Assembly: GCA_964557115.1 (NCBI GenBank) | Contig: CAZKYO010000004.1 | Location: forward strand, 53,892-117,891 | Origin: an uncultured Gemmatimonadaceae bacterium | GTDB lineage: Bacteria; Gemmatimonadota; Gemmatimonadetes; Gemmatimonadales; GWC2-71-9 | Length of the DNA: 64,000 bases | Direction of reading: 5' to 3' | Shown: positions 1 to 64,000 of the stretch, in pieces | Layout: every line of letters starts with the position of its first letter | Numbering within the stretch: position 1 is the first letter of the stretch | Translations under genes and position numbers: made by a program | The notes under the pieces: generated by a model | What the model saw: only the letters and a program-made list of their open reading frames with translations | Database searches by the model: none | Told to the model about the DNA's origin: nothing

Positions 1-51
1 GCAGCAGCGCGGCGCACGCCAGCCAGCCGAGGCCCCCGCGTCGCACGGGGG

Positions 52-357
52 CTATGCCCTGCCCCGCATCTTCGCGAGCCACCAGCGCAGCCCGACGAAC
101 AGGAAGCGCCAGTCCTGGAAGAACTCCGGCGGCTTCCCCTCGACGGCGTGGCCGACGAACTGGAAGATCCATCCCACCACGAACATCGCCAGCGCGATGG
201 GCCAGAGGCCGGCGACGAAGATCGCCACCAGCCCGAGCGGAATCGACAGCGCGATCAGCGGGATGCCGAGGGTGTGGCAGAACCGGTTGACCGGGTGCTG
301 GTGACTCGTCGCGTACTGCCGGATCCATTCGTCCCACGAGCGACCGGCGAGCATCAT
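52..357 (-). CDS. DUF962/Mpo1-like small membrane protein
   Basis: 101-aa ORF with N-terminal HQHPVNRFCH motif and two long hydrophobic helices (IPLIALSIPLGLVAIFVAGLWPIALAMFVVGWIF). Family call from motif memory. Confidence 0.65.
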   Translation of the reverse strand: MMLAGRSWDEWIRQYATSHQHPVNRFCHTLGIPLIALSIPLGLVAIFVAGLWPIALAMFVVGWIFQFVGHAVEGKPPEFFQDWRFLFVGLRWWLAKMRGRA

Positions 358-382
358 CCACTCCGCGGGTGGCGGGTTCGTG

Positions 383-1294
383 TCACGGCCGGATCTTGGT
401 GCAATTCGGAGGCGGGTTCGGCCCGGCGCCGCCGTCGGAGTATCCCTGGTTGCCGCAATCGTAGTACTCGAACACCGCCGTCGCCATCGGCGGCGGGGCG
501 GTCCCGACGACCTGGGTGCAGCTCGGCTGGACCCCGCCGCCGGTGGTGCAGACGCCGTCCCACTGGATGAAGAGCGACAGGCCGCCGCTGGTGTGCTGTC
601 GGGTGGCGGTCACGGTGCTGCCGGTCGGCAGGTAGGCATAGACCAGCGGCGCGGCGGGAATCGCGACGCCGCCACCACCGGCGCAGCAGGGCGGGTTGGT
701 GTTGGTGTAGGGCCGGTTGGGAAACGCGAGCCGGTCGCGGGCCACCCAGCTGTAGTTGAGGGCGCCAGCTCCCTCGAGCCCGAAGATCACCGACCGCATC
801 TGGGCGAAGTCGGCGCGCACGTTGTACTGCTTGTCGGCAGTGACGTGCAGGACGCAGTCGCCCAGGCTCACGTTGTTGGTGCAGTCGCCCACGTAGCTGA
901 CGAACTCGTGGCGGCGCGGATCGGGCGGCGGGACCGGCCGCCCGTTGCCGGCATCGGCCGCGACGTAGCCCTCGCCCTCGATCGCGAAGAAGGTGATCGT
1001 CTTTCCGACCGGCACGTCGATCGGGCAGGTCGGATTCACGTCGAAGAAGCAACCGAACGGCGTCGGCAGCATCGCAGCGGCCGCGGCCCGCGTGGTCGGG
1101 CCGTCGGCGATGACGTAGCGGACCGTCATGTCGACCTCGGTGCCGGACTGGCCGTGGATCGTCAGCACCACCCGGGCGGTGCCGTCACCATTGCCGTTGC
1201 CGTTGCCGCCCGAGTCGACGGGACTGCTGCCGCCGCACGCGGAGCAGAGGACGAGCGATGCGATCGCGGAGAGCCGGACGCGGGGCATGACCAC
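383..1294 (-). CDS. hypothetical Cys-rich lipoprotein
   Basis: 303-aa ORF with lipoprotein-type signal (LSAIASLVLCSACGG), a GNGNGNG linker and many Cys. No family recognised. Confidence 0.55.
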   Translation of the reverse strand: MVMPRVRLSAIASLVLCSACGGSSPVDSGGNGNGNGDGTARVVLTIHGQSGTEVDMTVRYVIADGPTTRAAAAAMLPTPFGCFFDVNPTCPIDVPVGKTITFFAIEGEGYVAADAGNGRPVPPPDPRRHEFVSYVGDCTNNVSLGDCVLHVTADKQYNVRADFAQMRSVIFGLEGAGALNYSWVARDRLAFPNRPYTNTNPPCCAGGGGVAIPAAPLVYAYLPTGSTVTATRQHTSGGLSLFIQWDGVCTTGGGVQPSCTQVVGTAPPPMATAVFEYYDCGNQGYSDGGAGPNPPPNCTKIRP

Positions 1295-1374
1295 CTCGGG
1301 GCGTCGAGGGACGTCGGTAGTCTGCGGTCCGGGCCCCGGGGGCGCAATGCCGCCCGCATCCCTGCCCTACGAGC

Positions 1375-2565
1375 TCAGCGACCGGCCGGCGTCACCCGCA
1401 CCATCACCGCGCCGTGCGACGGCACCATCGCCTCGTACCGGCCGCGGAACGTCCCCTTGTCCTCGTGGGCCCAGAGGTCGCGCACGCTGGCCGAATCGGT
1501 CCGCAGCCCGAGCCGTCCCCAGTTGACGCGCATCGTGGTCGGGACCGAGGCGCGGTTGAGCATCACGACGGCGCGCGAGCCGTCCTTGAGCGGCTTGGAC
1601 CACACCTGCAGCTCGCCGGGCCAGTTCTGCACCAGCATCCCCTGGGCGCCGAGCGAGTCCTGATCCACCGCGATCACCTCGCGGTTGGTGAGGATGTCCC
1701 GGATCGCCTTTGCCCGACGGGAGTCGCCGACCAACTCGCGGATGTCGTTGCCCGCCATCAGCGGCGCCGCCATCATCGCCCAGAGCGAGAAGTGCGCGCG
1801 GTACTCGGTGTCGCTCATCCCCCCGTTGCCGACCTCCAGCATGTCGGGGTCGTTCCAGTGGCCGGGACCCGCCGCCGACCAGTACTGCGAGGAGAGGTCG
1901 AGGATCGCCATCACGCTGGTCCAGCTGTCCTCGATGTCGCCGGTGGTGCGCCAGAGGTTGCCGACGCCGCCGGCCCATGCCCACGGCTGGTTGCTGCCCC
2001 ACTCGCAGATGCTGAACACGATCGGTCGCCCCGAGTGCGCGAGCGCATCGCGCATCACGGCATACCGTTCCGGGGCGTCGAGCCCCTCGGCGTAGCACCA
2101 GTCGACCTTGGTGTAGTCGACGCCCCACTCGGCGTAGGTCCTCGCGTCGATCGCCTCGAAGCCGTAGCTGCCGGGCCGCCCCTGGCACGTCTTGCGGCCG
2201 GCGTCGGTGTAGAGGCCGAACAGCAGCCCCTTGCCGTGGACGTAGTCGGCCAGCGCCTTCATCCCCTCCGGGAAGCGCTGCGAGTCGGCGACGATCCGGC
2301 CGTTCGCGTCCCGGCCGACCTGCCAGCAGTCGTCGATCACCACGTAGCGATAGCCGGCGTCGCGCATCCCGCTGGCCACCATCGCGTCGGCGGTCTCGCG
2401 GACCAGCCTGCTGCTCACGTCACAGGCGAAGTGGTTCCAGCTGTTCCACCCCATCGGCGGGGTGAGGGCGAGGCCGTTCGGCACCGTCGCGGGCACGGGG
2501 CGGGAGTGGGCGGCGGCCGCGGCCAGCGAGACGGCGAGCACGACGAGGGCGGCGAGGCGCTTCAT
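1375..2565 (-). CDS. alpha-galactosidase, glycoside hydrolase family 27
   Basis: 396-aa ORF with signal peptide and GH27 hallmarks PPMGWNSWNHF, YVVIDDCW, YTKVDWCY. Confidence 0.9.
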   Translation of the reverse strand: MKRLAALVVLAVSLAAAAAHSRPVPATVPNGLALTPPMGWNSWNHFACDVSSRLVRETADAMVASGMRDAGYRYVVIDDCWQVGRDANGRIVADSQRFPEGMKALADYVHGKGLLFGLYTDAGRKTCQGRPGSYGFEAIDARTYAEWGVDYTKVDWCYAEGLDAPERYAVMRDALAHSGRPIVFSICEWGSNQPWAWAGGVGNLWRTTGDIEDSWTSVMAILDLSSQYWSAAGPGHWNDPDMLEVGNGGMSDTEYRAHFSLWAMMAAPLMAGNDIRELVGDSRRAKAIRDILTNREVIAVDQDSLGAQGMLVQNWPGELQVWSKPLKDGSRAVVMLNRASVPTTMRVNWGRLGLRTDSASVRDLWAHEDKGTFRGRYEAMVPSHGAVMVRVTPAGR

Positions 2566-2640
2566 GGCGGGACTCCGGCACGGGAATGGTGCTACAGCTA
2601 CCGATCGGCGACGGGAAGTGCAAGGGCCGACTCCGCCTCG

Positions 2641-3144
2641 CTACCCCGCGTCGCCGGCGATCGCGACGTACTGGCGGTACATCCCCACCCGCCAGCGCAC
2701 GATCATCCCGAACGCCAGGAGGTAGAACACCGCGGCGGTCTGGAGCGGCGAGATCAGGTGGCCGATGTAGTCGTGCAGCAGCAGGCGGATCGCCAGCAGG
2801 CCGACGAGGATGCCGAGGAACCAGCGGGACCGCTGCATGTACACGACGCCGTCGCGCACCTCGAGCCGCGACGAGTGCACCAGCGGCAGCGAGAGGACGA
2901 AGGCGCCGAGCGCCAGCGCGATGAGCGCCCAGCTCCAGGGCACCCGCATCGCCGGCGAGAGGAACATCCCGAAACCGGTGCTCATCGCCAGCGGCGGGAT
3001 CACGATGGCGCGACGGGTGAGCGGCACCCGGGTCTCGCGGACCCGCCAGAAGAGGATCGCGACGCCGCCGAAGGCGGGCGCCACCCGCAGCAGCGGTCGC
3101 AGGATCGCCTGATGGCGCTGGTAGAGTTCCTGGAGGTTCAGCAT
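2641..3144 (-). CDS. ccdC: CcdC-like (DUF1453) membrane protein
   Basis: Start moved to MLNLQELY (3144). Four TM segments. IPPLAMSTGFGMF, YMQRSRWFLGILVGLLAIR and YLLAFGMIVRWR resemble Bacillus CcdC as I recall it. Confidence 0.7.
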   Translation of the reverse strand: MLNLQELYQRHQAILRPLLRVAPAFGGVAILFWRVRETRVPLTRRAIVIPPLAMSTGFGMFLSPAMRVPWSWALIALALGAFVLSLPLVHSSRLEVRDGVVYMQRSRWFLGILVGLLAIRLLLHDYIGHLISPLQTAAVFYLLAFGMIVRWRVGMYRQYVAIAGDAG

Positions 3145-3224
3145 CGCCGTCCAATCATACCACCCGGTTGCCGCCGGGGCGATTATGATTGCTGCCGTCC
3201 CAATCAACCCTTCCGGAGAAGGCC

Positions 3225-3623
3225 ATGTCCGACCTCAACGCCACCGCCCTCGGCTGTTCCCTCACCTGCAAGGACGTCGAGGCCTCGATCGCCTGGTATC
3301 GCGATGTCCTCGGCTTTTCGGTCGGGATGACGTTCGAACGCGACGGCAAGGTCGCCGGCGCGACGATCGACGCCGGCAGCATCCACATCGTCCTCAACCA
3401 GGACGACGGCAAGCTCGGCTGGGACCGGATCAAGGGCCAGGGCTGCTACTTCCAGATCAACGTCGCGACGCTCGCCGACGTCGATGCCGCCGCCGCGCGG
3501 ATCGCGGCGGCGGGCGGGACGCTCGTGACCGAGCCGGCCGACCGGCCGTGGGGCGCCCGGATGTTCATCTTCCGCGACCTGGATGGCTTCAAGTTCGGGG
3601 TGTCGACGCCGCTGCAGGGCTAG
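3225..3623 (+). CDS. VOC/glyoxalase-bleomycin resistance family protein
   Basis: Start at MSDLNA (3225). Pattern KDVEASIAWYRDVLGF ... PWGARMFIFRDLDGFKF is typical of the glyoxalase/VOC fold. Confidence 0.8.
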   Translation: MSDLNATALGCSLTCKDVEASIAWYRDVLGFSVGMTFERDGKVAGATIDAGSIHIVLNQDDGKLGWDRIKGQGCYFQINVATLADVDAAAARIAAAGGTLVTEPADRPWGARMFIFRDLDGFKFGVSTPLQG

Positions 3624-3792
3624 GTCGGGCTCCGGCCCGGCGCGTGGCGCGACGGCAGGGAACGCCGACCGCGCCGATCGACATTGCACGGCCGGGTCGC
3701 CGATCCCTTTCACGCGCCGCTCCGCGATGGTATCTCTCGTCAGCTCCGCCGTCACGACGCGGAGCGCGATGGACCAGCGATCAGGAGCGGCA

Positions 3793-5877
3793 ATGCGTCC
3801 ACGATTCCTCACCGCCTGCACGGCCATGGCCGTGCTCCTTGTCGTGCCCGTCACCGCCGGCGCACAGGCCGCACGGGCCTATCCGGAGCGCGCGATCCGG
3901 CACGACATCCCGATGACCGACATGATCCGGCGCGCCATGGCGGCCGGCACCCGCGACAGCGGCGGGCGCCCGGGCGCCAACTACTGGCAGCTCTGGAACG
4001 ACTACACCATCACGGCCCGGTTCGACCCCGCCACCGGCGTGCTGGAGGGGCGCGAGCACGTCGTGGTGCACAACAACAGCCCCGGCGAGATGCGGGAGAT
4101 CGTGCTGCGGCTCGACCAGAACCTCTTCGCGCCCAACGTGCCCCGGGCCGAGACGGTGACCGACATCACCGACGGGATGCAGGTCACCGCGCTCAGCGTC
4201 AACGGGAAGCCGGCGACGCTCAACGCGGGCGCGGCGGCGCGCGGACGCGGCCGGGGCGACAACGCGGCGCCGGTGGAGCTCGCCGCCTCCAACCTGTCGC
4301 AGACGGTGGCGACGATCCGCCTCGCCGAGCCGGTGCCGGCGCACGGCACCGTCGCGGTCGACGCCGAGTGGCACTTCACGGTGCCGAAGGTCGTGGCGCC
4401 CGAGCGCGGCATCCGGATGGGCGCCTGGGGCGACTCGCTCTACCAGGTCGGCCAGTGGTATCCGCGCATCGCGATGTTCGACGACCTGCGCCAGGGCGGC
4501 TGGGACACCGATCCGTACCTCGGTCCCTCCGAGTTCTACAACAACTTCGGCCGGTTCGACGTGACGCTCGACCTGCCGGCCGGCTGGCTGGTGGGCGCCT
4601 CCGGCATCCTGCAGAACCCCGAGGAGGTCCTCACGGCCGCCGAACGCGACGGCCTGCGACGCGCCCTCGCGGCCGACTCGACCGTGCGCATCCTCGGCCC
4701 CGAGGACTTCGGGCCCGGCAAGGCGACCGCCGGCGCGGCCGGCGACCGGCTGACGTGGCACTTCGTGGCCGACACCGCCGGTGACGTCGCCTGGGCCACC
4801 TCCAACCAGTTCATCTGGGACGGCTACCACGCGGCCATTCCCGGCACGGGCAAGAACGTGCCGATCAACGTCATGTACCTCCCGGGCCACGAGCGGCAGT
4901 ATGCCGGCGCCGGCCCGACCGTGAGGCACGCGCTGCAGTTCTACTCCGGCCTGTGGATCCCGTACGCGTTCCCGACGATGACGATGGTGGACGGCCCGGA
5001 GCTCGGGATGGAGTACCCGATGTTCATCATGTCGAGCACCGGCGCGGCCGACCACGAGACCGGGCACGAATGGTGGCCGATGACGCTCGGCACCAACGAG
5101 ACGTGGTACGGCTTCATGGACGAGGGATTCAACCAGTACATGAACATCCTGTCGCGCCAGGACCGGCAGGGACAGCCGGCCAACCTCGACGGCCAGGGCC
5201 AGCGCTACGGCCAGACGAGCGGTGACGAGCGCGAGGCGCCGCTGATGTGGGACGCCAACTACGGCGGCCCGATGTACTCCTTCCAGGCGTACAGCAAGGC
5301 GCCGATGATGCTCTCGATGCTCGGTGGCGTGGTCGGCGACACGGCGGTGTGGCGCGCGATGCGCGCGTACGCCGAGGCCTGGCGCTTCAAGCACCCGTCA
5401 CCGTGGGACTACGCGTTCTTCATGGACAACGCGCTCAAGCGCGACCTGGGATGGTTCTGGTACTCCTGGCTCTTCACCACCGACGCGGTGGATGGCTCGA
5501 TCCAGGGCGTGAGCGCGATGCGCGGCCCCACCACCGTCACGGTGCACCAGGCCGGCCAGATGCCCTCGCCGGTGGTGCTCAACGTCCACTTCGCGCCCGG
5601 TGGCCCGGCGCTGCGCCGGGTGCCCAACGCGGTGATCGTCGACGATTCCACCGCGACGGTCAGCTACCCGGCCGACGTCTGGTTCAACGGCAGCCGGACG
5701 TTCAAGGCGACGTTCGACTTCGGGCCGCGCACGATCGAGCGCGTGGTGCTCGATCCCCGCTGCCGCTTCCCGGACAACGACGTCGCCGACAACACGTGGC
5801 CGCGCCAGCCCCCGCCGGCCGCGCCGACGGGGCCCGCGGGCGGCGGGCGGTTCGGCGGACCCGCCTGCCAGGGCTGA
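3793..5877 (+). CDS. secreted M1-family (gluzincin) metallopeptidase
   Basis: Start at MRPRFLTACTAMAVLLVVPVTAGAQA (signal peptide). Zinc site HETGH followed 18 residues later by E (HETGHEWWPMTLGTNETWYGFMDEG) fits HEXXH-X18-E. Confidence 0.85.
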   Translation: MRPRFLTACTAMAVLLVVPVTAGAQAARAYPERAIRHDIPMTDMIRRAMAAGTRDSGGRPGANYWQLWNDYTITARFDPATGVLEGREHVVVHNNSPGEMREIVLRLDQNLFAPNVPRAETVTDITDGMQVTALSVNGKPATLNAGAAARGRGRGDNAAPVELAASNLSQTVATIRLAEPVPAHGTVAVDAEWHFTVPKVVAPERGIRMGAWGDSLYQVGQWYPRIAMFDDLRQGGWDTDPYLGPSEFYNNFGRFDVTLDLPAGWLVGASGILQNPEEVLTAAERDGLRRALAADSTVRILGPEDFGPGKATAGAAGDRLTWHFVADTAGDVAWATSNQFIWDGYHAAIPGTGKNVPINVMYLPGHERQYAGAGPTVRHALQFYSGLWIPYAFPTMTMVDGPELGMEYPMFIMSSTGAADHETGHEWWPMTLGTNETWYGFMDEGFNQYMNILSRQDRQGQPANLDGQGQRYGQTSGDEREAPLMWDANYGGPMYSFQAYSKAPMMLSMLGGVVGDTAVWRAMRAYAEAWRFKHPSPWDYAFFMDNALKRDLGWFWYSWLFTTDAVDGSIQGVSAMRGPTTVTVHQAGQMPSPVVLNVHFAPGGPALRRVPNAVIVDDSTATVSYPADVWFNGSRTFKATFDFGPRTIERVVLDPRCRFPDNDVADNTWPRQPPPAAPTGPAGGGRFGGPACQG

Positions 5878-5959
5878 GCACATTGATCCGACGCATGAAG
5901 CGGGCGGCGACTCTCCTCGAGTCGCCGCCCGCTTCACGCGTGGCCTGAGCGTCGCGGCC

Positions 5960-6691
5960 CTACGGCGCCCCGGGCTTCCACCCCGTCTCCACCACCGTCC
6001 GCCCTGCCGCCCGCGCCCCGGCCACCCGGGCGGCGATCATCCGCGCCGGGTCGCCGCGGCCGCCGTCGCTGCAGTACACCGGGTTGATCCGCCCCACCGT
6101 CGCGGGGTCGCCGGTGTAGCCGTGCTTCGCGGTCAGGTACTTCATCCACGCCATCTGGGTGGTCGCCAGGTTGGCCGGCTGCGGGAGGTCGAACACCGCG
6201 CTCACGTACAGCGGCCGGGTGAACGGCTCGGTCATGCAGTAACCCTGCGTCTCGTGCCCCATCGAGAAGCTCGGCTCGCCGAAATCCGGTCGCGGCACCG
6301 TGTCGGCGAACGCCACCTCCATGGCGGAGGGCTGGTACTGCCAATCCACCGGCACCACCCGCAGCCGCGCCTGCGCCAGCCGGTCGAGGAGCGCCGCCCG
6401 CACGCCCTCCGCCTGGTCGGCGGTGTAGTACGAGTTGCACGTGGCGCTCGCCGGGTCGCTGTGCCGATGGTCGAAGCGTCCCTTGATGTACTGGGCGAAC
6501 TCCTGCCCCATCATCCGGGATCGGTAGGGACCCGCCTTGAGTCGGGCGTCGAAGACCGGAGTGACGTAGATCACCGAGTCGCCCTCGGTCGTCGAGCACA
6601 CGGCGCGCGCCGTGCCGCCCTGCGCCGCCAGGGGCATCGCGGCACACGCGACGAGGACGGGAAACGCCAACCAACCGCCGCCGATCTTCAT
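5960..6691 (-). CDS. hypothetical secreted protein
   Basis: Start at MKIGGGWLAFPVLVACAAMPLAAQ (6691), signal peptide, coding-like composition. The upstream part of the track ORF looks non-coding. Confidence 0.55.
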   Translation of the reverse strand: MKIGGGWLAFPVLVACAAMPLAAQGGTARAVCSTTEGDSVIYVTPVFDARLKAGPYRSRMMGQEFAQYIKGRFDHRHSDPASATCNSYYTADQAEGVRAALLDRLAQARLRVVPVDWQYQPSAMEVAFADTVPRPDFGEPSFSMGHETQGYCMTEPFTRPLYVSAVFDLPQPANLATTQMAWMKYLTAKHGYTGDPATVGRINPVYCSDGGRGDPARMIAARVAGARAAGRTVVETGWKPGAP

Positions 6692-7141
6692 GCCGCCTCC
6701 GTTGCCACCCGGGGCGTGAGGTGCCCGGGTCGGGACATCGACGATACGGCCGATCCGCCGATCGGGAAGGGGCCCGACACTGCCCGCACTCCGGGTACCC
6801 ATCCAGTCGTCGATCCCCGGTGGCGGACCGCGGCACGGCGGGCTGGCATCCCGCCCAGGAGCAACTCCCGCAATGCGCAATGCGCACTGCCCTCGCCTGC
6901 TCGCCCTCGCCGCATCCCCTGCCGGGGCGCTGGAGAAGACTTGGCCTGCCGATCAACACCTTTGCCGATGAGTTCTACTGGAGCCTGCGGCGACCGCGAC
7001 CCCCGCCGAGGAGACGGCGTGCCGAGGACTCATCGGAACATCGAGCCAGGGAGACCGGGTCGTGCACAGGTTTGGATGGCCGCGGCCCCGTCGCTCCCGA
7101 CGACGGGGTGGACGACGGGGGAGCGCTCGCGCCCGGGTCGC

Positions 7142-8434
7142 CTACCCCGGCACCGTGTAGCGCCAGATCATCGCCGGCCCCTGAAATCCGCCGAAGAGGA
7201 GCACCCGGTCGCCGTGGAACCCGATCACCCCGCGGCACGCCGCCGAACAGGTCGGCGCGCCGGAGAGCGGCTCGAGGGTCGCCACCGGGGCGAGGCTCAG
7301 CGGATCGCGGACCTCGAGGGTGACCGGCGCGTCCCCCGGCTCCAGGGACCGGGTCGCGAGGAAGAGCCACCTCGCTGCGGGATCAATGCCGATCGCAACG
7401 ACCGACGCGTCGATCGAGTCGGTCGCGAGAACGGCACCGTCGGTGGCGCGGTACCGGCGGAGCCGGGCATAGGTGCCCGCCTGATCGTCGGTGCGCTCCC
7501 TGGAGACCATCAGCAGGTCGGCTCCATCCGACGAGAAGGTGGCGACGTGGCTCCGCCGCGCCTGGAACGCCACGCCCCGCCCGACCGGGTCGAGGACCGG
7601 CGCCTCCCCCGGCGGGGCCTCGGAGAGGAGGGCGATCCGGTCCCCGCGGGGAGAGAGGAGCAGCGCGTGGGGGCCCGGCAGGAAGACGTGGTCGGTGACG
7701 GTTTCGTACGGCGAGGCCGGGGTCGGCCGGTAGGTCCAGTAGAGTTCGTTCGACTTGGCGTAGCGCACCCAGAGGTCGGGGGATGGCCGAGCGACGACGT
7801 CGGTGAACTGCGCCTCGATCTCCGGCTGCGACTCCCCCACCGTCCCGAGCGGCAGGTCCACGAGCCGAACCGCTCCGGCGGCCGGGTCGACGATCCAGGT
7901 CGCCGGATCCGAGGTCGGCCCGGGGCCATACGGCAGCCGCAAGTCGTGCAGGCTCGCGTGGCGAGTGGTGGCGCCGGTTGCGAGGTTGACGACCACCAGG
8001 TCACGCCCGGTGAAGCCGATCACGTGGGGCTGCCAGTTGAGCACTGCCAGCTGCGCCTCGCCGAACCACGAACTCGCGTCGGGCACCGCTTCGGCGTCCA
8101 CGAACCCCGCCACCGCGATCGACGCCACCGGGAAGCCGTAGCCGTCGAACCGGACGACCGGCTCGAGGACGGCCGCCGGCATCGGGGGGAGGGTCGCGGC
8201 GAGGGTCGTCTCGTCGAGCCGCTCCATCGCCACCGACGCCGTGCCGAAATCGAGCGTCGCCCCGTCCCCGAAGGTGCGGAAGTCCTCGGAGCGCAACCGG
8301 ACGACGCCCCCCGACCAAACCGAGCGATCGAGGACGGCGATCTCGCCACGGGGCATCGGCGCGGCGGTGGGACTCGAGCACGCTCCGATGAGCAGGGCGA
8401 GGGAGAACTGGAGGCCGGCTGGCTTGAACGGCAT
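7142..8434 (-). CDS. hypothetical lipoprotein, beta-propeller-like
   Basis: Start at MPFKPAGLQFSLALLIGACSSP (lipobox). Repeated beta-strand-rich segments. No family recognised. Confidence 0.55.
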   Translation of the reverse strand: MPFKPAGLQFSLALLIGACSSPTAAPMPRGEIAVLDRSVWSGGVVRLRSEDFRTFGDGATLDFGTASVAMERLDETTLAATLPPMPAAVLEPVVRFDGYGFPVASIAVAGFVDAEAVPDASSWFGEAQLAVLNWQPHVIGFTGRDLVVVNLATGATTRHASLHDLRLPYGPGPTSDPATWIVDPAAGAVRLVDLPLGTVGESQPEIEAQFTDVVARPSPDLWVRYAKSNELYWTYRPTPASPYETVTDHVFLPGPHALLLSPRGDRIALLSEAPPGEAPVLDPVGRGVAFQARRSHVATFSSDGADLLMVSRERTDDQAGTYARLRRYRATDGAVLATDSIDASVVAIGIDPAARWLFLATRSLEPGDAPVTLEVRDPLSLAPVATLEPLSGAPTCSAACRGVIGFHGDRVLLFGGFQGPAMIWRYTVPG

Positions 8435-8662
8435 CAAACGCCTCCAGGTCGCGAGGTTCGGCAGGGCAAGGAACCCTTGATGAGACCCGGCCCGGGCGCA
8501 GCCCGTCACCCCGATTGCATGACCACCTGAGACTTGGGTGATACGGTCACGACCGACATCGCAACCGCATCGACAGGCGCACTGTACAACGACATTCTAT
8601 CGATAGGATCTCGCGAGTCCGCCTCCGGAACCGCGCGGAAACCCCATGGCTTTGCCGATGCT

Positions 8663-9130
8663 TCAACCTGGGTCGCAGTCGACGAAGTGAACGTCGGCGG
8701 GGCCCGAGCGACGAACCAGGATCACCAATGGCGGGCCGCCGGCGGGTACGTGCCACGAATGGTGGATCCGCCCTGGAACCACGACATAGCTTCCTGGCGA
8801 CAGGGCGTGGCGCTCGCCGTCCAGTACGATCGCCCCGTCGCCGCTGACCACCACGACGTACTCGTCATGCGTGTGCCAATGGAGCGCGAACTGCGAGCCC
8901 GCCGGGAATCTCGCGAAGTATGTGGGTCCCCCGTTTGCTGCGTCGGTGCCCAGCCGGGCGGTCTGGACCCCCCGGGGGTAGCAGGGCCTCTCGCTCGGAG
9001 CAGTCCACTGGACGTCGGCGACATTGATGACGCGCGATTCCAACCCTGCCTGGGCAGAGCCATCTGCTGGGGATACAGCGATCGCGACGATCGGCAGAAG
9101 GTACCCCAGCAGCTTGCCGTGCTTCTTCAT
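8663..9130 (-). CDS. secreted cupin-domain protein
   Basis: 155-aa ORF with signal peptide and cupin metal motif region FALHWHTHDEYVVVVSGDG ... PGRIHHSWH. Confidence 0.8.
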   Translation of the reverse strand: MKKHGKLLGYLLPIVAIAVSPADGSAQAGLESRVINVADVQWTAPSERPCYPRGVQTARLGTDAANGGPTYFARFPAGSQFALHWHTHDEYVVVVSGDGAIVLDGERHALSPGSYVVVPGRIHHSWHVPAGGPPLVILVRRSGPADVHFVDCDPG

Positions 9131-9291
9131 GCTGTACCTCGCGCGATAGTGGAGCGCTCAAACGTCGTGCGTTTCTGCGGCGGGGGCGCCGCCGCACCGT
9201 TTCCTCGATGCTACACCAATGCCCCTGCGGTGTCCCCGTCCGCTGCAACGGCTTGTTGGGCTGCCTTTCACCTTTCTCCCGCTCCCTTGTC

Positions 9292-9933
9292 CTATCTGGA
9301 GTCTTGTTTGAACATGTTGTGAGCTTCCTCCCTGGTGATCGTTGAATACTCCGGGTGCCCCTTGGGTCGATAGACTTGGATTGTCACCCCGTGCGGCTTA
9401 GCGCTTGATTCGACAAGCTGGAGCGCAACATCACTGCCGACATCAGGGAACAATCGGATTCCTTGACCCACAATTACGGGGAAGATGATCAGGTTCATCT
9501 CATCGATCAGACGGTTCTGGAGCAACCAACGGATGAGTTGACCACTGCCATGAACTTGGAGTTCGCCTCCCGCCTGTGCTCGCAGATTGGCAATTGCAAC
9601 TGCGAAATCTTGCGACAAGACTCTTGTGTTGTCCCATTCTGGATCGCGCAAAGTGCTCGACACCACGTATTTCGGCTTTGTGTGCAGTGCTGCGGCAATC
9701 GGCCTTTTGCTTGTCTTGGGCGCCACTCCCCACGTATAGGCAAAGATGTCGTAGGTCTTGCGTCCGAACAGGAAAGCATCCGCGCGTTGAAAGACTTGGT
9801 TGACAAACTCCCCTGATTCGCTGTCAAAGTGAGCCCACCCTCCACGGTTGAAGCCTCTGTCGTCCTCGTCCGGACCTCCGGGACTCTGCATGACACCATC
9901 AAGCGAAAGTTGAGTGGTCGTGGTCAGTTTCAT
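9292..9933 (-). CDS. RibD C-terminal domain / dihydrofolate reductase-like family protein
   Basis: 213-aa ORF. MKLTTTTQLSLDGVMQSPGGPDED ... FLFGRKTYDIF ... ELQVHGSGQLIRWLLQNRLIDEMNLIIFPVIVGQG is the typical RibD_C layout. About 50% GC against about 70-80% in the flanks (hand counts of sample stretches). Confidence 0.85.
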   Translation of the reverse strand: MKLTTTTQLSLDGVMQSPGGPDEDDRGFNRGGWAHFDSESGEFVNQVFQRADAFLFGRKTYDIFAYTWGVAPKTSKRPIAAALHTKPKYVVSSTLRDPEWDNTRVLSQDFAVAIANLRAQAGGELQVHGSGQLIRWLLQNRLIDEMNLIIFPVIVGQGIRLFPDVGSDVALQLVESSAKPHGVTIQVYRPKGHPEYSTITREEAHNMFKQDSR

Positions 9934-10112
9934 GTATGGAGTCTCTTCTCAAATCATGGCACTTGGACAACCGCCAGAGAATTGAACCGACCGCAATGCA
10001 TCGCTTCCCGTGTCTGCACAACAAGTATTGGACCCGCTCCCGTACCTCGCGAATCCTGCACTACGGTACCGCCCGCCACCTGATCCGGAAACCCTGTGAG
10101 TCCGCCCAGCTC

Positions 10113-10534
10113 CAGCCCATCCGCCGGACTCCGCACTCCCAGCCCACCCCGATTGAGCACGTGGGTGTAGATCATCGTCGTCGTCACATCCCGATGCCCC
10201 AACAGCTCCTGCATGGTGCGAATGTCCCCTCGTCCGCGCTTCGCGCGAACTCGGGGCAGGCTTCTCCCGATTCCAGCAGGTGCGTCGCGAACGAATGCCT
10301 CAGGGTGTGACAGCTCGCCCGCTTGCCAATCCCGCTCTCCCGCACCGCCGCCGTCATCGTCCGCTGCATCGCGCTCTCGTGCAGGTGATGCCGGCGCACC
10401 TCGCCGCTCATGCCGTCGCGATACCGCCGCGTTGCCGGGAACACCCACTGCCAGGGCCAGCTCCGCGCTGCGTTCGGAAACTTCCGGTCCAGCGCCCCCG
10501 GCAACGCCACCCACCCCGCCCCGTCGGCCAGGTC
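10113..10534 (-). pseudogene. intI: integron integrase (IntI) remnant, N-terminally truncated and frameshifted
   Basis: Two frames (track ORFs 10184..10606 and 9954..10514) together read [24 protein letters not shown]...[12 protein letters not shown]...[18 protein letters not shown] // [38 protein letters not shown]. This includes the IntI-specific ALERKYP...W.WVFP patch plus the box II Tyr. About 150 N-terminal residues are missing, and a 38-nt block interrupts the frame. Confidence 0.8.
10227..10264. repeat. 38-nt block interrupting the intI remnant, with a perfect 10-bp palindrome TTCGCGCGAA (10240-10249)
   Basis: On the coding strand GAAGCCTGCCCCGAGTTCGCGCGAAGCGCGGACGAGGG lies between HLLESG and DIRT, where IntI proteins have a single Tyr codon. 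The net +35 nt shifts the frame. Confidence 0.6.
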
Positions 10535-10545
10535 GCGCGAGCGCC

Positions 10546-10761
10546 CTACGCCGTCCCCGACGACCCCTTCCGCGTCGACCACCCGAACAGCGAGTAGCCG
10601 GGGCACCGCGCGGCCAGGGAGGAGAGCAGGAACACCACCGCGATCACCCCCAGCACGATCGCCAGCGTGCCGCTGATCCGGCCGGTGAAGTAGAGCACCG
10701 CGATCGCGACCGCGATCAGGGTGCGGATGAGGCGATCCGCCGTGCTCATGTTGATCGGCAT
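10546..10761 (-). CDS. DUF2892 (YgaP-like) small membrane protein
   Basis: 71-aa [64 protein letters not shown]. Typical DUF2892 layout with C-terminal CP.Y motif. Confidence 0.7.
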
Positions 10762-10936
10762 GCGACGCTCCCGGCGAGGCGTGAGGGGGACGCCGTGGGC
10801 CGGGGCGGGCGCCCCGGCGCGTGGCGCACCCTGAAGGTGCCGCCCGAAACGAGGCCCGACAAGCGACCCCGCCCTGCCCCGACCACCCCCTATTGGACCA
10901 GTGATTTTCGGGTTATCTTCGGTTTCCTGCTGCCCC

Positions 10937-10976
10937 CTCGAATCGCGAGTCTCGAATCCCGGTTCTCGATGAAATC
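10937..10976. repeat. solo heptad/14-mer tract (CTCGAATCnCGnnT x3) overlapping the imuB start codon
   Basis: ctcgaatcgcgagt ctcgaatcccggtt ctcgatgaaatc read directly. ATTCGCG-type heptad family. No inverted partner within 170 nt upstream. Confidence 0.7.
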
Positions 10977-12450
10977 CGTCCTCTTCGTCGACCCCCCCGC
11001 CTTCTGCACCACCGTGGCCGCGATGGACGACCCGTCGCTGCGCCACCGGCCGGTCGCGATCGCCCCCCTGGGGGCCGACCGCGCGGTGCTGCTGGCGCTC
11101 TCGGCCGAGGCGCGGCGCGAGGGGCTCGCGCGGGGGACGCCGGTGGCGCTGGCGCGGCGGATCTGCCCCGACCTGATCGTGCGTCCCCCGGAGCCGCGGC
11201 GCTGGGCCCGCGCCCACCGGGCGCTGCACGAGATCCTGTCGCGGGTGGCGCCGGTGATCGAGCCGAAGACGTGGGGGCACTCCTACCTCGACATCACCGG
11301 CACCGAGCGCCTCTTCGGTTCACCCGTCGACGTCGCCCGCCGCCTCGAGCGCGAGGCGCGTGAACGCCTCGGGCTGCCGCTCGCGGTGGGGATCGCGATC
11401 AACAAGCTGGTGAGCGAGACGGCCGCGACGGTCGTCAAGCGCGAGACGGGCGCGCTGATCTGGCCGGTGGCGGCGGGACACGAGGCGGTGTTCCTGGCGC
11501 CCGAATCGGTGGCGCTCCTGCCCGACGTGTCCGACCCGATCCGCGAACGGCTCGACGACTACCACCTCGAGCGGATCGGCGAGGTCGCCGCGCTCGGCGA
11601 ACAGCCGCTCCGGATCGCGTTCGGACGCGCGGGCCGCACCCTGCACCAGCACGCGCACGGCATCGATCGCCGCCCGGTGCTGCCGCCGGCGGTCCGGGCC
11701 GAGTGCCGCGTCGCGCACGTGCTGGCGACCGACACCAACGACCGCGCCGTGCTGCAGCGGCTGCTCCGCGCCATGAGCGAGCGGATCGGCCGCCGGCTCC
11801 GCGAGCGCGGCTACGTGGCGGGACGCCTCCACCTCGCGGTGCGCCACGCCGACGACACGACCGCCGAGCGGCGGGTGCGGCTCGCCGCCTGCACCCTCGA
11901 CGTCGAGCTCTGGCGCGCCGCGTGCGCCGCGCTCGACCAGGCGCTGACGCGGCGCATCGCGGTGCGCAGCGTGACCCTCACCGCCCTGGAGCTCCACGAC
12001 GGCGACGGACAGTTCGAGTTGTGGGAGGACCCCGCGGCCCTCTCGGCGCCGGAGGCCACCGCGCTGCAGCGGGCGGTGGATGGGGTGCGGCGGGTGTTGG
12101 GAGAAAGGCAGGTCCCTCGACTCGCGCCTGCGGCGCTCGCTCGGGATGACAGTGGTGAGGAATCGCCCTTCGCCCCTCACCCTTCGCCGGTCGCCTACCA
12201 GTCCCACGCCTCCAGCCGCTCGGTGCCGTCGTCGTCGACCGACAGCGTCACCAGCAGGTCGCCGTCGAGCACGGCGCGTTCGCTGCGACGCGGCAGCCGC
12301 AGCGTCCGCACCCAGCGGCCGGCGGCGGCGAACAACCGCCAGTCACAGCCGGTGGCGCCGGCCCCGCAGTACCCCGCGACGGCGAGACGGCCGTCGCGCC
12401 CCACGGCCAGCGCGCCGACGAGCGGCACTGTCGCGGCGAACGTGGCATGA
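10969..12450 (+). CDS. imuB: ImuB-like catalytically inactive Y-family DNA polymerase
   Basis: Start at MKSVLFVDPPAFC. Y-family fold motifs are present, but the catalytic DxD is replaced (VDPPAF) and the SIDE Glu is absent (SYLDITG), as in ImuB. dnaE2 lies nearby. The 3' end is uncertain: no stop until 12450, and the last ~85 codons are antisense to the convergent gene. Confidence 0.75.
   Translation: MKSVLFVDPPAFCTTVAAMDDPSLRHRPVAIAPLGADRAVLLALSAEARREGLARGTPVALARRICPDLIVRPPEPRRWARAHRALHEILSRVAPVIEPKTWGHSYLDITGTERLFGSPVDVARRLEREARERLGLPLAVGIAINKLVSETAATVVKRETGALIWPVAAGHEAVFLAPESVALLPDVSDPIRERLDDYHLERIGEVAALGEQPLRIAFGRAGRTLHQHAHGIDRRPVLPPAVRAECRVAHVLATDTNDRAVLQRLLRAMSERIGRRLRERGYVAGRLHLAVRHADDTTAERRVRLAACTLDVELWRAACAALDQALTRRIAVRSVTLTALELHDGDGQFELWEDPAALSAPEATALQRAVDGVRRVLGERQVPRLAPAALARDDSGEESPFAPHPSPVAYQSHASSRSVPSSSTDSVTSRSPSSTARSLRRGSRSVRTQRPAAANNRQSQPVAPAPQYPATARRPSRPTASAPTSGTVAANVA
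12154..12190. repeat. small heptad palindromic element (CTTCGCC/CCTCACC type) in the imuB 3' region
   Basis: ggtgagg aatcg cccttcg cccctca cccttcg cc. Stem ggtgagg/cctcacc. Translated in the imuB frame as GEESPFAPHPSP. Confidence 0.55.
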
Positions 12451-13325
12451 TCGAGCCACTCCTCCACCATGCGGCGCTCCATCTCGGTGCCGGCCTCGCC
12501 GAGGCGCACCGCGCGGTAACGGGCGCGGGCGTCGTCGTCCACCGGCGCGCCCGACTCGTTCCATCGCACGATCCGGCGCACGGCACCGTTCGACCCGCCG
12601 AGACGCACCTCCGCCGCCAGGCCGGTGGCGCGTGCCAGCCAGGGGCCGGCCGTGGCGACCGATGCGACCGCGCCGAAGGCCTGGTCGTGGAGGTTGGGAC
12701 CCAGGTCGGCCAGCACGAAGTCGACCATGCTCGAGTGCATCCAGCCGCTGCTGCCGAGCGGCAGGCCGGTGGCCGAGACGCGGGAGAGCACCAGCGAGTC
12801 GCGATTGAGGCCGGGCTGCATCTGCTTGAAGAAGCGCGCCGCCAGGAGCAGCGACCCGTCGTCGAAGGCGCCGCGCAGTTCCGTGTTGGGCCCGTCGAGG
12901 TCGAGCTGCAGGGTGCGCAGCAGCGCCCCGTCGGGACCGATCACCGTGAGCCGACCGATCCCGAACTCGTAGGCGAAGGCGGTGTCGCCGATCGCCGCGA
13001 CCGAGAGGGCCCGCTGGAACTCGCCCGGGCCGGCGCCCTTCCGCCCGAAGCGCCAGCGCAGCGTCCCGTCGGCCCCGAACGCCAGCACCTCGGCGCTGCC
13101 GCTGTTCGCCACCAGCAGCGTGCCGTCGTCGCGCACCGCAAGGTCGGTCACGTCGAGCAGCGGCGAGCCCTCGCCACCGACGGTCCATCGCGGCGCGGGC
13201 GTGATCACGCTGTCCGGGGCGGCGCTCGTGACGATCGCGATCCCGGCGCTGTCGGTCGCCGCCCCGGGAGGGGGCGCGCCGCGCCCGCCGCAGGCCGCGA
13301 GGAGGAGCGCCAGCGCGAACGCCAT
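12195..13325 (-). CDS. lipoprotein with NHL/6-bladed beta-propeller-like repeats
   Basis: Start chosen at MAFALALLLAACGG (lipobox, 13325). Repeats such as VRDDGTLLVANSGSAEVLAFGADGTLRWRFGRKGAGPGEF. The upstream track extension only translates the palindromic element at 13419-13480. Confidence 0.7.
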   Translation of the reverse strand: MAFALALLLAACGGRGAPPPGAATDSAGIAIVTSAAPDSVITPAPRWTVGGEGSPLLDVTDLAVRDDGTLLVANSGSAEVLAFGADGTLRWRFGRKGAGPGEFQRALSVAAIGDTAFAYEFGIGRLTVIGPDGALLRTLQLDLDGPNTELRGAFDDGSLLLAARFFKQMQPGLNRDSLVLSRVSATGLPLGSSGWMHSSMVDFVLADLGPNLHDQAFGAVASVATAGPWLARATGLAAEVRLGGSNGAVRRIVRWNESGAPVDDDARARYRAVRLGEAGTEMERRMVEEWLDHATFAATVPLVGALAVGRDGRLAVAGYCGAGATGCDWRLFAAAGRWVRTLRLPRRSERAVLDGDLLVTLSVDDDGTERLEAWDW

Positions 13326-13418
13326 CCCCGCCTCGCCGCGACCGGGGACCGGATCGGGGCGCTCCTGGATCTCGAGGGACGGCAGGATCACGGCTCGCAT
13401 GCCGAGAACTATATCCGC

Positions 13419-13480
13419 GAGATTCGCGATTGGAGACTCGAGATCCGGAAAGGCCCCTCGAATCTCCGATCGCGAATCAC
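13419..13480. repeat. heptad-arm palindromic element, ATTCGCG family
   Basis: Left gagattcgcgattggagactcgag vs reverse complement of right gtgattcgcgatcggagattcgag (21/24 match), 14-nt spacer. Lies in the divergent spacer between the propeller lipoprotein gene and tag. Confidence 0.8.
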
Positions 13481-13501
13481 GATCCTCCGCCTGAGGCACC
13501 C

Positions 13502-14029
13502 ATGAGCTCCTACTGTGACATCGCCCCGGGCCATCCGGTCCACGGGCCGTACCACGACACCGAGTACGGCTTCCCGCTCCGCGACGACGCGGGGCTGTTC
13601 GAGCGGCTGGTGCTCGAGATCAACCAGGCCGGCCTGTCGTGGCTGACGATCCTGAAGAAGCGCGAGGCGTTCCGCGCGGCCTACCGCGGCTTCGATCCGC
13701 ACGTGGTGGCGCGCTTCGGCGCGCGCGACCGCGCCCGGCTGCTGGCCGACGCCGGGATCATCCGCAACCGCCTCAAGGTCGACGCGGCGATCCACAACGC
13801 GAGGCGGCTCGTGGTGCTGATCGACGAGCACGGTTCGTTCGCCGACTGGCTCGACCGGCAGGGCACGCTGTCGAAGGCCGAATGGGTGAAGGCGATGAAG
13901 CGCGAGTTCCGCTTCATGGGCGGCGAGATCGTCGGCGAGTTCCTGATGAGCATCGGCCGGCTGCCGGGGGCGCACGCACCAGGGTGTCCGGTCGCGAAGC
14001 AGCTGGCGCGCCGCGCGCGGCGCGCCTGA
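13502..14029 (+). CDS. tag: DNA-3-methyladenine glycosylase I
   Basis: Start at MSSYCDIAPG. YHDTEYGFP, LEINQAGLSWLTILKKREAFR and FMGGEIVGEFLMSIG are Tag hallmarks. Confidence 0.9.
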   Translation: MSSYCDIAPGHPVHGPYHDTEYGFPLRDDAGLFERLVLEINQAGLSWLTILKKREAFRAAYRGFDPHVVARFGARDRARLLADAGIIRNRLKVDAAIHNARRLVVLIDEHGSFADWLDRQGTLSKAEWVKAMKREFRFMGGEIVGEFLMSIGRLPGAHAPGCPVAKQLARRARRA

Positions 14030-14101
14030 TCCGGCCGTGCGCAGGACGACGATCGGCGGCGCCGCAAGCGACGCCGCAGCGACGCGGGTCCGTCCGCTCC
14101 G

Positions 14102-17100
14102 ATGAGCTTCACTCACCTCCACGTCGCCTCCTGGTTCTCCTTCGGCCGCGGCGCCTCGTCCCCCGAGGCGCTGGTGCAGGCCGCGGCGCGGCGCGGCTTC
14201 CGCGTGCTGGCGCTCACCGACACCAACGGCGCGTACGGCGCGGTCGAGTTCCAGAAGGCCTGCGACGCCGCGGGGATCCGCCCGATCCTCGGCGCGCGGC
14301 TGGTGACCCGCGCCCATCGCGCGGTGGTGCTCGCCGAGGACGCCCGGGGATGGGCCGCGCTCTGCCGCGCCGTCACCGCGATCCACTGGGACGCCGACCT
14401 CGCCCTCTCGGCGCAGCTGGCGGTCGATCGCCAGGGGCTGACGGTGCTCTCCGACGACGCCGACCTGCTCGAGCGCCTGGTGAAGCTCTCCGGCCCCGCC
14501 GGGATCTGCGCCGAGCTGATCCCCGGCCCCGATCGCCACCGGGTGCTCGCCGCGGCGCGGCGCCTGGGCCTCCCCGCGGTCGTCACCGGCGGCGTGGTGA
14601 TGGCCAACGCCGAGGACTGGCCGAGGCAGCGGATGATCGAGGCCATACATCGGAATGGCGTGCTGGACGAGGGCGGCGAGGGGCGACAGGCGACGGGCGA
14701 CGGGCGCACCGACGCTCCTGTCGCCTGTCGCGTGTCGCCTGTCGCGCCCCGCGACGCGTGGCTGCGCCCGGCACCGGAGCTCGAGCGGCATTTCCCCGAC
14801 GTCCCCGACGCCTTCGCCGCCGCCGGCGTGATCGCCGAGCGATGCCAGTTCCGGCTGCCGCTGGGCCAGACGATCGCGCCGCGGGTGGCCGACGCCGGCC
14901 ACGCGCTCGAGCGGTTGCGCACCCTCGCCTACGCCGGCGCGATGCGGCGCTACGGCACCATCGCGCCGGTGACCCGCGACCGGCTCGAGCACGAGCTCGC
15001 GATCATCGGGATGAAGGGGTTCGCCGACTACTTCCTGATCGTGCGCGACATCGTCGACCACGGCCCCACCCACTGCGGCCGCGGTTCGGTCGCGAACTCG
15101 ATCGTCTCCTACTGCCTGGGCATCACCCACGTCGAGCCGCTCGGCGCGGGGCTGCTGTTCGAGCGCTTCCTCAACCCCGCGCGCCGGGATCCGCCCGACA
15201 TCGACCTCGACTTCCCGTGGGACGAGCGCGACCGGATCCTGGCGTGGGTCTTCCGCCAGTGGCCCAGGCCGCGGGCGGCGATGGTGAGCAACCACAACTG
15301 CCTGCGGCTCGCCGGGGCGCTGCGCGAGGTGGCCAAGGTGCACGGCCGGCCCGCGAACGAGATCCGCGAGGTGACGCGCCGGGTGCCCCACTACGACCCC
15401 GGCGACGACCCGCGGGCGCTGTTCCGCGACCACCCCAACTTCCGCGACCTCCGGCTGCCGCGCGCCTGGCAGGACTACGCGGTGCAGGCGGCCGCGCTGG
15501 TCGGCACGCCGCGCCACCTCTCGCTGCACCCCGGCGGCGTGGTGATCGTCCCCGGCGCGCTCACCGACACGGTGCCGATCGAGCCGGCCGCCAAGCGACT
15601 CGACGGCGCCCCCGACCTCACCGTGCCGGTGATCCAGTTCGAGAAGGACGGCGCCGAGGACGCCGGCCTGGTCAAGATCGACCTGCTCGGCAACCGCTCC
15701 CTGGCGGTGATCCGCGACGCGATCGCGATGGTGCGGACCGGCACCGGCGTGCAGCTCGACTACACCTCGCACGCGGCGGGCGACGACCCCGCCACCCGGG
15801 CGCTCTTCCGCACCGGCGACACGCTGGGCGTCTTCTACACCGAGTCGCCGGCGTCGAGGATCCTCAACCTCAAGTCGCGGGCCGAGAGCTATGACCTGCT
15901 GGTGCTCAACACGTCGATCATCCGGCCGGCCAGCAACAAGTGGATCACCATCTACCTCGAACGGCTGCACGGCACGCCGTACGAACCGCTCGATCCGTCG
16001 CTGCGCGACGTGCTGGCCGAGACGTTCGGGGTGATGGTCTACCAGGAGGACGTCGTCAACGTCGCCCACGTCTTCGCCGGCCTCGACTGGGCCTCCGCCG
16101 ACGGGCTCCGCAAGGCGCTCTCCAAGAAGCGCCCCGAGAAGCACCTCGCGGCGTACGCCGACGAGTTCGTCCGCGGCGCCGCGGCGCTCGGCCGCGACCC
16201 CGCCACGACCGGGAAGGTGTGGGAGAACATCCTCGCCTTCGCCGGCTACTCGTTCTGCAAGGGGCACTCGTGCTCCTACATCCAGGTCGCGCAGCAGAGC
16301 TGCTACCTGCGCGCCAACCACCCGGCCGAGTTCATCGCCGCGGTGCTCGCCAACGGCGGCGGCTTCTACCGACCGTTCGCCTACGTGGCCGAGGCGATGC
16401 GGATGGGCGTGACCGTGCTGCCGCCCGACGTGAACGCGAGCGCGTGGCGGTGCACCGGGCGGGACCGCGAGCTGCGGGTCGGCCTCCAGTTCATCAAGGG
16501 ACTCTCCACCGCCGGCGCCGACGCCCTCGTGGCGGCCCGCGAGGCGGACGGGCCGTTCGCGTCGCTCGACGACCTGCGCCGCCGCACCGCGCTGTCGCGC
16601 GACGACCTGCGATTGCTCGTCAAGGTCGGCGCCTGCGACGCGATCGCCGCCGGACGGCACCGGCCGGAGCTGCTGTGGGCGGTGGATGTCATCCCGCCCT
16701 CGCTCGCCACCCGAGCGAGCGGCGGGATCTCCGAGGTCGCCACGCCCCGACCCGCTGCGTCACGGGTCGGAGCGTTCACGGCCTCGGAGGCCCCGCCGCT
16801 CGGGCTGAAGCCCGAGGGCGGGGCGATCCCCCGCCTCCGCGACTACCCGCCCGAGCGCAAGCGCCAGGACGCGTGGGCGCTGCTCGGCTTCTGCACCGAC
16901 GCCCATCCGATGACGCTGCACGCGGCCTCGCTCCGCCGCTTCCGCCTGGCGCGCAGCACCGAGCTGCACCGCCACGTCGGCAAGCGGGTGCTGATGGCGG
17001 GGATGTACACCACCGGCAAGCCGGTCCACACCGCGAAGCACGAGCCGATGCAGTTCGCCACTTTCGACGACGGGCACGGCCTGGTCGAGTGCGTCCTCTT

Positions 17101-17257
17101 CCCCGACGTGTACGCCGAGCGGAGCCACGTCCTCTTCGACCAGGGACCGTTCCTGTTCCGGGGGATCGTGGAGGAGTCGTTCGGGGCGATCACCGTGACC
17201 GTGACACACCTGGAGCGGCTGGAGCGTATGTTGGGCCGGATGAACCGAGATTCGTGA
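14102..17257 (+). CDS. dnaE2: error-prone DNA polymerase III alpha-like subunit DnaE2 (ImuC)
   Basis: 1051-aa ORF with PHP domain start MSFTHLHVASWFSFGRGASSPEALV, PDIDLDF, LVKIDLLGNRSL, SYCKGHSCSY-type motifs. Length and lack of a C-terminal tau-binding region fit DnaE2. Confidence 0.95.
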   Translation: MSFTHLHVASWFSFGRGASSPEALVQAAARRGFRVLALTDTNGAYGAVEFQKACDAAGIRPILGARLVTRAHRAVVLAEDARGWAALCRAVTAIHWDADLALSAQLAVDRQGLTVLSDDADLLERLVKLSGPAGICAELIPGPDRHRVLAAARRLGLPAVVTGGVVMANAEDWPRQRMIEAIHRNGVLDEGGEGRQATGDGRTDAPVACRVSPVAPRDAWLRPAPELERHFPDVPDAFAAAGVIAERCQFRLPLGQTIAPRVADAGHALERLRTLAYAGAMRRYGTIAPVTRDRLEHELAIIGMKGFADYFLIVRDIVDHGPTHCGRGSVANSIVSYCLGITHVEPLGAGLLFERFLNPARRDPPDIDLDFPWDERDRILAWVFRQWPRPRAAMVSNHNCLRLAGALREVAKVHGRPANEIREVTRRVPHYDPGDDPRALFRDHPNFRDLRLPRAWQDYAVQAAALVGTPRHLSLHPGGVVIVPGALTDTVPIEPAAKRLDGAPDLTVPVIQFEKDGAEDAGLVKIDLLGNRSLAVIRDAIAMVRTGTGVQLDYTSHAAGDDPATRALFRTGDTLGVFYTESPASRILNLKSRAESYDLLVLNTSIIRPASNKWITIYLERLHGTPYEPLDPSLRDVLAETFGVMVYQEDVVNVAHVFAGLDWASADGLRKALSKKRPEKHLAAYADEFVRGAAALGRDPATTGKVWENILAFAGYSFCKGHSCSYIQVAQQSCYLRANHPAEFIAAVLANGGGFYRPFAYVAEAMRMGVTVLPPDVNASAWRCTGRDRELRVGLQFIKGLSTAGADALVAAREADGPFASLDDLRRRTALSRDDLRLLVKVGACDAIAAGRHRPELLWAVDVIPPSLATRASGGISEVATPRPAASRVGAFTASEAPPLGLKPEGGAIPRLRDYPPERKRQDAWALLGFCTDAHPMTLHAASLRRFRLARSTELHRHVGKRVLMAGMYTTGKPVHTAKHEPMQFATFDDGHGLVECVLFPDVYAERSHVLFDQGPFLFRGIVEESFGAITVTVTHLERLERMLGRMNRDS
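14683..14746. repeat. heptad-arm palindromic element (GCGACAG/CTGTCGC family) inside the dnaE2 reading frame
   Basis: gcgacag gcgacgg gcgacgg g - cgcaccgacgct - cc tgtcgcc tgtcgcg tgtcgcc tgtcgcg. Translated as GRQATGDGRTDAPVACRVSPVA, and the ORF stays open. Confidence 0.85.
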
Positions 17258-17344
17258 CTCGAGACTCGCGATTCGCGGAAACCACGACGAGAGCGAGGCC
17301 CGGGATGACACCCTCCAATCGCGAATCACGAATCGCGACTCTCC
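17249..17344. repeat. heptad-arm palindromic element, ATTCGCG family, spanning the dnaE2 stop and the next gene start
   Basis: Left gattcgt gactcga gactcgc gattcgc (17249-17276); right ccaatc gcgaatc acgaatc gcgactc (17315-17341). The dnaE2 TGA (17255-17257) lies in the left arm, and the ATG at 17305 lies in the spacer. Confidence 0.8.
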
Positions 17345-19107
17345 TCCTGCTCGCCGCGATCGCCGCCCCGCTTGGCGCCCAGGACCGCGCCTGGTGGGAC
17401 ACGCTGCCCCGGCCCGACCGGCCGGCGATCGCGTGGACGCGCCAGTCGCTGTACCTGCCGATGCGCGACGGCGTGCGCCTCGCGGCCGACGTCTTCCTCC
17501 CCGCCGGCGCCGACCGGGCGCACCGGGCCGCCACCATCCTGCACCTCACCCGCTACCGTCGCGGGCTCCAGTTCAAGGATCCCGCGCGCGAGGCGGCGGC
17601 CGGGCCGACGGCCGGGCTGATGCCGTTCCTGCAGGCCGGATACGCCGTGGTGATCGTCGACGTGCGCGGGACGGGCGCTTCCTTCGGCTGGCGCACCACC
17701 GAGTTCTCGCCCGCCGAAGTGCTGGATGGCTGGGACGTCCTCGACTGGATCGTCGCGCAACCCTGGTCGGACGGCGCGGTCGGCGCCACCGGGATCTCGT
17801 ATCCCGGCACGACGAGCGAACTCGTCGGCACCCTCGGACACCCGGCGCTCAGGGCGGTCGCCCCCCTCTTCTCGATCTATGACTTCTATCCCGACGTGAT
17901 CCGGCCGGGCGGGATCTTCCTCGCGCCGTTCTTCCGGGCCTGGGCCGACCTCGTGCGGCAGATGGACGCCAACCGCCTCAACGGACCGACCGACCCGGTC
18001 ACCGGCGTGCGGCCCGTCGATGGTCCCGACGGCGCGGCCCTGCTCGCGGAGGCGATCGCGGAGCATGCGCGCAACGCGTCGATCTACCCGCAGGCGGCGG
18101 CGCTGGCGTTCCGCGACGACGTGGCCGCTGACGGCATCTCGCTCGACCAGGTCTCGCCCCACGCCCGCTACGACACCCTCTCGCGCCGGATCCCGATCTA
18201 CTCGATGGGCGGATGGGCCGACGGCTTCGCGGGATCGCAGATCCAGCGCTACCTCGCGCAGCCCTCCGCGGGCTCGCGGCTCACCATGGGGCCGTGGAAC
18301 CATGGCGGCGGCTGGATCTACCAGCCCGGCCGCCCACCGGCGCGTTCGGTGTTCGACCAGCAGGGCGAATTGCTGCGGTTCTTCGACAAGTACGTGCGCG
18401 GGATCGACAGCGGCATCGAACGCGAGGCGCCGGTCCACTACTTCACCACCGGCGCCAATCGGTGGGTGGCGGCCGACCGGTGGCCGGTCGCGCACCGCGA
18501 CACCACGCTGTCGCTCGGGAATGGACGCCTCGCGGCGCGACGGCTTCCCGATGCGCCGCCCGTCACCCTGCGTCCCGACTCCACCCTGGGCACCGGCAAC
18601 CAGTCGCGCTGGAACACGATCCTCGGTGGCGGCCCGGTCGCCTACCCGCCGGGACGATCCGGGACGGCGACCGGGTGGACCGGATTCGAATCGCCGCCGC
18701 TCGAGGCCGACCTCACCATCACCGGCCACTCGATGGTGCGACTCGGCGTGACCGGCGCGGCCACGGGAAGCCAGCTCTTCGTGTACCTCCAGGACGTGGA
18801 CTCCACCGGCGCCGGCTGGCAGGTGACCGAGGGCGAGATCGACCTGCGCTTCCGCCGGACCCAGCCTGCTCCGCCGCGATATCCCCGCCCAGAGGCCTAC
18901 CATGACTTCCGGCGCGGCACTGCCGGCGACGCGAAAGGACCGGTGGCGATCGAGCTGCTGCCGTTCTCGCACACCTTCCGGCGCGGGCATCGTCTCCGGC
19001 TCGTCCTCGCCGCGAGCGACCGCGACCACTTTCCGCCACCGGGGGCCGGGATCACGATCACGATCGATCCCGCCGGCTCGACGCTCGTCCTGCCGATCGA
19101 GCAGTGA
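17305..19107 (+). CDS. CocE/NonD family hydrolase (X-Pro dipeptidyl-peptidase S15-like)
   Basis: Start at MTPSNRESRIATLLLLAAIAAPLGAQ. YLPMRDGVRLAADVFLP, YAVVIVDVRGTGASFG, GISYPGT and a C-terminal beta-sandwich are typical of CocE/NonD. Confidence 0.85.
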   Translation: MTPSNRESRIATLLLLAAIAAPLGAQDRAWWDTLPRPDRPAIAWTRQSLYLPMRDGVRLAADVFLPAGADRAHRAATILHLTRYRRGLQFKDPAREAAAGPTAGLMPFLQAGYAVVIVDVRGTGASFGWRTTEFSPAEVLDGWDVLDWIVAQPWSDGAVGATGISYPGTTSELVGTLGHPALRAVAPLFSIYDFYPDVIRPGGIFLAPFFRAWADLVRQMDANRLNGPTDPVTGVRPVDGPDGAALLAEAIAEHARNASIYPQAAALAFRDDVAADGISLDQVSPHARYDTLSRRIPIYSMGGWADGFAGSQIQRYLAQPSAGSRLTMGPWNHGGGWIYQPGRPPARSVFDQQGELLRFFDKYVRGIDSGIEREAPVHYFTTGANRWVAADRWPVAHRDTTLSLGNGRLAARRLPDAPPVTLRPDSTLGTGNQSRWNTILGGGPVAYPPGRSGTATGWTGFESPPLEADLTITGHSMVRLGVTGAATGSQLFVYLQDVDSTGAGWQVTEGEIDLRFRRTQPAPPRYPRPEAYHDFRRGTAGDAKGPVAIELLPFSHTFRRGHRLRLVLAASDRDHFPPPGAGITITIDPAGSTLVLPIEQ

Positions 19108-19172
19108 CCCGGCCTCGCCCGTTCGGGTCCCTCGTGGGTACGATCCTTGGAACGCTCGACCGTGAGGCACCG

Positions 19173-19598
19173 ATGCGCACCCGAATGCTCACCCCGGCCC
19201 TGCTGCTCGCCGCCCTCGCCTGCGACGCCGGCGAACCGACCCGCGCGATCCATCCGGATCGCTTCCCCGTCCCCGGCAGCCACGAGATGGCGATCGGCGA
19301 CTCCGCCCAGCTCGAGGGCACGCCGTACACCCTCGAGATGCTCTCGCTCGAGACGGACTCCCGCTGCCCGGCCGAGGCTGACTGCATCTGGGCCGGCGAG
19401 GTGAAGGTCCGCGCCGCCCTGCACGCCGATCCCGGCCTCGGCATCCCCGATATGGAACTCACCCTCGGCACCACCTCGGCGACGGTGGCGGGGGGCGTCT
19501 CGCTCCAGATCACAAGTGTCGCGCCGGTGGCCCACGCCGGCGTCGCCATCCCGGCGAGCGCGTACCGGCTCACGATCACCGCGGACCAGCCGCAGTGA
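19173..19598 (+). CDS. hypothetical lipoprotein
   Basis: Start at MRTRMLTPALLLAALACDAG (lipobox), small beta-rich protein. Stop overlaps the next start (GTGA). Confidence 0.55.
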   Translation: MRTRMLTPALLLAALACDAGEPTRAIHPDRFPVPGSHEMAIGDSAQLEGTPYTLEMLSLETDSRCPAEADCIWAGEVKVRAALHADPGLGIPDMELTLGTTSATVAGGVSLQITSVAPVAHAGVAIPASAYRLTITADQPQ

Positions 19599-19975
19599 CC
19601 GCCGACCCGCGCCGCCCGAGCGCCGTGCACCAGGTCGCCCTCACGGTCGAGGACCTCGAACGCGCCGTCGCCTTCTACCGCGACGTCGTGGGACTCACCT
19701 ACCTGTTCAGCGCACCACCCGGCATGGCGTTCTTCGACTGCGGCGGGACGCGCATCCTCCTCGGCACCCGGGCCGCCGGCGGCGACGATCCGCCGCGGTC
19801 GATGGTGTACTACCGGACCGACGACATCCAGGATGCCGCCGGCCGACTGGCCGCCAACGGTGTCGACGTCGGCAAGGGGCCCGCGATGATCGCGAACGTC
19901 GGCGGGCGCGAGATCTGGCTGCTGGAGTTCCGCGATTCGGAAGGGAATCCCGTCGCCCTGATGATGGAGCGGTAG
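19595..19975 (+). CDS. VOC/glyoxalase family protein
   Basis: 126-aa ORF. VHQVALTVEDLERAVAFYRDVVGL ... EIWLLEFRDSEGNPVALM is the typical VOC pattern. Confidence 0.8.
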   Translation: MTADPRRPSAVHQVALTVEDLERAVAFYRDVVGLTYLFSAPPGMAFFDCGGTRILLGTRAAGGDDPPRSMVYYRTDDIQDAAGRLAANGVDVGKGPAMIANVGGREIWLLEFRDSEGNPVALMMER

Positions 19976-19979
19976 CGCA

Positions 19980-20083
19980 GCGATACGAGACGCGCGACAC
20001 GCGACCGGCCCCGGAGAAACACTCAATGTTCTCCGGGGCCGGTCGCGTGTCACCTGTCGCCTGTCGCGCGTCGCCTGTCGCGG
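19980..20083. repeat. heptad-arm palindromic element (GCGACAG family) with a perfect 23-bp inner stem; likely bidirectional terminator
   Basis: gacacgcgaccggccccggagaa (19996-20018) pairs perfectly with ttctccggggccggtcgcgtgtc (20029-20051), 10-nt loop. The outer right arm is a run of six tandem GTCGCNN heptads (20041-20082): gtcgcgt, gtcacct, gtcgcct, gtcgcgc, gtcgcct, gtcgcgg. Fills a convergent intergenic gap. Confidence 0.85.
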
Positions 20084-21349
20084 CTACTGATCTTCCAGGT
20101 CCGCCAGTGCCTCGACGGCGGCGCGGCGCACCTCGGGATCCCTGTCGGTCAGGGCGCGAGTGATGGCGGGCTTGGCCGCCAGCGCGCCGATGCTCCCGAG
20201 CGTCTCGATCGCGCCCTTGCGGATCTCGACATCCGGATCCGCCACCAGGCCGATCAGCACGCCGGCGCTGGCGGGGTCCTCGATGTTGTCGAGCGCGTTG
20301 ACGACCGCCCGGCGGAGCCGGATGTCGGAAGACGATGCGGCGCGGAGGAGTTCCGGCGGCGCGGCCGCGAGGTTGTCGAGGTCGCCCAGCGCCTCCGCCG
20401 CGGCGACCTGCAGCTCGAGGTCGTCGCCGCCGAGGACCGCCGCGAGCACCGGGGCCGAGCGGGCCGCCTCGATGTTGCCGAGCGCCTCGATCGCGGCCAG
20501 CCGCACGCGGCGATCGTCGTCGCGCTGCACGGTCCGTTCGAGCGCCGGCGCGGCGTCGACGCTCTCGATGTCGCCGAGCGCCTCGGCGGTCGCCCACCGG
20601 ACCGTCGGTTCAGGGTCGCCGAGCAGCGGGAGCAACCCGGCTACCGCCTTGGGATCCTCGATCGTCCCGAGGGCCCAGGCCGCGGTGGTGCGCACGCGGA
20701 CGGAGCGGTGGTCGAGCAGTCGCGTGAGCGGTGCCACCGACGCGCGATCCTCGAGCTCGCCGAGCGCCCAGGCAGCCATGGCCACGACCGCCTCGTCCCC
20801 GGCCGCGAGCAGGCGCTCCACGCGGGGGCGCAGCGCCGGCCGGTCGTGTTCACCGATCGCCAGGAGGGCTGCCTCGCGGATCCGCACCGAGGCGTCGTCC
20901 AGCAAGGCACCCAGCGCCTCGTCGCCGATGGCCGATCCGCCAAGCATCTTCGCGGCGGTGCGGCGGATGCACGGATCGTCGCTCCCGAGCCGACGGGTCA
21001 GTTGCCGGATCGCCGCGGCGTCGCGCACCCGCCCGGAGATCGAATCCTTGGCCGCACGCGCCGCCACACGGGCGTCCGACAGGCGCCCGATGCCGAGTTC
21101 GTCGCCGCCCCACCAGAAGTTGCCGATCTGGTCGCTCAGCATCTCGCAGGCGACCGGATCGGTGCGTCCCATCGCATCCAGCATCATCGCGACCCGGGCC
21201 GAGTCGGGGCCGGGACGGTCGCCGTCCCAGTCGCCGATGTGCAGCGACGACTGCGGCGCGGCGTCCGGCGCCAGGGTGAGCATCGTGGTCGCGGCCGCGG
21301 CCGACCCGGCACCGAGGACGCCCACCAGCAGCAGCACGGTCTTCATCAC
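20084..21349 (-). CDS. secreted HEAT-repeat (PBS-lyase HEAT-like) protein
   Basis: 421-aa ORF with signal peptide and at least 8 repeats of the type D..VR..AA.ALG.I....A...L..LL.D. Confidence 0.85.
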   Translation of the reverse strand: MMKTVLLLVGVLGAGSAAAATTMLTLAPDAAPQSSLHIGDWDGDRPGPDSARVAMMLDAMGRTDPVACEMLSDQIGNFWWGGDELGIGRLSDARVAARAAKDSISGRVRDAAAIRQLTRRLGSDDPCIRRTAAKMLGGSAIGDEALGALLDDASVRIREAALLAIGEHDRPALRPRVERLLAAGDEAVVAMAAWALGELEDRASVAPLTRLLDHRSVRVRTTAAWALGTIEDPKAVAGLLPLLGDPEPTVRWATAEALGDIESVDAAPALERTVQRDDDRRVRLAAIEALGNIEAARSAPVLAAVLGGDDLELQVAAAEALGDLDNLAAAPPELLRAASSSDIRLRRAVVNALDNIEDPASAGVLIGLVADPDVEIRKGAIETLGSIGALAAKPAITRALTDRDPEVRRAAVEALADLEDQ

Positions 21350-23430
21350 TGGCCGCCCTCGTCGCCGAAGTAGTCCACCGCGATGCGGCGGACCTTCGCA
21401 TCGGCGTGGTTGAGGGCGCGCTTGAGCGCGGCGTGGCTCTCCGGCGTCTTCAGCTCGGTGAGCGCCTCCGCGGCCTGCTCTCGCACGTCGCTCGAGGTGT
21501 CATCGAGCAGCCGGATGACGGCCGGGACCGCGGCCGTCACGTGCCGCTCGGCGACGTAGCACGCCGCTTCCTGGCGCACGTCGGCGCTCGGGTCGCCGAG
21601 CAAGCGGGTGAGCTGCGCCTCGGGGATCGTGCCGCCCAGTTCGATCATCGCCTGGATCGCCTCCTGGCGAACGTCGGCATCGGCGTCGCCGAGGGCGGCG
21701 GCGACCGCCGACGCGCTGGAGGGATCGCGGATCTCGCTGAGCGCCTGGATGGCACTCTGTCGCACGTCGGCGTCGGGATCCGTCACCAGTCGCGCGATCG
21801 CGGGGAGTGATTCGCGATCCTTCATCTCGCCGAGCATCTGGATCGCCTCCTGTCGCGTGTCCGGATCCTCGGCGGCGAGCATCTTGCGCACCGGGGCCGC
21901 CGGCACGCCGCGCTCGAAGTTCGAGAGCGCGCCCAGGGCCGCCGAGCGGACGTTCCGGTCGGCGTCGTCGAGCGCGGCGACGAGCGCGGGGATCGCCATC
22001 GGCTCCTCGAGCCGTCCCAGCGCGTGCGCCGCGGCGCGGCGCACGTCGGCGTCGTCGTCGCGGAGTCGCGCCATCAGCGCCCGCACCACGGCCGTGTCGC
22101 CCTTGAGGCCCGCCACCGACTTGCCGTCCAGCATGCCGAGCGCCACCTCGCGCTCCTGGTCGGTCAGGCCGTCGGTTCCGCGACTGACCCGGTTCGAGAA
22201 CGTCCGCGAGATGTTCGTGTTCGTCGCCGTCCGCGTCGCCGTCTCGGTCGACCAGCGGCGCGTGAGGTCTCCGGTGCCATTGTCATTCGGCTGCTCAGGA
22301 CCCACCGGCTCGAGGCCGAGCCGCGCATCCGTCGGCACGCCCGCGGGATCGAACGCGTCGGGGTAGCGCAGGTGGCCCGCGACGCCGGGCGCATAGAACA
22401 CGGTCGCGAGCAGGGCGCCCATCGAGAACACCGTCGCGAGCCGGTTGCCCGCCGGCGGCGCATCGCCGCGCTCGAGAAGGCGGGTGACCCGCGCGCTCAG
22501 CTGGGAGCGCTGCTCGGCCATGCCGGCGACCGGGACGCCGAGCGGCGAGGCCTCGATCCACTCCGCCACCTTCACCAGGCAGCGCGCCAGCGGCACCCCG
22601 CCGCTCCGACGCGCGGCCCACTCGTCAGCGAGGTATTCGGCCGACTCCTGGATGTTGCGTCGGGCCAGCCGGTTGAGCGGCTGGAAGAAGAAGAGTCGCT
22701 CGAGGACGCAGGAGAACGACAGCCACTGCGGGTCGCGGCGGACCAGGTGGGCCAGTTCGTGCGCCAGCATCGCCCGCCGCTGCGCCGGCTCGAGATCGTC
22801 GAGCGCCGCCTGGGGCAGGCAGATCTCGCGGCGGCCAAGGGCCACCGGACTCGAGATCGCCTGCGACGCGGTGAGGTGGATGCGGCGACGAACCCCCGCC
22901 TCCTCGCTGAGGCTTGCGAGCAGGCCCCGCCATTCGTCATCACCCACGCCGCGCCGGTCGCCGAGACGACCGACGAGGATCAGGCGGCGACCGGCATACC
23001 AGGTCACCAGGAGCAGCGCGAGCACCCCCCACGCCAGCGTCAGGATCGTGCCGACGGACGGCGCCGACGCCGATGGCGTGGTCGCCACGCCTCCGGCCTC
23101 GCGGGCCGACTGCCCGGCCGGGTCGGTCTGGCGTTCGCGTCGGACCGGGACGGGATCGACCGGGTCGGCGACCGCACCCGTCGGGTCGGAGACGGTCGGC
23201 GCCGGTGTCGCCGCCAGCGCGACCGTGCCGGTCGGATGCACGTCGAAACCCGACTGGACGGTCGCGGTCACCACCCCGCCGATCATCGCGACCTTCCAGA
23301 GCACGTCACGCACGGCCGGATCCGACCGGCGCAGGCGGAGCACCAGCCACGCCAGCCCGAGCAGCGCCGTCGAGTGGAGCGCGTACGTCAGCAGCCACGC
23401 CGCGACGTCCTGGGCAATCGTGCTGTTCAC
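21346..23430 (-). CDS. BlaR1/MecR1-like M56 peptidase signal transducer with C-terminal HEAT-repeat domain
   Basis: 694-aa ORF with N-terminal TM helices and M56 zinc motif AMLAHELAHLVRRD. There is no penicillin-binding domain; the last ~300 aa are HEAT repeats (DADVRRAAAHALGRLEEPMAIPALVAALDDADRNVR...). 4-nt overlaps with both neighbours. Confidence 0.85.
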   Translation of the reverse strand: MNSTIAQDVAAWLLTYALHSTALLGLAWLVLRLRRSDPAVRDVLWKVAMIGGVVTATVQSGFDVHPTGTVALAATPAPTVSDPTGAVADPVDPVPVRRERQTDPAGQSAREAGGVATTPSASAPSVGTILTLAWGVLALLLVTWYAGRRLILVGRLGDRRGVGDDEWRGLLASLSEEAGVRRRIHLTASQAISSPVALGRREICLPQAALDDLEPAQRRAMLAHELAHLVRRDPQWLSFSCVLERLFFFQPLNRLARRNIQESAEYLADEWAARRSGGVPLARCLVKVAEWIEASPLGVPVAGMAEQRSQLSARVTRLLERGDAPPAGNRLATVFSMGALLATVFYAPGVAGHLRYPDAFDPAGVPTDARLGLEPVGPEQPNDNGTGDLTRRWSTETATRTATNTNISRTFSNRVSRGTDGLTDQEREVALGMLDGKSVAGLKGDTAVVRALMARLRDDDADVRRAAAHALGRLEEPMAIPALVAALDDADRNVRSAALGALSNFERGVPAAPVRKMLAAEDPDTRQEAIQMLGEMKDRESLPAIARLVTDPDADVRQSAIQALSEIRDPSSASAVAAALGDADADVRQEAIQAMIELGGTIPEAQLTRLLGDPSADVRQEAACYVAERHVTAAVPAVIRLLDDTSSDVREQAAEALTELKTPESHAALKRALNHADAKVRRIAVDYFGDEGGQ

Positions 23431-23819
23431 CGGTCCTCCTTGGCGCGATCCTCGGCCTGATCGATCATCGAACGGAGCCGGGCCAGATCACCCGGGGCGA
23501 CTTCCTGCGACGTGAGGAGATGGGTCATCAGCGCGGCCACGTCTCCGGCGAAGAGCCGCTCGGTGAGGTCGCTCACCATCGATTCCTTCACCTCGGCCTC
23601 GCTCACGAGCGCGCGGTAGAGGTACTGCCGCTGCTCCGCACGACGGGCGACGACCCCCCGGCGTTCCAGCCGGGTCAGCAACGTCGCGACGGTGGTCTGC
23701 GCCAGGCCGCGCTCCCGATGGAGCACTTCCCAGACATCCGCCACGCTGGCCTCTCCCCTCGACCAAAGCAGACGGAGGATCGTGACCTGCAGTTCAGTGA
23801 GTTCATGTGGTTCGGGCAT
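23427..23819 (-). CDS. BlaI/MecI/CopY family transcriptional repressor
   Basis: 130-aa ORF. LTELQVTILRLLWSRGEASVADVWEVL...TTVATLLTRLERRGVV..R...R.Y.Y is the winged-helix signature of the family. Confidence 0.9.
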   Translation of the reverse strand: MPEPHELTELQVTILRLLWSRGEASVADVWEVLHRERGLAQTTVATLLTRLERRGVVARRAEQRQYLYRALVSEAEVKESMVSDLTERLFAGDVAALMTHLLTSQEVAPGDLARLRSMIDQAEDRAKEDR

Positions 23820-23840
23820 CGAATCAGCTCCGGGGTAGTT

Positions 23841-23854
23841 TCTACAGATGTAGA
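23841..23854. promoter_or_regulatory. candidate BlaI operator, TCTACA-GA-TGTAGA
   Basis: Perfect 6-bp inverted repeat containing the TACA/TGTA half-sites known for BlaI/MecI operators, 22 nt upstream of the blaI-like start, in a locally AT-rich patch. Confidence 0.5.
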
Positions 23855-23888
23855 TTTACGCCCGTAGTGCAAGTCTGTCAAGGGCACG

Positions 23889-23915
23889 AAAAAGGGCCCC
23901 GACAAGCCGGGGCCC
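23889..23915 (-). terminator. rho-independent terminator of the DUF4397 gene
   Basis: On the minus strand, stem gggcccc/ggggccc with 8-nt loop, followed by TTTTT. Confidence 0.6.
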
Positions 23916-23934
23916 GAGTCCGACGGCGCCGCCG

Positions 23935-24630
23935 TCAGTTCTCGCGGATCGGGACCAGCTCGAGCTCGCCGTCCACCCGGCGCATCAGGACAACGCTCCA
24001 GACCTGGCCCGCCTGCATCGTGACGGTCGCCTCGGCCTGCACCGTCCCGTTGGCGAGGTTGGTGATCCGGACCAGGTAGCTGCCGGCGGGACGGACGACG
24101 AATCCCGGGAATTCCCCGCCGAGGCCCACGCCGTAGTCGAACGGGGAGGCGAGACGCGCCGAGGAGTCGACAGGGGTTCCCACCGGGGTGAGCCAGGCCT
24201 CGAGGGTCGGCGTGCCGATCACGCTGTGGACCACCCGGACCTTGACCGAATTGCCGACCGGGACGGAGGCCGTGTCGGCCCCGATGATCAGGGAGACCGC
24301 CCGTCCATTGGCGGACCCGCCGATGATCGCCGTCCGGCGGCCGCCCTCGGTCACCGCGAACTGTGCCGAGGCGACGACCTGGCCGCCATCGATCCGGGCC
24401 TCCAGCCGATGACTGCCGCCCGGGATCACCCGCGAGATCCGCGACCCTGTGGCCGGGAGCGAGATGGTGCCGTCATCAAGGACGAGGGACGCGATCGCCC
24501 CGTCCGGCAAGGCGTTCAGGATGGCCAGTTGAGCGTCGCCGGCGGGCAGCCCACCCGTGGCGTCCGCCATGCCGCATGCGGCGAGCAGGACGACCAGGAG
24601 GCCGAGCATCGGCTTCGGGGAACGGACCAT
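23935..24630 (-). CDS. DUF4397-like lipoprotein
   Basis: Start chosen at MVRSPKPMLGLLVVLLAACG. Two tandem beta-sandwich-like halves with V.VRVVH ... G.Y.V.I pattern as in DUF4397. Start uncertain (24609/24630/24654). Confidence 0.65.
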   Translation of the reverse strand: MVRSPKPMLGLLVVLLAACGMADATGGLPAGDAQLAILNALPDGAIASLVLDDGTISLPATGSRISRVIPGGSHRLEARIDGGQVVASAQFAVTEGGRRTAIIGGSANGRAVSLIIGADTASVPVGNSVKVRVVHSVIGTPTLEAWLTPVGTPVDSSARLASPFDYGVGLGGEFPGFVVRPAGSYLVRITNLANGTVQAEATVTMQAGQVWSVVLMRRVDGELELVPIREN

Positions 24631-24677
24631 ACCTTCGTACCTTCCGGGAACCATGCGATTGAGCCAGCTTGTCCGGC

Positions 24678-24703
24678 GGGACGTCCGCCAGCACAGCCGT
24701 AGA
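24678..24703 (+). promoter_or_regulatory. candidate ECF-type promoter (GGGAC-N15-CGTAGA)
   Basis: Resembles the GGAAC ... CGT architecture of autoregulated ECF promoters. Lies 27 nt upstream of the GTG at 24730. Weak evidence. Confidence 0.3.
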
Positions 24704-24729
24704 CCCGACGGAGGCCCCCCTGGTCACCC

Positions 24730-25320
24730 GTGGATCGCCCCGTTTCGGGACGTGACGCGGGCGGGGCGCCGGAGGTCTCCACCCCAGTGACGCCAACCGA
24801 CGCCGCCCTGATCGAGCGGATCGCCGCGGGGGAGTCATCGGCACTGGCCGAGCTGATGGATCGGCACGCGCCAGGGCTGATGCGGTACGCGACGCATTTC
24901 CTGCAGTCGGCCGATGACGCCGACGAGGTTCTGCAGGATACCTTCGTCAGGGCCGACAAGGCCATTCGGAAGGGCGTCCGGCCCGACCACGTGTCGGCTT
25001 GGCTGTTCCGGATCACCGTCAATCGGTGCCGGTCGCGACGGCGGCAGTTCTGGCGGTTCGTGGGAGGCGAGGCGGGAGAGGCGGTCATCGCCAGGGCCTC
25101 GACAGCTCCCCGGGCGGAAATGACCGAGTGGCGTGACGAGATCAGCCGGGCCCTGGCGCAGCTCAGCCAGCCGACCCGCGAAGCGTTCCTCCTCAAGCAC
25201 GTGGAGGGACTGACATATGAGGAGATGGCCGACATTACCGGCGCCGGTGTACCGGCCCTCAAGATGCGCGTCTCCCGGGCGTGCGAACGGCTCCGGGAAC
25301 TGCTGACGGACTTGCGATGA
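24730..25320 (+). CDS. ECF (group 4) RNA polymerase sigma-70 factor
   Basis: Region 2 (DADEVLQDTFVRA ... WLFRITVNRCRS) and region 4 (REAFLLKHVEGLTYEEMADITGAGVPALKMRVSRA). GTG start uncertain (24730 or 24787). Confidence 0.85.
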   Translation: MDRPVSGRDAGGAPEVSTPVTPTDAALIERIAAGESSALAELMDRHAPGLMRYATHFLQSADDADEVLQDTFVRADKAIRKGVRPDHVSAWLFRITVNRCRSRRRQFWRFVGGEAGEAVIARASTAPRAEMTEWRDEISRALAQLSQPTREAFLLKHVEGLTYEEMADITGAGVPALKMRVSRACERLRELLTDLR

Positions 25321-25784
25321 GCGACGACGAACTGAACGGCCACGATCCGCTGCATGCCGCCGTGATGGCGCTGCGCGACGGGACCGCGGTGACCCCCGGG
25401 CTCGCCGCGCGGACCCGGCGCCGGGCGCGTCGCCAGGCGGTCCGGCGCTGGGCCAGCGGTTCGATCGGCATCGTCGCGACCTTCGCGATCGGGCTGATCG
25501 TCCTTCGCGGCGGTGGCACGCCCGGGCAGGTCACCTTTGCGCTGGCAGCCCCCTCCAGCGCTGGCATCTCCCTGGTCGGCGACTTCAACGACTGGGAACG
25601 GGACCGCATCCGCCTCAAGCCCGATGGCCGGGACCACTGGAAGGTGACGGTCAAGCTGCCGCCGGGACGGTACCGCTATTCGTACGTGACCGATGACGGC
25701 ACGTGGCTCGCCGATCCGCAGGCGCCGCCGGCCCTCGACGAATTCGGCACGCCGACCTCGGTCCTCACGGTGCCGAGCGAATGA
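25317..25784 (+). CDS. single-pass anti-sigma-like protein with C-terminal CBM48/AMPK-beta glycogen-binding-like domain
   Basis: ATGA overlap with the sigma gene. One TM (IGIVATFAIGLIVL). C-terminus SLVGDFNDWERDRIRLKPDGRDHWKVTVKLPPGRYRYSYVTDDGTWLADP. Confidence 0.7.
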   Translation: MSDDELNGHDPLHAAVMALRDGTAVTPGLAARTRRRARRQAVRRWASGSIGIVATFAIGLIVLRGGGTPGQVTFALAAPSSAGISLVGDFNDWERDRIRLKPDGRDHWKVTVKLPPGRYRYSYVTDDGTWLADPQAPPALDEFGTPTSVLTVPSE

Positions 25785-26380
25785 GGCGCCGCCATGCCCT
25801 GCTGGCGATCATCGCCCTCCTGGCCGGGAGGGCGTCGGCGCAGGACGCCTCGTCGCTGGCCGGCCGGAACCAGCGAAGCGCGCTGGGCGCCGAGGGTGTC
25901 GACCAGCGCCTGGCCAGTCGCTTCCCGGCCAGCGTCGCGTTGCGGTTCTGGACCCTGATCGACGCCGCCGAGCGGGACCACCTCCCGACCGAGCCGCTCG
26001 TGCTCCGGGCGCTCGAGGGCGGCGCCAAGGGAGTGCCTGCCGACCGGATCCAGACCGCCCTCGAGCGGCTCGCCTCGGCCCTGCGGCGTGCCGCGACGAC
26101 CCTCGGCCCGGCCACCCCGCCGACCGACCTCACCACCGCGGCGACCGCCCTTCAGACCGGCCTCGAACCGACGCGGTTGCTCGAATTGCGTACCTTGAGG
26201 GGCGAGAAGTCGCTCACCGTCCCCTTGGGCGCCTATCTCGACCTCGTCGCACAGGGCGCCGTGGCCGAGCGTGCGTGGGGCCGAGTGATCGACCTCGCCA
26301 GGCGACAGGCGGCCGACCGCGACTTTGAGCGGATCGACCCGGCCGATCTGGTCGCGCGCCACCCGGAGGATCGTCCTTGA
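25781..26380 (+). CDS. hypothetical secreted alpha-helical protein
   Basis: Start MRRRHALLAIIALLAGRASAQ overlaps the previous stop (ATGA). No family recognised. Confidence 0.55.
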   Translation: MRRRHALLAIIALLAGRASAQDASSLAGRNQRSALGAEGVDQRLASRFPASVALRFWTLIDAAERDHLPTEPLVLRALEGGAKGVPADRIQTALERLASALRRAATTLGPATPPTDLTTAATALQTGLEPTRLLELRTLRGEKSLTVPLGAYLDLVAQGAVAERAWGRVIDLARRQAADRDFERIDPADLVARHPEDRP

Positions 26381-27504
26381 TCGCTCGTCCCGCCCTGCTG
26401 CTCGTCGCCGCTGCCCTGCTGCCCGCCGTGGCGGACGCCCAGGAGGCGTCCTTCTCGACGAGCGGTGGCGTGGCGCGGCTCGACCAGCTGACCAGCGGGG
26501 CGATCGGGATGCTCGGGGCCACGGCCGGTGGTGGCCTCGGGCCGGTCGGCCTTCAGGTCGCGGCCAACACGATCAACTACCAGAACCTCGGCACCGCCAA
26601 TCGTGGTCACGCGGAGTTCCTCTTTGCCGAGGCGGGACATGGCTGGCGGGTGAATGCCGGGCCGCGCTTCGACGTCGGCAGCGGCGTCAGCGAACCGTGG
26701 AACCACGCCTGGAGCGGTGGCGTCGTCGTGGGCCGGACGATCGGGCCGCTGATGTTCGAGGTGAGCGCCGCCGAGGGACTCACCCGCCCGGACAGGCAGC
26801 GGGTGTCGTTCGGGCGGCGCGGGGCGCGCGCCGGCGTGACCCTCGGACCGGTGAACGTCCAGGCGACGTTCGACCTCACAATGGTGCGCGACAGCACGCT
26901 GCGCGACGACGTGTTCGTGACCCCGGATGACGAATCGCTGTACCGCCGGCGGGTCCGCCAGTTCGAGGATGCCGCCCTGGTCCTGTCGGTGACGCTTTCC
27001 ACCCTGGACATCAACGCCACGGTCGGCCGGCGCAGCGGCGACGACATCGCCACGCAGTCGTTCTGGCGACTCGAGGCCGCGGTGCCGATCGCGCAGACCG
27101 CGAGCGTGGTGCTCAACACCAGCCGGGCACCGGCCGACGTCGTACTCGGGCTTCGCGGCGGACGCGCCACCACGCTCGGCCTCCGCCTCACGCTCCCCGA
27201 CGACCTGGGCGGCGAGGGCCGCTATGCCACGCGGGTCGAGATCGACCGCGAGAACCCGGATCTCGTGCGGGTGGTCTTCACCCTCCCCGGCGGCGAACGC
27301 GCCCGGTTGATGGGCGAGATGACCGGGTGGCGCGCGATCGACCTCGAGCCGCTCGGCCGGGGGAAGTTCGCCGCGTGGTTCCGGAGCGGCACCGGCACCT
27401 ACCGCATCAACGTCGCCCTCGACGACGGGCCCTGGATCGCCCCGCCCGGGATGCCCCGGGTCGAGGACGGCTTCGGCGGGCTCGTCGGCCTGCTCCAGCT
27501 CTAG
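26377..27504 (+). CDS. hypothetical secreted protein, beta-barrel-like N-terminus plus C-terminal CBM48-like domain
   Basis: TTG start overlapping the previous stop, with signal peptide. C-terminus ARLMGEMTGWRAIDLEPLGRGKFAAWFRSGTGTYRINVALDDGPWIAPP parallels the domain in the anti-sigma-like protein. Confidence 0.55.
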   Translation: MIARPALLLVAAALLPAVADAQEASFSTSGGVARLDQLTSGAIGMLGATAGGGLGPVGLQVAANTINYQNLGTANRGHAEFLFAEAGHGWRVNAGPRFDVGSGVSEPWNHAWSGGVVVGRTIGPLMFEVSAAEGLTRPDRQRVSFGRRGARAGVTLGPVNVQATFDLTMVRDSTLRDDVFVTPDDESLYRRRVRQFEDAALVLSVTLSTLDINATVGRRSGDDIATQSFWRLEAAVPIAQTASVVLNTSRAPADVVLGLRGGRATTLGLRLTLPDDLGGEGRYATRVEIDRENPDLVRVVFTLPGGERARLMGEMTGWRAIDLEPLGRGKFAAWFRSGTGTYRINVALDDGPWIAPPGMPRVEDGFGGLVGLLQL

Positions 27505-27581
27505 CCCTTCACTCCCAACCCCGGCGGCGTCCGGCGCGTAGCAGTCCCGTACGCGTCAACCAAACGTCGACTGGAGTAGCC

Positions 27582-28217
27582 ATGCATTCGATCGTCTCCA
27601 TCGCCGCGCTCGCGGCGTACCTCACTGTTCCCTCCACGCCCCGGATTGTCGCCCCCACCGGCCCGGAGCACCCGCGTGCCGAGACCCGCCTCGTGGTCGC
27701 CGAGACCGGCAACGAGGCGCGGTACAAGGTCCGCGAGCAGCTCGCCGGCGTGGACTTCCCCAACGACGCGATCGGGAAGACCGTCGCCGTCAGCGGGGGC
27801 ATCACCTTCGACGACGCCGGCAAGGTCATCCCCGAGAAGTCGGTGATCACGGTGGACGTGCGCGGACTCAAGAGCGACAAGGACCGGCGCGACGGCTTTG
27901 TCCAGCGTCGCCTGCTGGAGACGGAGAAGTACCCCAACGTGACGCTCCAGGTCACGGCGCTCAACGGCCTTCCCTGGCCGCTGCCGACCGACGGCGCGCA
28001 TCCGTTCACCCTGGTCGGCAACCTCACGGTCAAGGGCGTGACCAAGCCGGTCACCTGGAAGGTGATGAGCGTCGCCAAGGCCGACGGCTACACCGGCACC
28101 GCCAGCACGCTCTTCACGTTCGACGACTTCCAGATCGAGAAGCCCCGCGTGATGGTCGTCCTCAGCGTGGACGACCAGATCGCCCTCGAGCTCGACTTCA
28201 AGTTCGTGAAGGGGTGA
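27582..28217 (+). CDS. YceI family periplasmic protein
   Basis: Start at MHSIVSIAAL. E.RYKV.EQL ... LKSDKDRRDGFVQRRLLETEKYPNVTL ... G.LTVKGVTKPVTW are YceI hallmarks. Confidence 0.85.
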   Translation: MHSIVSIAALAAYLTVPSTPRIVAPTGPEHPRAETRLVVAETGNEARYKVREQLAGVDFPNDAIGKTVAVSGGITFDDAGKVIPEKSVITVDVRGLKSDKDRRDGFVQRRLLETEKYPNVTLQVTALNGLPWPLPTDGAHPFTLVGNLTVKGVTKPVTWKVMSVAKADGYTGTASTLFTFDDFQIEKPRVMVVLSVDDQIALELDFKFVKG

Positions 28218-28228
28218 CAAGCAGGAAG

Positions 28229-28337
28229 GCGAGAACGCTGGGGGATTGTCACCCCGAGCGCAGCGAGGGGGCGGAGCCGGATGGTCGAGCTCCGCCCCCT
28301 CGGTCGCTGGGCTCCCTCGGGGTGACGGCGTTCTCGC
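28229..28337. repeat. 109-nt imperfect palindrome (GTCACCCCGAG...CGAGGGGGCGGAGC core), non-heptad family; likely bidirectional terminator
   Basis: gcgagaacgc...gtcaccccgag...cgagggggcggagc / 11-nt loop / gctccgccccctcg...ctcggggtgac...gcgttctcgc. Fills the gap between convergent yceI-like and cls genes. Confidence 0.8.
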
Positions 28338-28338
28338 G

Positions 28339-29775
28339 TCAGAGGTACGGCTGCGCCAGCCAGGCCACCCCGTCGCGGAGCCGCAGCGGGAGCGGTCTCC
28401 GGTTGAGCGTCCCCGCGTCGAGCTCGACGCCGTGCGCCGCCTTGCGATCGATGATCGCGAGCAGCTCCCCCGCCAGCGCCGGTGACCAGCACTCCAGGCA
28501 GTACTCGAAGTTGAGCCGGAGGGAACGGGGGTCCCAGTTCGCCGAGCCGACCAGCGACCAGGTGTCGTCGACGACCATCAGCTTGGTGTGGTCGAAGGGC
28601 GGCGGGGTCGCGATCACCCGGCATCCGCCCTGGAGGACCCGCGCGAACTGCGCCTGCATCGCCCACCCGACCAGCCGCAGGTTGACCCGCGAGGGAACGT
28701 AGATCCGCACGTCCACCCCGCGGAGCGCGGTCACCCGGAGCGCATCCATCAGCGACGATTCGGGCAGGAAGTACGGCGTCATGATCCGCACCGAATGGCG
28801 CGCCTCGGCGAGGGCGCCCTGGAGCACCAGCGCCAGCGAATCGAGCGTCTCGTCCGGCCCGTCGGCGATGCCGCGCGCGGCGACGTCGCCCGCCCGCGGC
28901 AGGTCGGGAAACCACGCCTCGCCGTCGAGCAATTCGCGGGTCGCGAAGCGCCAGTCGAACGTGAAGGCATCGGCGAGGTGGCGGACGACCGGCCCCTCGA
29001 CCCGGAAGTGCACGTCCTGGGTCGGCAGGCTCGGCCGCGAAGCGAGGACGCAGGCGTCGCGGATGTTCATCCCGCCCGTGAAGCCGATCCGCCCGTCGAC
29101 GATCATCAGCTTCCGATGGTTGCGCAGGTTGAAGTACGGATTCGAGAACGGGAATGGCGACCGGAGGAACTCCGCGACCGGGATGCCCCGGTCGCGAAGG
29201 ACCCGCACCACGGTCGGCCGGGAGTAGCGCGCGCCGACAGAATCCACCAGCACCCGGACCGCGACACCGCGGGCCTGCGCCGCCGCCAGCGCCTCGACGA
29301 ACGCGTCGCCCGCCGCACCGGTGTCGAAGATGTAGGACTCGAGCCCGATCGACACCCGCGCCTCGGCGATCGCGGCCAGCATCGCCGGGTACGCCGCGTC
29401 GCCGTCGAGGAGCGGGACCACGGCGTTCCCCGCGGTCAGCGGCTCGGTGCTCACCCGCCCCGCGAGGTGGGCCAGGCCGCCGTAGCCGGCAGGCACGAGG
29501 GTGCCGTCGGCCGAGCGGTCGGCCGGGGTCCGCGCGCGACGCTCGGCGGTGTGCGCATCGCGCTCCACCCGCATCCGGCCCGCCGTGCGCCGGATGAGGT
29601 TGATCCCGAGGAAGAAGTAGAGCAGCGACCCCACCACCGGCGCGAGCCAGACGAGCCCGGCCCAGCCGATCGCCGCGCGCACCTCACTCTTGGTGAGCAC
29701 GATGTGCGCGGACACCCCGACCGCCAGCACGAAGTGCAGCACGGCGAGGAGCAGCTGCCAGGTCGAAAGGGACAT
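28339..29775 (-). CDS. cls: cardiolipin synthase (PLD superfamily)
   Basis: Start at MSLSTWQLLLAVLHFVLAVGVSAHIVL (29775), two N-terminal TM helices, two HKD motifs (NHRKLMIVDG, DHTKLMVVDD). Confidence 0.9.
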   Translation of the reverse strand: MSLSTWQLLLAVLHFVLAVGVSAHIVLTKSEVRAAIGWAGLVWLAPVVGSLLYFFLGINLIRRTAGRMRVERDAHTAERRARTPADRSADGTLVPAGYGGLAHLAGRVSTEPLTAGNAVVPLLDGDAAYPAMLAAIAEARVSIGLESYIFDTGAAGDAFVEALAAAQARGVAVRVLVDSVGARYSRPTVVRVLRDRGIPVAEFLRSPFPFSNPYFNLRNHRKLMIVDGRIGFTGGMNIRDACVLASRPSLPTQDVHFRVEGPVVRHLADAFTFDWRFATRELLDGEAWFPDLPRAGDVAARGIADGPDETLDSLALVLQGALAEARHSVRIMTPYFLPESSLMDALRVTALRGVDVRIYVPSRVNLRLVGWAMQAQFARVLQGGCRVIATPPPFDHTKLMVVDDTWSLVGSANWDPRSLRLNFEYCLECWSPALAGELLAIIDRKAAHGVELDAGTLNRRPLPLRLRDGVAWLAQPYL

Positions 29776-29866
29776 CGACGCTTCCTGGGGACCGGGGAGC
29801 TGAAGGGTACGACCGGACCGGTTCGGCCGGAACCTCCGCCCGGGCGACTCCCCGCCTTTCCGGATC

Positions 29867-29915
29867 CCTTCTCTGTATTCTGTTCTCTGTTCTCCGTTCT
29901 CTGTCCTCTCCTCTA
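29867..29915. repeat. solo tract of 7 tandem heptamers (GTTCTCT type), pyrimidine-rich on the + strand
   Basis: ccttctc tgtattc tgttctc tgttctc cgttctc tgtcctc tcctcta. Ends 10 nt before the DUF72 ATG. No inverted partner in the 90 nt to the left. Confidence 0.8.
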
Positions 29916-29924
29916 TCCTTAGGC

Positions 29925-30857
29925 ATGCATCCCACCTGGCCCTCGCCGGAGGAGGTCGCCCACCTCGCGGCCGGGGTTCCACCACTGATCCGGTTCGGCA
30001 CGTCGAGCTGGACCTATCCCGGCTGGACCGGCCTCGTCTACCGCAGGGACTACCCCGCCAGCGGCTCGAGCGCGGCGATGCTCGGCGAGTACGCCGCCTG
30101 GCCGCTGTTCCGCACCGTGGGAATCGACTCCTTCTTCTACCGCCCGGCCTCGGCGCGCACGCTGCGCGACTATGCGGCCAACCTCCCCGCCGGATTCCCC
30201 TGCCTCAGCAAGGTCTGGGATCGGATCACGGCCCACACCTTCGCGAACCCGCGCGACAAGGCGCGCTGGGGCGAACGCAATCCCGACTGGCTGAACGCGG
30301 CACTCTTCCAGGACGAGGTCCTGGGCCCGATGCGGGAGGCGTTTGCCGAGCACCTCGGACCGCTGATCCTCGAGTTCCAGTCGATCGCGAAGAAGGACGG
30401 GATCGGGCCGGCGGAGTTCGCCGGGCACCTCGATCGCTTCTTCTCCGTGCTGCCCAAGGACGTGCCGTACGCGGTCGAGATCCGCAACCGGGAGTTCCTC
30501 GCCGACGAGTATTTCGCGGTGCTGCGCGAGCACGGGGTGGGACACGTCTTCAATGCCTGGACCCGGATGCCTTCGATCGGCGAGCAGCTCCTGCTCCACG
30601 ACGCGATCACGGCGCCCTTCATCGTCTGTCGTGCGCTGCTCCGGCCCGGCCGCACCTACGCGCAGGCGGTCGACGCCTTTGCGCCGTACGACCACGTGCA
30701 GGACGAGAATCCCTCGCTCCGGGCCGACCTCACTGCCCTGGCCAAGGCGGCACTCGACCTGCGCATTCCCGCCTACCTGATCGTCAACAACCGGGCGGAA
30801 GGCTGCGCCCCGCTCACCATTGCCGCGGTGGCGGCGAGGCTGGCCAAGGCGGCCTAG
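29925..30857 (+). CDS. DUF72 (UPF0759) family protein
   Basis: 310-aa ORF. IRFGTSSWTYPGW ... LEFQS ... YAVEIRNREF ... HVFNAW ... AYLIVNN fit the DUF72 pattern. Confidence 0.85.
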   Translation: MHPTWPSPEEVAHLAAGVPPLIRFGTSSWTYPGWTGLVYRRDYPASGSSAAMLGEYAAWPLFRTVGIDSFFYRPASARTLRDYAANLPAGFPCLSKVWDRITAHTFANPRDKARWGERNPDWLNAALFQDEVLGPMREAFAEHLGPLILEFQSIAKKDGIGPAEFAGHLDRFFSVLPKDVPYAVEIRNREFLADEYFAVLREHGVGHVFNAWTRMPSIGEQLLLHDAITAPFIVCRALLRPGRTYAQAVDAFAPYDHVQDENPSLRADLTALAKAALDLRIPAYLIVNNRAEGCAPLTIAAVAARLAKAA

Positions 30858-31390
30858 CGCAGCACCTGGGTCGCGACGGCGGTCGGCGTCGGCAGGAGCC
30901 AGTCGTCGATCCCGGCGATCACCCCGGCCGCCCGCAGGGAGGTCACGCCGTGGACGGCGGCCCAGCAGGCGACCGCCAGGGTGAGGACCGCGGCGGGATC
31001 GTCCCCGCCGACTTCCGCCTCGATCGCCCCGGCGACCGCCCCGAGCCACTCCTTGATCGCGACCTCGAGCTCGCCGTCTGCCTCGGGGCGGGTCGTCGTC
31101 ATCAGCGCCGCCAGCCGCGGCTCCGTGGCCGCCAGCGCACTCCACGCGCGGGCCACCGCCGCCGCCCCGCGCCCCTCCCCGAGCGCCTCCCGAACCGAGC
31201 GGTAGCCGTCGGCCGCGACCGCGCGAAGCAGCGCTTCCCGGTCCGGATAGTGGCGATAGGGTGCGCCGGGGGAGACCCCGACCCGACGGGCCAGCTCCCG
31301 GAGCGAGAGGTCGGCTTCCCCGGACTGCGCGAGCATCCGGCGAGCGGCGGCCACGAGCGCCCTGGCGAGGTCCCCATGGTGGTACGGCAT
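30854..31390 (-). CDS. TetR/AcrR family transcriptional regulator
   Basis: Start at MPYHHGDLARAL. HTH LSLRELARRVGVSPGAPYRHYPDREALL. Confidence 0.85.
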   Translation of the reverse strand: MPYHHGDLARALVAAARRMLAQSGEADLSLRELARRVGVSPGAPYRHYPDREALLRAVAADGYRSVREALGEGRGAAAVARAWSALAATEPRLAALMTTTRPEADGELEVAIKEWLGAVAGAIEAEVGGDDPAAVLTLAVACWAAVHGVTSLRAAGVIAGIDDWLLPTPTAVATQVLR

Positions 31391-31410
31391 GGGTGAAAAG
31401 GTGCGACCCC

Positions 31411-31467
31411 TGACCAATGTTGTCAATGATTACTTAGTCATATGTATACATTGCTTACATTTGCAAG
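31411..31467. promoter_or_regulatory. AT-rich promoter/operator region upstream of the TetR gene
   Basis: tgaccaatgttgtcaatgattacttagtcatatgtatacattgcttacatttgcaag is a clear GC trough. On the minus strand it holds TTGCAA-N17-ATATGA and TTGACA hexamers plus short inverted repeats (CAATGT...ACATTG). Operator assignment is inference. Confidence 0.35.
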
Positions 31468-31476
31468 CCCAGTAAT

Positions 31477-31495
31477 GGCGGGGATTTCCCCCGCC
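31477..31495 (-). terminator. hairpin downstream of ispH
   Basis: ggcgggg-atttc-ccccgcc, 26 nt after the ispH stop. No clear U-tract. Confidence 0.4.
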
Positions 31496-31520
31496 GCGAT
31501 CCCGTCACCACCTCAACCTC

Positions 31521-32732
31521 CTACCCGAGGGCTGCCTCCAGCTCCGCTTCCAGCCCGGCGGTCCTCGCGATCTGGACGATCGTCTCGCCGATCTTGTTGT
31601 TCGGCGTCGAGGCCCCGGCAGTGATGCCGATCCGGGTGGCGCCGGCGAGCCAGTCCGACTCGGTGACCTCCCGCTTGGTCCGCACCGGCTGATGGGAGAT
31701 CAGTCCGGTGGCCGGATCGATCCGGTCGGAGTCCGAGATGTGGAGGGCCCTGACCCCGCTGTCGAGCGCCAGGGCGGCGAGGGCACAGGTGTTCGAGGAG
31801 TTGTAGCCGCCGACCACGACCATCAGGTCGATCGGCTCCTCGAGCAGCTGCTTGACCGCGTCCTGCCGCTCCTGGGTGGCCGAGCAGAGGGTGTCGAAGG
31901 CCCGGAAGTGCTGCTCGAGCTCGGCCTCGCCGTGCCGGTCGACGTAGGCCCGGCGGAACGCCCCGGCGACCGCCATCGTCTCGCCGGCCAGCATGGTGGT
32001 CTGGTTGGCGACGCCGATCCGGTCGAGGTCCGTGGTGAAGTCGAACGCGGCGGAGGTCTTGCCCTGGAACCGCCGGGCGAGCTCGGCCGGGTCGCCCCCC
32101 CGCTCGATGAAGTCCGTCAGCAGGCGGGTCTCGTCGAGGTCGAACACGACGATGTACCGCCCTCCGTCGTGCTTCTCCACCTGGGAGGCGGTCGCCCGGG
32201 TCTCCTCGTGGTAGTGCTTCCCGTGGATGACCGCGGTGTACCCATCCCGGGCGTAGCTCTCGACCCGCTTCCAGACATTCAGCACCGAGCCGCACGTCGT
32301 GTCGACCAGGATGCAGCCGATGGCGCGAAGGCGGTTGAGATCCTCCAGGGTGACCCCGAACGCCGGGATCAGCACCACGTCCTCGGTCGTGATCGCGTCG
32401 AAGTCGAACCGACCATCCGCGCCGCGCTCGAGGAAGGTGAAGCCCATCAAGCGGAGCTTCTCGTTGACGTGCGGGTTGTGGATGATCTCGCCGACCAGGA
32501 AGAGCCGCTTGTCGGGGAACTTGGCGCGCGACTCGTAGGCGTACTCGACCGCCCGGTCGACGCCGTAGCAGAAGCCGAATTCCTGGGCGAGCCGGAAGGT
32601 CAGCGGACCGACGGCGAGGCGGTTGCCGCTCGCCCGGAGCGACTCGACCACCGCGCTGCCGTAGTCGGCGAGGAGCGGTCCCTTGATCTCGGCCTTGAGG
32701 CCGAAGCCGCGACGGAAATAGTTCGATTCCAC
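31521..32732 (-). CDS. ispH: 4-hydroxy-3-methylbut-2-enyl diphosphate reductase (long form)
   Basis: 403-aa ORF. FGFCYGVDRAV, VGEIIHNPHV, TCGSVLNVW, ANQTTM, GGYNSSNT (three Cys ligands of the 4Fe-4S cluster). Confidence 0.9.
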   Translation of the reverse strand: MESNYFRRGFGLKAEIKGPLLADYGSAVVESLRASGNRLAVGPLTFRLAQEFGFCYGVDRAVEYAYESRAKFPDKRLFLVGEIIHNPHVNEKLRLMGFTFLERGADGRFDFDAITTEDVVLIPAFGVTLEDLNRLRAIGCILVDTTCGSVLNVWKRVESYARDGYTAVIHGKHYHEETRATASQVEKHDGGRYIVVFDLDETRLLTDFIERGGDPAELARRFQGKTSAAFDFTTDLDRIGVANQTTMLAGETMAVAGAFRRAYVDRHGEAELEQHFRAFDTLCSATQERQDAVKQLLEEPIDLMVVVGGYNSSNTCALAALALDSGVRALHISDSDRIDPATGLISHQPVRTKREVTESDWLAGATRIGITAGASTPNNKIGETIVQIARTAGLEAELEAALG

Positions 32733-32806
32733 GGACGGAACCTAAGGCAATCGCGCCGCGCGCGGCGCGACAATCTCGTCGGCACCCGGAACCGTCGACC
32801 CTGCCC

Positions 32807-33334
32807 TCATGGACACCCGACCGCGCTCGCGACAACCGGCAGGTCGAGGAAGTCGCCGCGGACGACCAGCGTGTCGGCCCCCACCGGCGCGTTCATCCGG
32901 ATGTTGAAGCTGCCCGAGATCGAGCCGGATCCGCCCTTCACCTCGACGAGGCCACTGGCGGACCGGAATCCGAAGAGCACGCCGGTGTCCCCGGCCCATC
33001 GCAGCGCCGCGATCCCGCTCGGGCGCGGGGCGCTGTCGCGGTAGGCCGGCGCGACCACCGGATGCGGCGCGGCCGTGATCGAATCGGCCTCGAGCAGCGT
33101 GACGATCAGGCCGGTGTCGTTGCTGATCGCGCTGAGGGTCGCCATCCGGGTGACCGGGCACCACGCGACTTGCCCAGGGAGCACGGCGCTCCCCGCCTGG
33201 CTCCCCTGCCACTCCACGTGCAGCACCCCGGTCGACGACCCGCCGCCGGGGCGGAACCACCACCATCCGCCGATGGCGGCCAGGGCGACGATCAGGATCA
33301 GGGGAACGAAGCGCTTCACGGTCGACCTCCGCAC
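32807..33334 (-). CDS. hypothetical membrane-anchored protein
   Basis: 175-aa ORF with N-terminal anchor KRFVPLILIVALAAIGGWWWF and coding-like composition. No family recognised. Confidence 0.5.
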   Translation of the reverse strand: MRRSTVKRFVPLILIVALAAIGGWWWFRPGGGSSTGVLHVEWQGSQAGSAVLPGQVAWCPVTRMATLSAISNDTGLIVTLLEADSITAAPHPVVAPAYRDSAPRPSGIAALRWAGDTGVLFGFRSASGLVEVKGGSGSISGSFNIRMNAPVGADTLVVRGDFLDLPVVASAVGCP

Positions 33335-33363
33335 GGGGAATCGCCGTCAGCTCGAAAGCCGAC

Positions 33364-33391
33364 GACCCGCGGTAGATTGCCACCGCGGGTC
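33364..33391 (-). terminator. hairpin downstream of the Fis-type regulator gene
   Basis: gacccgcgg - 10 nt loop - ccgcgggtc (perfect 9-bp stem), 40 nt after the stop at 33431. Confidence 0.45.
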
Positions 33392-33430
33392 GCGTGAGGG
33401 AATGGGGCGCCGGTGCGGGACCGGCCAGGC

Positions 33431-33892
33431 TCAGGAAGCGACTTCCTGGTCCCAGCGGCTGCGGCCGTCGCGATGCAGCCCGTAGGCGCGCAGGCGGCGC
33501 CAGAGCGTCGTGCGCGAGATGCCGAGGGTCTTGGCGGTCTCGGCGAGCCGCCAGCTGTGCGCCTCGAGGGAGCGCACGATGGCGTCCTTCTCGCGCTCGG
33601 CGAGGGTGGTCGGCCCCTCGCGCTTGGGAACGAGGATCGCCTCCCCGACGTCGAGGCTGCCGATCTTGAGCGGCACCAGCCGGCCACCGAGTCCGGCCAG
33701 TTCGGGAAGGAGGTCGTCCTTCTCCCCGGTGGTGTCGAGACCGGCCTCCTCCAGCGCGTGCTTGGCGGGGGCGTTGAAGTAGGTGATCCTCCCCTGCGGG
33801 TCGAAGACCACCACGCCCTCGTTGAAGGCGTCGAGGAGGGCCTTGGCCAGCGGGGAGAAGACCGAAGGCATCGGGGTCGGAGAACTCGTCAT
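33431..33892 (-). CDS. PAS-like sensor / Fis-type HTH regulator
   Basis: N-terminus LLDAFNEGVVVFDPQGRITYFNAPA (PAS-like). C-terminus EKDAIVRSLEAHSWRLAETAKTLGISRTTLWRRLRAYG (Fis-family HTH). Start uncertain (33916/33892/33871). Confidence 0.7.
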   Translation of the reverse strand: MTSSPTPMPSVFSPLAKALLDAFNEGVVVFDPQGRITYFNAPAKHALEEAGLDTTGEKDDLLPELAGLGGRLVPLKIGSLDVGEAILVPKREGPTTLAEREKDAIVRSLEAHSWRLAETAKTLGISRTTLWRRLRAYGLHRDGRSRWDQEVAS

Positions 33893-35930
33893 GTCCGAGA
33901 ATACGCCGGGGGGCACCCCGGGGTTTCAGAAGGGGACGATTGCGGCGCTCCGCTGGGGGTGGCCGCTGGCCGCCTCGGCGGTCTTCCTGGTCCTTGGCAC
34001 GGCGCTGGGGACGAGGACCGGCATCGCGGCGACCTCCCCTGCGGCGGTGACCGTCCTGATCCTGCTCGCCACCCTGGCGGGCGGCGGGGGGGCGGTCGCC
34101 CTGATCCGGACCCCCACCGCGCCGCCGATCCGGCCCTACGTCGGGCTGGCGGCCACGATCGCGGCGCTGCTCGCGCTGACCTCGATCGGGACCCTATCGC
34201 CCGACCTGCCGGCCTCGGTGTACCTCCTCGTCGCTCCCTGGCGGTTCGCCCTGACCCCGCTGGCAGTGCACTTCGCGTTCGCAATCGGCTGGCCTCACCG
34301 GCATCGCTTCTGGTCGGGGCTGGTGATCGGCTGGTACGTCCTGCACGGTGCGATGCTCGTCGCCGCCCTCGCCGCGATCCTCTCCGGCGAGTCGCTGCTG
34401 GTCGAGATCGTGGACACGACCTTCCGGACCCGGATACTGGAGCCGACGGGGGTGGTCACCGCGATCGCCGCCCTCGGCGTCGCCCTGATGTCGCCGAGCC
34501 GCGGCAGTGCCCAGCGCCGCGCGACCGGCTGGGCATTCGCGGCGATCCTCTTCGGGTTGGGGCCGATGGTCCTCGCCCTCGTCGTCCCCGACATCAACGT
34601 GACGATCGACGGCGCGATGACGACGGCGCGCCTCGCGATGGCGTTGACGGCGTTCCTCGGCTTCGCGGCGGTGCTGACGCTGCCGTTCGTCAACCCGCTC
34701 AACCGCGACCTGCTCGCGCACCGGTTCGCGGTGCGCCTCCTCGACGAGACCGACCTGCCGGGCGCCCTGCGGGAGATGGCCGCGATGCTGCTCGCGACCT
34801 TCGAGGCCGAGGGCGTGGCGATCCGGCTCGCGACCCCGCCGATCGCGGTGGTGGAGGGGAAGTCGCGGCTCGCCGACGGGGAGGCGATGGCAGCCGAGGT
34901 CGAGACGGTCGACGACCAGCGGGTGCTGGTGGCGCCGATCGGCCGGATCGGCGACCCGCTCGGCGAGCTGCGGCTGGACGCCCGCTTCGCCGGCAGCTTC
35001 GGCAGCCGCGAACGCGAGTGGCTGGGCGCCTTCCTGATGCCGATCGCTTCCGCGCTCCGGGCGCGGCGTCGCGAGCAGCTGCTCAAGGACCGCTCGGTGA
35101 CGAACTCGCGCGACGTGCTCGACGCGGTCCACGAGCTGCAGGCCTCGCTCGGGCACCTGCCGACGGACGGGTCCAGCGACGAGATGGCGGTGCCGCCGGC
35201 GGTCGACGCGAGCGAGGTCCTCGGCCAGCTGAGCGACGGCCTCGACGGCGTGTCGCGACGCACCGACGACCTCGAGTCGGCGGCGACCGAGGCGCGCGCC
35301 CTGGTGCGCGAGTCGAGCGACGACATCGCCACGGCCCTCGACGCGCTGCGGCGCTTCGCCGCGGAGCTGCTGCGCCTCGGCACGTGGGGCGACGAGATCA
35401 CCGCCAGCAACCAAAGCGTCAGCGGCGTCGCGTTCCGCACCAACCTCCTCGCCAACAACGCGGCGCTCGAGGCGACCCGCGCGGGCTCGGCGGGGAAGAC
35501 GTTCGGGGTGCTGGCGGAGGAGATCCGGCGGCTCGCCGACGCCACCGCGTCGTCGTCATCGTCGATCGACCAGGCGACCGCGGCGCTGGCGGGAGAGGTG
35601 CTGAAGCTCGGCCAGTCGCTCGAGGCGGTGCAGTCGTCGCTCGTCACGGCGATCCGGAAGGCCGAGTCGAGCGAGGAGTCGGCGCGCCGGGTGAGCGACA
35701 CGGCCGGATCGGTGCTGGGGCACGCCCGTTCGCTGCGACCGGCGGTCGAGGAGGCCTACGCCGTGGCCAAGCGCCGGTCGGCCCGCGACCAGAAACTGAC
35801 CGACACCATGGAGCGCTTCCTGGCCGAGCGGGAACAGCTCGCCGCGCGACTGGCCGACCACCGCACCGACCTGGAGCGCATCATCCAGGTGCTCGACCGG
35901 CTCGGCCGCCGCGACAGCCGTCCCCGCTAG
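33891..35930 (+). CDS. polytopic membrane protein with C-terminal methyl-accepting chemotaxis protein (MCP) signalling domain
   Basis: Start at MSENTPGG. About 8 TM helices in the first 300 aa, then a GAF-like middle, then VSGVAFRTNLLANNAALEATRAGSAGKTFGVLAEEIRRLADAT, which is the conserved MCP hairpin tip. Confidence 0.75.
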   Translation: MSENTPGGTPGFQKGTIAALRWGWPLAASAVFLVLGTALGTRTGIAATSPAAVTVLILLATLAGGGGAVALIRTPTAPPIRPYVGLAATIAALLALTSIGTLSPDLPASVYLLVAPWRFALTPLAVHFAFAIGWPHRHRFWSGLVIGWYVLHGAMLVAALAAILSGESLLVEIVDTTFRTRILEPTGVVTAIAALGVALMSPSRGSAQRRATGWAFAAILFGLGPMVLALVVPDINVTIDGAMTTARLAMALTAFLGFAAVLTLPFVNPLNRDLLAHRFAVRLLDETDLPGALREMAAMLLATFEAEGVAIRLATPPIAVVEGKSRLADGEAMAAEVETVDDQRVLVAPIGRIGDPLGELRLDARFAGSFGSREREWLGAFLMPIASALRARRREQLLKDRSVTNSRDVLDAVHELQASLGHLPTDGSSDEMAVPPAVDASEVLGQLSDGLDGVSRRTDDLESAATEARALVRESSDDIATALDALRRFAAELLRLGTWGDEITASNQSVSGVAFRTNLLANNAALEATRAGSAGKTFGVLAEEIRRLADATASSSSSIDQATAALAGEVLKLGQSLEAVQSSLVTAIRKAESSEESARRVSDTAGSVLGHARSLRPAVEEAYAVAKRRSARDQKLTDTMERFLAEREQLAARLADHRTDLERIIQVLDRLGRRDSRPR

Positions 35931-38578
35931 CGCCGGCGCCCCCCGCGACCGCGCGGCGACCCACCGCGCCGGCCGCCGCCACCCCGACCCCCGCGCCCCC
36001 TCGGACCGCCGCCGCGATCGTCGCGCGGACGGTGGCGGGTGCGTCCCTCGCGGCGCTCCCGACGGAAGTCGTGCTCGACCTGCTGGTCGAGCAGCTCCCG
36101 GAGCCGCGCCAGCGTCGGCGCCTCGAGCAGCTGCTCGCCGCGCTGCACGGCGAGGAGCAGCGGGCGGTCGAAGCTCGGCAGCGCCTCTTCGCGGAGCCGT
36201 CGCACCTGCCCCGGACGCAGCGTCATCCGCACCATCGGTCCCTCGGGGGTGACGCGGTAGTCGAGCGGCACCGCGTCACCGAGGACGTGGATGCTGGTCG
36301 GCAGGGCATCGAGGTGACGACGCGCCTCGCCGTCCACCAGGGCATCGACGTCGAGCACGAGCGGCGTCTGCAGGAAGGCGTCCCAGGAATCGACGTCGCC
36401 GAGCTGCGCCAGCAGCAGGCCGCGGAGCGCGGCCTCCGAGGCGACCTCGAGCGCGCCGCCGCTCTTCTGCCAGTAGTCGTGGAGCATGCGCGCCGAGCGC
36501 ACGACCGCCCCGCGCGCCGGATGCTGCGCCTCGCCCGAGAGGAGGGCGTCCACCAGGAGGCGCCGCGCCTCGTCGCGGTGCGCCTCGGGGATGGCGCCCT
36601 CGATCCGCTCCATCGTGGTCTCGAGGTCGAAGCCGAAATACGAGAGCCGCCTCGAGAGCGCGAAGCCCTGGTGCTTGCGGGTCCCCGCGATCACGATCGT
36701 CGGCGGGCCCTGCGTGGCGTAGCGACGGATCAGGTCGTAGGGGATGGTCGTCCCCTCGATGGCGGCCCGCGGCACGCCGAAGCGATCGGCGAAGTAGCGC
36801 AGCGTCCCGGCGACCCCGCCCCAGCTTCCGGCGACCGAGGTGCGCGACACGCGGGCGGGCTCGCCGTCGGCCGTCTGGTCGTCGATCACCAGGTCGAACG
36901 GCTGGATCCGCGCGAGCAGGTCAACGAAGTCGGTGCGCAGCTGCTTCGACGCCCACGGCAACCGCGCGGGCAGCTCGGCGTCGAGCGCCCGATACACGGA
37001 GGCCATCCCCAGGGCGCCGTCCTCGATCGCCTTCATCAGCACGCCACGCCGCTCGGCCCAGCGCGCCAGCTCGTCCTCCTCGAAGACGTGCCGCACCAGC
37101 CCGTGCACCTCGCCCAGCCGGCCGCACTCGTTGACCGCCTCGGCGAGCAGGTTGTACACGGTGAGGTGGTCGCTGCCCGAGACGACCACGCCGTGCAGGT
37201 CGCGTTCGTCGCGGGTCATCCGGTGGAGCGAGTCGATGCCGCTCGCGCCGGCCACCAGCGGCAGCAGGTCGGCGCTCGCGTGCAGCAGCAGCTCGGCCCA
37301 CGGCCGCTCGACCGGCAGCGCCTCGATCTCGCGGCCGTACCTGGTGAGGCGGCCGTCCTCGATCACGCCGCGCGAGGTGAGCTTTTCCACCGCCCGCACG
37401 TACGCGACGCGATCGAGCGGCACCGGCAGGTCGAGGTCGCGGGCGTCGACGCCGATCCCGGCGCAGGTGAGCGCCACCCGTTCGGCGTCGCCGGCCAGCT
37501 GGAACTCGGGCGGGCCGGGCTGGAGCGACGCGAAGTCGAGGTCGCGGTCGGAGAGGATGAAGACGCGGCCGCCCTCGACCCGGCCGTGCACCCGTCCCGC
37601 CATCTGGAGGATCTCGTTGGCGCCCAGGTGGAGGCGGTGCAGCACGTTGCGGCCGTGGTCGATCACGTTGCCGTAACGGGCGTCGTAGATCACCACGGTG
37701 TCGAGGCCGGGGACGTTGAGCGCCGACTGCCCGGCGGCGGTCATCGCCAGCAGCCAGGGCTTCTGCACCTCCCCCTCGAGGAAGGGCCGCACCACGCGGA
37801 TCGGCTCGCCGCCGTGGTAGAACGCCGCCTCCAGCCGCGGGAAGCGCGCGCCCAGGTCCTCACCGAGCCGCTCGACCTCCGCGCGCGTGGGGAGGAACAC
37901 CGCCACGCCGCGCTTCTCGGCGATGAAGCGCCGCACGGTGCGATCGTCGAGGAAGAGCTCCGGGGGCCGCGCGACGACCTCCACCTTGGCGCGCTTCTTC
38001 GGGTCAAACGCCGAGGTGACGAGCACCTCGTCGCTCCGCAGGTAGGCGCGGTAGACCGTCGGATCGACGGTGGCGGAGAGCCAGATGAAGCGGCAGCCGG
38101 CGCGCTTGGCCAGCGCGAGGCAGAGTTCCAGCTCGGCGGAGGTCTGGTGGATCTCGTCGGAGACGATCGTGTCGCGGCCGGTCACGAGCTCGTCCGTGAG
38201 CCAGCGCCGGGCGATGCCCGTGGTGACCACGACGACGTTCCAGCCCGGCGTCTCGGGGGTCGCCTCGCGCTCGCGGTTGACGACGCCCACCCGCAGCGGC
38301 GCCTGGAGGATCGCCTCGGCGATCGGCCGGATGCCCAGGGTCTTGCCGGTCCCGGTCCCCGCGACGATCCCGAACCCCTTCCCCTCGCGGGCCCAGCGCC
38401 TGAGGTCGTCGCCGTGGCGCCGCTCGAGCAGGGTCTCGACGTGGGCGTGGAGCGCCATCTCGATCGTCTCGCACGCCGCCCGGGTCGGCGCGATCACGAT
38501 CACCCGGCCGCGTGGATGGTCGGCTCGCCGGTACGCCTCGAGGTCGGGGGGCAGCGCGTGGTCGCGGGTGAGCTTCAC
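35927..38578 (-). CDS. DEAH-box (HrpA/HrpB-like) ATP-dependent helicase with RGG-rich C-terminal tail
   Basis: GTG start. Walker A AGTGTGKT, DEIH box, SAT, QMAGRVHG motif VI, HA2-like middle. Tail RDDRGGGPRGRGGRGGGGRRGGSPRGRGGRRR. Confidence 0.85.
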   Translation of the reverse strand: MKLTRDHALPPDLEAYRRADHPRGRVIVIAPTRAACETIEMALHAHVETLLERRHGDDLRRWAREGKGFGIVAGTGTGKTLGIRPIAEAILQAPLRVGVVNREREATPETPGWNVVVVTTGIARRWLTDELVTGRDTIVSDEIHQTSAELELCLALAKRAGCRFIWLSATVDPTVYRAYLRSDEVLVTSAFDPKKRAKVEVVARPPELFLDDRTVRRFIAEKRGVAVFLPTRAEVERLGEDLGARFPRLEAAFYHGGEPIRVVRPFLEGEVQKPWLLAMTAAGQSALNVPGLDTVVIYDARYGNVIDHGRNVLHRLHLGANEILQMAGRVHGRVEGGRVFILSDRDLDFASLQPGPPEFQLAGDAERVALTCAGIGVDARDLDLPVPLDRVAYVRAVEKLTSRGVIEDGRLTRYGREIEALPVERPWAELLLHASADLLPLVAGASGIDSLHRMTRDERDLHGVVVSGSDHLTVYNLLAEAVNECGRLGEVHGLVRHVFEEDELARWAERRGVLMKAIEDGALGMASVYRALDAELPARLPWASKQLRTDFVDLLARIQPFDLVIDDQTADGEPARVSRTSVAGSWGGVAGTLRYFADRFGVPRAAIEGTTIPYDLIRRYATQGPPTIVIAGTRKHQGFALSRRLSYFGFDLETTMERIEGAIPEAHRDEARRLLVDALLSGEAQHPARGAVVRSARMLHDYWQKSGGALEVASEAALRGLLLAQLGDVDSWDAFLQTPLVLDVDALVDGEARRHLDALPTSIHVLGDAVPLDYRVTPEGPMVRMTLRPGQVRRLREEALPSFDRPLLLAVQRGEQLLEAPTLARLRELLDQQVEHDFRRERREGRTRHRPRDDRGGGPRGRGGRGGGGRRGGSPRGRGGRRR

Positions 38579-38664
38579 CCCCGGAAGGTAAGGCGGTCGA
38601 GGGAAGGCGGGCGGGCGCCTATATTGGGGCCTCGACTGAGGACCCCCTCCGGAGCGAACGACGC

Positions 38665-39543
38665 ATGCGTGGAAAGGTCTGCCTGGTCACCGGTGCCAAC
38701 CGGGGGATCGGCCGGGAAATCGCCCTCGGGCTCGCCAAGGCGGGTGCCCGGGTGCTGGTGCACGCCCGCACCGTGGAGCATGCCACCGCCGCGGTGGAGG
38801 AGCTGCGGGCGAACAGCGGCAACACCCTGATCCAGGGCTTCGCCGCCGACTTCCAGGACCAGGGCCAGGTGCGGCGGCTCGCGTCGGACGTGCGGCACGC
38901 CACCGACCGGCTCGACGTCCTGGTGAACAACGCCGGCGTGTACCACGTCCACCGGGTGATGACGGCCGACAATCACGAGGCGACGTTCGCCGTCAATCAC
39001 CTGGCGCCGTTCATCCTCACGCGCGAGCTGCTGCCGCTGCTCGAGGCGAGCGCCCCGGCGCGGGTCATCAACGTCAGCAGCGAGGCCCACCAGCGCGCCA
39101 CCAACGTGGAGGACTGGGAGTCGCGGCAGTCGTACAGCGGCTACCAGGCCTACGCCCGCAGCAAGCTCGCCAACGTGATGTTCTCCTACGACCTCGCCCA
39201 CCGGCTCGAGGCGACCGGCGTGACGGTCAACGCCTGCCATCCGGGGCTGGTCGACACGGGGATCATCGAGACCGGCATGAGCCGCTGGTGGAGCCGCTGG
39301 GCGATCCCGATCGCCAAGCGGATCGCGATCCCGGTGGACGAGGGCGCGAAGACGCCGCTCTACCTCGCGATGTCGGCCGACGTGGAGGGCGTCACCGGCC
39401 GCTACTTCAAGCTGGAGCGGCCGGCGACGTCGTCGCTCATCTCGCACGACCCGACCATCGGCGCCCGGCTCTGGAACATCTCGCTGCGCTACACCGGCGA
39501 GGTGCCGGAGCAGGAGATCACCGGCGAGCACATCGCGCACTGA
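38665..39543 (+). CDS. short-chain dehydrogenase/reductase (retinol dehydrogenase-like)
   Basis: TGANRGIG cofactor motif, NNAG, catalytic YxxSK (YARSK). A GGAG lies 11 nt upstream of the ATG. Confidence 0.9.
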   Translation: MRGKVCLVTGANRGIGREIALGLAKAGARVLVHARTVEHATAAVEELRANSGNTLIQGFAADFQDQGQVRRLASDVRHATDRLDVLVNNAGVYHVHRVMTADNHEATFAVNHLAPFILTRELLPLLEASAPARVINVSSEAHQRATNVEDWESRQSYSGYQAYARSKLANVMFSYDLAHRLEATGVTVNACHPGLVDTGIIETGMSRWWSRWAIPIAKRIAIPVDEGAKTPLYLAMSADVEGVTGRYFKLERPATSSLISHDPTIGARLWNISLRYTGEVPEQEITGEHIAH

Positions 39544-39551
39544 AAGACGGA

Positions 39552-39655
39552 GATTGGTGATTCGCGAAGGGTGAAGGGGAAGGCGGCTCCATGCGGAATC
39601 GCCTTCCCCTTCACCCTTCACCCTTCACCGTTTCCGGGTCACCCTTCACCACTCC
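39552..39655. repeat. heptad-arm palindromic element (GGTGAAG/CTTCACC family); likely bidirectional terminator
   Basis: Perfect 20-bp stem gaagggtgaaggggaaggcg (39566-39585) / cgccttccccttcacccttc (39600-39619), 14-nt loop. The right side continues cttcacc cttcacc ... cacccttcacc. Fills a convergent gap and abuts the stop at 39656. Confidence 0.85.
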
Positions 39656-42058
39656 TCACGGCACCGCCTCCGCGCGGGGCCTGACGAAGAAGATCCCCGC
39701 GAAGCCGCCGGTGACCGGGATCACCCCGCTCTTGAAGAACGGGTAGTTGCTCCAGGTCCCGCCGCCGGTCCCCTCGCGGTCGGTGTCGAAGAACCCCACT
39801 TCTCGCGGATTGACCGGATCGCTCACGTCGATGACGCGGAGTCCCGCCCCGGTGTTCGACTGGTACATGTAGCGGCCGCGGACGTAGAGGTTGTGGTCGG
39901 TCTCGGTGGTGGTCTGCTTGTACTCCTTGACCAGCAGCGGGTCGTCGAGGTCGGTGAGGTCCCACACCAGCGTGCGAGTGTGGGGTTCGCTGCCGTTGGC
40001 CTCGTCGATCTCGTCGTTGCTGAAGAAGAAGCGCTGGTCGTCCGACAGCCAGCCCTGGTGCGCGTAGGCGACGTTCGGGTAGCTGACGGTCGAGATCGAC
40101 CGGGGCGCCTTCTTGTCGCTCACGTCGGTGAGCGAGATCGCCGTCTCGTTCGCCGAGATGCAGATCTCGTGGCCGGCGTAGTCGCGGTCGGGGCCGCGAT
40201 AGACCAGGCACTGGGCGTCGTGGATGTAGCCGGTGCCGCGGCGCCCGGTGATCCCGTCGGCGAAGCAGCCGGCGAAGGTCGGGCGGGCCGGCTGGTGCAG
40301 GTCCATCATGTGCAGCCCGCCATCGCAGGTGGTGCCGCCCGCGCTGGCGCCCACCACGTAGCCGAAGCCGGTCTCCTCGTCGATCACCACGTTGTGGGCC
40401 GACCAGATGTCGGGATAGAGGTAGTCCGGCGCGAACGTCTGCGGCGCCTTGAGGTTCCGGAGCCGGTGGAGATCGAACACCTGCACGCCGTGCTGGCCGG
40501 CGCCATCGGAGACGATGTAGGCGTGGTCGCGGTAGACCTTGATGTCGCGCCACACCGCCGCGTGCGCGCCGGGCGTCATCGGCAGGTCGCCAAGGTAGCG
40601 CGGATGGGCGGCGTCGCTCATGTCGACGAACGAGGTGCCGTCGCTGCGCCCGATCAGCGCGTACTCGCGCCCCGTGGCGGAGTCGGTCCAGCCCCAGAGG
40701 TCGTTGAGCCGCATGCCGCGCACCCCGCCGATGGCGCTCACCGGCAGGAACGACACCAGGTCGACGTTGTTGCAGTCCCAGAGCCTCGCCTCGCCCTGCT
40801 GGCAGCGGATCTCGTCGCCCATCAGCGACGGCAGCGCCTCGGGCGGCGAGACGACCGAGGTGTCCTCGGTCCAGCCAGCCGTGCCGCGCCGGACGATCAG
40901 CGCGCGGCCGGCGCCGATGGCGTACCCGCTCACGCCGACCACCGCGAGGTCGCCCTGCACCGCCACCGCATCGCCGTAGTTCCGGTCCACGAACTGCTCC
41001 GGCGCCACGAACGTCGCCAGGCCGGCGAGGCGGCCGTCGCCGGCGAGCGCGTAGCGATGCACCGCGCCCGCTCCGGCCGCACTCGGCGTGCCGACCCAGA
41101 GGCCGTCGCCATCGGCGGCGAGCGCGGCACCGAAGTGGCCGTTCCGCACCGCGTCGAACGGCTGCAGCTCGCCACGCGCGCGCCAGGTCATCCGCGCCGT
41201 GTCCAGGGTGAACTGGGTCACGCCGCCCAGGTTGCTGCCGGCGCCCGGGGCACCGACGAAGGCGCGCGAGCCCGTGATCGCCACCGCGCTGCCGAACGCC
41301 GCGGTCGTGTCGGCGGCGCCGTCGCGGGCGAGCGCACGCGTCGGCTCCCACCTGCCGCCGACCCGGTGGTAGGCGAACGCGCGCCCCGCGCCACGGTCGC
41401 TTCCCGGCGCGCCGATCAGCATCCAGTCGCCGTCCATCGCCAGCGCGCTGCCGTAGCCGCGCACGCCGGCGGTGTCCTCGGGCGCCATCGTGGCGACGAG
41501 CTCCCAGCGGCCGTTCCGCGAGGCGTAGGCGAACACTCCGCCGACGCCACCGGTGCGACCGGGGGCGCCGACCAGCGCCATGTCGCCGTGGATCAGCAGC
41601 GTCGTGCCGAAACCGTCCTTGGGCTCGCCGTCGAGCGCCAGCAGCAGCTGCTCGGCGGCCCACTTCCCGTTGCGGCGCACGAAGGCGTGCACCACGCCGG
41701 CCGCGCGCCCAAACTCGGGATCGGCGCCGACCAGGAGCCGGTCGCCGTCGGCGGCGACCGACCGGCCGAAGCGGTCGCCGGTCGCGGAATCGGGCGCGGT
41801 GACCCGCGCCACCTCCCGCCAACCGCCCGTCGCCCGTCGCCGGTCGCCTGCCGCGTAGACGTACACGACGCCCGAACGGAACCGATTGCTGGGCTCCCCG
41901 ACGTAGACCTGGCCGTTGGCGACCGCGACCGCGGCGCCGAAACCGGCGCGGAGGGATTCGGTGGCCGATGGACTGGATCGCTGGGCGGCGACGCCGTTCG
42001 CGAACAGCACCGCGGCGGCGACGAGGGCGACGGGACGAATCGTGGAGCGCATCGGCAT
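39656..42058 (-). CDS. secreted FG-GAP-like repeat plus LVIVD-repeat (choice-of-anchor B-like) beta-propeller protein
   Basis: Start at MPMRSTIRPVALVAAAVLFANGVAAQ. Seven repeats of type FG.A.A..GD...VGAPG, then a C-terminal half with LNDLWGWTD, DIKVYRDHAYIV and GLRVIDVSDPVNP (LVIVD motif). Confidence 0.8.
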   Translation of the reverse strand: MPMRSTIRPVALVAAAVLFANGVAAQRSSPSATESLRAGFGAAVAVANGQVYVGEPSNRFRSGVVYVYAAGDRRRATGGWREVARVTAPDSATGDRFGRSVAADGDRLLVGADPEFGRAAGVVHAFVRRNGKWAAEQLLLALDGEPKDGFGTTLLIHGDMALVGAPGRTGGVGGVFAYASRNGRWELVATMAPEDTAGVRGYGSALAMDGDWMLIGAPGSDRGAGRAFAYHRVGGRWEPTRALARDGAADTTAAFGSAVAITGSRAFVGAPGAGSNLGGVTQFTLDTARMTWRARGELQPFDAVRNGHFGAALAADGDGLWVGTPSAAGAGAVHRYALAGDGRLAGLATFVAPEQFVDRNYGDAVAVQGDLAVVGVSGYAIGAGRALIVRRGTAGWTEDTSVVSPPEALPSLMGDEIRCQQGEARLWDCNNVDLVSFLPVSAIGGVRGMRLNDLWGWTDSATGREYALIGRSDGTSFVDMSDAAHPRYLGDLPMTPGAHAAVWRDIKVYRDHAYIVSDGAGQHGVQVFDLHRLRNLKAPQTFAPDYLYPDIWSAHNVVIDEETGFGYVVGASAGGTTCDGGLHMMDLHQPARPTFAGCFADGITGRRGTGYIHDAQCLVYRGPDRDYAGHEICISANETAISLTDVSDKKAPRSISTVSYPNVAYAHQGWLSDDQRFFFSNDEIDEANGSEPHTRTLVWDLTDLDDPLLVKEYKQTTTETDHNLYVRGRYMYQSNTGAGLRVIDVSDPVNPREVGFFDTDREGTGGGTWSNYPFFKSGVIPVTGGFAGIFFVRPRAEAVP

Positions 42059-42201
42059 CCCCGAGGAGGTGGTGGATCGCTGTCGGCGTGAAGGGGAAAG
42101 GATACGTCCATCGCCGACCGCGCACCAACGGCACGGGGCCGGCCCCATCGCTGGAACCGACCCCGGTCGCTTGTCACCCGCCCCCGCGGGCGCAGCGCCT
42201 C

Positions 42202-42882
42202 CTAGTTGTTCGGCCGCCGTGAGCGCCCCTGCTGCCCGGGCGCCCTGGCCGCGCCGCGGCCGTTGCCGTTGCCGCGGCTCACCGTAGCGGGGCGATTGTC
42301 GCGGCGGTCGTCCCGCCGATCGACGCGATTGTCCTGTCGAGTGTCGCGCCGGTCGATGCGGTTGTCCTGCCGCACGTCGCGCCGGTCAATGCGGTTGTCC
42401 TGCCGCACGTCACGCCGGTCGGTCCGGTTGTCCTGCCGCACGTCGCGGCGATCGTTCCGCCAGTCGTCGCGCCAGCCACCGCGATCGTCGCGGTAGACCC
42501 GCCACTCGTTCCGCTCGTAGCGGCTGCGGTAGCGATCCCAGTCGCGATCCCTCGGCGCGAAGAAGAAGCGGTCGCGATAACGGTAGACCACGACCGGCCG
42601 GGCGTTGCGGAACGGCCGCTCGTAGTAGTGGCCGCCGAACAGGTACAGCGTCACCGGCCGCCAGTAGGCGGCGGTATAGCGCCAGTCGCCGTAGCCGCCG
42701 GGGTAACCGACCACCACGACCTCGGGCCCGTAGTCGTAACGATCATCCGGCACCACCACGACGCGGTCGCGGCCCCCGATCCCGAACGGACCGATGTGGA
42801 TGTCGGCGGAAATCTGCGCGGCGGCCGGGGCGGCGCCGAGGGCAACCAGGATGGGTACGGCAACGAACGTCTTGGCACGCAT
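42202..42882 (-). CDS. secreted protein with Arg/Asp-rich 11-aa tandem repeats
   Basis: Start at MRAKTFVAVPILVALGAAPAAAQ. Y/R/W-rich core, then DRRDVRQDNRx repeated 5 times. Confidence 0.65.
   Translation of the reverse strand: MRAKTFVAVPILVALGAAPAAAQISADIHIGPFGIGGRDRVVVVPDDRYDYGPEVVVVGYPGGYGDWRYTAAYWRPVTLYLFGGHYYERPFRNARPVVVYRYRDRFFFAPRDRDWDRYRSRYERNEWRVYRDDRGGWRDDWRNDRRDVRQDNRTDRRDVRQDNRIDRRDVRQDNRIDRRDTRQDNRVDRRDDRRDNRPATVSRGNGNGRGAARAPGQQGRSRRPNN
42292..42456. repeat. 33-bp tandem repeat, 5 units, within a CDS
   Basis: Units gcgattgtcgcggcggtcgtcccgccgatcgac / gcgattgtcctgtcgagtgtcgcgccggtcgat / gcggttgtcctgccgcacgtcgcgccggtcaat / gcggttgtcctgccgcacgtcacgccggtcggt / ccggttgtcctgccgcacgtcgcggcgatcgtt. 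Confidence 0.85.
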
Positions 42883-43096
42883 GGAAAGCCTCCTGTCTAG
42901 TCGGGTCCTGCTGCTCACCCCGGCAAGGAGCGAGCATCATGCCATGCCGCAAGTCATTGCCACAAAACGACTTGCCAAGAGCGGCCCCGGGGCCCGGCGT
43001 CCTCCAGGATGGACACTTGTCCACCGCGGCCCGGCGCCGGTGATAACTTGTGGCCCCGTCGCGAGACGCGATCAACGACAGCAGGGAGCGGGCTTC

Positions 43097-43588
43097 GTGG
43101 GCACCTTCCGCGTGTCGGTCAGCAAGGACTACCTGGTCTTCGCGGCCGCGCACTTCATCACCTTCCGTGGCCACGCCTGCGAGGCGCTGCACGGCCACAA
43201 CTACCGCCTCGGCATCACCGTCGAGGGGCCGATCGATCCCGAGTCGTTCTTCGTGGTCGATTTCGCGATCCTGAAGCAGGCGGTGCGGAAGTACGTGGAG
43301 CTGATGGACCATCGCGTCTTGCTGCCCACCGGCAACGCCAAGCTCCGGTTCGAGGAGCGGGACGACGCGGTGTTCGTCGACTACCTCGGCAGCCCGGCCT
43401 ACCGCTTTCCGAGGCGCGACTGCGCGATGCTCCCGGTCAGCAACACCACCGCGGAGATGATCGCCGAATGGGTGGCCACCAGCGTCGCACGCGACCTCGG
43501 CGACGAGGGCGCGCGGCTCACCTGGCTGGAACTCGAGGTCGAGGAGTCCTTCGGCCAGTCGGCGACCTACCGCCACCAGCTGGGCTAG
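43097..43588 (+). CDS. 6-pyruvoyl-tetrahydropterin synthase / QueD family protein
   Basis: GTG start (VGTFRVSV). AAHFI...CEALHGHNYRL ... VDF motifs of the PTPS fold. Confidence 0.8.
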   Translation: MGTFRVSVSKDYLVFAAAHFITFRGHACEALHGHNYRLGITVEGPIDPESFFVVDFAILKQAVRKYVELMDHRVLLPTGNAKLRFEERDDAVFVDYLGSPAYRFPRRDCAMLPVSNTTAEMIAEWVATSVARDLGDEGARLTWLELEVEESFGQSATYRHQLG

Positions 43589-43620
43589 CGGAGAGCGAAG
43601 CCGCCGCCCGAGGAGCAGGC

Positions 43621-43974
43621 ATGAAGACAAACGAACCGGTCCACCAGGGCGAGGCGCTCACCCGCCACCTCGCCGACCTCCCTGGCTGGGAGGTCGAGGA
43701 CGGCTGGCTCAAGCGCACCTACCGCACCGATGGCTGGCGGACGACGATGCTGGTGACCAACGCGATCGCGTTCCTCGCCGAGGCGGCGAATCATCACCCC
43801 GACCTCGAGGTACACTGGCCCAGCGTGGTCGTGCGGCTGCAGACCCACTCGGCCGGCGGGATCACCGACAAGGACCTCCAGCTCGCCGGCGAGATCGAGC
43901 GACTGGTGCGCTGGCAGCCGACCGGCGGCTTCCCGGGCCTCGAGGGACAGCCCGACGGCTGGGTGAAGCCCTGA
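43621..43974 (+). CDS. phhB: pterin-4a-carbinolamine dehydratase
   Basis: 117-aa ORF. GW......L.R.Y ... AEAANHHPDLEVHWPSVVVRLQTHSAGGITDKDLQLA is the PCD/DCoH signature. Confidence 0.9.
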   Translation: MKTNEPVHQGEALTRHLADLPGWEVEDGWLKRTYRTDGWRTTMLVTNAIAFLAEAANHHPDLEVHWPSVVVRLQTHSAGGITDKDLQLAGEIERLVRWQPTGGFPGLEGQPDGWVKP

Positions 43975-43993
43975 CCGACCGGGCAATCGGCGC

Positions 43994-45382
43994 GTGAGCG
44001 TCACCCGCCTCCTCCTCGAGGACGCTCCCGACCCGCTCGACGCCCTCGAGCGGGTCGCGACGCTTCGACGCCCGGTGCTGCTCGACGGAGCCGCCGAGCG
44101 CGATGGTTTGGGGCGCTGGAGCTTCCTGAGCGCCGAGCCGGTGGAGCTCCTCGAGGGCGGTCCCGACGACTGGCCGCGGATCCGTGACGCGGTGCGCGCC
44201 TCGATCGACCCGGCGATCCACGACCCGGCGGGACCGCCGCTGCAGGGCGGCTGGATCGGCTGGCTGGGCTACGAACTTGGCCGGGCGTTCGACCGGCAGC
44301 CGGTCGCCGCCGCGCCCTCGTCCGCGCTGCCCGACGTCTCGCTGGGCCGCTACGACTGGTGCATGGCATGGGACCACGCCAGCGGCGAGGCCTGGCTGGT
44401 GGCGGAGAACGCGGAGATCGCGGCCGCGCGACTGGCGATGCTGGAGACTCGAGATTCGCGATCGGCGATTCGTGACCTGGCGGCGGTGACTCGTGTCGAC
44501 TCGGATGCCCAGAGCGGTCCGCAAAACCTCGATTCGCGAATCGCGAATCGCGAATCTCCTGCTTCGGACTTCACGCCCGACGAGTACCGCGCCGCCGTCC
44601 AGTCGGTGATCGACCACGTGCTGGCGGGCGACATCTTCCAGGCGAACCTCTCGCAGCAGTGGCGCCGGCCCTTCGCCGGCCCCGCGCTCGGCGCCTATTG
44701 CGAGATGCGCCGGCGCGCGCCCGGCTCGCACGCGGCGTACCTCGATGCCGGCGGCGCGCAGCTGCTCAGCATGTCGCCCGAACTCTTCCTGCGATACGCG
44801 CCGACCGACCGGCGACTCGAGGCCCGACCGATCAAGGGCACCCGTCCGCGCGACGACGACCCGACCCTCGATGCGGCGCTCGCCGGCGAACTGCTGGTGA
44901 GCGAGAAGGATCGCGCCGAGAACGTGATGATCGTGGATCTGCTCCGGAACGACCTCAACCGGGTCGCCGTGCCGGGAAGCGTCGTGGTGCCATCGCTCTG
45001 CCGGCTCGAGTCGTACGCCGCGGTGCACCACCTGGTCTCGATCGTGACCGGCACGCTCCGGCAGGACTGCGACGCGCTCGATGCGATCGCGGCGATGTTC
45101 CCGGGGGGCTCGATCACCGGCGCGCCCAAGCTGCGCGCGATGGAGATCATCGCCGGACTCGAACGCCATCGGCGCGGACCCTACTGCGGCGCGATCGGAT
45201 GGATCGGGCGCGACGGGGCGGCCGAATTCAACGTGGCGATCCGCACCGTCACGCTCGCGGACGGCGAGGCGATCGTCCCGGCCGGCGGCGGGATCACCGC
45301 CCTCTCCGAGCCGGAGGCGGAACACCGCGAGGCGGTGACCAAGGCCGCGGCGCTGCTCGCCGCGCTGGAGGCGGCCGGATGA
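43994..45382 (+). CDS. pabB: aminodeoxychorismate synthase component I
   Basis: GTG start. Chorismate-binding domain motifs GDIFQANLSQ, SPELFL, IKGTRPR, EKDRAENVMIVDLLRNDL, FPGGSITGAPK, RGPYCGAIGW. No TrpE-type N-terminal Trp-feedback motif noticed, and it is adjacent to pabA. Confidence 0.8.
   Translation: MSVTRLLLEDAPDPLDALERVATLRRPVLLDGAAERDGLGRWSFLSAEPVELLEGGPDDWPRIRDAVRASIDPAIHDPAGPPLQGGWIGWLGYELGRAFDRQPVAAAPSSALPDVSLGRYDWCMAWDHASGEAWLVAENAEIAAARLAMLETRDSRSAIRDLAAVTRVDSDAQSGPQNLDSRIANRESPASDFTPDEYRAAVQSVIDHVLAGDIFQANLSQQWRRPFAGPALGAYCEMRRRAPGSHAAYLDAGGAQLLSMSPELFLRYAPTDRRLEARPIKGTRPRDDDPTLDAALAGELLVSEKDRAENVMIVDLLRNDLNRVAVPGSVVVPSLCRLESYAAVHHLVSIVTGTLRQDCDALDAIAAMFPGGSITGAPKLRAMEIIAGLERHRRGPYCGAIGWIGRDGAAEFNVAIRTVTLADGEAIVPAGGGITALSEPEAEHREAVTKAAALLAALEAAG
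44443..44559. repeat. 117-nt heptad-arm palindromic element (ATTCGCG family) inside the pabB reading frame
   Basis: Left ggagactcgagattcgcgatcggcgattcgtgac; right tcgattcgcgaatcgcgaatcgcgaatctcc (reverse complement ggagattcgcgattcgcgattcgcgaatcga). Translated as ETRDSRSAIRD...LDSRIANRES. Confidence 0.85.
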
Positions 45383-45948
45383 TCCTGCTCCTCGACCACG
45401 ACGACTCGTTCGTGCACACGCTGGCGGCGTACCTCGCCGTGCTGGGCGCCGAGCCGGTGGTGCGGCGCGACGCCGGGATCACGCTGGAGGAAATCGTGGC
45501 GATGCGACCCGCGGGCATCATCCTCTCGCCCGGACCGGGCACCCCCGAGGCGTGTGCGCTTGGCGTCGCGGTCGTGCGGACCCTGGGTGCCACGACGCCG
45601 ATCCTCGGCGTGTGCCTCGGCCACCAGGTGATCGCCCACGCGTTGGGGGCGACGGTCGCCCGCGCCTCGCATCCTCGCCATGGGCGCACGTCGCGGATCC
45701 GCCACGACGGCGAGGCGGTCTACCGAGGCCTGCCGGATCCGCTGGAGGCGACCCGCTACCACTCCCTGTCGGTGGTGGCGGACTCGGTGCCCGACGCGCT
45801 CCGCGTCACCTCGCGCGCGGACGACGGCGAGGTGATGGGGGTGCGACACCGCGAGTGGCCGGTGGAAGGCGTGCAGTTCCACCCCGAGTCGGTGCTGACG
45901 ACCCACGGGGCGGCGATGATCGCGAACTGGCTTCACCCCGCCCGCTAG
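45379..45948 (+). CDS. pabA: aminodeoxychorismate/anthranilate synthase component II (glutamine amidotransferase)
   Basis: ATGA overlap with pabB. ILLLDHDDSFVHTL, GVCLGHQ catalytic Cys, VQFHPES. Confidence 0.9.
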   Translation: MILLLDHDDSFVHTLAAYLAVLGAEPVVRRDAGITLEEIVAMRPAGIILSPGPGTPEACALGVAVVRTLGATTPILGVCLGHQVIAHALGATVARASHPRHGRTSRIRHDGEAVYRGLPDPLEATRYHSLSVVADSVPDALRVTSRADDGEVMGVRHREWPVEGVQFHPESVLTTHGAAMIANWLHPAR

Positions 45949-47063
45949 TCGCCGAACGAGATCCCGAGGTGGCGGGCGGTCATGATGATCCCGCTATCGA
46001 GCGGGACCGACTTCATCTTGCCCACCACGTCGGTGAGCGGCACGCGCGTGACGACCGGCGGGTCGTAGGCGACCATGGTCCCGAAGTCGCCCTCGGCGAT
46101 CGCGCGGATCGCCGCCGAGCCGAATCGCAGCGCCAGCAGCCGATCGAAGGTGGTCGGCGTGCCGCCGCGCTGCAGATGACCGAGCACCAGCGTGCGTGTC
46201 TCCTTGCCGGTCCGCTGCGCGATCGCGTCGCCGACCTGCTCGCCGATGCCGCCGAGGCGCGCGTTGGCGCCGGCCTGCCGCCGCTCGCGCAGCACCACCT
46301 CGCCGTCGATCGGCCGGGCTCCCTCGGCCACCACGACGATGGCGAAGTGACGCCCCGACCGCTCGCGCTCGCGGATCTTCTCGCAGACCTTCTCGATGTC
46401 GAACGGGATCTCGGGGATGAGGATCACGTCGGCGGTCGCCGAGATGCCGCTGTGCAGCGCGATCCAGCCGGCGTGGCGCCCCATCAGCTCCACCACCATC
46501 ACCCGGTCGTGCGCCTCGGCGGTGGAGTGGAGCTTGTCGAGGGCCTCGGTCGCGGTGGACACGGCGGTGTCGAAGCCGAAGGTCGTCTCGGTGCCGCAGA
46601 CGTCGTTGTCGATCGTCTTGGGGACGCCGACCACCTTGAGCCCCTGCTCCGCGAGGCGGGCGGCGATCCCGAGGGAGCCGTCGCCGCCGATGGTGACCAG
46701 GGCGTCGATCCGCTCCCGCCGGAACGCGGCGAGCAGCTCGCCGGAGCGGTCGCGTTCGTGGACGGTGCCGTCGGGCAGGGTCTCCGGCCACCGGAACGGG
46801 TCGCCCCGGTTGGTCGTGCCGAGGATCGTGCCGCCGACATGGGTGATGCCGCGGACGTGTTCGGGGCCGAGCGGCACGACGCCGCTGCCGTCATAGAGGC
46901 CGTGGAAGCCGCGGCGGATGCCCACGCAGCTCCAGCCCCGGTCGTGGGCGGTAAGGACGACGGCCCGGATGACCGCATTGAGGCCGGGGGCGTCGCCGCC
47001 GCCTGTCGAGATCGCGATGCGCACGTTGGCGGGAATCGTACTCACTATCTTCGGGTTATGCAT
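45945..47063 (-). CDS. pfkA: ATP-dependent 6-phosphofructokinase
   Basis: Start at MHNPKIV (47063). RIAISTGGGDAPGLN, GGDGSL, PKTIDNDV, MGRHAGW, GHLQRGG motifs. Confidence 0.9.
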   Translation of the reverse strand: MHNPKIVSTIPANVRIAISTGGGDAPGLNAVIRAVVLTAHDRGWSCVGIRRGFHGLYDGSGVVPLGPEHVRGITHVGGTILGTTNRGDPFRWPETLPDGTVHERDRSGELLAAFRRERIDALVTIGGDGSLGIAARLAEQGLKVVGVPKTIDNDVCGTETTFGFDTAVSTATEALDKLHSTAEAHDRVMVVELMGRHAGWIALHSGISATADVILIPEIPFDIEKVCEKIRERERSGRHFAIVVVAEGARPIDGEVVLRERRQAGANARLGGIGEQVGDAIAQRTGKETRTLVLGHLQRGGTPTTFDRLLALRFGSAAIRAIAEGDFGTMVAYDPPVVTRVPLTDVVGKMKSVPLDSGIIMTARHLGISFGD

Positions 47064-47987
47064 CTGGCGCGACTCCGCGTTACCCTGCCGGCCCTGCTCG
47101 TGGCCGCCCCGCTGGCGGCCCAGGTGACCCAGCTGCCCGCGATCCGGGCCGTCCCTCCCGTGCCGCTCGACACCGCGATGCCACCCGTCGCGACACGGCC
47201 GACGGCGTACCGACCGGATGCCCTCCTCCCCGGCTCGCGGATCGTGGCGTACTACGGCAACCCGCTCTCCACCCGGATGGGGATCCTCGGCGAGATCCCG
47301 CCCGAGCAGATGATGGCCCGGCTCGACTCCGTCTCCCGACGCTGGGCGCTGGCCGACTCCACCCGGGTGGTGCGCCCGGCCCTCCACCTGATCGTCACCG
47401 TGGCCCTGGGAGGTCCGGGTGCCGACGGGAAGTACCGGATCCGCCACTCCGACTCGCTCATCGCGAAGGTGGCGCGCTGGGCCGAGTCGAGGGACTGGCT
47501 CCTCTTCCTGGACCTGCAGGTGGGCCAGAGCAACGTGGCCGACGAGGTGGACCGGCTGCTCCCCTGGCTTGCGCGACCCTACGTGCACCTCGGCCTCGAT
47601 CCCGAGTTCGCGATGCCCGGAGGCGCGATCCCGGGGCGGCGGATCGGCACGCTGGACGCGGCGGCGGTCAACCAGGCGATCGACCGACTGGCGCGACTCG
47701 TGGACGAGCACCACCTGCCGCCCAAGGTGCTTGTGGTCCACCGATTCACGGAGCAGATGCTGACCAACCACGAGCAGATCAAGGCCGATCCGCGGGTCCA
47801 GGTGGTGATCGACATGGATGGATTCGGTGCGCCGCAGCTCAAGCGGTCGATCTTCGGCCACGTGGTCGAGCGGCGGCCGGTCCAGTTCGCCGGGATCAAG
47901 CTGTTCTACAAGAACGACAGCCCGATGCTGACCGAGGCCGAGGTGGTCGCGATGCGCCCGATCCCGCTCTACATCCAGTACCAGTGA
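47058..47987 (+). CDS. hypothetical secreted protein
   Basis: Start at MHLARLRVTLPALLVAAPLAAQ, coding-like composition throughout. No family confidently recognised. Confidence 0.6.
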   Translation: MHLARLRVTLPALLVAAPLAAQVTQLPAIRAVPPVPLDTAMPPVATRPTAYRPDALLPGSRIVAYYGNPLSTRMGILGEIPPEQMMARLDSVSRRWALADSTRVVRPALHLIVTVALGGPGADGKYRIRHSDSLIAKVARWAESRDWLLFLDLQVGQSNVADEVDRLLPWLARPYVHLGLDPEFAMPGGAIPGRRIGTLDAAAVNQAIDRLARLVDEHHLPPKVLVVHRFTEQMLTNHEQIKADPRVQVVIDMDGFGAPQLKRSIFGHVVERRPVQFAGIKLFYKNDSPMLTEAEVVAMRPIPLYIQYQ

Positions 47988-48382
47988 GATTGCCCGTGAT
48001 CCGCCTTGCGCTGCCCCTCGCCGCCACGACCCTGCTCGCCGCTCCGCTGCACGCCCAGCAGGCGACGGCGCCCGACAGCGCGACGATCGCGCGCGGCAAG
48101 GCGCTCTTCCAGGGGCGGGGCACCTGCTTCTCGTGCCACGGCATGCAGGGCGAGGGGATGCTCGGCCCGACGACGGTCCTCAACGCGAACAAGCCGAAGT
48201 GGCTGCACCACGACGGGAGCATCGCCGGGATCATCAAGGTCATCACCGGCGGCATCGACGCCGAGCACTCGACGAGCGGGCAGGAGATGCCGCCGAAGGG
48301 CGGCAGCAAGCTGACCGACGCGCAGGTGGCGCAGGTCGCCGCGTACGTCTGGTCGCTCCACCGGACGAAGCCCGCGTCGTGA
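47984..48382 (+). CDS. class I c-type cytochrome
   Basis: Signal peptide, haem-binding CFSCH, distal Met region (GQEMPPKG). GTGA overlap with the previous gene. Confidence 0.85.
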   Translation: MRLPVIRLALPLAATTLLAAPLHAQQATAPDSATIARGKALFQGRGTCFSCHGMQGEGMLGPTTVLNANKPKWLHHDGSIAGIIKVITGGIDAEHSTSGQEMPPKGGSKLTDAQVAQVAAYVWSLHRTKPAS

Positions 48383-49302
48383 ACCGCCGCGGGCCGCTTG
48401 CCCTGCACGCGGTCCTGGCCGCGGCGGCCATCGGCCCGGTGTCCGGCGCGGCGGCTCAGGTCCCCGAGGGTGGCTGGCGGCTGGTGCCTCCCGACCGCCT
48501 GGTCGCCACCGGACGACTCACCGACCGGCGGCTCGCGGAGGCGAGCGGTGCGGCCCCGAGCGCCGCGAACCCGGGGCTCATCTGGACGATGGGTGATTCC
48601 GGGAATCCGCCCGAGCTCTACGCCATCGACAGCACCGGCGCGTTGCAGGCGACGGTCCGCCTGCCGGTCCCGAACGTCGACTGGGAGGAGATCGCCCTCG
48701 GCCCGTGCGGCGCGGCGAGTTGCCTCTACGTCGGCGACATCGGCGACAACACCGAGCGCCGGAGCGAGATCGCGATCCATCGGCTGCGCGAGCCGACCGT
48801 CGTCCGCGGGGAGGCCACCGTGGCGCCGGGGCAGGTCGAGACGCTGCGGGTCGCCTACCCCGACCGACCCCACGATGCCGAAGGGATGGGCATCCTGCCC
48901 GACGGCACGGTCCTGATCGTCACCAAGGGCCGCCGGGGTGGGGTGCTCGCCTTCACCATCCCGCCGACGGCGTGGGGCAACCGCGGCCTCGTGACCGCGA
49001 CGCGATCCGATTCCCTCCCGATCATTCCCCAACCGGGCACCGGCCGGGTCGTCACCGGACTGGCGATCTCTCCCGACGGACATCGCGTGGTGGTGCGGAC
49101 CTACCGCGAGCTGTACCTCTTCGAGCGCGACGACGACGGGCGCCTCACCCCGGCGGGCTGGACCTCCTGCGACATCCTGGGCAAGGAGCCCCAGGGTGAG
49201 GCGGTCGGCTGGCTCGGAGATGACTGGCGAGTGGTCCTGCTGTCGGAGCGAGGGTTCTTCGCCGCAGGGACCGTCCTGGTCGGCCAGTGCAAGCCGAGGT
49301 GA
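48379..49302 (+). CDS. hypothetical secreted protein (beta-propeller-like)
   Basis: GTG start overlapping the cytochrome stop, with signal peptide. Motifs GDSGNPPELYAID and YVGDIGDN. Family not recognised. Confidence 0.55.
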   Translation: MNRRGPLALHAVLAAAAIGPVSGAAAQVPEGGWRLVPPDRLVATGRLTDRRLAEASGAAPSAANPGLIWTMGDSGNPPELYAIDSTGALQATVRLPVPNVDWEEIALGPCGAASCLYVGDIGDNTERRSEIAIHRLREPTVVRGEATVAPGQVETLRVAYPDRPHDAEGMGILPDGTVLIVTKGRRGGVLAFTIPPTAWGNRGLVTATRSDSLPIIPQPGTGRVVTGLAISPDGHRVVVRTYRELYLFERDDDGRLTPAGWTSCDILGKEPQGEAVGWLGDDWRVVLLSERGFFAAGTVLVGQCKPR

Positions 49303-49322
49303 AGTCGGCGCGATAGTAGTAA

Positions 49323-49334
49323 TAGTTGCAACTA
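49323..49334. promoter_or_regulatory. perfect 12-bp palindrome TAGTTGCAACTA in an AT-rich patch; candidate operator
   Basis: Read directly. Flanked by GTAGTA (49315-49320). The pair GTAGTA (49412-49417) ... TGCAACT (49423-49429) recurs about 100 nt downstream. Lies in the 170-nt gap ahead of the hypothetical/TrmB/GGDEF genes. Confidence 0.35.
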
Positions 49335-49472
49335 CTTGTACGGTCCCCTGATTCAACGGCCCGAATGGTCGTCCCGCCGGGGTTGACCCCGTTGCCCGAC
49401 CGCCGCATCTCGTAGTATCGCCTGCAACTGTCGCCGTGTGGCGGCTGTTCCTCGCTACGCGTCCCCATTAGA

Positions 49473-50639
49473 TTGCCGCCGACCGAGTGTGGCACACCGA
49501 CTCATCCTCTGACAGTGAGGAGCCGCGCCCTGGACCTTCCGACTTCCCATCGCGTCCCCCTGACCTGGCTCACCGAGCATGGGGGTCCCGCGATCCGCAC
49601 CCGGACGCTGCTCGAGCTTGCGCCGGCCGGGTCGGCCGACCCGGCCACGACCGCCGAGGCGATCCGGGCCACGGTGCTCAGCGAGGCGGTGTCGGCGGTG
49701 ACCACCCGCCAGCAGGAGAACGGCCTCTGGGGGTCGAACTTCCTCGGCTTCCAGGCCTCGGGCCGCGACAACATCGACGAGCCGGGGACCGTGGCGCAGT
49801 ACCGCCGCCTCCTGCAGCTCGGGGTGCCGACCTCGACGCGCCCGTTCCGCCTGGCCGACCGACTGATGTTCCGCACGCTGTCGCGCGATGACGACCCGGT
49901 GCTCTATGGCGAGTTCTTCGACTCCACCGTGGACGATCCGGACGCCGCCGAGTGGTATCGCGGGTTGATTCGCGAGGGAGTCTCCGCCGCGCTGGCGGAG
50001 GCGGGACACGAGGACGACCCGCGCCTGCGCGGTGCGGCGCACAAGATCCTCTCGCAGGTGTCGGCGTTCCTCCGATCGGACCTCGCGGACGACCCGGTGA
50101 TCAAGCGGGGGAGCAGTGCGTGGCAGCTGCATCCCGAGGCGTCGCCGCCTTCGTGGTGGTCGGTGGCGATGCTGGCGGCGATGCCGTCGCTGCAGCGGGA
50201 GCGCGCCGGGCTGGTGTCGCGACTGGGGCAGTACCTCACCCAGCCCGCGCCGACCAAGTCGTTCATGATCACGGTGGGCAAGACCACGATGCGCCCGACC
50301 CACCTCCTGCTGGGCGACCCGATCGAGGCCGACTCGAAGGGGGCGCCGAAGGACGTGCCGCTGGCGCTGCACTTCATCGAGCTGCTCGCCTCGATGGGAC
50401 AGCTCGCCTCGTCGCCCTCGGCCGTGCGGGCGCTCCAGACCCTGCTCGAGGATCTCGACGCCGAGGGCGTCTGGCATCCGAAGAACCTCCGTTCGCAGCC
50501 CAAGGCGATCTCGCCGGTGACGCACCACCACTGGCCGCTGGCGCTCGACGACGGGGAACTCGCCCACCGCCAGGCCGACATCACCTTCCGCCTGGCCCTG
50601 ATCGCCCGGCGGCTGGGATGGACGCTCGAGTACGCGTGA
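49473..50639 (+). CDS. hypothetical protein (possibly alpha/alpha-toroid-like)
   Basis: 388-aa ORF with good coding composition. One QQENGLWGSN motif is reminiscent of prenyltransferase/cyclase repeats. TTG start uncertain (alternative GTG 49515). Confidence 0.55.
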   Translation: MPPTECGTPTHPLTVRSRALDLPTSHRVPLTWLTEHGGPAIRTRTLLELAPAGSADPATTAEAIRATVLSEAVSAVTTRQQENGLWGSNFLGFQASGRDNIDEPGTVAQYRRLLQLGVPTSTRPFRLADRLMFRTLSRDDDPVLYGEFFDSTVDDPDAAEWYRGLIREGVSAALAEAGHEDDPRLRGAAHKILSQVSAFLRSDLADDPVIKRGSSAWQLHPEASPPSWWSVAMLAAMPSLQRERAGLVSRLGQYLTQPAPTKSFMITVGKTTMRPTHLLLGDPIEADSKGAPKDVPLALHFIELLASMGQLASSPSAVRALQTLLEDLDAEGVWHPKNLRSQPKAISPVTHHHWPLALDDGELAHRQADITFRLALIARRLGWTLEYA

Positions 50640-50640
50640 G

Positions 50641-51327
50641 ATGGCCGGCCGCCTCGACCTGGTGCCATTCGGGTTCACGCCGACCGAATCGCTGATCTAC
50701 GAGGTGCTGCTCACCGAGGGGCCGGGCACGGGATACACCGTGGCCCGGGCCGCGGGGCTGGCGCGCGCGAACGTCTACGCGGCGCTCGAGGGACTGGTGG
50801 CCAAGGGGGCGGCCCGGATGGAGGAGGGTCGCCCGCGGCGCTTCCGCCCCGAGCCCCCGAATACGCTGCTCGCCCGGCTGGCCGACCGTCAGGGCGAGGC
50901 CCTCGATCGTCTGGGGGCCGCGCTCGATACTCTCACGGCGCCCGAGACCGCGACGCTGGTGGAGCTCTCGTCGTCGCGGGGGGCGGTCCAGCTGATGGGC
51001 CACGAGATCGCCCGCGCCACCACGTCGGTCGCGCTGCTGGCCCCACCGGATGGATGCCTGGCGCTGGCACCGCACCTCCGGCGCGCCCAGGCCTCGGGGG
51101 CGACGGTCGAGGTGACGAGTGGAGGCGACGTGCCGCTTGCCGGGATCGCCGTGACGCCGCTTCCGCCACCGAGCTGGCCGGGTGATCCGGTGCTGCTGAT
51201 CGTGGACGGGCGCGCCGCGCTGATCGGCGCCCGGCTGGGCGATCGGTTCAACGGCCATTTCGGCAGCGGCCCCGCCTTCGTCGCGGCGGCACTGCATGCG
51301 ATGCGTGCGCTGAGGGAGGGGCGGTGA
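50641..51327 (+). CDS. TrmB-family winged-helix transcriptional regulator
   Basis: N-terminus FGFTPTESLIYEVLLTEGPGTGYTVARAAGLARANVYAALEGLVAKGAA matches the TrmB HTH pattern. Starts 2 nt after the previous stop. Confidence 0.7.
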   Translation: MAGRLDLVPFGFTPTESLIYEVLLTEGPGTGYTVARAAGLARANVYAALEGLVAKGAARMEEGRPRRFRPEPPNTLLARLADRQGEALDRLGAALDTLTAPETATLVELSSSRGAVQLMGHEIARATTSVALLAPPDGCLALAPHLRRAQASGATVEVTSGGDVPLAGIAVTPLPPPSWPGDPVLLIVDGRAALIGARLGDRFNGHFGSGPAFVAAALHAMRALREGR

Positions 51328-52931
51328 GCGAGCAGGACATGATGGACGAGGCGATCGTCGCGCTGCAGCGGGAATACCTGCGCGAGGCGCCCGCGCGCCT
51401 GGCCGAGCTCCGGAAGGACCTCACGGCGTTCCGGGCCGGCGAGGCCGACGCCCTCGAGTCGCTCCGGGTCCGCTTCCATCGGCTGGCCGGCTCCGGCGGC
51501 TCCTACGGCTTCCCTCGCGTGACCGAGATCGCGCGGGCGCAGGAGCAGCGCATCCTGACGCCGCCGGCGCCGACGCCCCAGGAGGCCGACCAGTTCGAGG
51601 AGGCGATCGACGCCCTCAAGGAAGCGCTCGACGCGACGATCCCGGATCCGGCCACGCCGCCCACCGCCGGCGGCAAGCTCCCCGCCTTCGGCTGGCGCAC
51701 CACGCTGCTGATGCCGGACTCGCCGCTGCGGCAGGAGCTGATCCGGGCGCTCGACGAGGTCGGCTTCATGGTCACCGTGCACGAGACCGACGTCGACCCG
51801 TGGAGCGTCCCGGCGACCGAGCGTCCCGACCTCGTCGTGGTCGGGACCGATCTCGGCGACGACCCGCTGACGCTGGCCCGCTACTGGGCGGCCGCGACGC
51901 CGGACCGTCCCCGCGCCGTGGTCATCGCCGACCCCGTCGAGCGGTACGACCGGCTGCGCACCGCGGCGGCCGGCGTGGACGCCGTGTTCGGTCCGTCGTC
52001 GCTGCCGCGCGGCCTGACGCAGTACGCCAGGGCGCTGGTGCAGATCGGCGCGCCGCCGGCCAACGTCGTGGTCGTCGAGGACGACCCGGCGCAGGCGCAG
52101 CTCTACGCCACCTGGCTCAACCAGATCAATGCCCGGGTCTCGGTGTGCGGCAGCGCCCAGGTCGCGCGCGACACGCTCATGAACGAGACGCCGGACCTCG
52201 TGCTCCTGGACGTGGACCTGCCGGACGTGGACGGCTACGCCCTCGCCCGGATGATGCGGCAGGAACCGCGACTCGCGCTGGTGCCGATTGTCTTCCTCAC
52301 CGCGCGGCAGACGGTGGCCGACGAGATGGAGGGACTCCGCGCCGGCGGCGACGACTTCCTGATCAAGCCGGTCGAGCAGAACCACCTGCTCCAGGTGGTG
52401 CTCACGCGCACCGAGCGGGGCCGCCGGATCCGGGAGCTGGTGCATCGCGACGGGCTGACCGGGGTGCTCAACCACGCGACCCTGATGGCGGAGCTGGAGC
52501 ACGCGATCGCCTACGCCGGCCGGCACGGCGAGCCGCTGTCCTTCCTGATGCTCGACCTCGACCACTTCAAGCGCGTCAACGACACCTTCGGCCACCTGGT
52601 CGGCGACCAGGTGCTGATGCACGTGGCCCGCGTCTTCCGGAAGGGCGTGCGGAACTCCGACCTCCTCGGCCGCTACGGCGGCGAGGAGTTCGGGATCATC
52701 CTGCGCCGCTGCCCGCCGGGCAACGGCCGCGTCATCGCCGAGAAGCTGCGCACGATGCTGGCGGAGTCGCCGATGGCGCCGGCCGGCGGTCCCGAGATCG
52801 CGCTGCGCGCCAGCATCGGCGTGGCGGCGTTCCCGGGCTCCGGCCGCACCGCGACCGAGGTCGCCGCGGCGGCCGACCTGGCGCTCTACCGCGCCAAGAG
52901 CGCGGGCCGCGACCGGGTGGAGATGGCCTGA
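51324..52931 (+). CDS. Hpt - degenerate receiver - receiver - GGDEF diguanylate cyclase
   Basis: Hpt motif FHRLAGSGGSYGF; receiver LVLLDVDLPDVDG...DFLIKP; GGDEF domain with RYGGEEFG active site and DxLT start (DGLTGVLN). 4-nt overlap with the TrmB gene. Confidence 0.85.
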   Translation: MSEQDMMDEAIVALQREYLREAPARLAELRKDLTAFRAGEADALESLRVRFHRLAGSGGSYGFPRVTEIARAQEQRILTPPAPTPQEADQFEEAIDALKEALDATIPDPATPPTAGGKLPAFGWRTTLLMPDSPLRQELIRALDEVGFMVTVHETDVDPWSVPATERPDLVVVGTDLGDDPLTLARYWAAATPDRPRAVVIADPVERYDRLRTAAAGVDAVFGPSSLPRGLTQYARALVQIGAPPANVVVVEDDPAQAQLYATWLNQINARVSVCGSAQVARDTLMNETPDLVLLDVDLPDVDGYALARMMRQEPRLALVPIVFLTARQTVADEMEGLRAGGDDFLIKPVEQNHLLQVVLTRTERGRRIRELVHRDGLTGVLNHATLMAELEHAIAYAGRHGEPLSFLMLDLDHFKRVNDTFGHLVGDQVLMHVARVFRKGVRNSDLLGRYGGEEFGIILRRCPPGNGRVIAEKLRTMLAESPMAPAGGPEIALRASIGVAAFPGSGRTATEVAAAADLALYRAKSAGRDRVEMA

Positions 52932-53013
52932 ATCGAGGTTTGCGAATCGAGACCGGCGAATCGAGGGCCAGGCACCGGCGCCTCGAATCTCCAGTCTCGA
53001 CTCGCGAATCTCC
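52930..53013. repeat. palindromic element, ATTCGCG-related, 14-nt period in the left arm
   Basis: gaatcgaggtttgc gaatcgagaccggc gaatcgaggg ... cctcgaatctccagtctcgactcgcgaatctcc. Fills the convergent gap between the GGDEF gene and lon. Confidence 0.7.
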
Positions 53014-53015
53014 TC

Positions 53016-55556
<2,541 letters not shown>

Positions 55557-55628
55557 CGGTCAGGCTCCTTTCGGCCCCAGGCCGAGCCGGCGCGACCGAA
55601 GCATCGCGCCATCAGGGAGACCCCAAGG

Positions 55629-55643
55629 GCATCGCCCGTGCCA
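55629..55643 (-). promoter_or_regulatory. sigma-54-like -24/-12 element upstream of lon (TGGCACG-N4-ATGC)
   Basis: The minus strand reads TGGCACGGGCGATGC, 73 nt upstream of the lon start. It matches TGGCACG-N4-TTGC except for one base. No enhancer-binding protein is seen nearby. Confidence 0.3.
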
Positions 55644-55822
55644 CTTTGGGGGGCCTCTTCCCTGCCGCGCTGGCCGTTCCACCCGCCAACGGGGCACGGG
55701 GTGCCGGGATCGCGGCGGCTTTCCTGCCCCGACGGCAGTGACCCGCGGCACGTTGCTCGCGGCGGCAACTCCGTGCAAATTCGGGGGTTGACCAACCCCT
55801 GCGCCACCTTCACGGGACGCCG

Positions 55823-57826
55823 ATGACCGATTCCGCCCAGTCATCCCTGCCGACGCTCCTCAAGGACGCGCTGGGTGACTCATACACGATCGAGGGAGAG
55901 ATCGGTCGCGGCGGCATGGGTGTCGTCTACCGCGCGCGGGACGAGCGACTCCAGCGTCGCGTCGCGGTGAAGGCCCTCCCTCCCGAGCTCGCCTTCCAGC
56001 GCGAGATCCGCGAGCGGTTCACCCGCGAGGCGCAGACCGCGGCGCGGCTGTCGCATCCGCACATCGTGCCGATCCACGACGTGGGCGAGGGCAACGGCCT
56101 CGTCTACTTCGTGATGGGACTGATCGAGGGTGAGTCGCTCGCCGCCAGGATCCGTCGCCGCGGACGGCTGCCGGCCGAGGAAGCGCGGCGGATCATGAAG
56201 GAGACGGCCGACGCGCTGTCGGCCGCCCACGGCCTCTCGGTGATCCATCGCGACATCAAGCCGGACAACATCCTCCTCGAGGGGACGCGCGGCCGGGTGA
56301 TGGTGACGGACTTCGGCATCGCGAAGGCGCTGTCCTCGACCGGCGGGTCGACGCTCACGAGCGCCGGCATGGCGATCGGGACGCCGTCGTTCATGAGCCC
56401 GGAGCAGGCCGCGGGCGAGAAGGAGATCGACGGGCGCAGCGACCTGTACTCGCTCGGCATCGTGGCCTACCAGATGCTCTCGGGCGAGCTGCCCTTCTCG
56501 GCGCCGACCGTCGCCGGCATCCTGATGAAGCACATCACCGAGCCGGCACCGCTGCTGCACGAGCGCTTCAAGGACGTGCCCGAGGACCTGTCGCTGGCCG
56601 TCTCGCGCTGCCTCGAGAAGGATCCCGAGAATCGCTGGCCGAGCGCCGACGCGCTGCGTCGTGCCCTGGAGAGCCGCAACGTCGCCGGCTATCGCCCCAC
56701 GGGGCTCGGCTGGCGCGCGGCGACGCTGCCCAAGGGCGCCCCGACCGGCCGCGGGACGCGGGCACCGACCGAGCGCACCGCCCGACGGCCGCTCGGCGAG
56801 CGGCAGCCGCGACCGCTGGTGGACCGCACCGGCACGCGCCCGCGCGACACGCTGCAGGGCCGCGGCAGTCTCCGCGACCGCGGCGCCTCGCGCAACCTCC
56901 CCGACCGGCCCCGCAGCCCGGGCCAGCTGGCCCGCGAGGCCGCGCGCCAGGCTCGGGAGGCGCGCGAGGCCCGGCGCCTGTCGCGGCGCGGCAAGAAGGA
57001 CGACGTCGTCCTGCCGGAGACCGGCGAACCGAAGGTGGTCCGGCAGGCGCGCGCGGAGTTCGCCCGGATCGCCGCCGTGGGAGGCGGGTTGTTCATGGTG
57101 AACATGTTCACCGGCCTCGATTCGCCCTGGTTCCTGTTCCCGGTCGCGATCATGTCGTTCGGCGCGTTCAAGCGCTACGCCGACCTCTGGCAGGCCGGCT
57201 ATTCCTGGCGCGACATCCTCCACCGCCCGGACGCGCCGGACGCGATCGCCTCGTCGCCCGCGAAGCGGATCAAGGGCGTGCGCCAGCTGCCGGCCCCGCG
57301 GGCCGACGAACTGGGCACGCACTATGCCCGGATGGCCGAGGTCCATAGCGACCGCATCGCCGTGCTGGGGCTGTTCGAGAAGCTCGGCGAGGCGGACCGC
57401 GCGATGGTGCCTGACCTGATCGAGACCGTCGACAACCTGTACCAGAAGGCGCTCGACCTCGGCACCGCGCTCCACGCGATGGACTCCTCGGTCACGCCCG
57501 ACGAGCTGCAGCGCATCGACCAGCAGCTCGAGGCGCTCCGTGCCCGCGACCAGAGCGAGGAGCGCGACCGGCAGGTGTCGATGCTCGAGCGGCAGCGCCG
57601 CTCGTGCCAGGAGCTGGTCGACAAGCGCGACATGATGGCCGAGCGGTTCACCAGCTGCGCCCTGGCGCTGCAGAACCTCCGCTTCGAGGTGCTGCGGCTC
57701 CGCGAGAAGGGGATCGGGGCGGTCGGCAGCGAGCTGACCAGCGCCACCCAGCAGGCGCGCGCGCTGTCACGCGACATCGACCACGCGATCGGCGCGGCGT
57801 CGGAGCTCAGGGAGAGCCTGGGGTAG
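55823..57826 (+). CDS. Hanks-type Ser/Thr protein kinase with C-terminal 2-TM and coiled-coil region
   Basis: GRGGMGVVY, VAVK, HRDIKPDNILL, DFGIAK, SPEQ. After a Pro/Arg-rich linker come two TM helices (AAVGGGLFMVNMF, WFLFPVAIMSFGAF) and a helical tail. Confidence 0.9.
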   Translation: MTDSAQSSLPTLLKDALGDSYTIEGEIGRGGMGVVYRARDERLQRRVAVKALPPELAFQREIRERFTREAQTAARLSHPHIVPIHDVGEGNGLVYFVMGLIEGESLAARIRRRGRLPAEEARRIMKETADALSAAHGLSVIHRDIKPDNILLEGTRGRVMVTDFGIAKALSSTGGSTLTSAGMAIGTPSFMSPEQAAGEKEIDGRSDLYSLGIVAYQMLSGELPFSAPTVAGILMKHITEPAPLLHERFKDVPEDLSLAVSRCLEKDPENRWPSADALRRALESRNVAGYRPTGLGWRAATLPKGAPTGRGTRAPTERTARRPLGERQPRPLVDRTGTRPRDTLQGRGSLRDRGASRNLPDRPRSPGQLAREAARQAREAREARRLSRRGKKDDVVLPETGEPKVVRQARAEFARIAAVGGGLFMVNMFTGLDSPWFLFPVAIMSFGAFKRYADLWQAGYSWRDILHRPDAPDAIASSPAKRIKGVRQLPAPRADELGTHYARMAEVHSDRIAVLGLFEKLGEADRAMVPDLIETVDNLYQKALDLGTALHAMDSSVTPDELQRIDQQLEALRARDQSEERDRQVSMLERQRRSCQELVDKRDMMAERFTSCALALQNLRFEVLRLREKGIGAVGSELTSATQQARALSRDIDHAIGAASELRESLG

Positions 57827-57827
57827 C

Positions 57828-57925
57828 GCGACAAGCGACCCGCGACAGGCGGCAGGTGCAAGCGAAAAGGCCGGCTCCCCTCGGGGACGCCGGCCTTCTG
57901 CGCATGTCGCCCGTCGCGTGTCGCT
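57828..57925. repeat. heptad-arm palindromic element (GCGACAG family) with inner hairpin; likely bidirectional terminator
   Basis: gcgacaa gcgaccc gcgacag gcggcag gtgcaag - aaggccggc tcccc tc gggga c gccggcctt - ctgcgca tgtcgcc cgtcgcg tgtcgct. The last heptad overlaps the E1 stop codon, and TTTT follows the hairpin on the minus strand. Confidence 0.85.
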
Positions 57926-60041
57926 AGAACGCCAGGATCTCGTCCATCGCGCGGCGCAGGGACTCGACCTGCGGCAGGATCACGTCCTCGAGCTCCGGCG
58001 CGTAGGCGACGAAGGTGTCGGTGGCGGCGACGCGGCGCACCGGCGCGTCGAGCCAGGCGAAGTGGTCGTCGGCGATGCGGGCCGCGATCTCGGCGCCGTA
58101 GCCCCACGACAGCGAGTCCTCGTAGGCGACGATCACCCGGTTGGTCTTGGCCACCGACGCGCCGATCGTCTCCCAGTCCACCGGATTGAGCGAGCGGAGG
58201 TCGATCACCTCGACCCGCCGGCCGGTCTCCTCGGCGAGCTGCCGCGCCGCCTGCACCGCGCGCTGCACCACGGCGCCGTAGGTGATCACCGTCGCGGCGT
58301 CGCCCTCGTGCACCACCTTCGCCTTGCCGAACGGCACCATGAAGTTGGGCCCCGGATAGGCGCCCTTGTTGTAGGTCTGGCGATAGAGGTGCTTGTGCTC
58401 CAGGAACAGCACCGGGTCCTCGGAGCGGATCGCGGTGCGGAGCAGCCCGTTGGCGTCGAGGGCGGTGGCCGGACAGACGACCCGGAGCCCGGGCACGCCG
58501 GTGAAGATCGCGGCGCCGGTCTGCGAGTGGTACACCGAGCCGCCCTTGAGGTAGCCGCCGTAGGTGACGCGGACGACGACCGGCGCGCTGAAGGCGTTGT
58601 TCGACCGCCAGCGCATCAGCGCCAGCTCGTCGCGCAGCTGCATGTAGGCGGGCCAGATGTAGTCGAAGAACTGGATCTCGACCACCGGCTTCATGCCGCG
58701 GGTGGCCAGGCCGATGGCCCGGCCGACGATGTTCGCCTCGGCAAGCGGCGAGTTGTAGACGCGGCGGCCGCCGAACTGCTTCTGCAGCCCCCACGTCACC
58801 TTGAAGACGCCGCCCTTCCCCTTGACCGCCTCGAGGTTCCCCTCGCGCGAGCAGTCGGCCACGTCCTCGCCGAAGACCACGATCCGCGGGTCGCGGGCCA
58901 TCTCGTCCTTGAGGCACGCGTTGAGCAGGTCGACCATGGTGGTCGGCTCGCCGCTCGACTGCGGGTCGTCCTCGGTGTCGAACTGCTCGGCGGTCGGATC
59001 GACGTCGGGCGAGTAGACGAACCGCTCGATCGTCTCCGGGCCGGGCTGCGGCGAGGCGAGCGCCACCTCGGTCGCGACGGTGACCTCGTCGTCGGCCTGC
59101 TGCCGGATCAGCTCCAGCTCCGACTCGGTCGCGATGCCCTGGTCGACCAGGTAGCGCGGGAAGGTCACCAGCGGATCGCGGGCCGCGTCGGCGTCGCGCT
59201 CGGTGGTCGGGCGGTAGTGGACCTCGTCGTCGGACAGCGAGTGCGAGTACGGCCGGATGACGTGCGCGTGCACCAGCGCCGGCCCCTTCCGCTGCCGGGC
59301 GTAGTCGTGCGCCTTGAGCATCGCCTCGTGCGAGGCGAGCGGGTCGCACCCGTCGACCTCCTGCACGAACAGCCCCGGGAACGAGGCGACGAGCTTGCTG
59401 ATCGAGCCGCCGGCGGTGTTGACCTCGACCGGGACCGAGATCGCGTAGCCGTTGTCCTCGATCAGGTAGACGACCGGCAGCTTGAGGTTGCAGGCCGAGT
59501 TGAGCGATTCCCAGAACTCGCCCTCGCTGGTGGTGCCGTCGCCCGAGGTGCAGAGCACCACCTCGTCGCCGCGGCTCAGGTCGGCCAGCTCCATGGCGCC
59601 CTCGGACCGCATCCCGGTCTCCGCCGCCCCGACCGCCTGGAGGAACTGGGTCCCCGTCGGCGACGACGTCGAGACGATGTTGAGGTCGCGGTGGCCCCAG
59701 TGCGACGGCATCTGGCGGCCGCCGGAGTTGGGATCATCCGCCGCCGCGACGGCCGAGAGGAGCTGCTCGGTGGCGGTCATCCCGAGGCCGAGGCAGAGCG
59801 CCCGGTCGCGGTAGTAGAGGTAGAACCAGTCGTGGCCGGCGCGGAACACCTTCGCGGTCGCGGCCAGCACCGCCTCGTGGCCGGCGCCGGAGATCTGGAA
59901 GAAGATCCGGTTCTGGCGCTTGAGCTGGATTTCCTTGTCATCCAGCCGACGCGACAGGTACATCACCCGGTAGAGGTCGAGCAGCTCCGACTTGTCGAGT
60001 CGGGTGGCCGCCTTGGAGCGGGATGCGGTGCGGGTAGCCAT
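57924..60041 (-). CDS. fused alpha/beta E1 component of a 2-oxoacid dehydrogenase (TPP-dependent)
   Basis: Start at MATRTASRS (60041). The alpha part has the TPP motif [10 protein letters not shown]; the beta part has FGEDV..... GGVF ... transketolase-like pyrimidine and C-terminal domains. The upstream track extension only translates the palindromic element. Confidence 0.9.
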
Positions 60042-60083
60042 GCCCGGAAAATGGCCCGGCAGGAGGGGTTCGGGAAGGGCGGC

Positions 60084-60188
60084 TGAATGGTGAATGGTGA
60101 ACGGTGAATGGGGGTGCCCCCGTCGGTCCGGAGCCCTCCCGGCGACCGGGCCGACCCCCCATTCACCATTCACGATTCACCATTCTCC
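60084..60188. repeat. heptad-arm palindromic element (GGTGAAT/ATTCACC family)
   Basis: tgaatgg tgaatgg tgaacgg tgaatgg - 47-nt GC-rich spacer with inner inverted repeat gtcggtccgg/ccgggccgac - ccattca ccattca cgattca ccattct. Lies between the amidohydrolase stop and the E1 start (same strand). Confidence 0.9.
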
Positions 60189-61852
60189 TACTGATAGACC
60201 ACCTTCCCGCCGACGATCGTCGCCAGGATCCCGGTGGTCCGGATCGAGTCGGGGGGAATCGTCCGGATGTCGTGATCGAGCACGGTGATGTCGGCGGCCA
60301 TCCCGGCACGCAGCACACCGCGGCGCGCCTCGCCGAAGGTGCCGTAGGCATTCGCAGCGGTGTAGGCGTGCAGCGCCTCGTCGACGGTGATCTTCTGCTC
60401 CGGATACCAGCCGCCGGGATTCTTCCCGTCGAGCGTCTCCCGCGTGACGGCGGCCCAGATGCCGAGCAGCGGGTCGATCGGCGCGACGTACCAGTCGGAG
60501 CCGAACATCAACCGGGCGCCCGAGTCGAGCAGCGAGCGGAAGGCATAGGTGCCGCGGAGCTGGGGTTCGCGGATCCGCTTGGCGGCCCAGCGGCCGTCGT
60601 CGACCGCGTGATACGGCTGCATCGAGGGCAGCACGCCCAGCGCCGCGAAGCGCGGGATGTCCTGCTGGCGGAGATGCTGGGCGTGCTCGATCCGGAAGCG
60701 CCGGTCGCGGGCGCCGTGCGCCGTGAACACCGAGTCGTAGATGTCGAGCAGCAGCGCGTTGGCGCGGTCGCCGATCGCGTGCACCACGACCTGCAAGCCG
60801 GCCGAGTCGGCGGCGCCGATCCAGGCGCGGAGCGAGTCCTCCGGGGTCACCAGCAGGCCGTGACTCGACGGCATGTCGAGGTACGGGTCGAAGAAGAGCG
60901 CCGTGGTGGAACCGAGCGAGCCGTCGACGAACCCCTTGACGCCGGCGAGGCGGATCCAGTCGTCGCCGGGGCCGGCGCTGTCCCGCGTCGCCGCCACCGA
61001 TCGCCATCCCCCGAGCGGCGGGTAGAAGGAGACCCGCACCGTCTGCATCCCCGCGGCCCGGAGGCGGCGGGTGGCGCCGATCTCCTGTCCGGCCGAGACG
61101 GCCGACACCGCGACGATGCCCTTCCGGTTGGCGTAGCGCATGGCCGCGACGACGAACGAGTCGGCCTGCGCGTCGGTCGGGGCCGGGATCGCGGCGTAGA
61201 GCGGCCCCATCGCCTCGTCCTTGAAGATCCCGGTCAGTTCGCCGGCGGCGTCGCGGACGATCGTCCCGCCCGGGATCTCGCGCAGCGAGCGGTCGAGATG
61301 CGCGGCCTCGAGCGCCTTGGTGTTGGCGAGTGCCATGTGGCCGTCGAGGCGCTGGATGAAGACGGGGTTGTCGGGGGTCACCGAGTCGATCCAGTGCCGG
61401 GTCGGCAGTTCGCCTCCCCAATTCTCGTGGTCCCAGACGCCGCCCAGGATCCACTCTCCCGGCTGCCGGGCCCTGGCGAACTCGGCGATCCGCCGGATGA
61501 ACTCCGCCGGCGTCTTCGCATCCCGCAGGTCAACCGAGGAGAGGCCGATCCCTCCATCGAGCAGATGGACGTGCCCATCGGCGAACCCGGGGACGATCAA
61601 TCCCGAGGAGGTGGCAATCACCTCGGTCTTCGAACCGACCAATGCCGCGATCGTGACGCTGTCGCCGATCGCAAGGATCGAATCCCCGGCGATCGCCATC
61701 GCGGCGGCTTCCGGCTGGGCCGAGTCGCCGGTCCAGATCCTACCGAACAGGGCGATCGAGGCGCGGGGGCCACCCCCCTGGCAGGCCAGGGTGCCGATGA
61801 GGAGGAGCGCCGGGACGAGCCGCCAGCGGGCGGCACGCGAGCCGCCCCTCAC
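60188..61852 (-). CDS. amidohydrolase family (YtcJ-like, amidohydrolase 3) lipoprotein
   Basis: GTG start, lipobox LLLIGTLACQGG, metal site GFADGHVHLLDGG, later VHAIGD and a C-terminal D for the binuclear site. Confidence 0.85.
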   Translation of the reverse strand: MRGGSRAARWRLVPALLLIGTLACQGGGPRASIALFGRIWTGDSAQPEAAAMAIAGDSILAIGDSVTIAALVGSKTEVIATSSGLIVPGFADGHVHLLDGGIGLSSVDLRDAKTPAEFIRRIAEFARARQPGEWILGGVWDHENWGGELPTRHWIDSVTPDNPVFIQRLDGHMALANTKALEAAHLDRSLREIPGGTIVRDAAGELTGIFKDEAMGPLYAAIPAPTDAQADSFVVAAMRYANRKGIVAVSAVSAGQEIGATRRLRAAGMQTVRVSFYPPLGGWRSVAATRDSAGPGDDWIRLAGVKGFVDGSLGSTTALFFDPYLDMPSSHGLLVTPEDSLRAWIGAADSAGLQVVVHAIGDRANALLLDIYDSVFTAHGARDRRFRIEHAQHLRQQDIPRFAALGVLPSMQPYHAVDDGRWAAKRIREPQLRGTYAFRSLLDSGARLMFGSDWYVAPIDPLLGIWAAVTRETLDGKNPGGWYPEQKITVDEALHAYTAANAYGTFGEARRGVLRAGMAADITVLDHDIRTIPPDSIRTTGILATIVGGKVVYQ

Positions 61853-62097
61853 CGGCGGGCCAGCTGCCGAAGTGCCTCGAGCCGCTCCAGGGCGGTCCGG
61901 CCGCTCGACGCCGGGGCGGCGGGCGCCACGGCGAAGAGGTCGCGAATGTCGAGCAGGATCTCGAGCATCAGCTGGTCCCTCATGTAGGCGTTGTCGAGGT
62001 CTTCCATCCGGGCCTGCTGGGACTCGGTCTTGGCGCGGTCATAAGACTCGCGATAGATCTGGTCGAGATTATTGAGAATTCGTTCGCGAGAGCGCAT
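61849..62097 (-). CDS. small hypothetical helical protein
   Basis: 82-aa ORF MRSRERILNNLDQIYRESYDRAKTESQQARMEDLDNAYMRDQLMLEILLDIRDLF..., charged and helical. Its stop overlaps the amidohydrolase GTG (GTGA), suggesting coupling. Confidence 0.5.
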   Translation of the reverse strand: MRSRERILNNLDQIYRESYDRAKTESQQARMEDLDNAYMRDQLMLEILLDIRDLFAVAPAAPASSGRTALERLEALRQLARR

Positions 62098-62170
62098 CGG
62101 TCTGCCTGTGGCGAATCTGGACGGTTGGGGGATGGGCGCGAACGGCACGAAAGTCGCGATTCTGCAGCGC

Positions 62171-62629
62171 ATGAATCTACCGCCCCGCCGTCCCGACGCG
62201 GGCATCACCCTGGTCGAGTTGCTGACGGTCGTCGTGATCCTCGGGATCCTGACGGCCTTTGCGACGCCCAAGATCTACCAGAAGGTGAACCGGACCAAGG
62301 TCGACGAGGCGGCCGGTGTGGTCGCCCAGGACCTCGAGCAGGCGGTCTCGCTGGCGGCCCGCCGACGCAAGCCGGTGCAACTGATTCTGGTCAACGGCAC
62401 CTCCTACTCGGTGCGGGATCGCGCCTCCTCTCCCAACGACTCGCTGCGGCTCTATCGGTCGCTGGCGCGGACCGGCGATCAGGGAGTCACGTCGGTCGAG
62501 TTTTCCCGGACGCCGGTGCAGGTCTTTCCGGACGGCACGACGGACGGGGCTCTCACGGTGACGCTCAACGGGGCGGGGCTCGCCCGGACCGTGACACTCT
62601 CGGCCGCGGGCCAGGTGAGGATCAATTGA
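62171..62629 (+). CDS. type IV minor pilin / GspH-FimT-like pseudopilin
   Basis: Prepilin N-terminal methylation motif AGITLVELLTVVVILGIL after a short leader; about 150 aa. Confidence 0.8.
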   Translation: MNLPPRRPDAGITLVELLTVVVILGILTAFATPKIYQKVNRTKVDEAAGVVAQDLEQAVSLAARRRKPVQLILVNGTSYSVRDRASSPNDSLRLYRSLARTGDQGVTSVEFSRTPVQVFPDGTTDGALTVTLNGAGLARTVTLSAAGQVRIN

Positions 62630-62634
62630 GCGGC

Positions 62635-63021
62635 ATGCGGCGGACCGACGGCTTCACGGTCGTCGAGGTCCTGGTCTCCGTCGTGATCCTCGGCACGGCC
62701 GGCCTGGCACTCGCCGGCCTCACTGCCACCGCGGCGCGACGCGCGGCGACGTCGGGGGCCGTGGCCTATCGCGCGGCAGCGATGAACGCCGAGGTCTCGC
62801 GGATCGCGGCGCTCCCGCCCGGCACCCTCGCCAATGGAACGACGACGCGTACGGTGACGAGTCAGCCCTTTCCGTACACGATGAGCACGGTGACCGCGAC
62901 CAGCGGCAACGTCCAGACCGTGACGATCACGATCACCCCGACCGGCCAGCGCGCCGTCGCCGCCCGCAGCCGAACGTTGACGCGGTCAGCCAGCTCGGGC
63001 AGCAACCCCTTCAACCCGTGA
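62635..63021 (+). CDS. type IV minor pilin (PilV-like)
   Basis: MRRTDGFTVVEVLVSVVILG prepilin-type motif; small size. Confidence 0.75.
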   Translation: MRRTDGFTVVEVLVSVVILGTAGLALAGLTATAARRAATSGAVAYRAAAMNAEVSRIAALPPGTLANGTTTRTVTSQPFPYTMSTVTATSGNVQTVTITITPTGQRAVAARSRTLTRSASSGSNPFNP

Positions 63022-63899
63022 CCCCCAACGTGACGGACCGGCGCCGTGGCCTGACCCTGGTCGAGCTGCTCACCTCCCTCGTGATGACGGCCATCATCGG
63101 GAGTTCGCTGGTGTCCATGATGCTGGCGATGAGCAGGTTCACCGAGCGGACGGAGGGCCTGCGTGGCGCGCGGCGGGCGGGGCGCGCCGCGGTGAACGCG
63201 CTGGTGTCCAATCTCCGGATGGTCGACCCCGCCTGGGGAGTCGAGGCCGCATCGGCCTCGTCCGTCACCCTGCGGATTCCGTATGCGCTGGGACTCGTCT
63301 GCAGCAGCACGGCGTCGCTGCAGACCGCCATGCTCCTCCCCGTCGACAGCGTCATGCTGGCCCGCCCGGGACTCTCCGGCTATGCGGCCCGCGGGAGCGA
63401 CGGTTCGATGACCACCGTGACCGCCACCCTCGCGGTGAGCTGGCCAGGGAGCACCCCGGCGGCCTGCGCGAGCGCCGGCATCCAGTCCATCGCCGCCCCC
63501 TCGAGCGCTCCGAATGCCAAGACCCGGCCGGTGACCCTGGGAACGGCCGGGATGACCGTGCTCCCGACCGGCACGCCGATCCTGCTGTTCCGCCGAGTGC
63601 GGTTCTATTTCGGTGCCTCGGCGCAGGCCGGCCTGAGCGGGCGGACGGCGCTGTGGCGTGATGACCTCGATGACGGCCTGGCGGCCACCGAGCTCGCCGG
63701 GCCCTTCGATGCGAGCGCGGCATTCCGCTTCTACAACCTGGCGGCGACCACCGCCCAGACCACCGTGCCGACCCTGACCGACATCCGCGGGCTGGAGTTC
63801 TTCCTTCCTGGCGAGAGCGACCGGACGGCCCGGCGCCAGGCATCACCGGAGCAGGCCGACATGACGACCTCCGTCTTCTTCGCCAATCGGAAGAGCTGA
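63018..63899 (+). CDS. type IV minor pilin (PilW-like)
   Basis: GTG start overlapping the previous stop. RRGLTLVELLTSLVMTAIIG prepilin-type motif; about 290 aa, as for PilW. Confidence 0.75.
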   Translation: MTPNVTDRRRGLTLVELLTSLVMTAIIGSSLVSMMLAMSRFTERTEGLRGARRAGRAAVNALVSNLRMVDPAWGVEAASASSVTLRIPYALGLVCSSTASLQTAMLLPVDSVMLARPGLSGYAARGSDGSMTTVTATLAVSWPGSTPAACASAGIQSIAAPSSAPNAKTRPVTLGTAGMTVLPTGTPILLFRRVRFYFGASAQAGLSGRTALWRDDLDDGLAATELAGPFDASAAFRFYNLAATTAQTTVPTLTDIRGLEFFLPGESDRTARRQASPEQADMTTSVFFANRKS

Positions 63900-63902
63900 A
63901 CG

Positions 63903-64000
63903 ATGCCCCGTCCCGGAGACCGCCGCGGCGCCACGCTGCTCCTGACGATGCTGATGATCGTGCTCCTGCTCGTCGCCATCACCGCCTCATTCATGCGCGC
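63903..64000 (+). CDS. PilX-like minor pilin, 5' fragment (runs off window)
   Basis: MPRPGDRRGATLLLTMLMIVLLLVAITASFMR: hydrophobic N-terminal helix without a Gly-Phe cleavage motif, as in PilX-type proteins. Truncated by the window edge. Confidence 0.45.
   Translation, partial: MPRPGDRRGATLLLTMLMIVLLLVAITASFMR

Follow-up and report, generated by a model that had tools for sequence, protein, structure and literature searches.

What can a BlaI/BlaR-type switch respond to when its transducer carries HEAT repeats in place of a penicillin-binding domain, and what is the role of a second, exported HEAT-repeat protein encoded directly behind it? These questions are raised by a locus in the window, the whole stretch of 64,000 nucleotides analysed here, from an uncultured Gemmatimonadaceae bacterium. 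We consider it likely that the locus encodes a BlaI/BlaR-type proteolytic signalling cassette which is self-contained, represses itself and does not sense beta-lactams. Gene order, domains and catalytic residues are established, as is the conservation of the operator and of the cassette across the phylum, and the topology is established as a prediction; that the repressor is cleaved, what the signal is and what the partner does are inferred.

A conserved three-gene cassette and its operator

The cassette of a BlaI-type repressor, an M56 protease with a HEAT domain and an exported HEAT protein is real and conserved in the soil phylum Gemmatimonadota. In the window its three genes lie on the minus strand, with the coordinates and overlapping junctions that the sequence-only reading had reported: open reading frames for a BlaI/MecI-family winged-helix repressor (23427-23819, 130 aa), the M56 peptidase transducer (21346-23430, 694 aa) and the exported HEAT-repeat partner (20084-21349, 421 aa). 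The blaI/M56 junction, GGACCGGTGAACAGC, has a 4-nt GTGA overlap with an AGGAGG ribosome-binding site upstream. At the M56/partner junction, CAGTGATGAAG, the overlap is 4 nt if the partner starts from GTG and 1 nt if it starts from the next-codon ATG. The ribosome-binding site of blaI, read from the sequence as GGAG (23828-23831, minus strand), precedes the ATG by 8 nt. Upstream, the DUF4397 gene has an intrinsic terminator (23894-23915, minus strand; a 9-bp stem with 8 GC pairs, then TTTTT) that is predicted to isolate the operon from read-through.

The cassette was compared across 80 related loci, almost all from Gemmatimonadota. A blaI gene lies upstream of the M56 gene in 78 of the 80, and the partner, recognised by its specific N-terminal region, follows immediately downstream in at least 72; five of the eight loci without this region end at a contig edge. 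The 4-nt overlap at the M56/partner junction recurs in most loci. No other neighbouring gene is conserved, and no further family is found in more than 17 of the 80 loci.

The repressor matches PF03965 (Penicillinase_R) over its full length (E 1e-30), and its residues 5-120 align without gaps with residues 6-121 of MecI (PDB 1sd6; E 3e-11); its assignment to the BlaI family stands. His100-Leu101 of the repressor occupies the place of the bond that is cut in MecI/BlaI (equivalent to N101-F102); of 76 repressor orthologues, 75 have H100 and all 76 have L101. Staphylococcal BlaI and MecI have N-F instead of H-L at this bond, a difference that counts against our preferred explanation.

Does the repressor control its own operon? 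TCTACAGATGTAGA, at 23841-23854, reads TCTACA-TC-TGTAGA on the minus strand and forms a proximal operator dyad with the core TACAnnTGTA, predicted from sequence and conservation. This is the palindrome that the sequence-only reading had placed 22 nt from the ATG of blaI; the palindrome is there, but the gap is 21 nt. The exact TACANNTGTA occurs a single time in the window (0 expected from 100 shuffles), a second exact copy of the pattern not being found in these 64 kb. Of 76 related loci, 64 carry it no more than 160 nt upstream of blaI, against a chance expectation of about 2e-4 per locus at the observed base composition, and this retention strengthens its standing as an operator-type dyad. 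The looser pattern TACRnnYGTA recovers two dyads in 59 of the 76 loci and at least one in 74, with a centre-to-centre spacing of 14 bp in 51 loci and 15 bp in 8. In the window the distal dyad is the degenerate but palindromic TACG-GG-CGTA (23857-23866, minus strand), which had been missed earlier and is centred 14 bp upstream of the proximal centre. The consensus among related loci is aCTACAnntGTAaatc for the distal and AAatcTACaccTGTAGatca for the proximal dyad.

Both dyads overlap what appears to be the operon promoter. A -35-like hexamer, TTGACA (23876-23881, minus strand), was read from the sequence, and a putative -10-like hexamer, TAAATC (23853-23858, minus strand), stands 17 nt after it; to this hexamer the distal dyad contributes its right arm and the proximal dyad its left edge. 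The distal dyad lies within the spacer of the promoter and overlaps its -10. TAAATC, TAGAAT or TAATAT occupies the equivalent place in orthologous loci, and among the 60 two-dyad loci 59 have a TTGACA-like hexamer (at most one mismatch) at a distance of 13-15 nt upstream of the distal dyad. A consensus promoter scanner run on the window called no promoter at the operon start because the -10 candidate ends in C. TAAATC is a poor match, and both points count against our best explanation.

The transducer: membrane protease, tether and HEAT solenoid

The membrane and protease module of the transducer (residues 1-352; 22375-23430, minus strand) was delimited by PF05569, AF2 helices and charge bias. 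PF05569 (Peptidase_M56) matches residues 115-315 with 68.9 bits (cut-off 31), and the zinc ligands are intact, in agreement with the M56 peptidase and HELAH site proposed before. The zinc-binding motif HELAH spans residues 224-228 (22747-22761, minus strand) and the third-ligand motif EYLAD residues 265-269; H224, E225, H228, E265 and D269 are invariant in 28 transducer homologues. A profile from M56 alignment A1 matches the BlaR1 cryo-EM chains 8exp and 8exs (8exp, E 1.8e-5). In the AF2 model, TM helices are confidently placed at residues 3-33, 38-62, 126-158 and 330-346, and the gluzincin domain (residues 165-320) is predicted to be cytoplasmic. TM2 is weakly hydrophobic by hydropathy. A penicillin-binding domain is absent from the transducer, as had been claimed: PF00905 gave no match, and NCBIfam blaR1_generic reached 21 bits, far below its cut-off of 400.

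The C-terminal HEAT domain is likewise present, but it does not comprise the 300 or so residues of repeats first assigned to it; a folded module of about 250 aa (residues 443-692) follows a disordered linker of about 90 aa. This tether (residues 353-442; 22105-22374, minus strand; pLDDT below 50 over 355-442), predicted to be periplasmic, is 20-90 aa long in 28 homologues and has zero conserved columns. Because it is disordered, unconserved and variable in length, rigid allosteric coupling in the style of BlaR1 is hard to picture, which weighs against the explanation that we favour. The solenoid (residues 443-694 plus the stop codon; 21346-22104, minus strand; HEAT_2, E 3e-48), also predicted to be periplasmic, consists of about 8 repeats of 31 aa with a pLDDT of about 98. 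The HEAT profile matches designed alphaRep binders (E 6e-96), and the best Foldseek matches of the solenoid are alphaRep structures, with a TM-score of about 0.8 (normalised to the target).

The exported partner and alternative readings

Hydropathy, in the window and in orthologues, together with Pfam matches agrees with the earlier description of the third protein as 421 aa of HEAT repeats with a signal-peptide-like start. Residues 1-27 form a hydrophobic N-terminal export signal, and the protein matches HEAT_2 (E 6e-50) and HEAT_PBS (E 2e-22); its AF2 model is a continuous solenoid to residue 420 (pLDDT 88, pTM 0.83). The N-terminal cap carries Cys68 and Cys127, found in 100% and 98% of 55 orthologues, respectively. 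This cap is specific to the partner and absent from the sensor HEAT module, to which the partner is about 31% identical; the two modules form separate orthologous groups and differ in repeat number. As the sole conserved non-regulatory product of the cassette, the partner could be its output, a co-receptor or both.

Could the partner bind the HEAT domain of the transducer directly, as the sequence-only reading suggested, so that the forming or breaking of a periplasmic complex is the signal, while the repressor has its true outputs at other places in the genome? Sensor and partner genes are translationally coupled at most loci, both HEAT modules have the alphaRep-like fold, and alphaReps designed against alphaReps exist among the PDB matches (e.g. 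4jw2, 'binder of A3 protein'). Sensor-HEAT and partner distances also co-vary after control for the M56 domain, with a partial r of 0.17 that was reached by 26 of 999 permutations. This excess is weak, however, and of a kind that shared phylogeny can yield; similarity within a locus (median 130 bits) barely exceeds that across loci (124 bits), and neither a conserved target gene nearby in the 80 loci nor a second operator in the 64 kb was found. Such a co-receptor is conceivable, and we put it forward tentatively.

Equally good, and to be held with the same reserve, is the reading of the partner as pure output. Sensor and partner would make no contact and would both bind one periplasmic ligand, perhaps a peptide, a protein toxin or an envelope component, which the sensor detects and the induced paralogue sequesters. 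The arrangement would parallel the penicillin-binding sensor of BlaR1, which induces beta-lactamase or PBP2a, and the operator in the window is confined to the promoter of an operon whose only conserved non-regulatory gene encodes the partner. The alphaRep binders were derived from the natural family of which the HEAT modules are members (PMC3754942), and an exported protein as the main output of CenIR provides a precedent (PMC13492132). The divergence of the two modules in identity, orthologous group, repeat number and Cys cap stands against it, since a shared ligand is therefore not evident. The partner is taken as output from its local conservation; the analysis of this genome covered 64 kb, and distal regulon members may exist.

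Could the HEAT domain instead be cytoplasmic, or could the protein be no signal transducer but a membrane protease or chaperone with a housekeeping role, with the repressor answering to something else? To our knowledge, characterised HEAT/PBS-lyase proteins (CpcE/F, NblB, YibA) are all cytoplasmic; the weak TM2 and the long disordered tether, which speaks against classical allostery, would also fit. Topology, judged from hydropathy, charge bias and the AF2 model, argues otherwise. One TM helix (330-346) lies between protease and HEAT module, and Lys plus Arg, summed in 28 homologues, amount to 150 on the flank before TM4 and to 55 on the flank after it; loop 1 has 81 and the N-terminus 0. With four TM helices and this charge bias the HEAT domain is predicted to lie in the periplasm, as the sequence-only reading had it, so the cytoplasmic location that it had named as speaking against its model was not found. 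The protease, moreover, must face the cytoplasm if it is to meet the repressor, as it does in BlaR1 (PMC9834060). An export signal is present on the paralogous partner and blaI adjacency is near-universal, and we regard a cytoplasmic or housekeeping role as very unlikely.

That the repressor is a CopY/TcrY-type copper-responsive regulator in a cassette for metal stress is hardly credible: CopY_TcrY is its best NCBIfam match (E 1e-20) and the operator core TACAnnTGTA is identical to the CopY 'cop box', but the score of 73.8 bits falls below the family cut-off of 121.95, and the repressor is paired with an M56 protease instead of a copper ATPase. Its 130 aa contain zero cysteines, so that the CopY-defining C-terminal CxCxxxxCxC site is absent, which rules out direct metal binding by the repressor.

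A proposed mechanism and its place among known systems

In the self-repressed cassette that we favour, BlaI-like repressor dimers would at rest occupy two tandem TACAnnTGTA-type dyads that overlap the -10 box and start region of their own promoter, keeping all three genes low. The transducer would act as a four-helix membrane zinc protease with a cytoplasmic catalytic domain, its C-terminal alphaRep-like HEAT solenoid serving as a protein- or peptide-binding scaffold held in the periplasm on a flexible 20-90-aa tether. A periplasmic event would alter what this solenoid binds, be it a ligand, the exported partner or the transducer's own conserved juxtamembrane motifs; the protease would then be released, the repressor cut near the invariant His100-Leu101 and the operon derepressed. 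The exported HEAT paralogue, translationally coupled to the transducer, would serve as the output in the form of a periplasmic binder, and would probably modulate the sensor by feedback as well.

How does this compare with classical systems? BlaI/BlaR1 and MecI/MecR1 of Staphylococcus aureus and Bacillus licheniformis have in common with the cassette a PF03965 winged-helix repressor, an M56 zinc protease with four TM helices and HEXXH plus EXXXD ligands, adjoining repressor and protease genes in an autoregulated operon, and dyad operators with TACA/TGTA half-sites that overlap the promoter. In BlaR1 signalling, an extracellular loop is displaced from the sensor domain and BlaI is cleaved directly by BlaR1 (PMC9834060). 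The cassette differs in replacing the penicillin-binding transpeptidase sensor by a HEAT solenoid of 250 aa, held on a tether that is long and disordered, in its order of blaI, blaR and a third, exported gene, in lacking a beta-lactamase or PBP target, and in its diderm host. The mec locus also has a third gene, co-transcribed with the BlaI/BlaR-type switch that it modulates, but its product, the MecR2 anti-repressor, is cytoplasmic and acts on the repressor, whereas the cassette partner is exported and of unrelated fold.

The 31-residue repeat is common to the cassette HEAT modules, alphaRep binders and their natural PBS-lyase HEAT parents (Mth187, YibA, CpcE/F, NblB). The characterised natural members are cytoplasmic bilin lyases or have no known function, whereas the two cassette modules are predicted to be periplasmic and wired to a protease switch; NCBIfam equivalog families missed all their cut-offs on these modules by a wide margin. 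M56 proteins with TonB_C, M23, Plug, PDZ or other C-terminal modules follow the same modular principle of a conserved transducer with exchangeable extracytoplasmic domains, and close M56 relatives of this transducer have PDZ or unannotated C-termini. We know of no other M56 architecture with a paralogous exported partner. Of 254 M56 architectures reported, the nine with at least 100 InterPro entries listed in PMC13492132 do not include HEAT.

Among M56 proteins, 96% adjoin a BlaI homologue and only about 6% bear a penicillin-binding domain (PMC13492132), and atypical BlaI and M56 pairs that are not beta-lactam-responsive have been described (PMC13492132; preprint 10.64898/2026.08.03.742534). 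These pairs, namely C. difficile CenIR, Rv1846c/Rv1845c of M. tuberculosis with their M. abscessus homologues, and P. aeruginosa PvmSR, lack a penicillin sensor, and in CenIR the exported protein encoded directly downstream is the most induced regulon member (PMC13492132). The extracytoplasmic parts of the CenIR, Rv1846c/Rv1845c and PvmSR transducers are short, mostly disordered or absent, whereas the cassette has for its sensor a large repeat scaffold with a confidently predicted fold, and the exported protein downstream is the paralogue of this sensor. The CenIR paper (2026; PMC13492132) had already established that BlaR variants of the non-penicillin type are common, and the HEAT sensor with its paralogous exported partner is a new variant among these systems.

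Organisation and conservation of the cassette

The cassette consists of three ORFs arranged head to tail on the minus strand: the gene of a repressor (protein 1, 23427-23819, 130 aa), that of an M56-HEAT transducer (protein 2, 21346-23430, 694 aa) and that of a HEAT partner (protein 3, 20084-21349, 421 aa). The blaI/M56 junction is a GTGA overlap with AGGAGG ahead of it. The M56/partner junction reads CAGTGATGAAG, an overlap of 4 nt with the GTG start and of 1 nt with the adjacent ATG; in related loci it is mostly a 4-nt overlap. An intrinsic terminator scan places the strong hairpin terminator of the upstream DUF4397 gene at 23894-23915 (minus strand), and the gene next downstream of the cassette is convergent. 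With the junction overlaps, this makes the three genes one transcription unit. The window has a G+C content of 71%; outside the cassette its 64 kb hold no second blaI, M56 or HEAT gene, and Rfam returned 0 matches over its whole length.

Is this trio a local arrangement or a conserved unit? A database search with the transducer yielded 1,495 relatives at E ≤1e-5, and the best 120 of these all combine PF05569 with HEAT repeats and come from Gemmatimonadota wherever the source is named. At least 391 relatives were confirmed in a scan of one genome per species. Neighbourhoods were counted in the best 80 of these at least 391 loci, drawn from 80 different assemblies, 75 of which are labelled Gemmatimonad-something; the closest match among the relatives listed is L001 (Gemmatimonadales), with 62% identity. 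Carriers of the cassette include MAGs placed in the genus Gemmatimonas (L008, L009, L016 and L041). The blaI gene lies immediately upstream of the M56 gene in 78 of the 80 loci. The partner, recognised by its specific non-repeat N-terminal region, follows immediately downstream in 72 of 80. Five of the remaining eight loci end at a contig edge. All-against-all clustering of ORFs found no other flanking family in more than 17 of the 80 loci and no candidate target gene. The cassette is thus autonomous.

Some of the related loci deviate. Three cassettes (L053, L055 and L067) reside in MAGs labelled Thermoanaerobaculia, Steroidobacteraceae and Holophagales, which could reflect horizontal transfer or mis-binning. 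A divergent clade (L054, L063, L065, L066, L068 and L077) has a longer downstream gene, of ~460-520 aa where complete, whose product carries a proline-rich stretch (…APPPPAPP…) after the signal peptide, where the conserved Cys-containing cap would otherwise stand. In L054, L063 and L065 the probe made from the N-terminus of the partner had no match.

The DUF4397 protein encoded directly upstream of the operon (23935-24654, minus strand) has an N-terminal hydrophobic segment, and flanking-ORF clustering of the 80 loci shows that its gene is not kept beside the cassette elsewhere. An ECF-type sigma factor gene (Sigma70_r2 and r4_2; 24730-25320, plus strand) overlaps the start of the gene for a 167-aa protein (25281-25784, plus strand), which ends in a glycogen-binding CBM48/AMPK1_CBM domain and is possibly an anti-sigma factor whose sensor binds carbohydrate. 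The same clustering shows a homologous sigma gene close to the cassette at 8 of the related loci, one of them L001. An S15 X-Pro dipeptidyl-peptidase with signal peptide (Peptidase_S15, E 5e-51, and PepX_C) is encoded at 17266-19107 (plus strand). The end of its gene is overlapped by that of a 164-aa protein (19104-19598, plus strand) with a lipoprotein-like N-terminus (…LAALACDAG…) and no match in Pfam. Just past the partner stop, 20030-20083 (minus strand) holds several copies of CGACAGG/GCGACAGGCGAC (…GCCGCGACAGGCGACGCGCGACAGGCGACAGGTGACACGCGAC…); the intrinsic terminator scan called no terminator-like hairpin in this stretch.

Repressor, operator and protease module

Protein 1 gives a full-length match to PF03965 Penicillinase_R, a model that comprises the winged helix and the C-terminal dimerisation helices (residues 7-121 of 130, 106.9 bits against a cut-off of 22.6, E 1e-30), and it aligns without gaps to the MecI structures 1sd6 and 1okr. 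In this alignment H100-L101 coincides with the scissile bond N101-F102 of MecI/BlaI. Both residues are strongly retained among orthologues (H100 in 75/76, L101 in 76/76), consistent with a conserved yet family-specific cleavage site. A CopY/TcrY copper repressor (TIGR02698) can be dismissed: the score of 73.8 bits falls below the equivalog cut-off of 121.95, and the repressor contains 0 cysteines and hence lacks the C-terminal CxCxxxxCxC metal-binding motif.

Upstream of blaI, on the minus strand, lie two dyads. The proximal dyad, TCTACA-TC-TGTAGA, occupies 23841-23854, 21 nt before the blaI ATG; the 64 kb contain its core, TACANNTGTA, a single time, with 0 occurrences expected. The distal dyad, TACG-GG-CGTA (23857-23866), is degenerate yet palindromic and lies 14 bp upstream of the proximal one. 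A perfect TTGACA (23876-23881, minus strand) stands 17 nt before TAAATC (23853-23858, minus strand), a -10 candidate read from the sequence, so that spacer, -10 box and start region are all overlaid by the two dyads. A promoter consensus scan made no call at the operon, since the -10 candidate ends in C. The arrangement recurs: of 76 usable loci, 64 have the exact TACANNTGTA in the 160 nt ahead of blaI (chance ~2e-4 per locus), and 59 have two dyads under the pattern TACRnnYGTA, 14 bp apart in 51 loci and 15 bp apart in 8. In nearly all two-dyad loci (59/60) the distal dyad is preceded, at a distance of 13-15 nt, by a TTGACA-like hexamer. The inverted TACA/TGTA half-sites in the promoter of blaI provide a putative cognate operator for the repressor.

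Protein 2 matches PF05569 Peptidase_M56 over residues 115-315 (68.9 bits, cut-off 31) and contains the zinc motifs HELAH (224-228) and EYLAD (265-269), that is, HEXXH with a downstream EXXXD. H224, E225, H228, E265 and D269 are invariant in 28 homologues. The family profile matches the BlaR1 cryo-EM chains 8exp/8exs at E about 2e-5. When the full transducer model was compared with the PDB, the HEAT solenoid dominated the structure search and BlaR1 was absent from the top 50, so the relation to BlaR1 is drawn from Pfam and the sequence profile. The transducer is no bona fide BlaR1/MecR1 beta-lactam sensor (NF000326), as it has no PF00905 match and NCBIfam blaR1_generic reaches 21 bits against a cut-off of 400, over residues 160-263 only.

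The AlphaFold (AF2) model of the transducer (mean pLDDT 78) has TM helices at 3-33, 38-62, 126-158 and 330-346, a confidently modelled protease domain (165-320) and disordered stretches at 75-122 and 355-442. Among the 28 homologues, Lys+Arg counts are 0 for the N-terminus and 81 for the short loop after TM1, and 150 in the 25 residues before TM4 against 55 in the 25 after it. These charges indicate an N-out, protease-in, C-terminus-out topology. By this prediction the transducer crosses the membrane four times, its protease lies in the cytoplasm between TM3 and TM4, and its C-terminus is extracytoplasmic, as in BlaR1 (PMC9834060). Two claims of the sequence-only reading hold up here: the sensor is not a penicillin-binding domain, and the HEAT domain is placed in the periplasm, by prediction from the AF2 helices and the positive-inside bias.

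Which parts of the transducer could receive and pass on a signal? In the 28 homologues the tether that links TM4 to the solenoid is 20 to 90 aa long, with 0 conserved columns. Amid unconserved loops and tether, two short juxtamembrane motifs on the periplasmic side are conserved: D-x-R-P-A-G-T, which follows TM2 (residues 59-72, window ~23215-23256), and A-P-G-V-x-G, which follows TM4 (residues 345-352, window ~22375-22398). AF2 joins the two by a small beta-bridge (70-71 with 349-350), and they are a candidate signal-receiving site. On the cytoplasmic side, W-I-x-A-S-P-L-G-V-P-V-A-G-M-A-E-x-R-S-Q-L is nearly invariant (residues 291-311, window ~22498-22560) and forms a lower-confidence loop directly after the protease core in the AF2 model. 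In BlaR1, autocleavage occurs in the cytoplasmic region ahead of the last TM (PMC9834060), and by analogy this loop could be the equivalent region.

The M56 module alone has 27,038 cluster representatives at E ≤1e-3 and 1,273 at ≤1e-30. Among the best 150 module matches 62 have HEAT repeats, and the closest matches nearly all belong to these 62; the other matches differ in length. Of the long non-HEAT proteins, ten compared with Pfam carry a PDZ domain (1), a cyclase-like repeat (1) or no known C-terminal domain (8). Relatives in the range P0289-P0374, with M56 modules 40-48% identical to that of the transducer, have C-termini of up to ~900 aa without a Pfam domain, or else a PDZ domain or squalene-cyclase-like repeat, which suggests that many BlaR-type sensors are still uncharacterised. 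The literature gives the same picture: some 15,000 M56 proteins fall into 254 architectures, and only ~6% of these proteins have a penicillin-binding domain and 96% adjoin a BlaI homologue (PMC13492132). HEAT is absent from the nine common architectures listed there (PMC13492132), and a literature search on M56 with HEAT, or on BlaR1 in Gemmatimonadetes, found no description of this architecture.

HEAT sensor and exported partner

The C-terminus of the transducer and nearly all of protein 3 consist of HEAT/PBS-lyase-type repeats (Pfam). The transducer solenoid (443-692) is modelled at pLDDT ~98. The HEAT profile matches designed alphaRep binder scaffolds at E 6e-96, and Foldseek confirms the alphaRep-like HEAT fold; conservation per repeat at the alphaRep 'variable' positions gives a mixed pattern. 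A phycobilin lyase or NblB identity fails on score (NblB 56.8 and 76.1 bits, cut-off 300; CpcE 55.3 and 65.1 bits, cut-off 330) and on the predicted location, periplasmic rather than cytoplasmic; no phycobilisome genes lie near the cassette in the window. PADLOC anti-phage defence models produced generic HEAT/ARM and winged-helix matches only and no specific component.

The partner, like its orthologues, begins with a predicted hydrophobic export signal, either a cleavable one or an anchor. The partner has no lipobox cysteine. Two cysteines, Cys68 and Cys127, are kept in 100% and 98% of 55 orthologues. The model is a single continuous solenoid (residues 50-420, pLDDT 88, pTM 0.83). Sensor HEAT and partner share ~31% identity and fall into separate orthologous groups, and are therefore an old pair rather than a recent duplication. 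A sensor matches other sensors at a median of 187 bits and partners at 124-130 bits, and no sensor HEAT has a partner as its best match. In a mirror-tree comparison controlled for the M56 domain, sensor HEAT and partner showed a weak residual correlation (partial r 0.17, reached by 26 of 999 permutations).

Mechanism and significance

The cassette has the parts, the catalytic and DNA-recognition hallmarks, the predicted topology and the conservation as a unit; it is probably a switch of the BlaI/BlaR type, derepressed by proteolysis, with its HEAT sensor in the periplasm. By homology, the transducer protease would cleave the repressor. The flexible tether disfavours a rigid coupling of sensor and protease and favours a tethered-ligand or competition mechanism, in which the conserved juxtamembrane motifs would be the obvious docking site. 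BlaR1, for its part, has an extracellular loop that becomes displaced from the sensor (PMC9834060).

What does the switch control? As the sole conserved non-regulatory product in the 80 loci, the partner is favoured as its output, possibly doubling as a feedback modulator. For an exported neighbour in this role, C. difficile CenIR offers a precedent: its strongest target is an exported protein encoded next door (PMC13492132). For the direct HEAT-HEAT interaction proposed in the sequence-only reading, the evidence leans neither way.

A more specific and rather unlikely proposal makes the cassette a receptor of the BlaR type whose ligand is a protein or peptide in the periplasm, not a small molecule, with the induced partner as decoy. 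At rest the HEAT groove would be occupied, either by the exported partner or by the conserved juxtamembrane segment of the transducer itself. A ligand, perhaps a competitor's proteinaceous toxin or a misplaced envelope protein, would displace this occupant by competition, in parallel to the loop displacement of BlaR1, and the induced soluble HEAT paralogue would then neutralise the ligand. If so, an inducible, self-limiting 'binder on demand' circuit would be common to the whole phylum.

The proteolytic switch with a HEAT sensor is a variant within the known BlaI/BlaR kind and not a new kind of system; as a cassette it is real, well defined and phylum-wide, present in at least several hundred species of Gemmatimonadota, a major, little-studied soil phylum. 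BlaI/BlaR is the textbook case of signalling through direct repressor cleavage, and such systems were until recently regarded as antibiotic sensors. A 2026 study reports that most family members lack a penicillin sensor and that their signals are not known (PMC13492132). Three features make input, switch and output testable here: a sensor that is folded and well modelled and whose repeat type is known to yield specific protein binders, an exported paralogous partner, and a clearly conserved tandem operator with promoter. The cassette could reveal what a non-antibiotic BlaR senses, and how, and, with its sensor on a flexible tether, it raises the mechanistic question of how a signal crosses the membrane. 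Should the HEAT modules turn out to bind specifically, with transcription as the read-out, protein engineers could make use of the design.

Follow-up and report, generated by a model that had tools for sequence, protein, structure and literature searches.

A heptad palindrome read in frame within pabB of an uncultured Gemmatimonadaceae bacterium, and its likeness to other G-N-G-A arrays

The stretch of DNA analysed here, called the window throughout, comprises 64 kb from an uncultured Gemmatimonadaceae bacterium. The following features lie at and around its pabB gene, the host of the element with which we are mainly concerned.

43588-43974: pterin-metabolism gene (Pterin_4a), upstream of pabB, an arrangement also found at the syntenic locus L082
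43994-45382, plus strand: pabB, aminodeoxychorismate synthase component I, 462 aa, GC3 0.88, host of the element
44443-44559: heptad palindromic element in pabB, 117 nt within the limits drawn in an earlier note on this DNA; residues about 151-188, a disordered linker loop
44443-44476: left arm, GGAGA followed by CTCGAGA TTCGCGA TCGGCGA TTCGTGA C, about four heptads with a G-N-G-A core
44477-44528: spacer (loop), 52 nt, unique, with weak internal pairing
44529-44559: right arm, TCGAT TCGCGAA TCGCGAA TCGCGAA TCTCC, that is, (GCGAATC)x3, the complement of the left arm
45379-45948, plus strand: pabA, the glutamine amidotransferase (GATase) partner, directly downstream, its start overlapping the pabB stop

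The host gene is identified as pabB by its chorismate-binding domain, by the lysine of its PIKGT motif and by the adjoining pabA, whose stop in turn overlaps that of PFK within CTAG. In particular, Pfam places Anth_synt_I_N (PF04715) at residues 13-133 and Chorismate_bind (PF00425) at residues 196-450 (3e-82), the best solved structure is that of E. coli PabB (1k0e, 4e-75), and the catalytic K281 is aligned to K274 of the E. coli enzyme. The element occupies the gap between the two blocks of this alignment and is the sole stretch of low pLDDT in an AlphaFold model of the protein (mean pLDDT 92; 62, 51, 45 and 61 for the successive 10-residue blocks of residues 151-190). In other words, it does not interrupt the N-terminal domain, as the earlier note had it, but sits in the linker that joins this domain to the chorismate-binding domain. 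What the note said of the catalytic C-terminal part, namely that it continues in the same frame, is correct: the reading frame is intact, and both Pfam domains and the catalytic lysine are present. What is more, comparison with a relative of 90% identity (L081) shows that outside the element 41 codons have changed non-synonymously and 96 synonymously, and pabB, judged by these changes, is under purifying selection.

The element is an imperfect palindrome in which a spacer of 52 nt separates about four 7-nt units in tandem (GAGAYTC/GCGATTC) from complementary GCGAATC units, and on re-reading, its sequence, arms and translation were found to be as first described. The inverted repeat is genuine, the arms being 88% complementary (44451-44475 against 44534-44558). 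The right arm is recognised by TRF as a tandem repeat (44530-44556, period 7, 3.9 copies), and the left arm matches the signature (GNGANNN)3GNGA twice, at 44444-44468 and at 44451-44475, while GATTCGCGAATC, with at most one mismatch, occurs 4 times against 0.17 expected. The RNA fold is predicted at -63.9 kcal/mol (z = -3.7 relative to dinucleotide shuffles). A length of exactly 39 codons, as originally proposed, holds if GGAGA...TCTCC are taken as the ends, but the thermodynamic hairpin spans 131 nt (44436-44566). Within the narrower limits, the element starts at position 3 of the L150 codon and ends at position 2 of that of P189, and codons E151-S188 lie entirely within it; no empty PabB site that would fix the boundaries was found among the relatives retrieved. 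That said, the presence of a heptad palindrome, read in frame inside an intact pabB, is confirmed.

The window holds about 10 such elements, of which 7 lie at gene ends or between genes and 3 within genes (pabB, Lon and DnaE2). Those outside pabB are listed below.

10937-10969: single unpaired array of GAGAYTC type, directly upstream of the imuB-like start (ATG 10969)
13418-13485: intergenic element of GAGATTC type
14671-14753: element of GGCGACA/G units in DnaE2/ImuC (host 14102-17257, plus strand), in frame, encoding about GEGRQATGDGRTDAPVACRVSPVAP
17245-17344: element of GAGATTC/GCGATTC units spanning two genes
19980-20083: element of GCGACAC/GCGACAG units between convergent genes, surrounding a perfect central hairpin
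39550-39637: element of GTGAAGG units between convergent genes, starting GGAGATTGGTGATTC and surrounding a central hairpin
52930-53013: element of GAATCGAG / GAGATTC type between the convergent stops of a GGDEF-protein gene and Lon
54401-54515: element of GTGAATG/GTGATTG units in Lon (host 53016-55556, minus strand), in frame
57826-57927: element of GCGACAN units between convergent genes, surrounding a terminator-like hairpin AAGGCCGGC...GCCGGCCTT
60078-60190: element of TGAATGG units between two minus-strand genes (amidohydrolase stop, E1 dehydrogenase start)

The usual layout at gene ends and between genes is an array, a unique GC-rich hairpin and a complementary array; the copies in the window have about 4 + 4 units, and 9-10 of them are paired. 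A strict detector of heptad-array palindromes finds 6 in the window, as opposed to 0 at periods 5, 6 and 8-11 and 0 in 20 Markov shuffles, and the signature (GNGANNN)3GNGA occurs 19 times (0.05 expected), always within a catalogued element. Unit types are shared by unlinked loci, the GAGATTC type by 5, the GCGACAG type by 3-4 and the GTGAATG type by 2-3, and several copies have GGAGA...TCTCC ends in common. Spacers are unrelated between copies, and the arms vary in unit number and composition, with no full-length consensus. Some copies contribute directly to gene ends: in the element at 17245-17344, the left arm forms the DnaE2 stop (TGA 17255-17257) and the right arm encodes the start region of an S15 peptidase (ATG 17305) together with its signal-peptide n-region. 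As for known signals, an Rfam 15 gathering scan of the whole window gave 0 matches, consensus scans found neither a U-tract terminator nor a sigma-70 promoter at any element, and a terminator scan returned 0 terminator-like sites in 43500-46200 and none coinciding with an element in 52500-60500. The window ORFs scanned include no transposase, only a weak phage-integrase fragment, and no RAYT gene was found among them.

The description of pabB as the third housekeeping gene with such an insert is right insofar as Lon and a DnaE-type polymerase do carry in-frame elements, but the polymerase is the error-prone DnaE2/ImuC, adjoining an ImuB-like gene, and is therefore no housekeeping replicase. 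Both sites are hypervariable in ortholog alignments: in DnaE2/ImuC the anchors lie 40-102 residues apart, and P0268, P0270, P0271 and P0278 have no element there, while the Lon linker measures 38-95 residues and is short and element-free in some relatives. The Lon of the window is 100% identical to P0121. It had further been proposed that the elements either prefer in-frame lengths or that only in-frame copies survive. The former finds no backing, since copies that are certainly in frame have hairpin spans not divisible by 3 and intergenic copies are distributed 8:5:4 in span mod 3, a weak test given that the ends of the elements are ill-defined and there is no empty site to anchor them. The latter stands, in that one heptad of the Lon element is altered to CGTCAAT precisely where an in-frame TGA would fall. 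In-frame copies are therefore best regarded as survivors, the PabB element being in frame and free of stops because other versions in this gene were presumably removed by selection.

Relatives add to this picture. The copy in PabB is retained in L081. It is no clean 39-codon insert, since in the nearest relatives that do not have it (about 63% identity) the protein is just 17 aa shorter and another heptad palindrome takes the corresponding position. Across Gemmatimonadota lineages, non-homologous palindromes (heptad, octad and unique) occur at this one codon boundary; in L100 and L110, for instance, the copy (GGGAAGC GGGAAAC x2) contains four G3 tracts. That one linker bears unrelated palindromes in different lineages shows that a hairpin site can outlast the sequence occupying it. 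Strong hairpins (z < -3) are found in 27% of PabB linkers of the Gemmatimonadota type and in about 5% of those of other phyla, although most Gemmatimonadota linkers have no significant hairpin. At the Lon|GGDEF junction, L163 has a plain hairpin, L165 has (AAGATTG)4, the window has arms of GAGATTC type and L082 arms of GAGAT[AG]C type, and these genomes have related units in the Lon linker (GGTGAAT / GGTGAAG); together, the two sites suggest long-lived occupancy of a locus accompanied by concerted evolution. The junction that holds the element at 57826-57927 is devoid of heptads in L163, and at the E1dh|kinase junction the arrays flank a hairpin that exists array-free in a relative. The pabA/PFK junction, empty in the window, is occupied in L082 by a 156-nt heptad palindrome. 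Beside the latter, ACGAGAT occurs in conserved PFK coding sequence, a single case that is suggestive of local seeding.

Because some copies are translated, codon positions can be used to separate constraint on DNA from constraint on protein. Differences between the window and L081 affect 4/42 third codon positions in the element and 108/421 in the flanks (p=0.02), 4/41 and 13/422 second positions, respectively, and 4/50 sites of the spacer; the ratio of non-synonymous to synonymous codons is 5:3 in the element and 41:96 in the flanks. In a cluster of four PabB orthologs, variable third positions number 2/25 in the element and 102/175 in the flanks, and the left arm is invariant (0/32). These tests involve 2 and 4 orthologous sequences, respectively, in which recent recombination could mimic constraint. 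Selection on pairing in the mRNA is unsupported by the arm mismatches, which show no excess of sense-strand G:U (13 G:U as against 19 A:C, p=0.38, with orthologous copies that are not independent of one another), and the missing bias indicates constraint at the level of DNA. In other words, the codon pattern points to element nucleotides that are constrained as DNA while the peptide they encode is relaxed.

The data base for questions of distribution consists of 64 kb of the window genome and short metagenomic contigs. A metagenome scan with a clade-specific N-terminal PabB alignment, in which the matches listed have at most 49% identity, gained 0.75 Mb of DNA, while a scan of genome contigs with full-length PabB gave listed matches dominated by universal catalytic motifs, with relatives of at most 50% identity. 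Across 35 distinct unit classes, the positions of the G-N-G-A core are conserved in 29/35, 30/35 and 34/35 (4.37 bits vs 3.15 +/- 0.16 in controls). The signature has a density of 29.7 per 100 kb in the window and about 3-4 in other Gemmatimonadota DNA, with 0 in 740 kb from other phyla, and is thus restricted to the phylum within the sample analysed. Within the phylum, the load of elements varies by lineage: the window, L082 and L165 have about one element every 6-10 kb, and 42 kb of L163/L164 have 0. Exact (GCGAATC)3 was also encountered in 7 viral contigs, always as direct arrays, a finding uninformative as to viral origin.

By their features, the G-N-G-A palindromes form a class resembling the known heptamer arrays of Xanthomonas, namely GGGAATC/(GGGANTN)n, described by Rehm et al. 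2015 together with the GGGGA(C/T)T (STRR-type) repeats of Nostoc (PMC4692102). According to that paper, the GGGANTN arrays prefer four units, form 70-75 convergent pairs per genome, are intragenic in 7-11% of cases, keep 83% of their positions between two species and have no association with IS elements. The likeness to the Xanthomonas and Nostoc repeats extends to tandem 7-nt units with G-x-G-A positions, a preference for about four units, frequent pairing on opposite strands with stem-loop potential, locations mostly within about 50 bp of ORF ends with an intragenic minority, and positions kept between related species. Unlike the arrays described there, those studied here belong to a Gemmatimonadota host with several unit families per genome, most of them without G-runs, flank a unique central hairpin in the window and have a high intragenic share (3/~10). 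Compared with the GGGANTN consensus, the PabB copy (GCGAATC, GAGATTC) has a base other than G at position 2, and position 6 varies. Neither in-frame translation in conserved proteins, nor recurrent occupancy of a linker, nor conservation of nucleotides beyond synonymous sites is described in the accessible part of PMC4692102. Heptanucleotide repeats as such were found over-represented in large GC-rich prokaryotic genomes in a 2007 survey, as cited in PMC4692102 and PMC4679880, and the 7-nt unit, the high-GC non-pathogenic genomes and the proposed origin by polymerase slippage are shared with the present case. The survey, as so cited, concerns direct arrays generally, whereas here there are complementary pairs around hairpins, with a common core. 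No literature on such repeats in Gemmatimonadota was found.

Other families of palindromes offer further points of comparison. Rickettsia palindromic elements (RPEs) are selfish palindromic repeats that reside in frame within protein-coding genes. The elements of the window are like them in being palindromes of about 100-150 nt that lie in frame in conserved proteins, are tolerated in surface or linker regions and also occur between genes, and the PabB element does reside in frame without disrupting its gene. RPE families differ in having a full-length consensus and no tandem 7-nt units and in belonging to another taxon, while here only the unit core is shared; RPEs are mentioned in PMC1779305 and PMC10969869. 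With REP/BIME/REPIN sequences (PMC3116915, PMC3333891), our elements share the form of short, abundant, imperfect palindromes located mostly at the 3' ends of genes, often as inverted pairs, with sequences conserved by family within a lineage. However, REPs have a GTAG-type 5' motif, a single short stem (20-40 nt) and a co-occurring RAYT gene, and are extragenic by definition; GTAG is absent from the window elements, whose arms begin GGAGA/GNGA. MITEs (PMC10969869) come to mind because of the size class, the inverted repeats at the ends and the insertion, now and then, in frame into genes, but the present elements have no conserved interior, no target-site duplication that could be found and, within the 64-kb window, no detectable autonomous relative. 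In particular, direct repeats were found at the ends of neither the PabB copy, nor the L082 pabA/PFK copy, nor the PabB-linker copies.

In our judgment, it is somewhat probable that the PabB segment belongs to a class of heptamer-array inverted repeats found throughout the lineage, as a tolerated passenger that has grown in place. A member of the class consists of about four tandem G-N-G-A-N-N-N units, a spacer and complementary units, giving a long DNA or RNA hairpin, and most members in this genome are located at gene ends, where they extend ordinary terminator-like hairpins outwards. The arrays would grow in situ at pre-existing hairpins through 7-nt slippage, templated correction between the arms (quasi-palindrome correction) would hold the two alike, and ectopic copying between loci would limit the arrays to a few unit types. 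The outcome would be long-lived occupancy of loci with concerted evolution of units and no cut-and-paste transposition, and a strand-symmetric, G-N-G-A-specific constraint on DNA would keep the sequence conserved beyond what neutral codon positions allow. In pabB, the ribosome would read through the copy, yielding a hydrophilic loop of about 38 aa in the disordered linker that the enzyme tolerates and that probably contributes nothing to catalysis. While growth in place with concerted evolution is favoured over transposition, several observations sit uneasily with it. Namely, unit types recur at unlinked loci, so local slippage is insufficient by itself and either copying between loci or sequence-specific selection must be assumed; the presence of unrelated palindromes at a single codon boundary of PabB is more suggestive of repeated replacement than of gradual drift; correction between arms does not by itself predict strong nucleotide conservation across lineages; and seeding from local sequence has one anecdote behind it, the ACGAGAT beside the L082 pabA/PFK element.

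A rival reading is a non-autonomous mobile element of REP/REPIN or MITE kind, whose transposase, of Y1/RAYT type or other, would recognise the G-N-G-A arms and prefer existing hairpins, including that of the PabB linker. Few unit families at many loci of one genome, presence and absence at syntenic sites (pabA/PFK empty in the window and occupied in L082, the L163 junctions plain), a lineage-specific load, the exchange of non-homologous palindromes at one codon boundary, family-level conservation above that of synonymous sites and shared GGAGA...TCTCC ends are all consistent with mobility. Nevertheless, we hold it unlikely, given that no copy examined has a target-site duplication, that spacers are unrelated and arms variable, that related units are kept at orthologous positions across genomes in the manner of vertical descent, that the scanned ORFs include nothing closer to a transposase than the integrase fragment, and that the Xanthomonas arrays are reported without IS association in PMC4692102. 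Less likely again is a reading in which the elements would be traces left on DNA hairpins by a hitherto unrecognised process that is directed by sequence, specific for the G-N-G-A core, symmetric between strands and peculiar to certain lineages. Here, an enzyme or repair pathway would lengthen, rewrite and homogenise stems in 7-8-nt steps wherever a hairpin is tolerated, essential genes included, in Gemmatimonadota, Xanthomonas and cyanobacteria alike. In one version, the inverted arrays may be oriented like Chi-type signals on either side of a break-prone palindrome. If true, such a process would account for the excess of heptanucleotide repeats long known from large GC-rich genomes, and it could be read from the record left in the linkers of proteins like PabB.

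The remaining candidates fare worse. It is quite improbable that the hairpin is a cis element of pabB, regulating its expression in mRNA or DNA, for example by pausing translation where the domains meet, by internal attenuation or by offering a site to RNase. The enrichment of strong hairpins in Gemmatimonadota-type linkers, their confinement to one codon boundary and nucleotide conservation in excess of synonymous sites would suit such a function, but most linkers of the phylum do without a significant hairpin, the same kind of element occurs in unrelated genes and at many intergenic sites, mismatches lack a sense-strand G:U bias, and neither a U-tract terminator nor an Rfam family is present. 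What is more, hairpins of different lineages are not homologous, contrary to expectation for a single functional helix that evolves by compensatory changes. Selection on the charged, Arg/Asp/Ser-rich linker peptide itself, with the DNA repeats as a by-product, has in its favour the hydrophilic nature of a peptide in a surface linker, and yet is scarcely credible: non-synonymous changes outnumber synonymous ones in the element as opposed to the flanks, conservation is highest at third codon positions, identical units yield different peptides at other loci, where the reading frame is another, and the same arrays also lie between genes. The codon-position pattern, in effect, refutes it. Still less credence is due to the idea that the repeat forms G-quadruplexes, which has been put forward for the arrays of Xanthomonas and Nostoc. 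Although a preference for four units is common to both systems (PMC4692102) and the L100 and L110 copies do have four G3 tracts, such tracts are seen only in some copies elsewhere in Gemmatimonadota. The window units (GCGAATC, GAGATTC, GTGAATG, GCGACAG) contain no GGG runs and nevertheless form arms of about four units in the same architecture; G4 formation is therefore no general explanation.

Why so many heptanucleotide repeats occur in large GC-rich bacterial genomes has called for explanation since 2007, and the G-quadruplex explanation, given in the only detailed study that we found, that of the Xanthomonas and Nostoc repeats, cannot be general, most Gemmatimonadota elements being unable to form G4s. 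The copies in PabB, Lon and DnaE2 amount to a natural experiment, in which the constraint appears to lie on DNA. Moreover, the division between element-bearing (window, L082, L165) and element-free (L163, L164) lineages offers a route to the responsible gene by phylogenetic profiling. Finally, the elements have consequences for annotation, where they give rise to lineage-specific low-complexity inserts, new C-termini, new start regions and, sometimes, apparent gene splits.

The pabB element at 44443-44559 was found, on re-reading the window, to have the sequence, arms and translation that the earlier note had reported (...L-ETRDSRSAIRDLAAVTRVDSDAQSGPQNLDSRIANRES-P... in the frame of ORF 43994-45382), and consists of the following parts.

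Parts of the pabB element, plus strand
44443-44476: left arm, GGAGACTCGAGATTCGCGATCGGCGATTCGTGAC
between the two arms: spacer, 52 nt
44529-44559: right arm, TCGATTCGCGAATCGCGAATCGCGAATCTCC

Positions 44451-44475 and 44534-44558 are 88% complementary, a longer pairing of the arms covers 48 nt at 75%, and folding of the element strand gives -63.9 kcal/mol (z = -3.7). The element is not a chance feature. In particular, GATTCGCGAATC (at most one mismatch) occurs 4 times in the window where 0.17 are expected, and a detector of tandem arrays that have period p and a reverse-complement copy no more than 150 nt away finds six strict palindromic arrays at period 7 in the window, none there at periods 5, 6 and 8-11, and none in 20 Markov shuffles. 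What is more, the signature (GNGANNN)3GNGA, with 12 specified bases, matches 19 times against 0.05 expected, always inside catalogued elements and three times in the pabB copy. The element genuinely belongs to a known class, that of heptameric inverted-repeat arrays; Rickettsia RPEs are likewise palindromic repeats carried in frame.

The host, a member of the Gemmatimonadota with approximately 71% GC, carries the element in a bona fide aminodeoxychorismate synthase component I. The ORF contains the Pfam domains Anth_synt_I_N (residues 13-133) and Chorismate_bind (196-450, 3e-82), and among solved structures E. coli PabB matches it best (1k0e, 4e-75), with K281 of the PIKGT motif aligned with E. 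coli K274. pabA follows directly, its start overlapping the pabB stop, and the upstream ORF 43588-43974 matches the Pterin_4a gene called in L082, a syntenic locus of a relative. Outside the element, 41 non-synonymous and 96 synonymous codon differences separate the gene from its 90%-identical relative (P0001/L081), and pabB is therefore under purifying selection. The catalytic part is thus intact, as had been claimed, by its domains, its lysine and its mode of evolution. The element does not, however, lie in the N-terminal domain, where it had been placed: the alignment with E. coli PabB falls into two blocks, query 68-153 and query 191-459, with the element occupying the gap. The AlphaFold2 model, built on 121 sequences, has a mean pLDDT of 92 and a pTM of 0.90, except around residues 151-190, where 10-residue blocks average 62, 51, 45 and 61, with values under 50 at residues 169-182. 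The model thus predicts a disordered linker loop, an excursion between two well-folded domains of a functional-looking protein.

The window holds approximately ten such elements, falling into three unit families.

Heptad elements in the window
10937, 13418, 17245, 44443, 52930: GAGAYTC / GCGATTC units
14671, 19980, 57826: GCGACAG units
39550, 54401, 60078: GTGAATG / GTGAAGG units
54401-54515: copy within Lon (gene on the minus strand), in a linker of 38 to 95 residues between fixed anchors among orthologs
14671-14753: copy within a DnaE-type polymerase (gene on the plus strand), at a site of 40 to 102 residues among orthologs
44443-44447 / 44555-44559, 39550, 52920, 53006-53013, 17337-17344, 60182-60190: GGAGA starts and TCTCC(T) ends

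These ends, seen in several elements, resemble the Shine-Dalgarno sequence and its complement, and the motif adjoins start codons at 60176-60190 (minus strand) and 17305. An intergenic copy usually consists of an array, a unique GC-rich terminator-like hairpin and the complementary array; such copies are frequently found between convergent genes, with stop codons within or beside the arms, and terminator scans found no U-tract at them. No element in the window has an Rfam match. Three copies are intragenic (pabB, Lon and the polymerase), as in the earlier count of housekeeping genes, although that label is only partly apt, since the polymerase, which follows an ImuB-like gene and whose orthologs several sources name "error-prone DNA polymerase", is the error-prone DnaE2/ImuC. 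Its site lacks an element in several relatives and carries different heptad-type peptides in others. At 17245-17344 the left arm supplies the DnaE2 stop codon, and the next gene takes its start region and the n-region of its signal peptide from the right arm, an example of gene reshaping by these repeats. The C-terminal tails of DnaE2 orthologs (proteins P0242, P0244, P0246 and P0247) are hypervariable, with heptad-type peptides such as ATGEGRGAKGDGRARPN, which suggests that 3'-end elements may repeatedly rewrite this terminus.

Rotation-aligned, 35 distinct unit classes from 56 arms have a G-N-G-A core in common (its G, G and A are present in 29/35, 30/35 and 34/35 classes), with 4.37 bits of information, against 3.15 +/- 0.16 in composition-matched controls (control maximum 3.66). 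A study of Xanthomonas repeats gives their consensus as (GGGANTN)n and interprets them as G-quadruplex formers (PMC4692102); the Gemmatimonadota class matches them in the G-N-G-A core and shares their architecture. That said, the window unit GCGAATC, one base from GGGAATC, has no G-runs, and G4 formation, poorly supported here, cannot therefore explain the common architecture. Our literature search turned up no description of such elements in Gemmatimonadota. Per 100 kb, the signature occurs 29.7 times in the window and approximately 3-4 times in other sampled Gemmatimonadota DNA, and it is absent, among the matches listed, from 740 kb of PabB loci of other phyla. The only strict heptad palindrome in the latter, among the matches listed, lies in a gammaproteobacterial MAG (L043, 4883-5001) and has AGCAGTC-type units without the core.

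It had been proposed that the elements either prefer in-frame lengths or that only in-frame copies survive. Since each 7-nt unit moves the reading frame by one and 4 + 4 units add up to 56 nt, the architecture gives no advantage to multiples of three. Measured as spans of the dominant hairpin, copies certainly in frame are 84, 131, 124, 81, 98, 85, 137 and 131 nt long, and intergenic spans modulo 3 are distributed 8:5:4 (three misclassified PabB copies on short contigs removed). Consequently, while the 117-nt sequence is as described, its being exactly 39 codons is a choice of boundaries, and these spans show no length preference. Survival stands: the in-frame state is survivorship, only in-frame, stop-free copies persisting. 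Namely, the Lon arm reads GGTGAAT-CGTCAAT-GGTGAAT-GGTGAAT on the coding strand, its single deviant unit lying exactly where the canonical one would put TGA in frame, with no compensating change in the other arm; this is direct evidence of selection. On direct reading, neither the ATTCGCG nor the GCGACAG unit has a stop codon in any of the six frames, and the core yields Arg/Asp/Glu/Gly/Ser-rich peptides, which suit disordered loops.

In the suggested ortholog comparison, the closest relatives without the ATTCGCG element (P0002 to P0004, approximately 63% identity; L082 syntenic) are only 17 residues shorter and carry a different heptad palindrome at that site (GCGACAG x4 ... CTGTCGC-type, translated MRQATGDGRLPGDGVPPLTRRLSPA). 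We extracted the linker from 150 PabB loci, among the matches listed.

Repeats in the PabB linker of one Gemmatimonadota subclade, by locus
L097, L099, L102, L111: GCGGGAT/GCGAGAT heptads
L100, L110: GGGAAGC/GGGAAAC heptads
L144 (linker extract 877-1074), L089 (10169-10366), L112 (2124-2354): octad arrays, units GGACGGCC, GGGTAGCC, GCAGCGGG
L147, L086 and others: unique perfect 23-bp palindrome, first kind
L113 and others: unique perfect 23-bp palindrome, second kind
L101, L122: purely direct arrays

In this subclade all inserts lie at a single codon boundary (...RLA / insert / APSYPV...) with hairpins unrelated to each other, and no empty site was seen there among the matches listed. The detector found nine period-8 pairs in metagenomic loci, among the matches listed, so unit length across the phylum is not strictly seven. 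The metagenomic loci, 754 kb in all, contain 15 strict heptad palindromes among the matches listed; six of them lie in the PabB linker, although they represent only about two independent events. Hairpin potential is enriched in Gemmatimonadota-type linkers, 27% of which have z < -3 against approximately 5% in other phyla, among the matches listed. A perfect 27-bp palindrome in frame in the linker of a Planctomyces MAG (L006, 2183-2353; GGGGCAGGTTTTCAACCTGC...GCAGGTTGAAAACCTGCCCC) shows that permissiveness is not confined to Gemmatimonadota.

Syntenic contigs of closer relatives (Lon 86-88% identical) allow the same junctions to be compared.

Convergent Lon/GGDEF junction
L163: plain terminator-type hairpin only
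L165: (AAGATTG)4 / central hairpin / (CAATCTT)4
window: GAGATTC-type arms
L082: GAGAT[AG]C-type arms flanking a different central hairpin

Within each genome the units are homogeneous, and from one genome to the next they are related. At the E1-dehydrogenase/kinase junction the window has GCGACAN arms around a AAGGCCGGC...GCCGGCCTT hairpin, and L163 small hairpins only. The convergent pabA and PFK genes overlap in the window at a palindromic CTAG (45945-45948; TAG on both strands) with no intergenic DNA; in L082 a 156-nt ACGAGAT heptad palindrome is wedged between the stops, altering the C-terminal residues and stop of PabA. Heptad palindromes occur about once per 5-10 kb in the window, L082 and L165, and not at all in the 42 kb of L163 and L164 together. 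Taken together, these comparisons indicate that arrays are added to pre-existing hairpins, that a locus is occupied for long, that units within an array and both arms evolve in concert, and that the propensity to carry arrays is lineage-specific. In L082 (20560-20720, minus strand) Lon is annotated as two genes, one at 19163-20686 and one from 20683 on. A degenerate GGTGAAG-type element at the linker position of the window's Lon element contains the frame shift and in-frame TGA that separate them, owing either to true disruption of the gene or to an indel introduced by assembly of the repeat.

Conservation was compared over few independent orthologous copies. In a four-ortholog cluster 2/25 third codon positions vary in the element against 102/175 in the flanks, the left arm is invariant (0/32), and 7/74 columns vary against 159/527 (Fisher p = 8e-5). 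The window and L081 differ at 4/42 third positions in the element and at 108/421 in the flanks (p = 0.02); second positions reverse the trend (4/41 against 13/422), and non-synonymous and synonymous codons stand at 5:3 inside and 41:96 outside. These patterns show constraint on the nucleotides and not on the peptide, and a protein-level role of the linker is poorly supported. Arm mismatches on the sense strand are 13 G:U and 19 A:C (p = 0.38), so nothing points to selection on mRNA pairing; the constraint appears strand-symmetric and DNA-level, and a dedicated regulatory role for pabB is likewise poorly supported.

We infer, from 64 kb of the source genome and short contigs of relatives by sequence analysis throughout, that the elements arise and persist mainly in place. 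They would grow at hairpin bases by stepwise 7-nt slippage, the two sides would be held alike through correction between arms, and some ectopic copying would limit each genome to a few unit families. The chief competing explanation, a REP/MITE-like element mobilised by some hairpin-targeting enzyme, accounts better than in-place growth for why unit families recur at unlinked loci and palindromes are replaced at one PabB site, but comes without target-site duplications, a full-length consensus or a candidate enzyme. The earlier note was right in its observation and mostly right in its interpretation. What goes beyond the ordinary is that unrelated palindromes recur at one protein linker, that nucleotide conservation exceeds that of synonymous sites, and that several phyla have a common G-N-G-A core, undercutting the G-quadruplex explanation.

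Elsewhere in the window, 10969-17257 (an ImuB-like Y-family polymerase gene with IMS domains, then error-prone dnaE2) looks like an SOS mutasome cassette. Heptad arrays mark both its start (10937-10969) and its end (17245-17344), another lies within dnaE2 (14671-14753), and there is possibly a further one inside imuB (12161-12195). A direct, unpaired TTCTCTG array of approximately 6 copies (29869-29919), whose complement GAGAACA fits the core, lies just upstream of a candidate start at 29925. A lower-GC patch at 8001-10514 (0.62 against approximately 0.71), which contains a RibD_C-domain ORF as well as a weak phage-integrase fragment (9954-10514), may be the remnant of an integrated element. 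Finally, a 33-nt tandem repeat of 4.4 copies (42309-42454; also readable with a 66-nt period) encodes Arg/Asp-rich RRDVRQDNRxD repeats in ORF 42202-42918 (minus strand), which has a signal-peptide-like N-terminus and no Pfam match.
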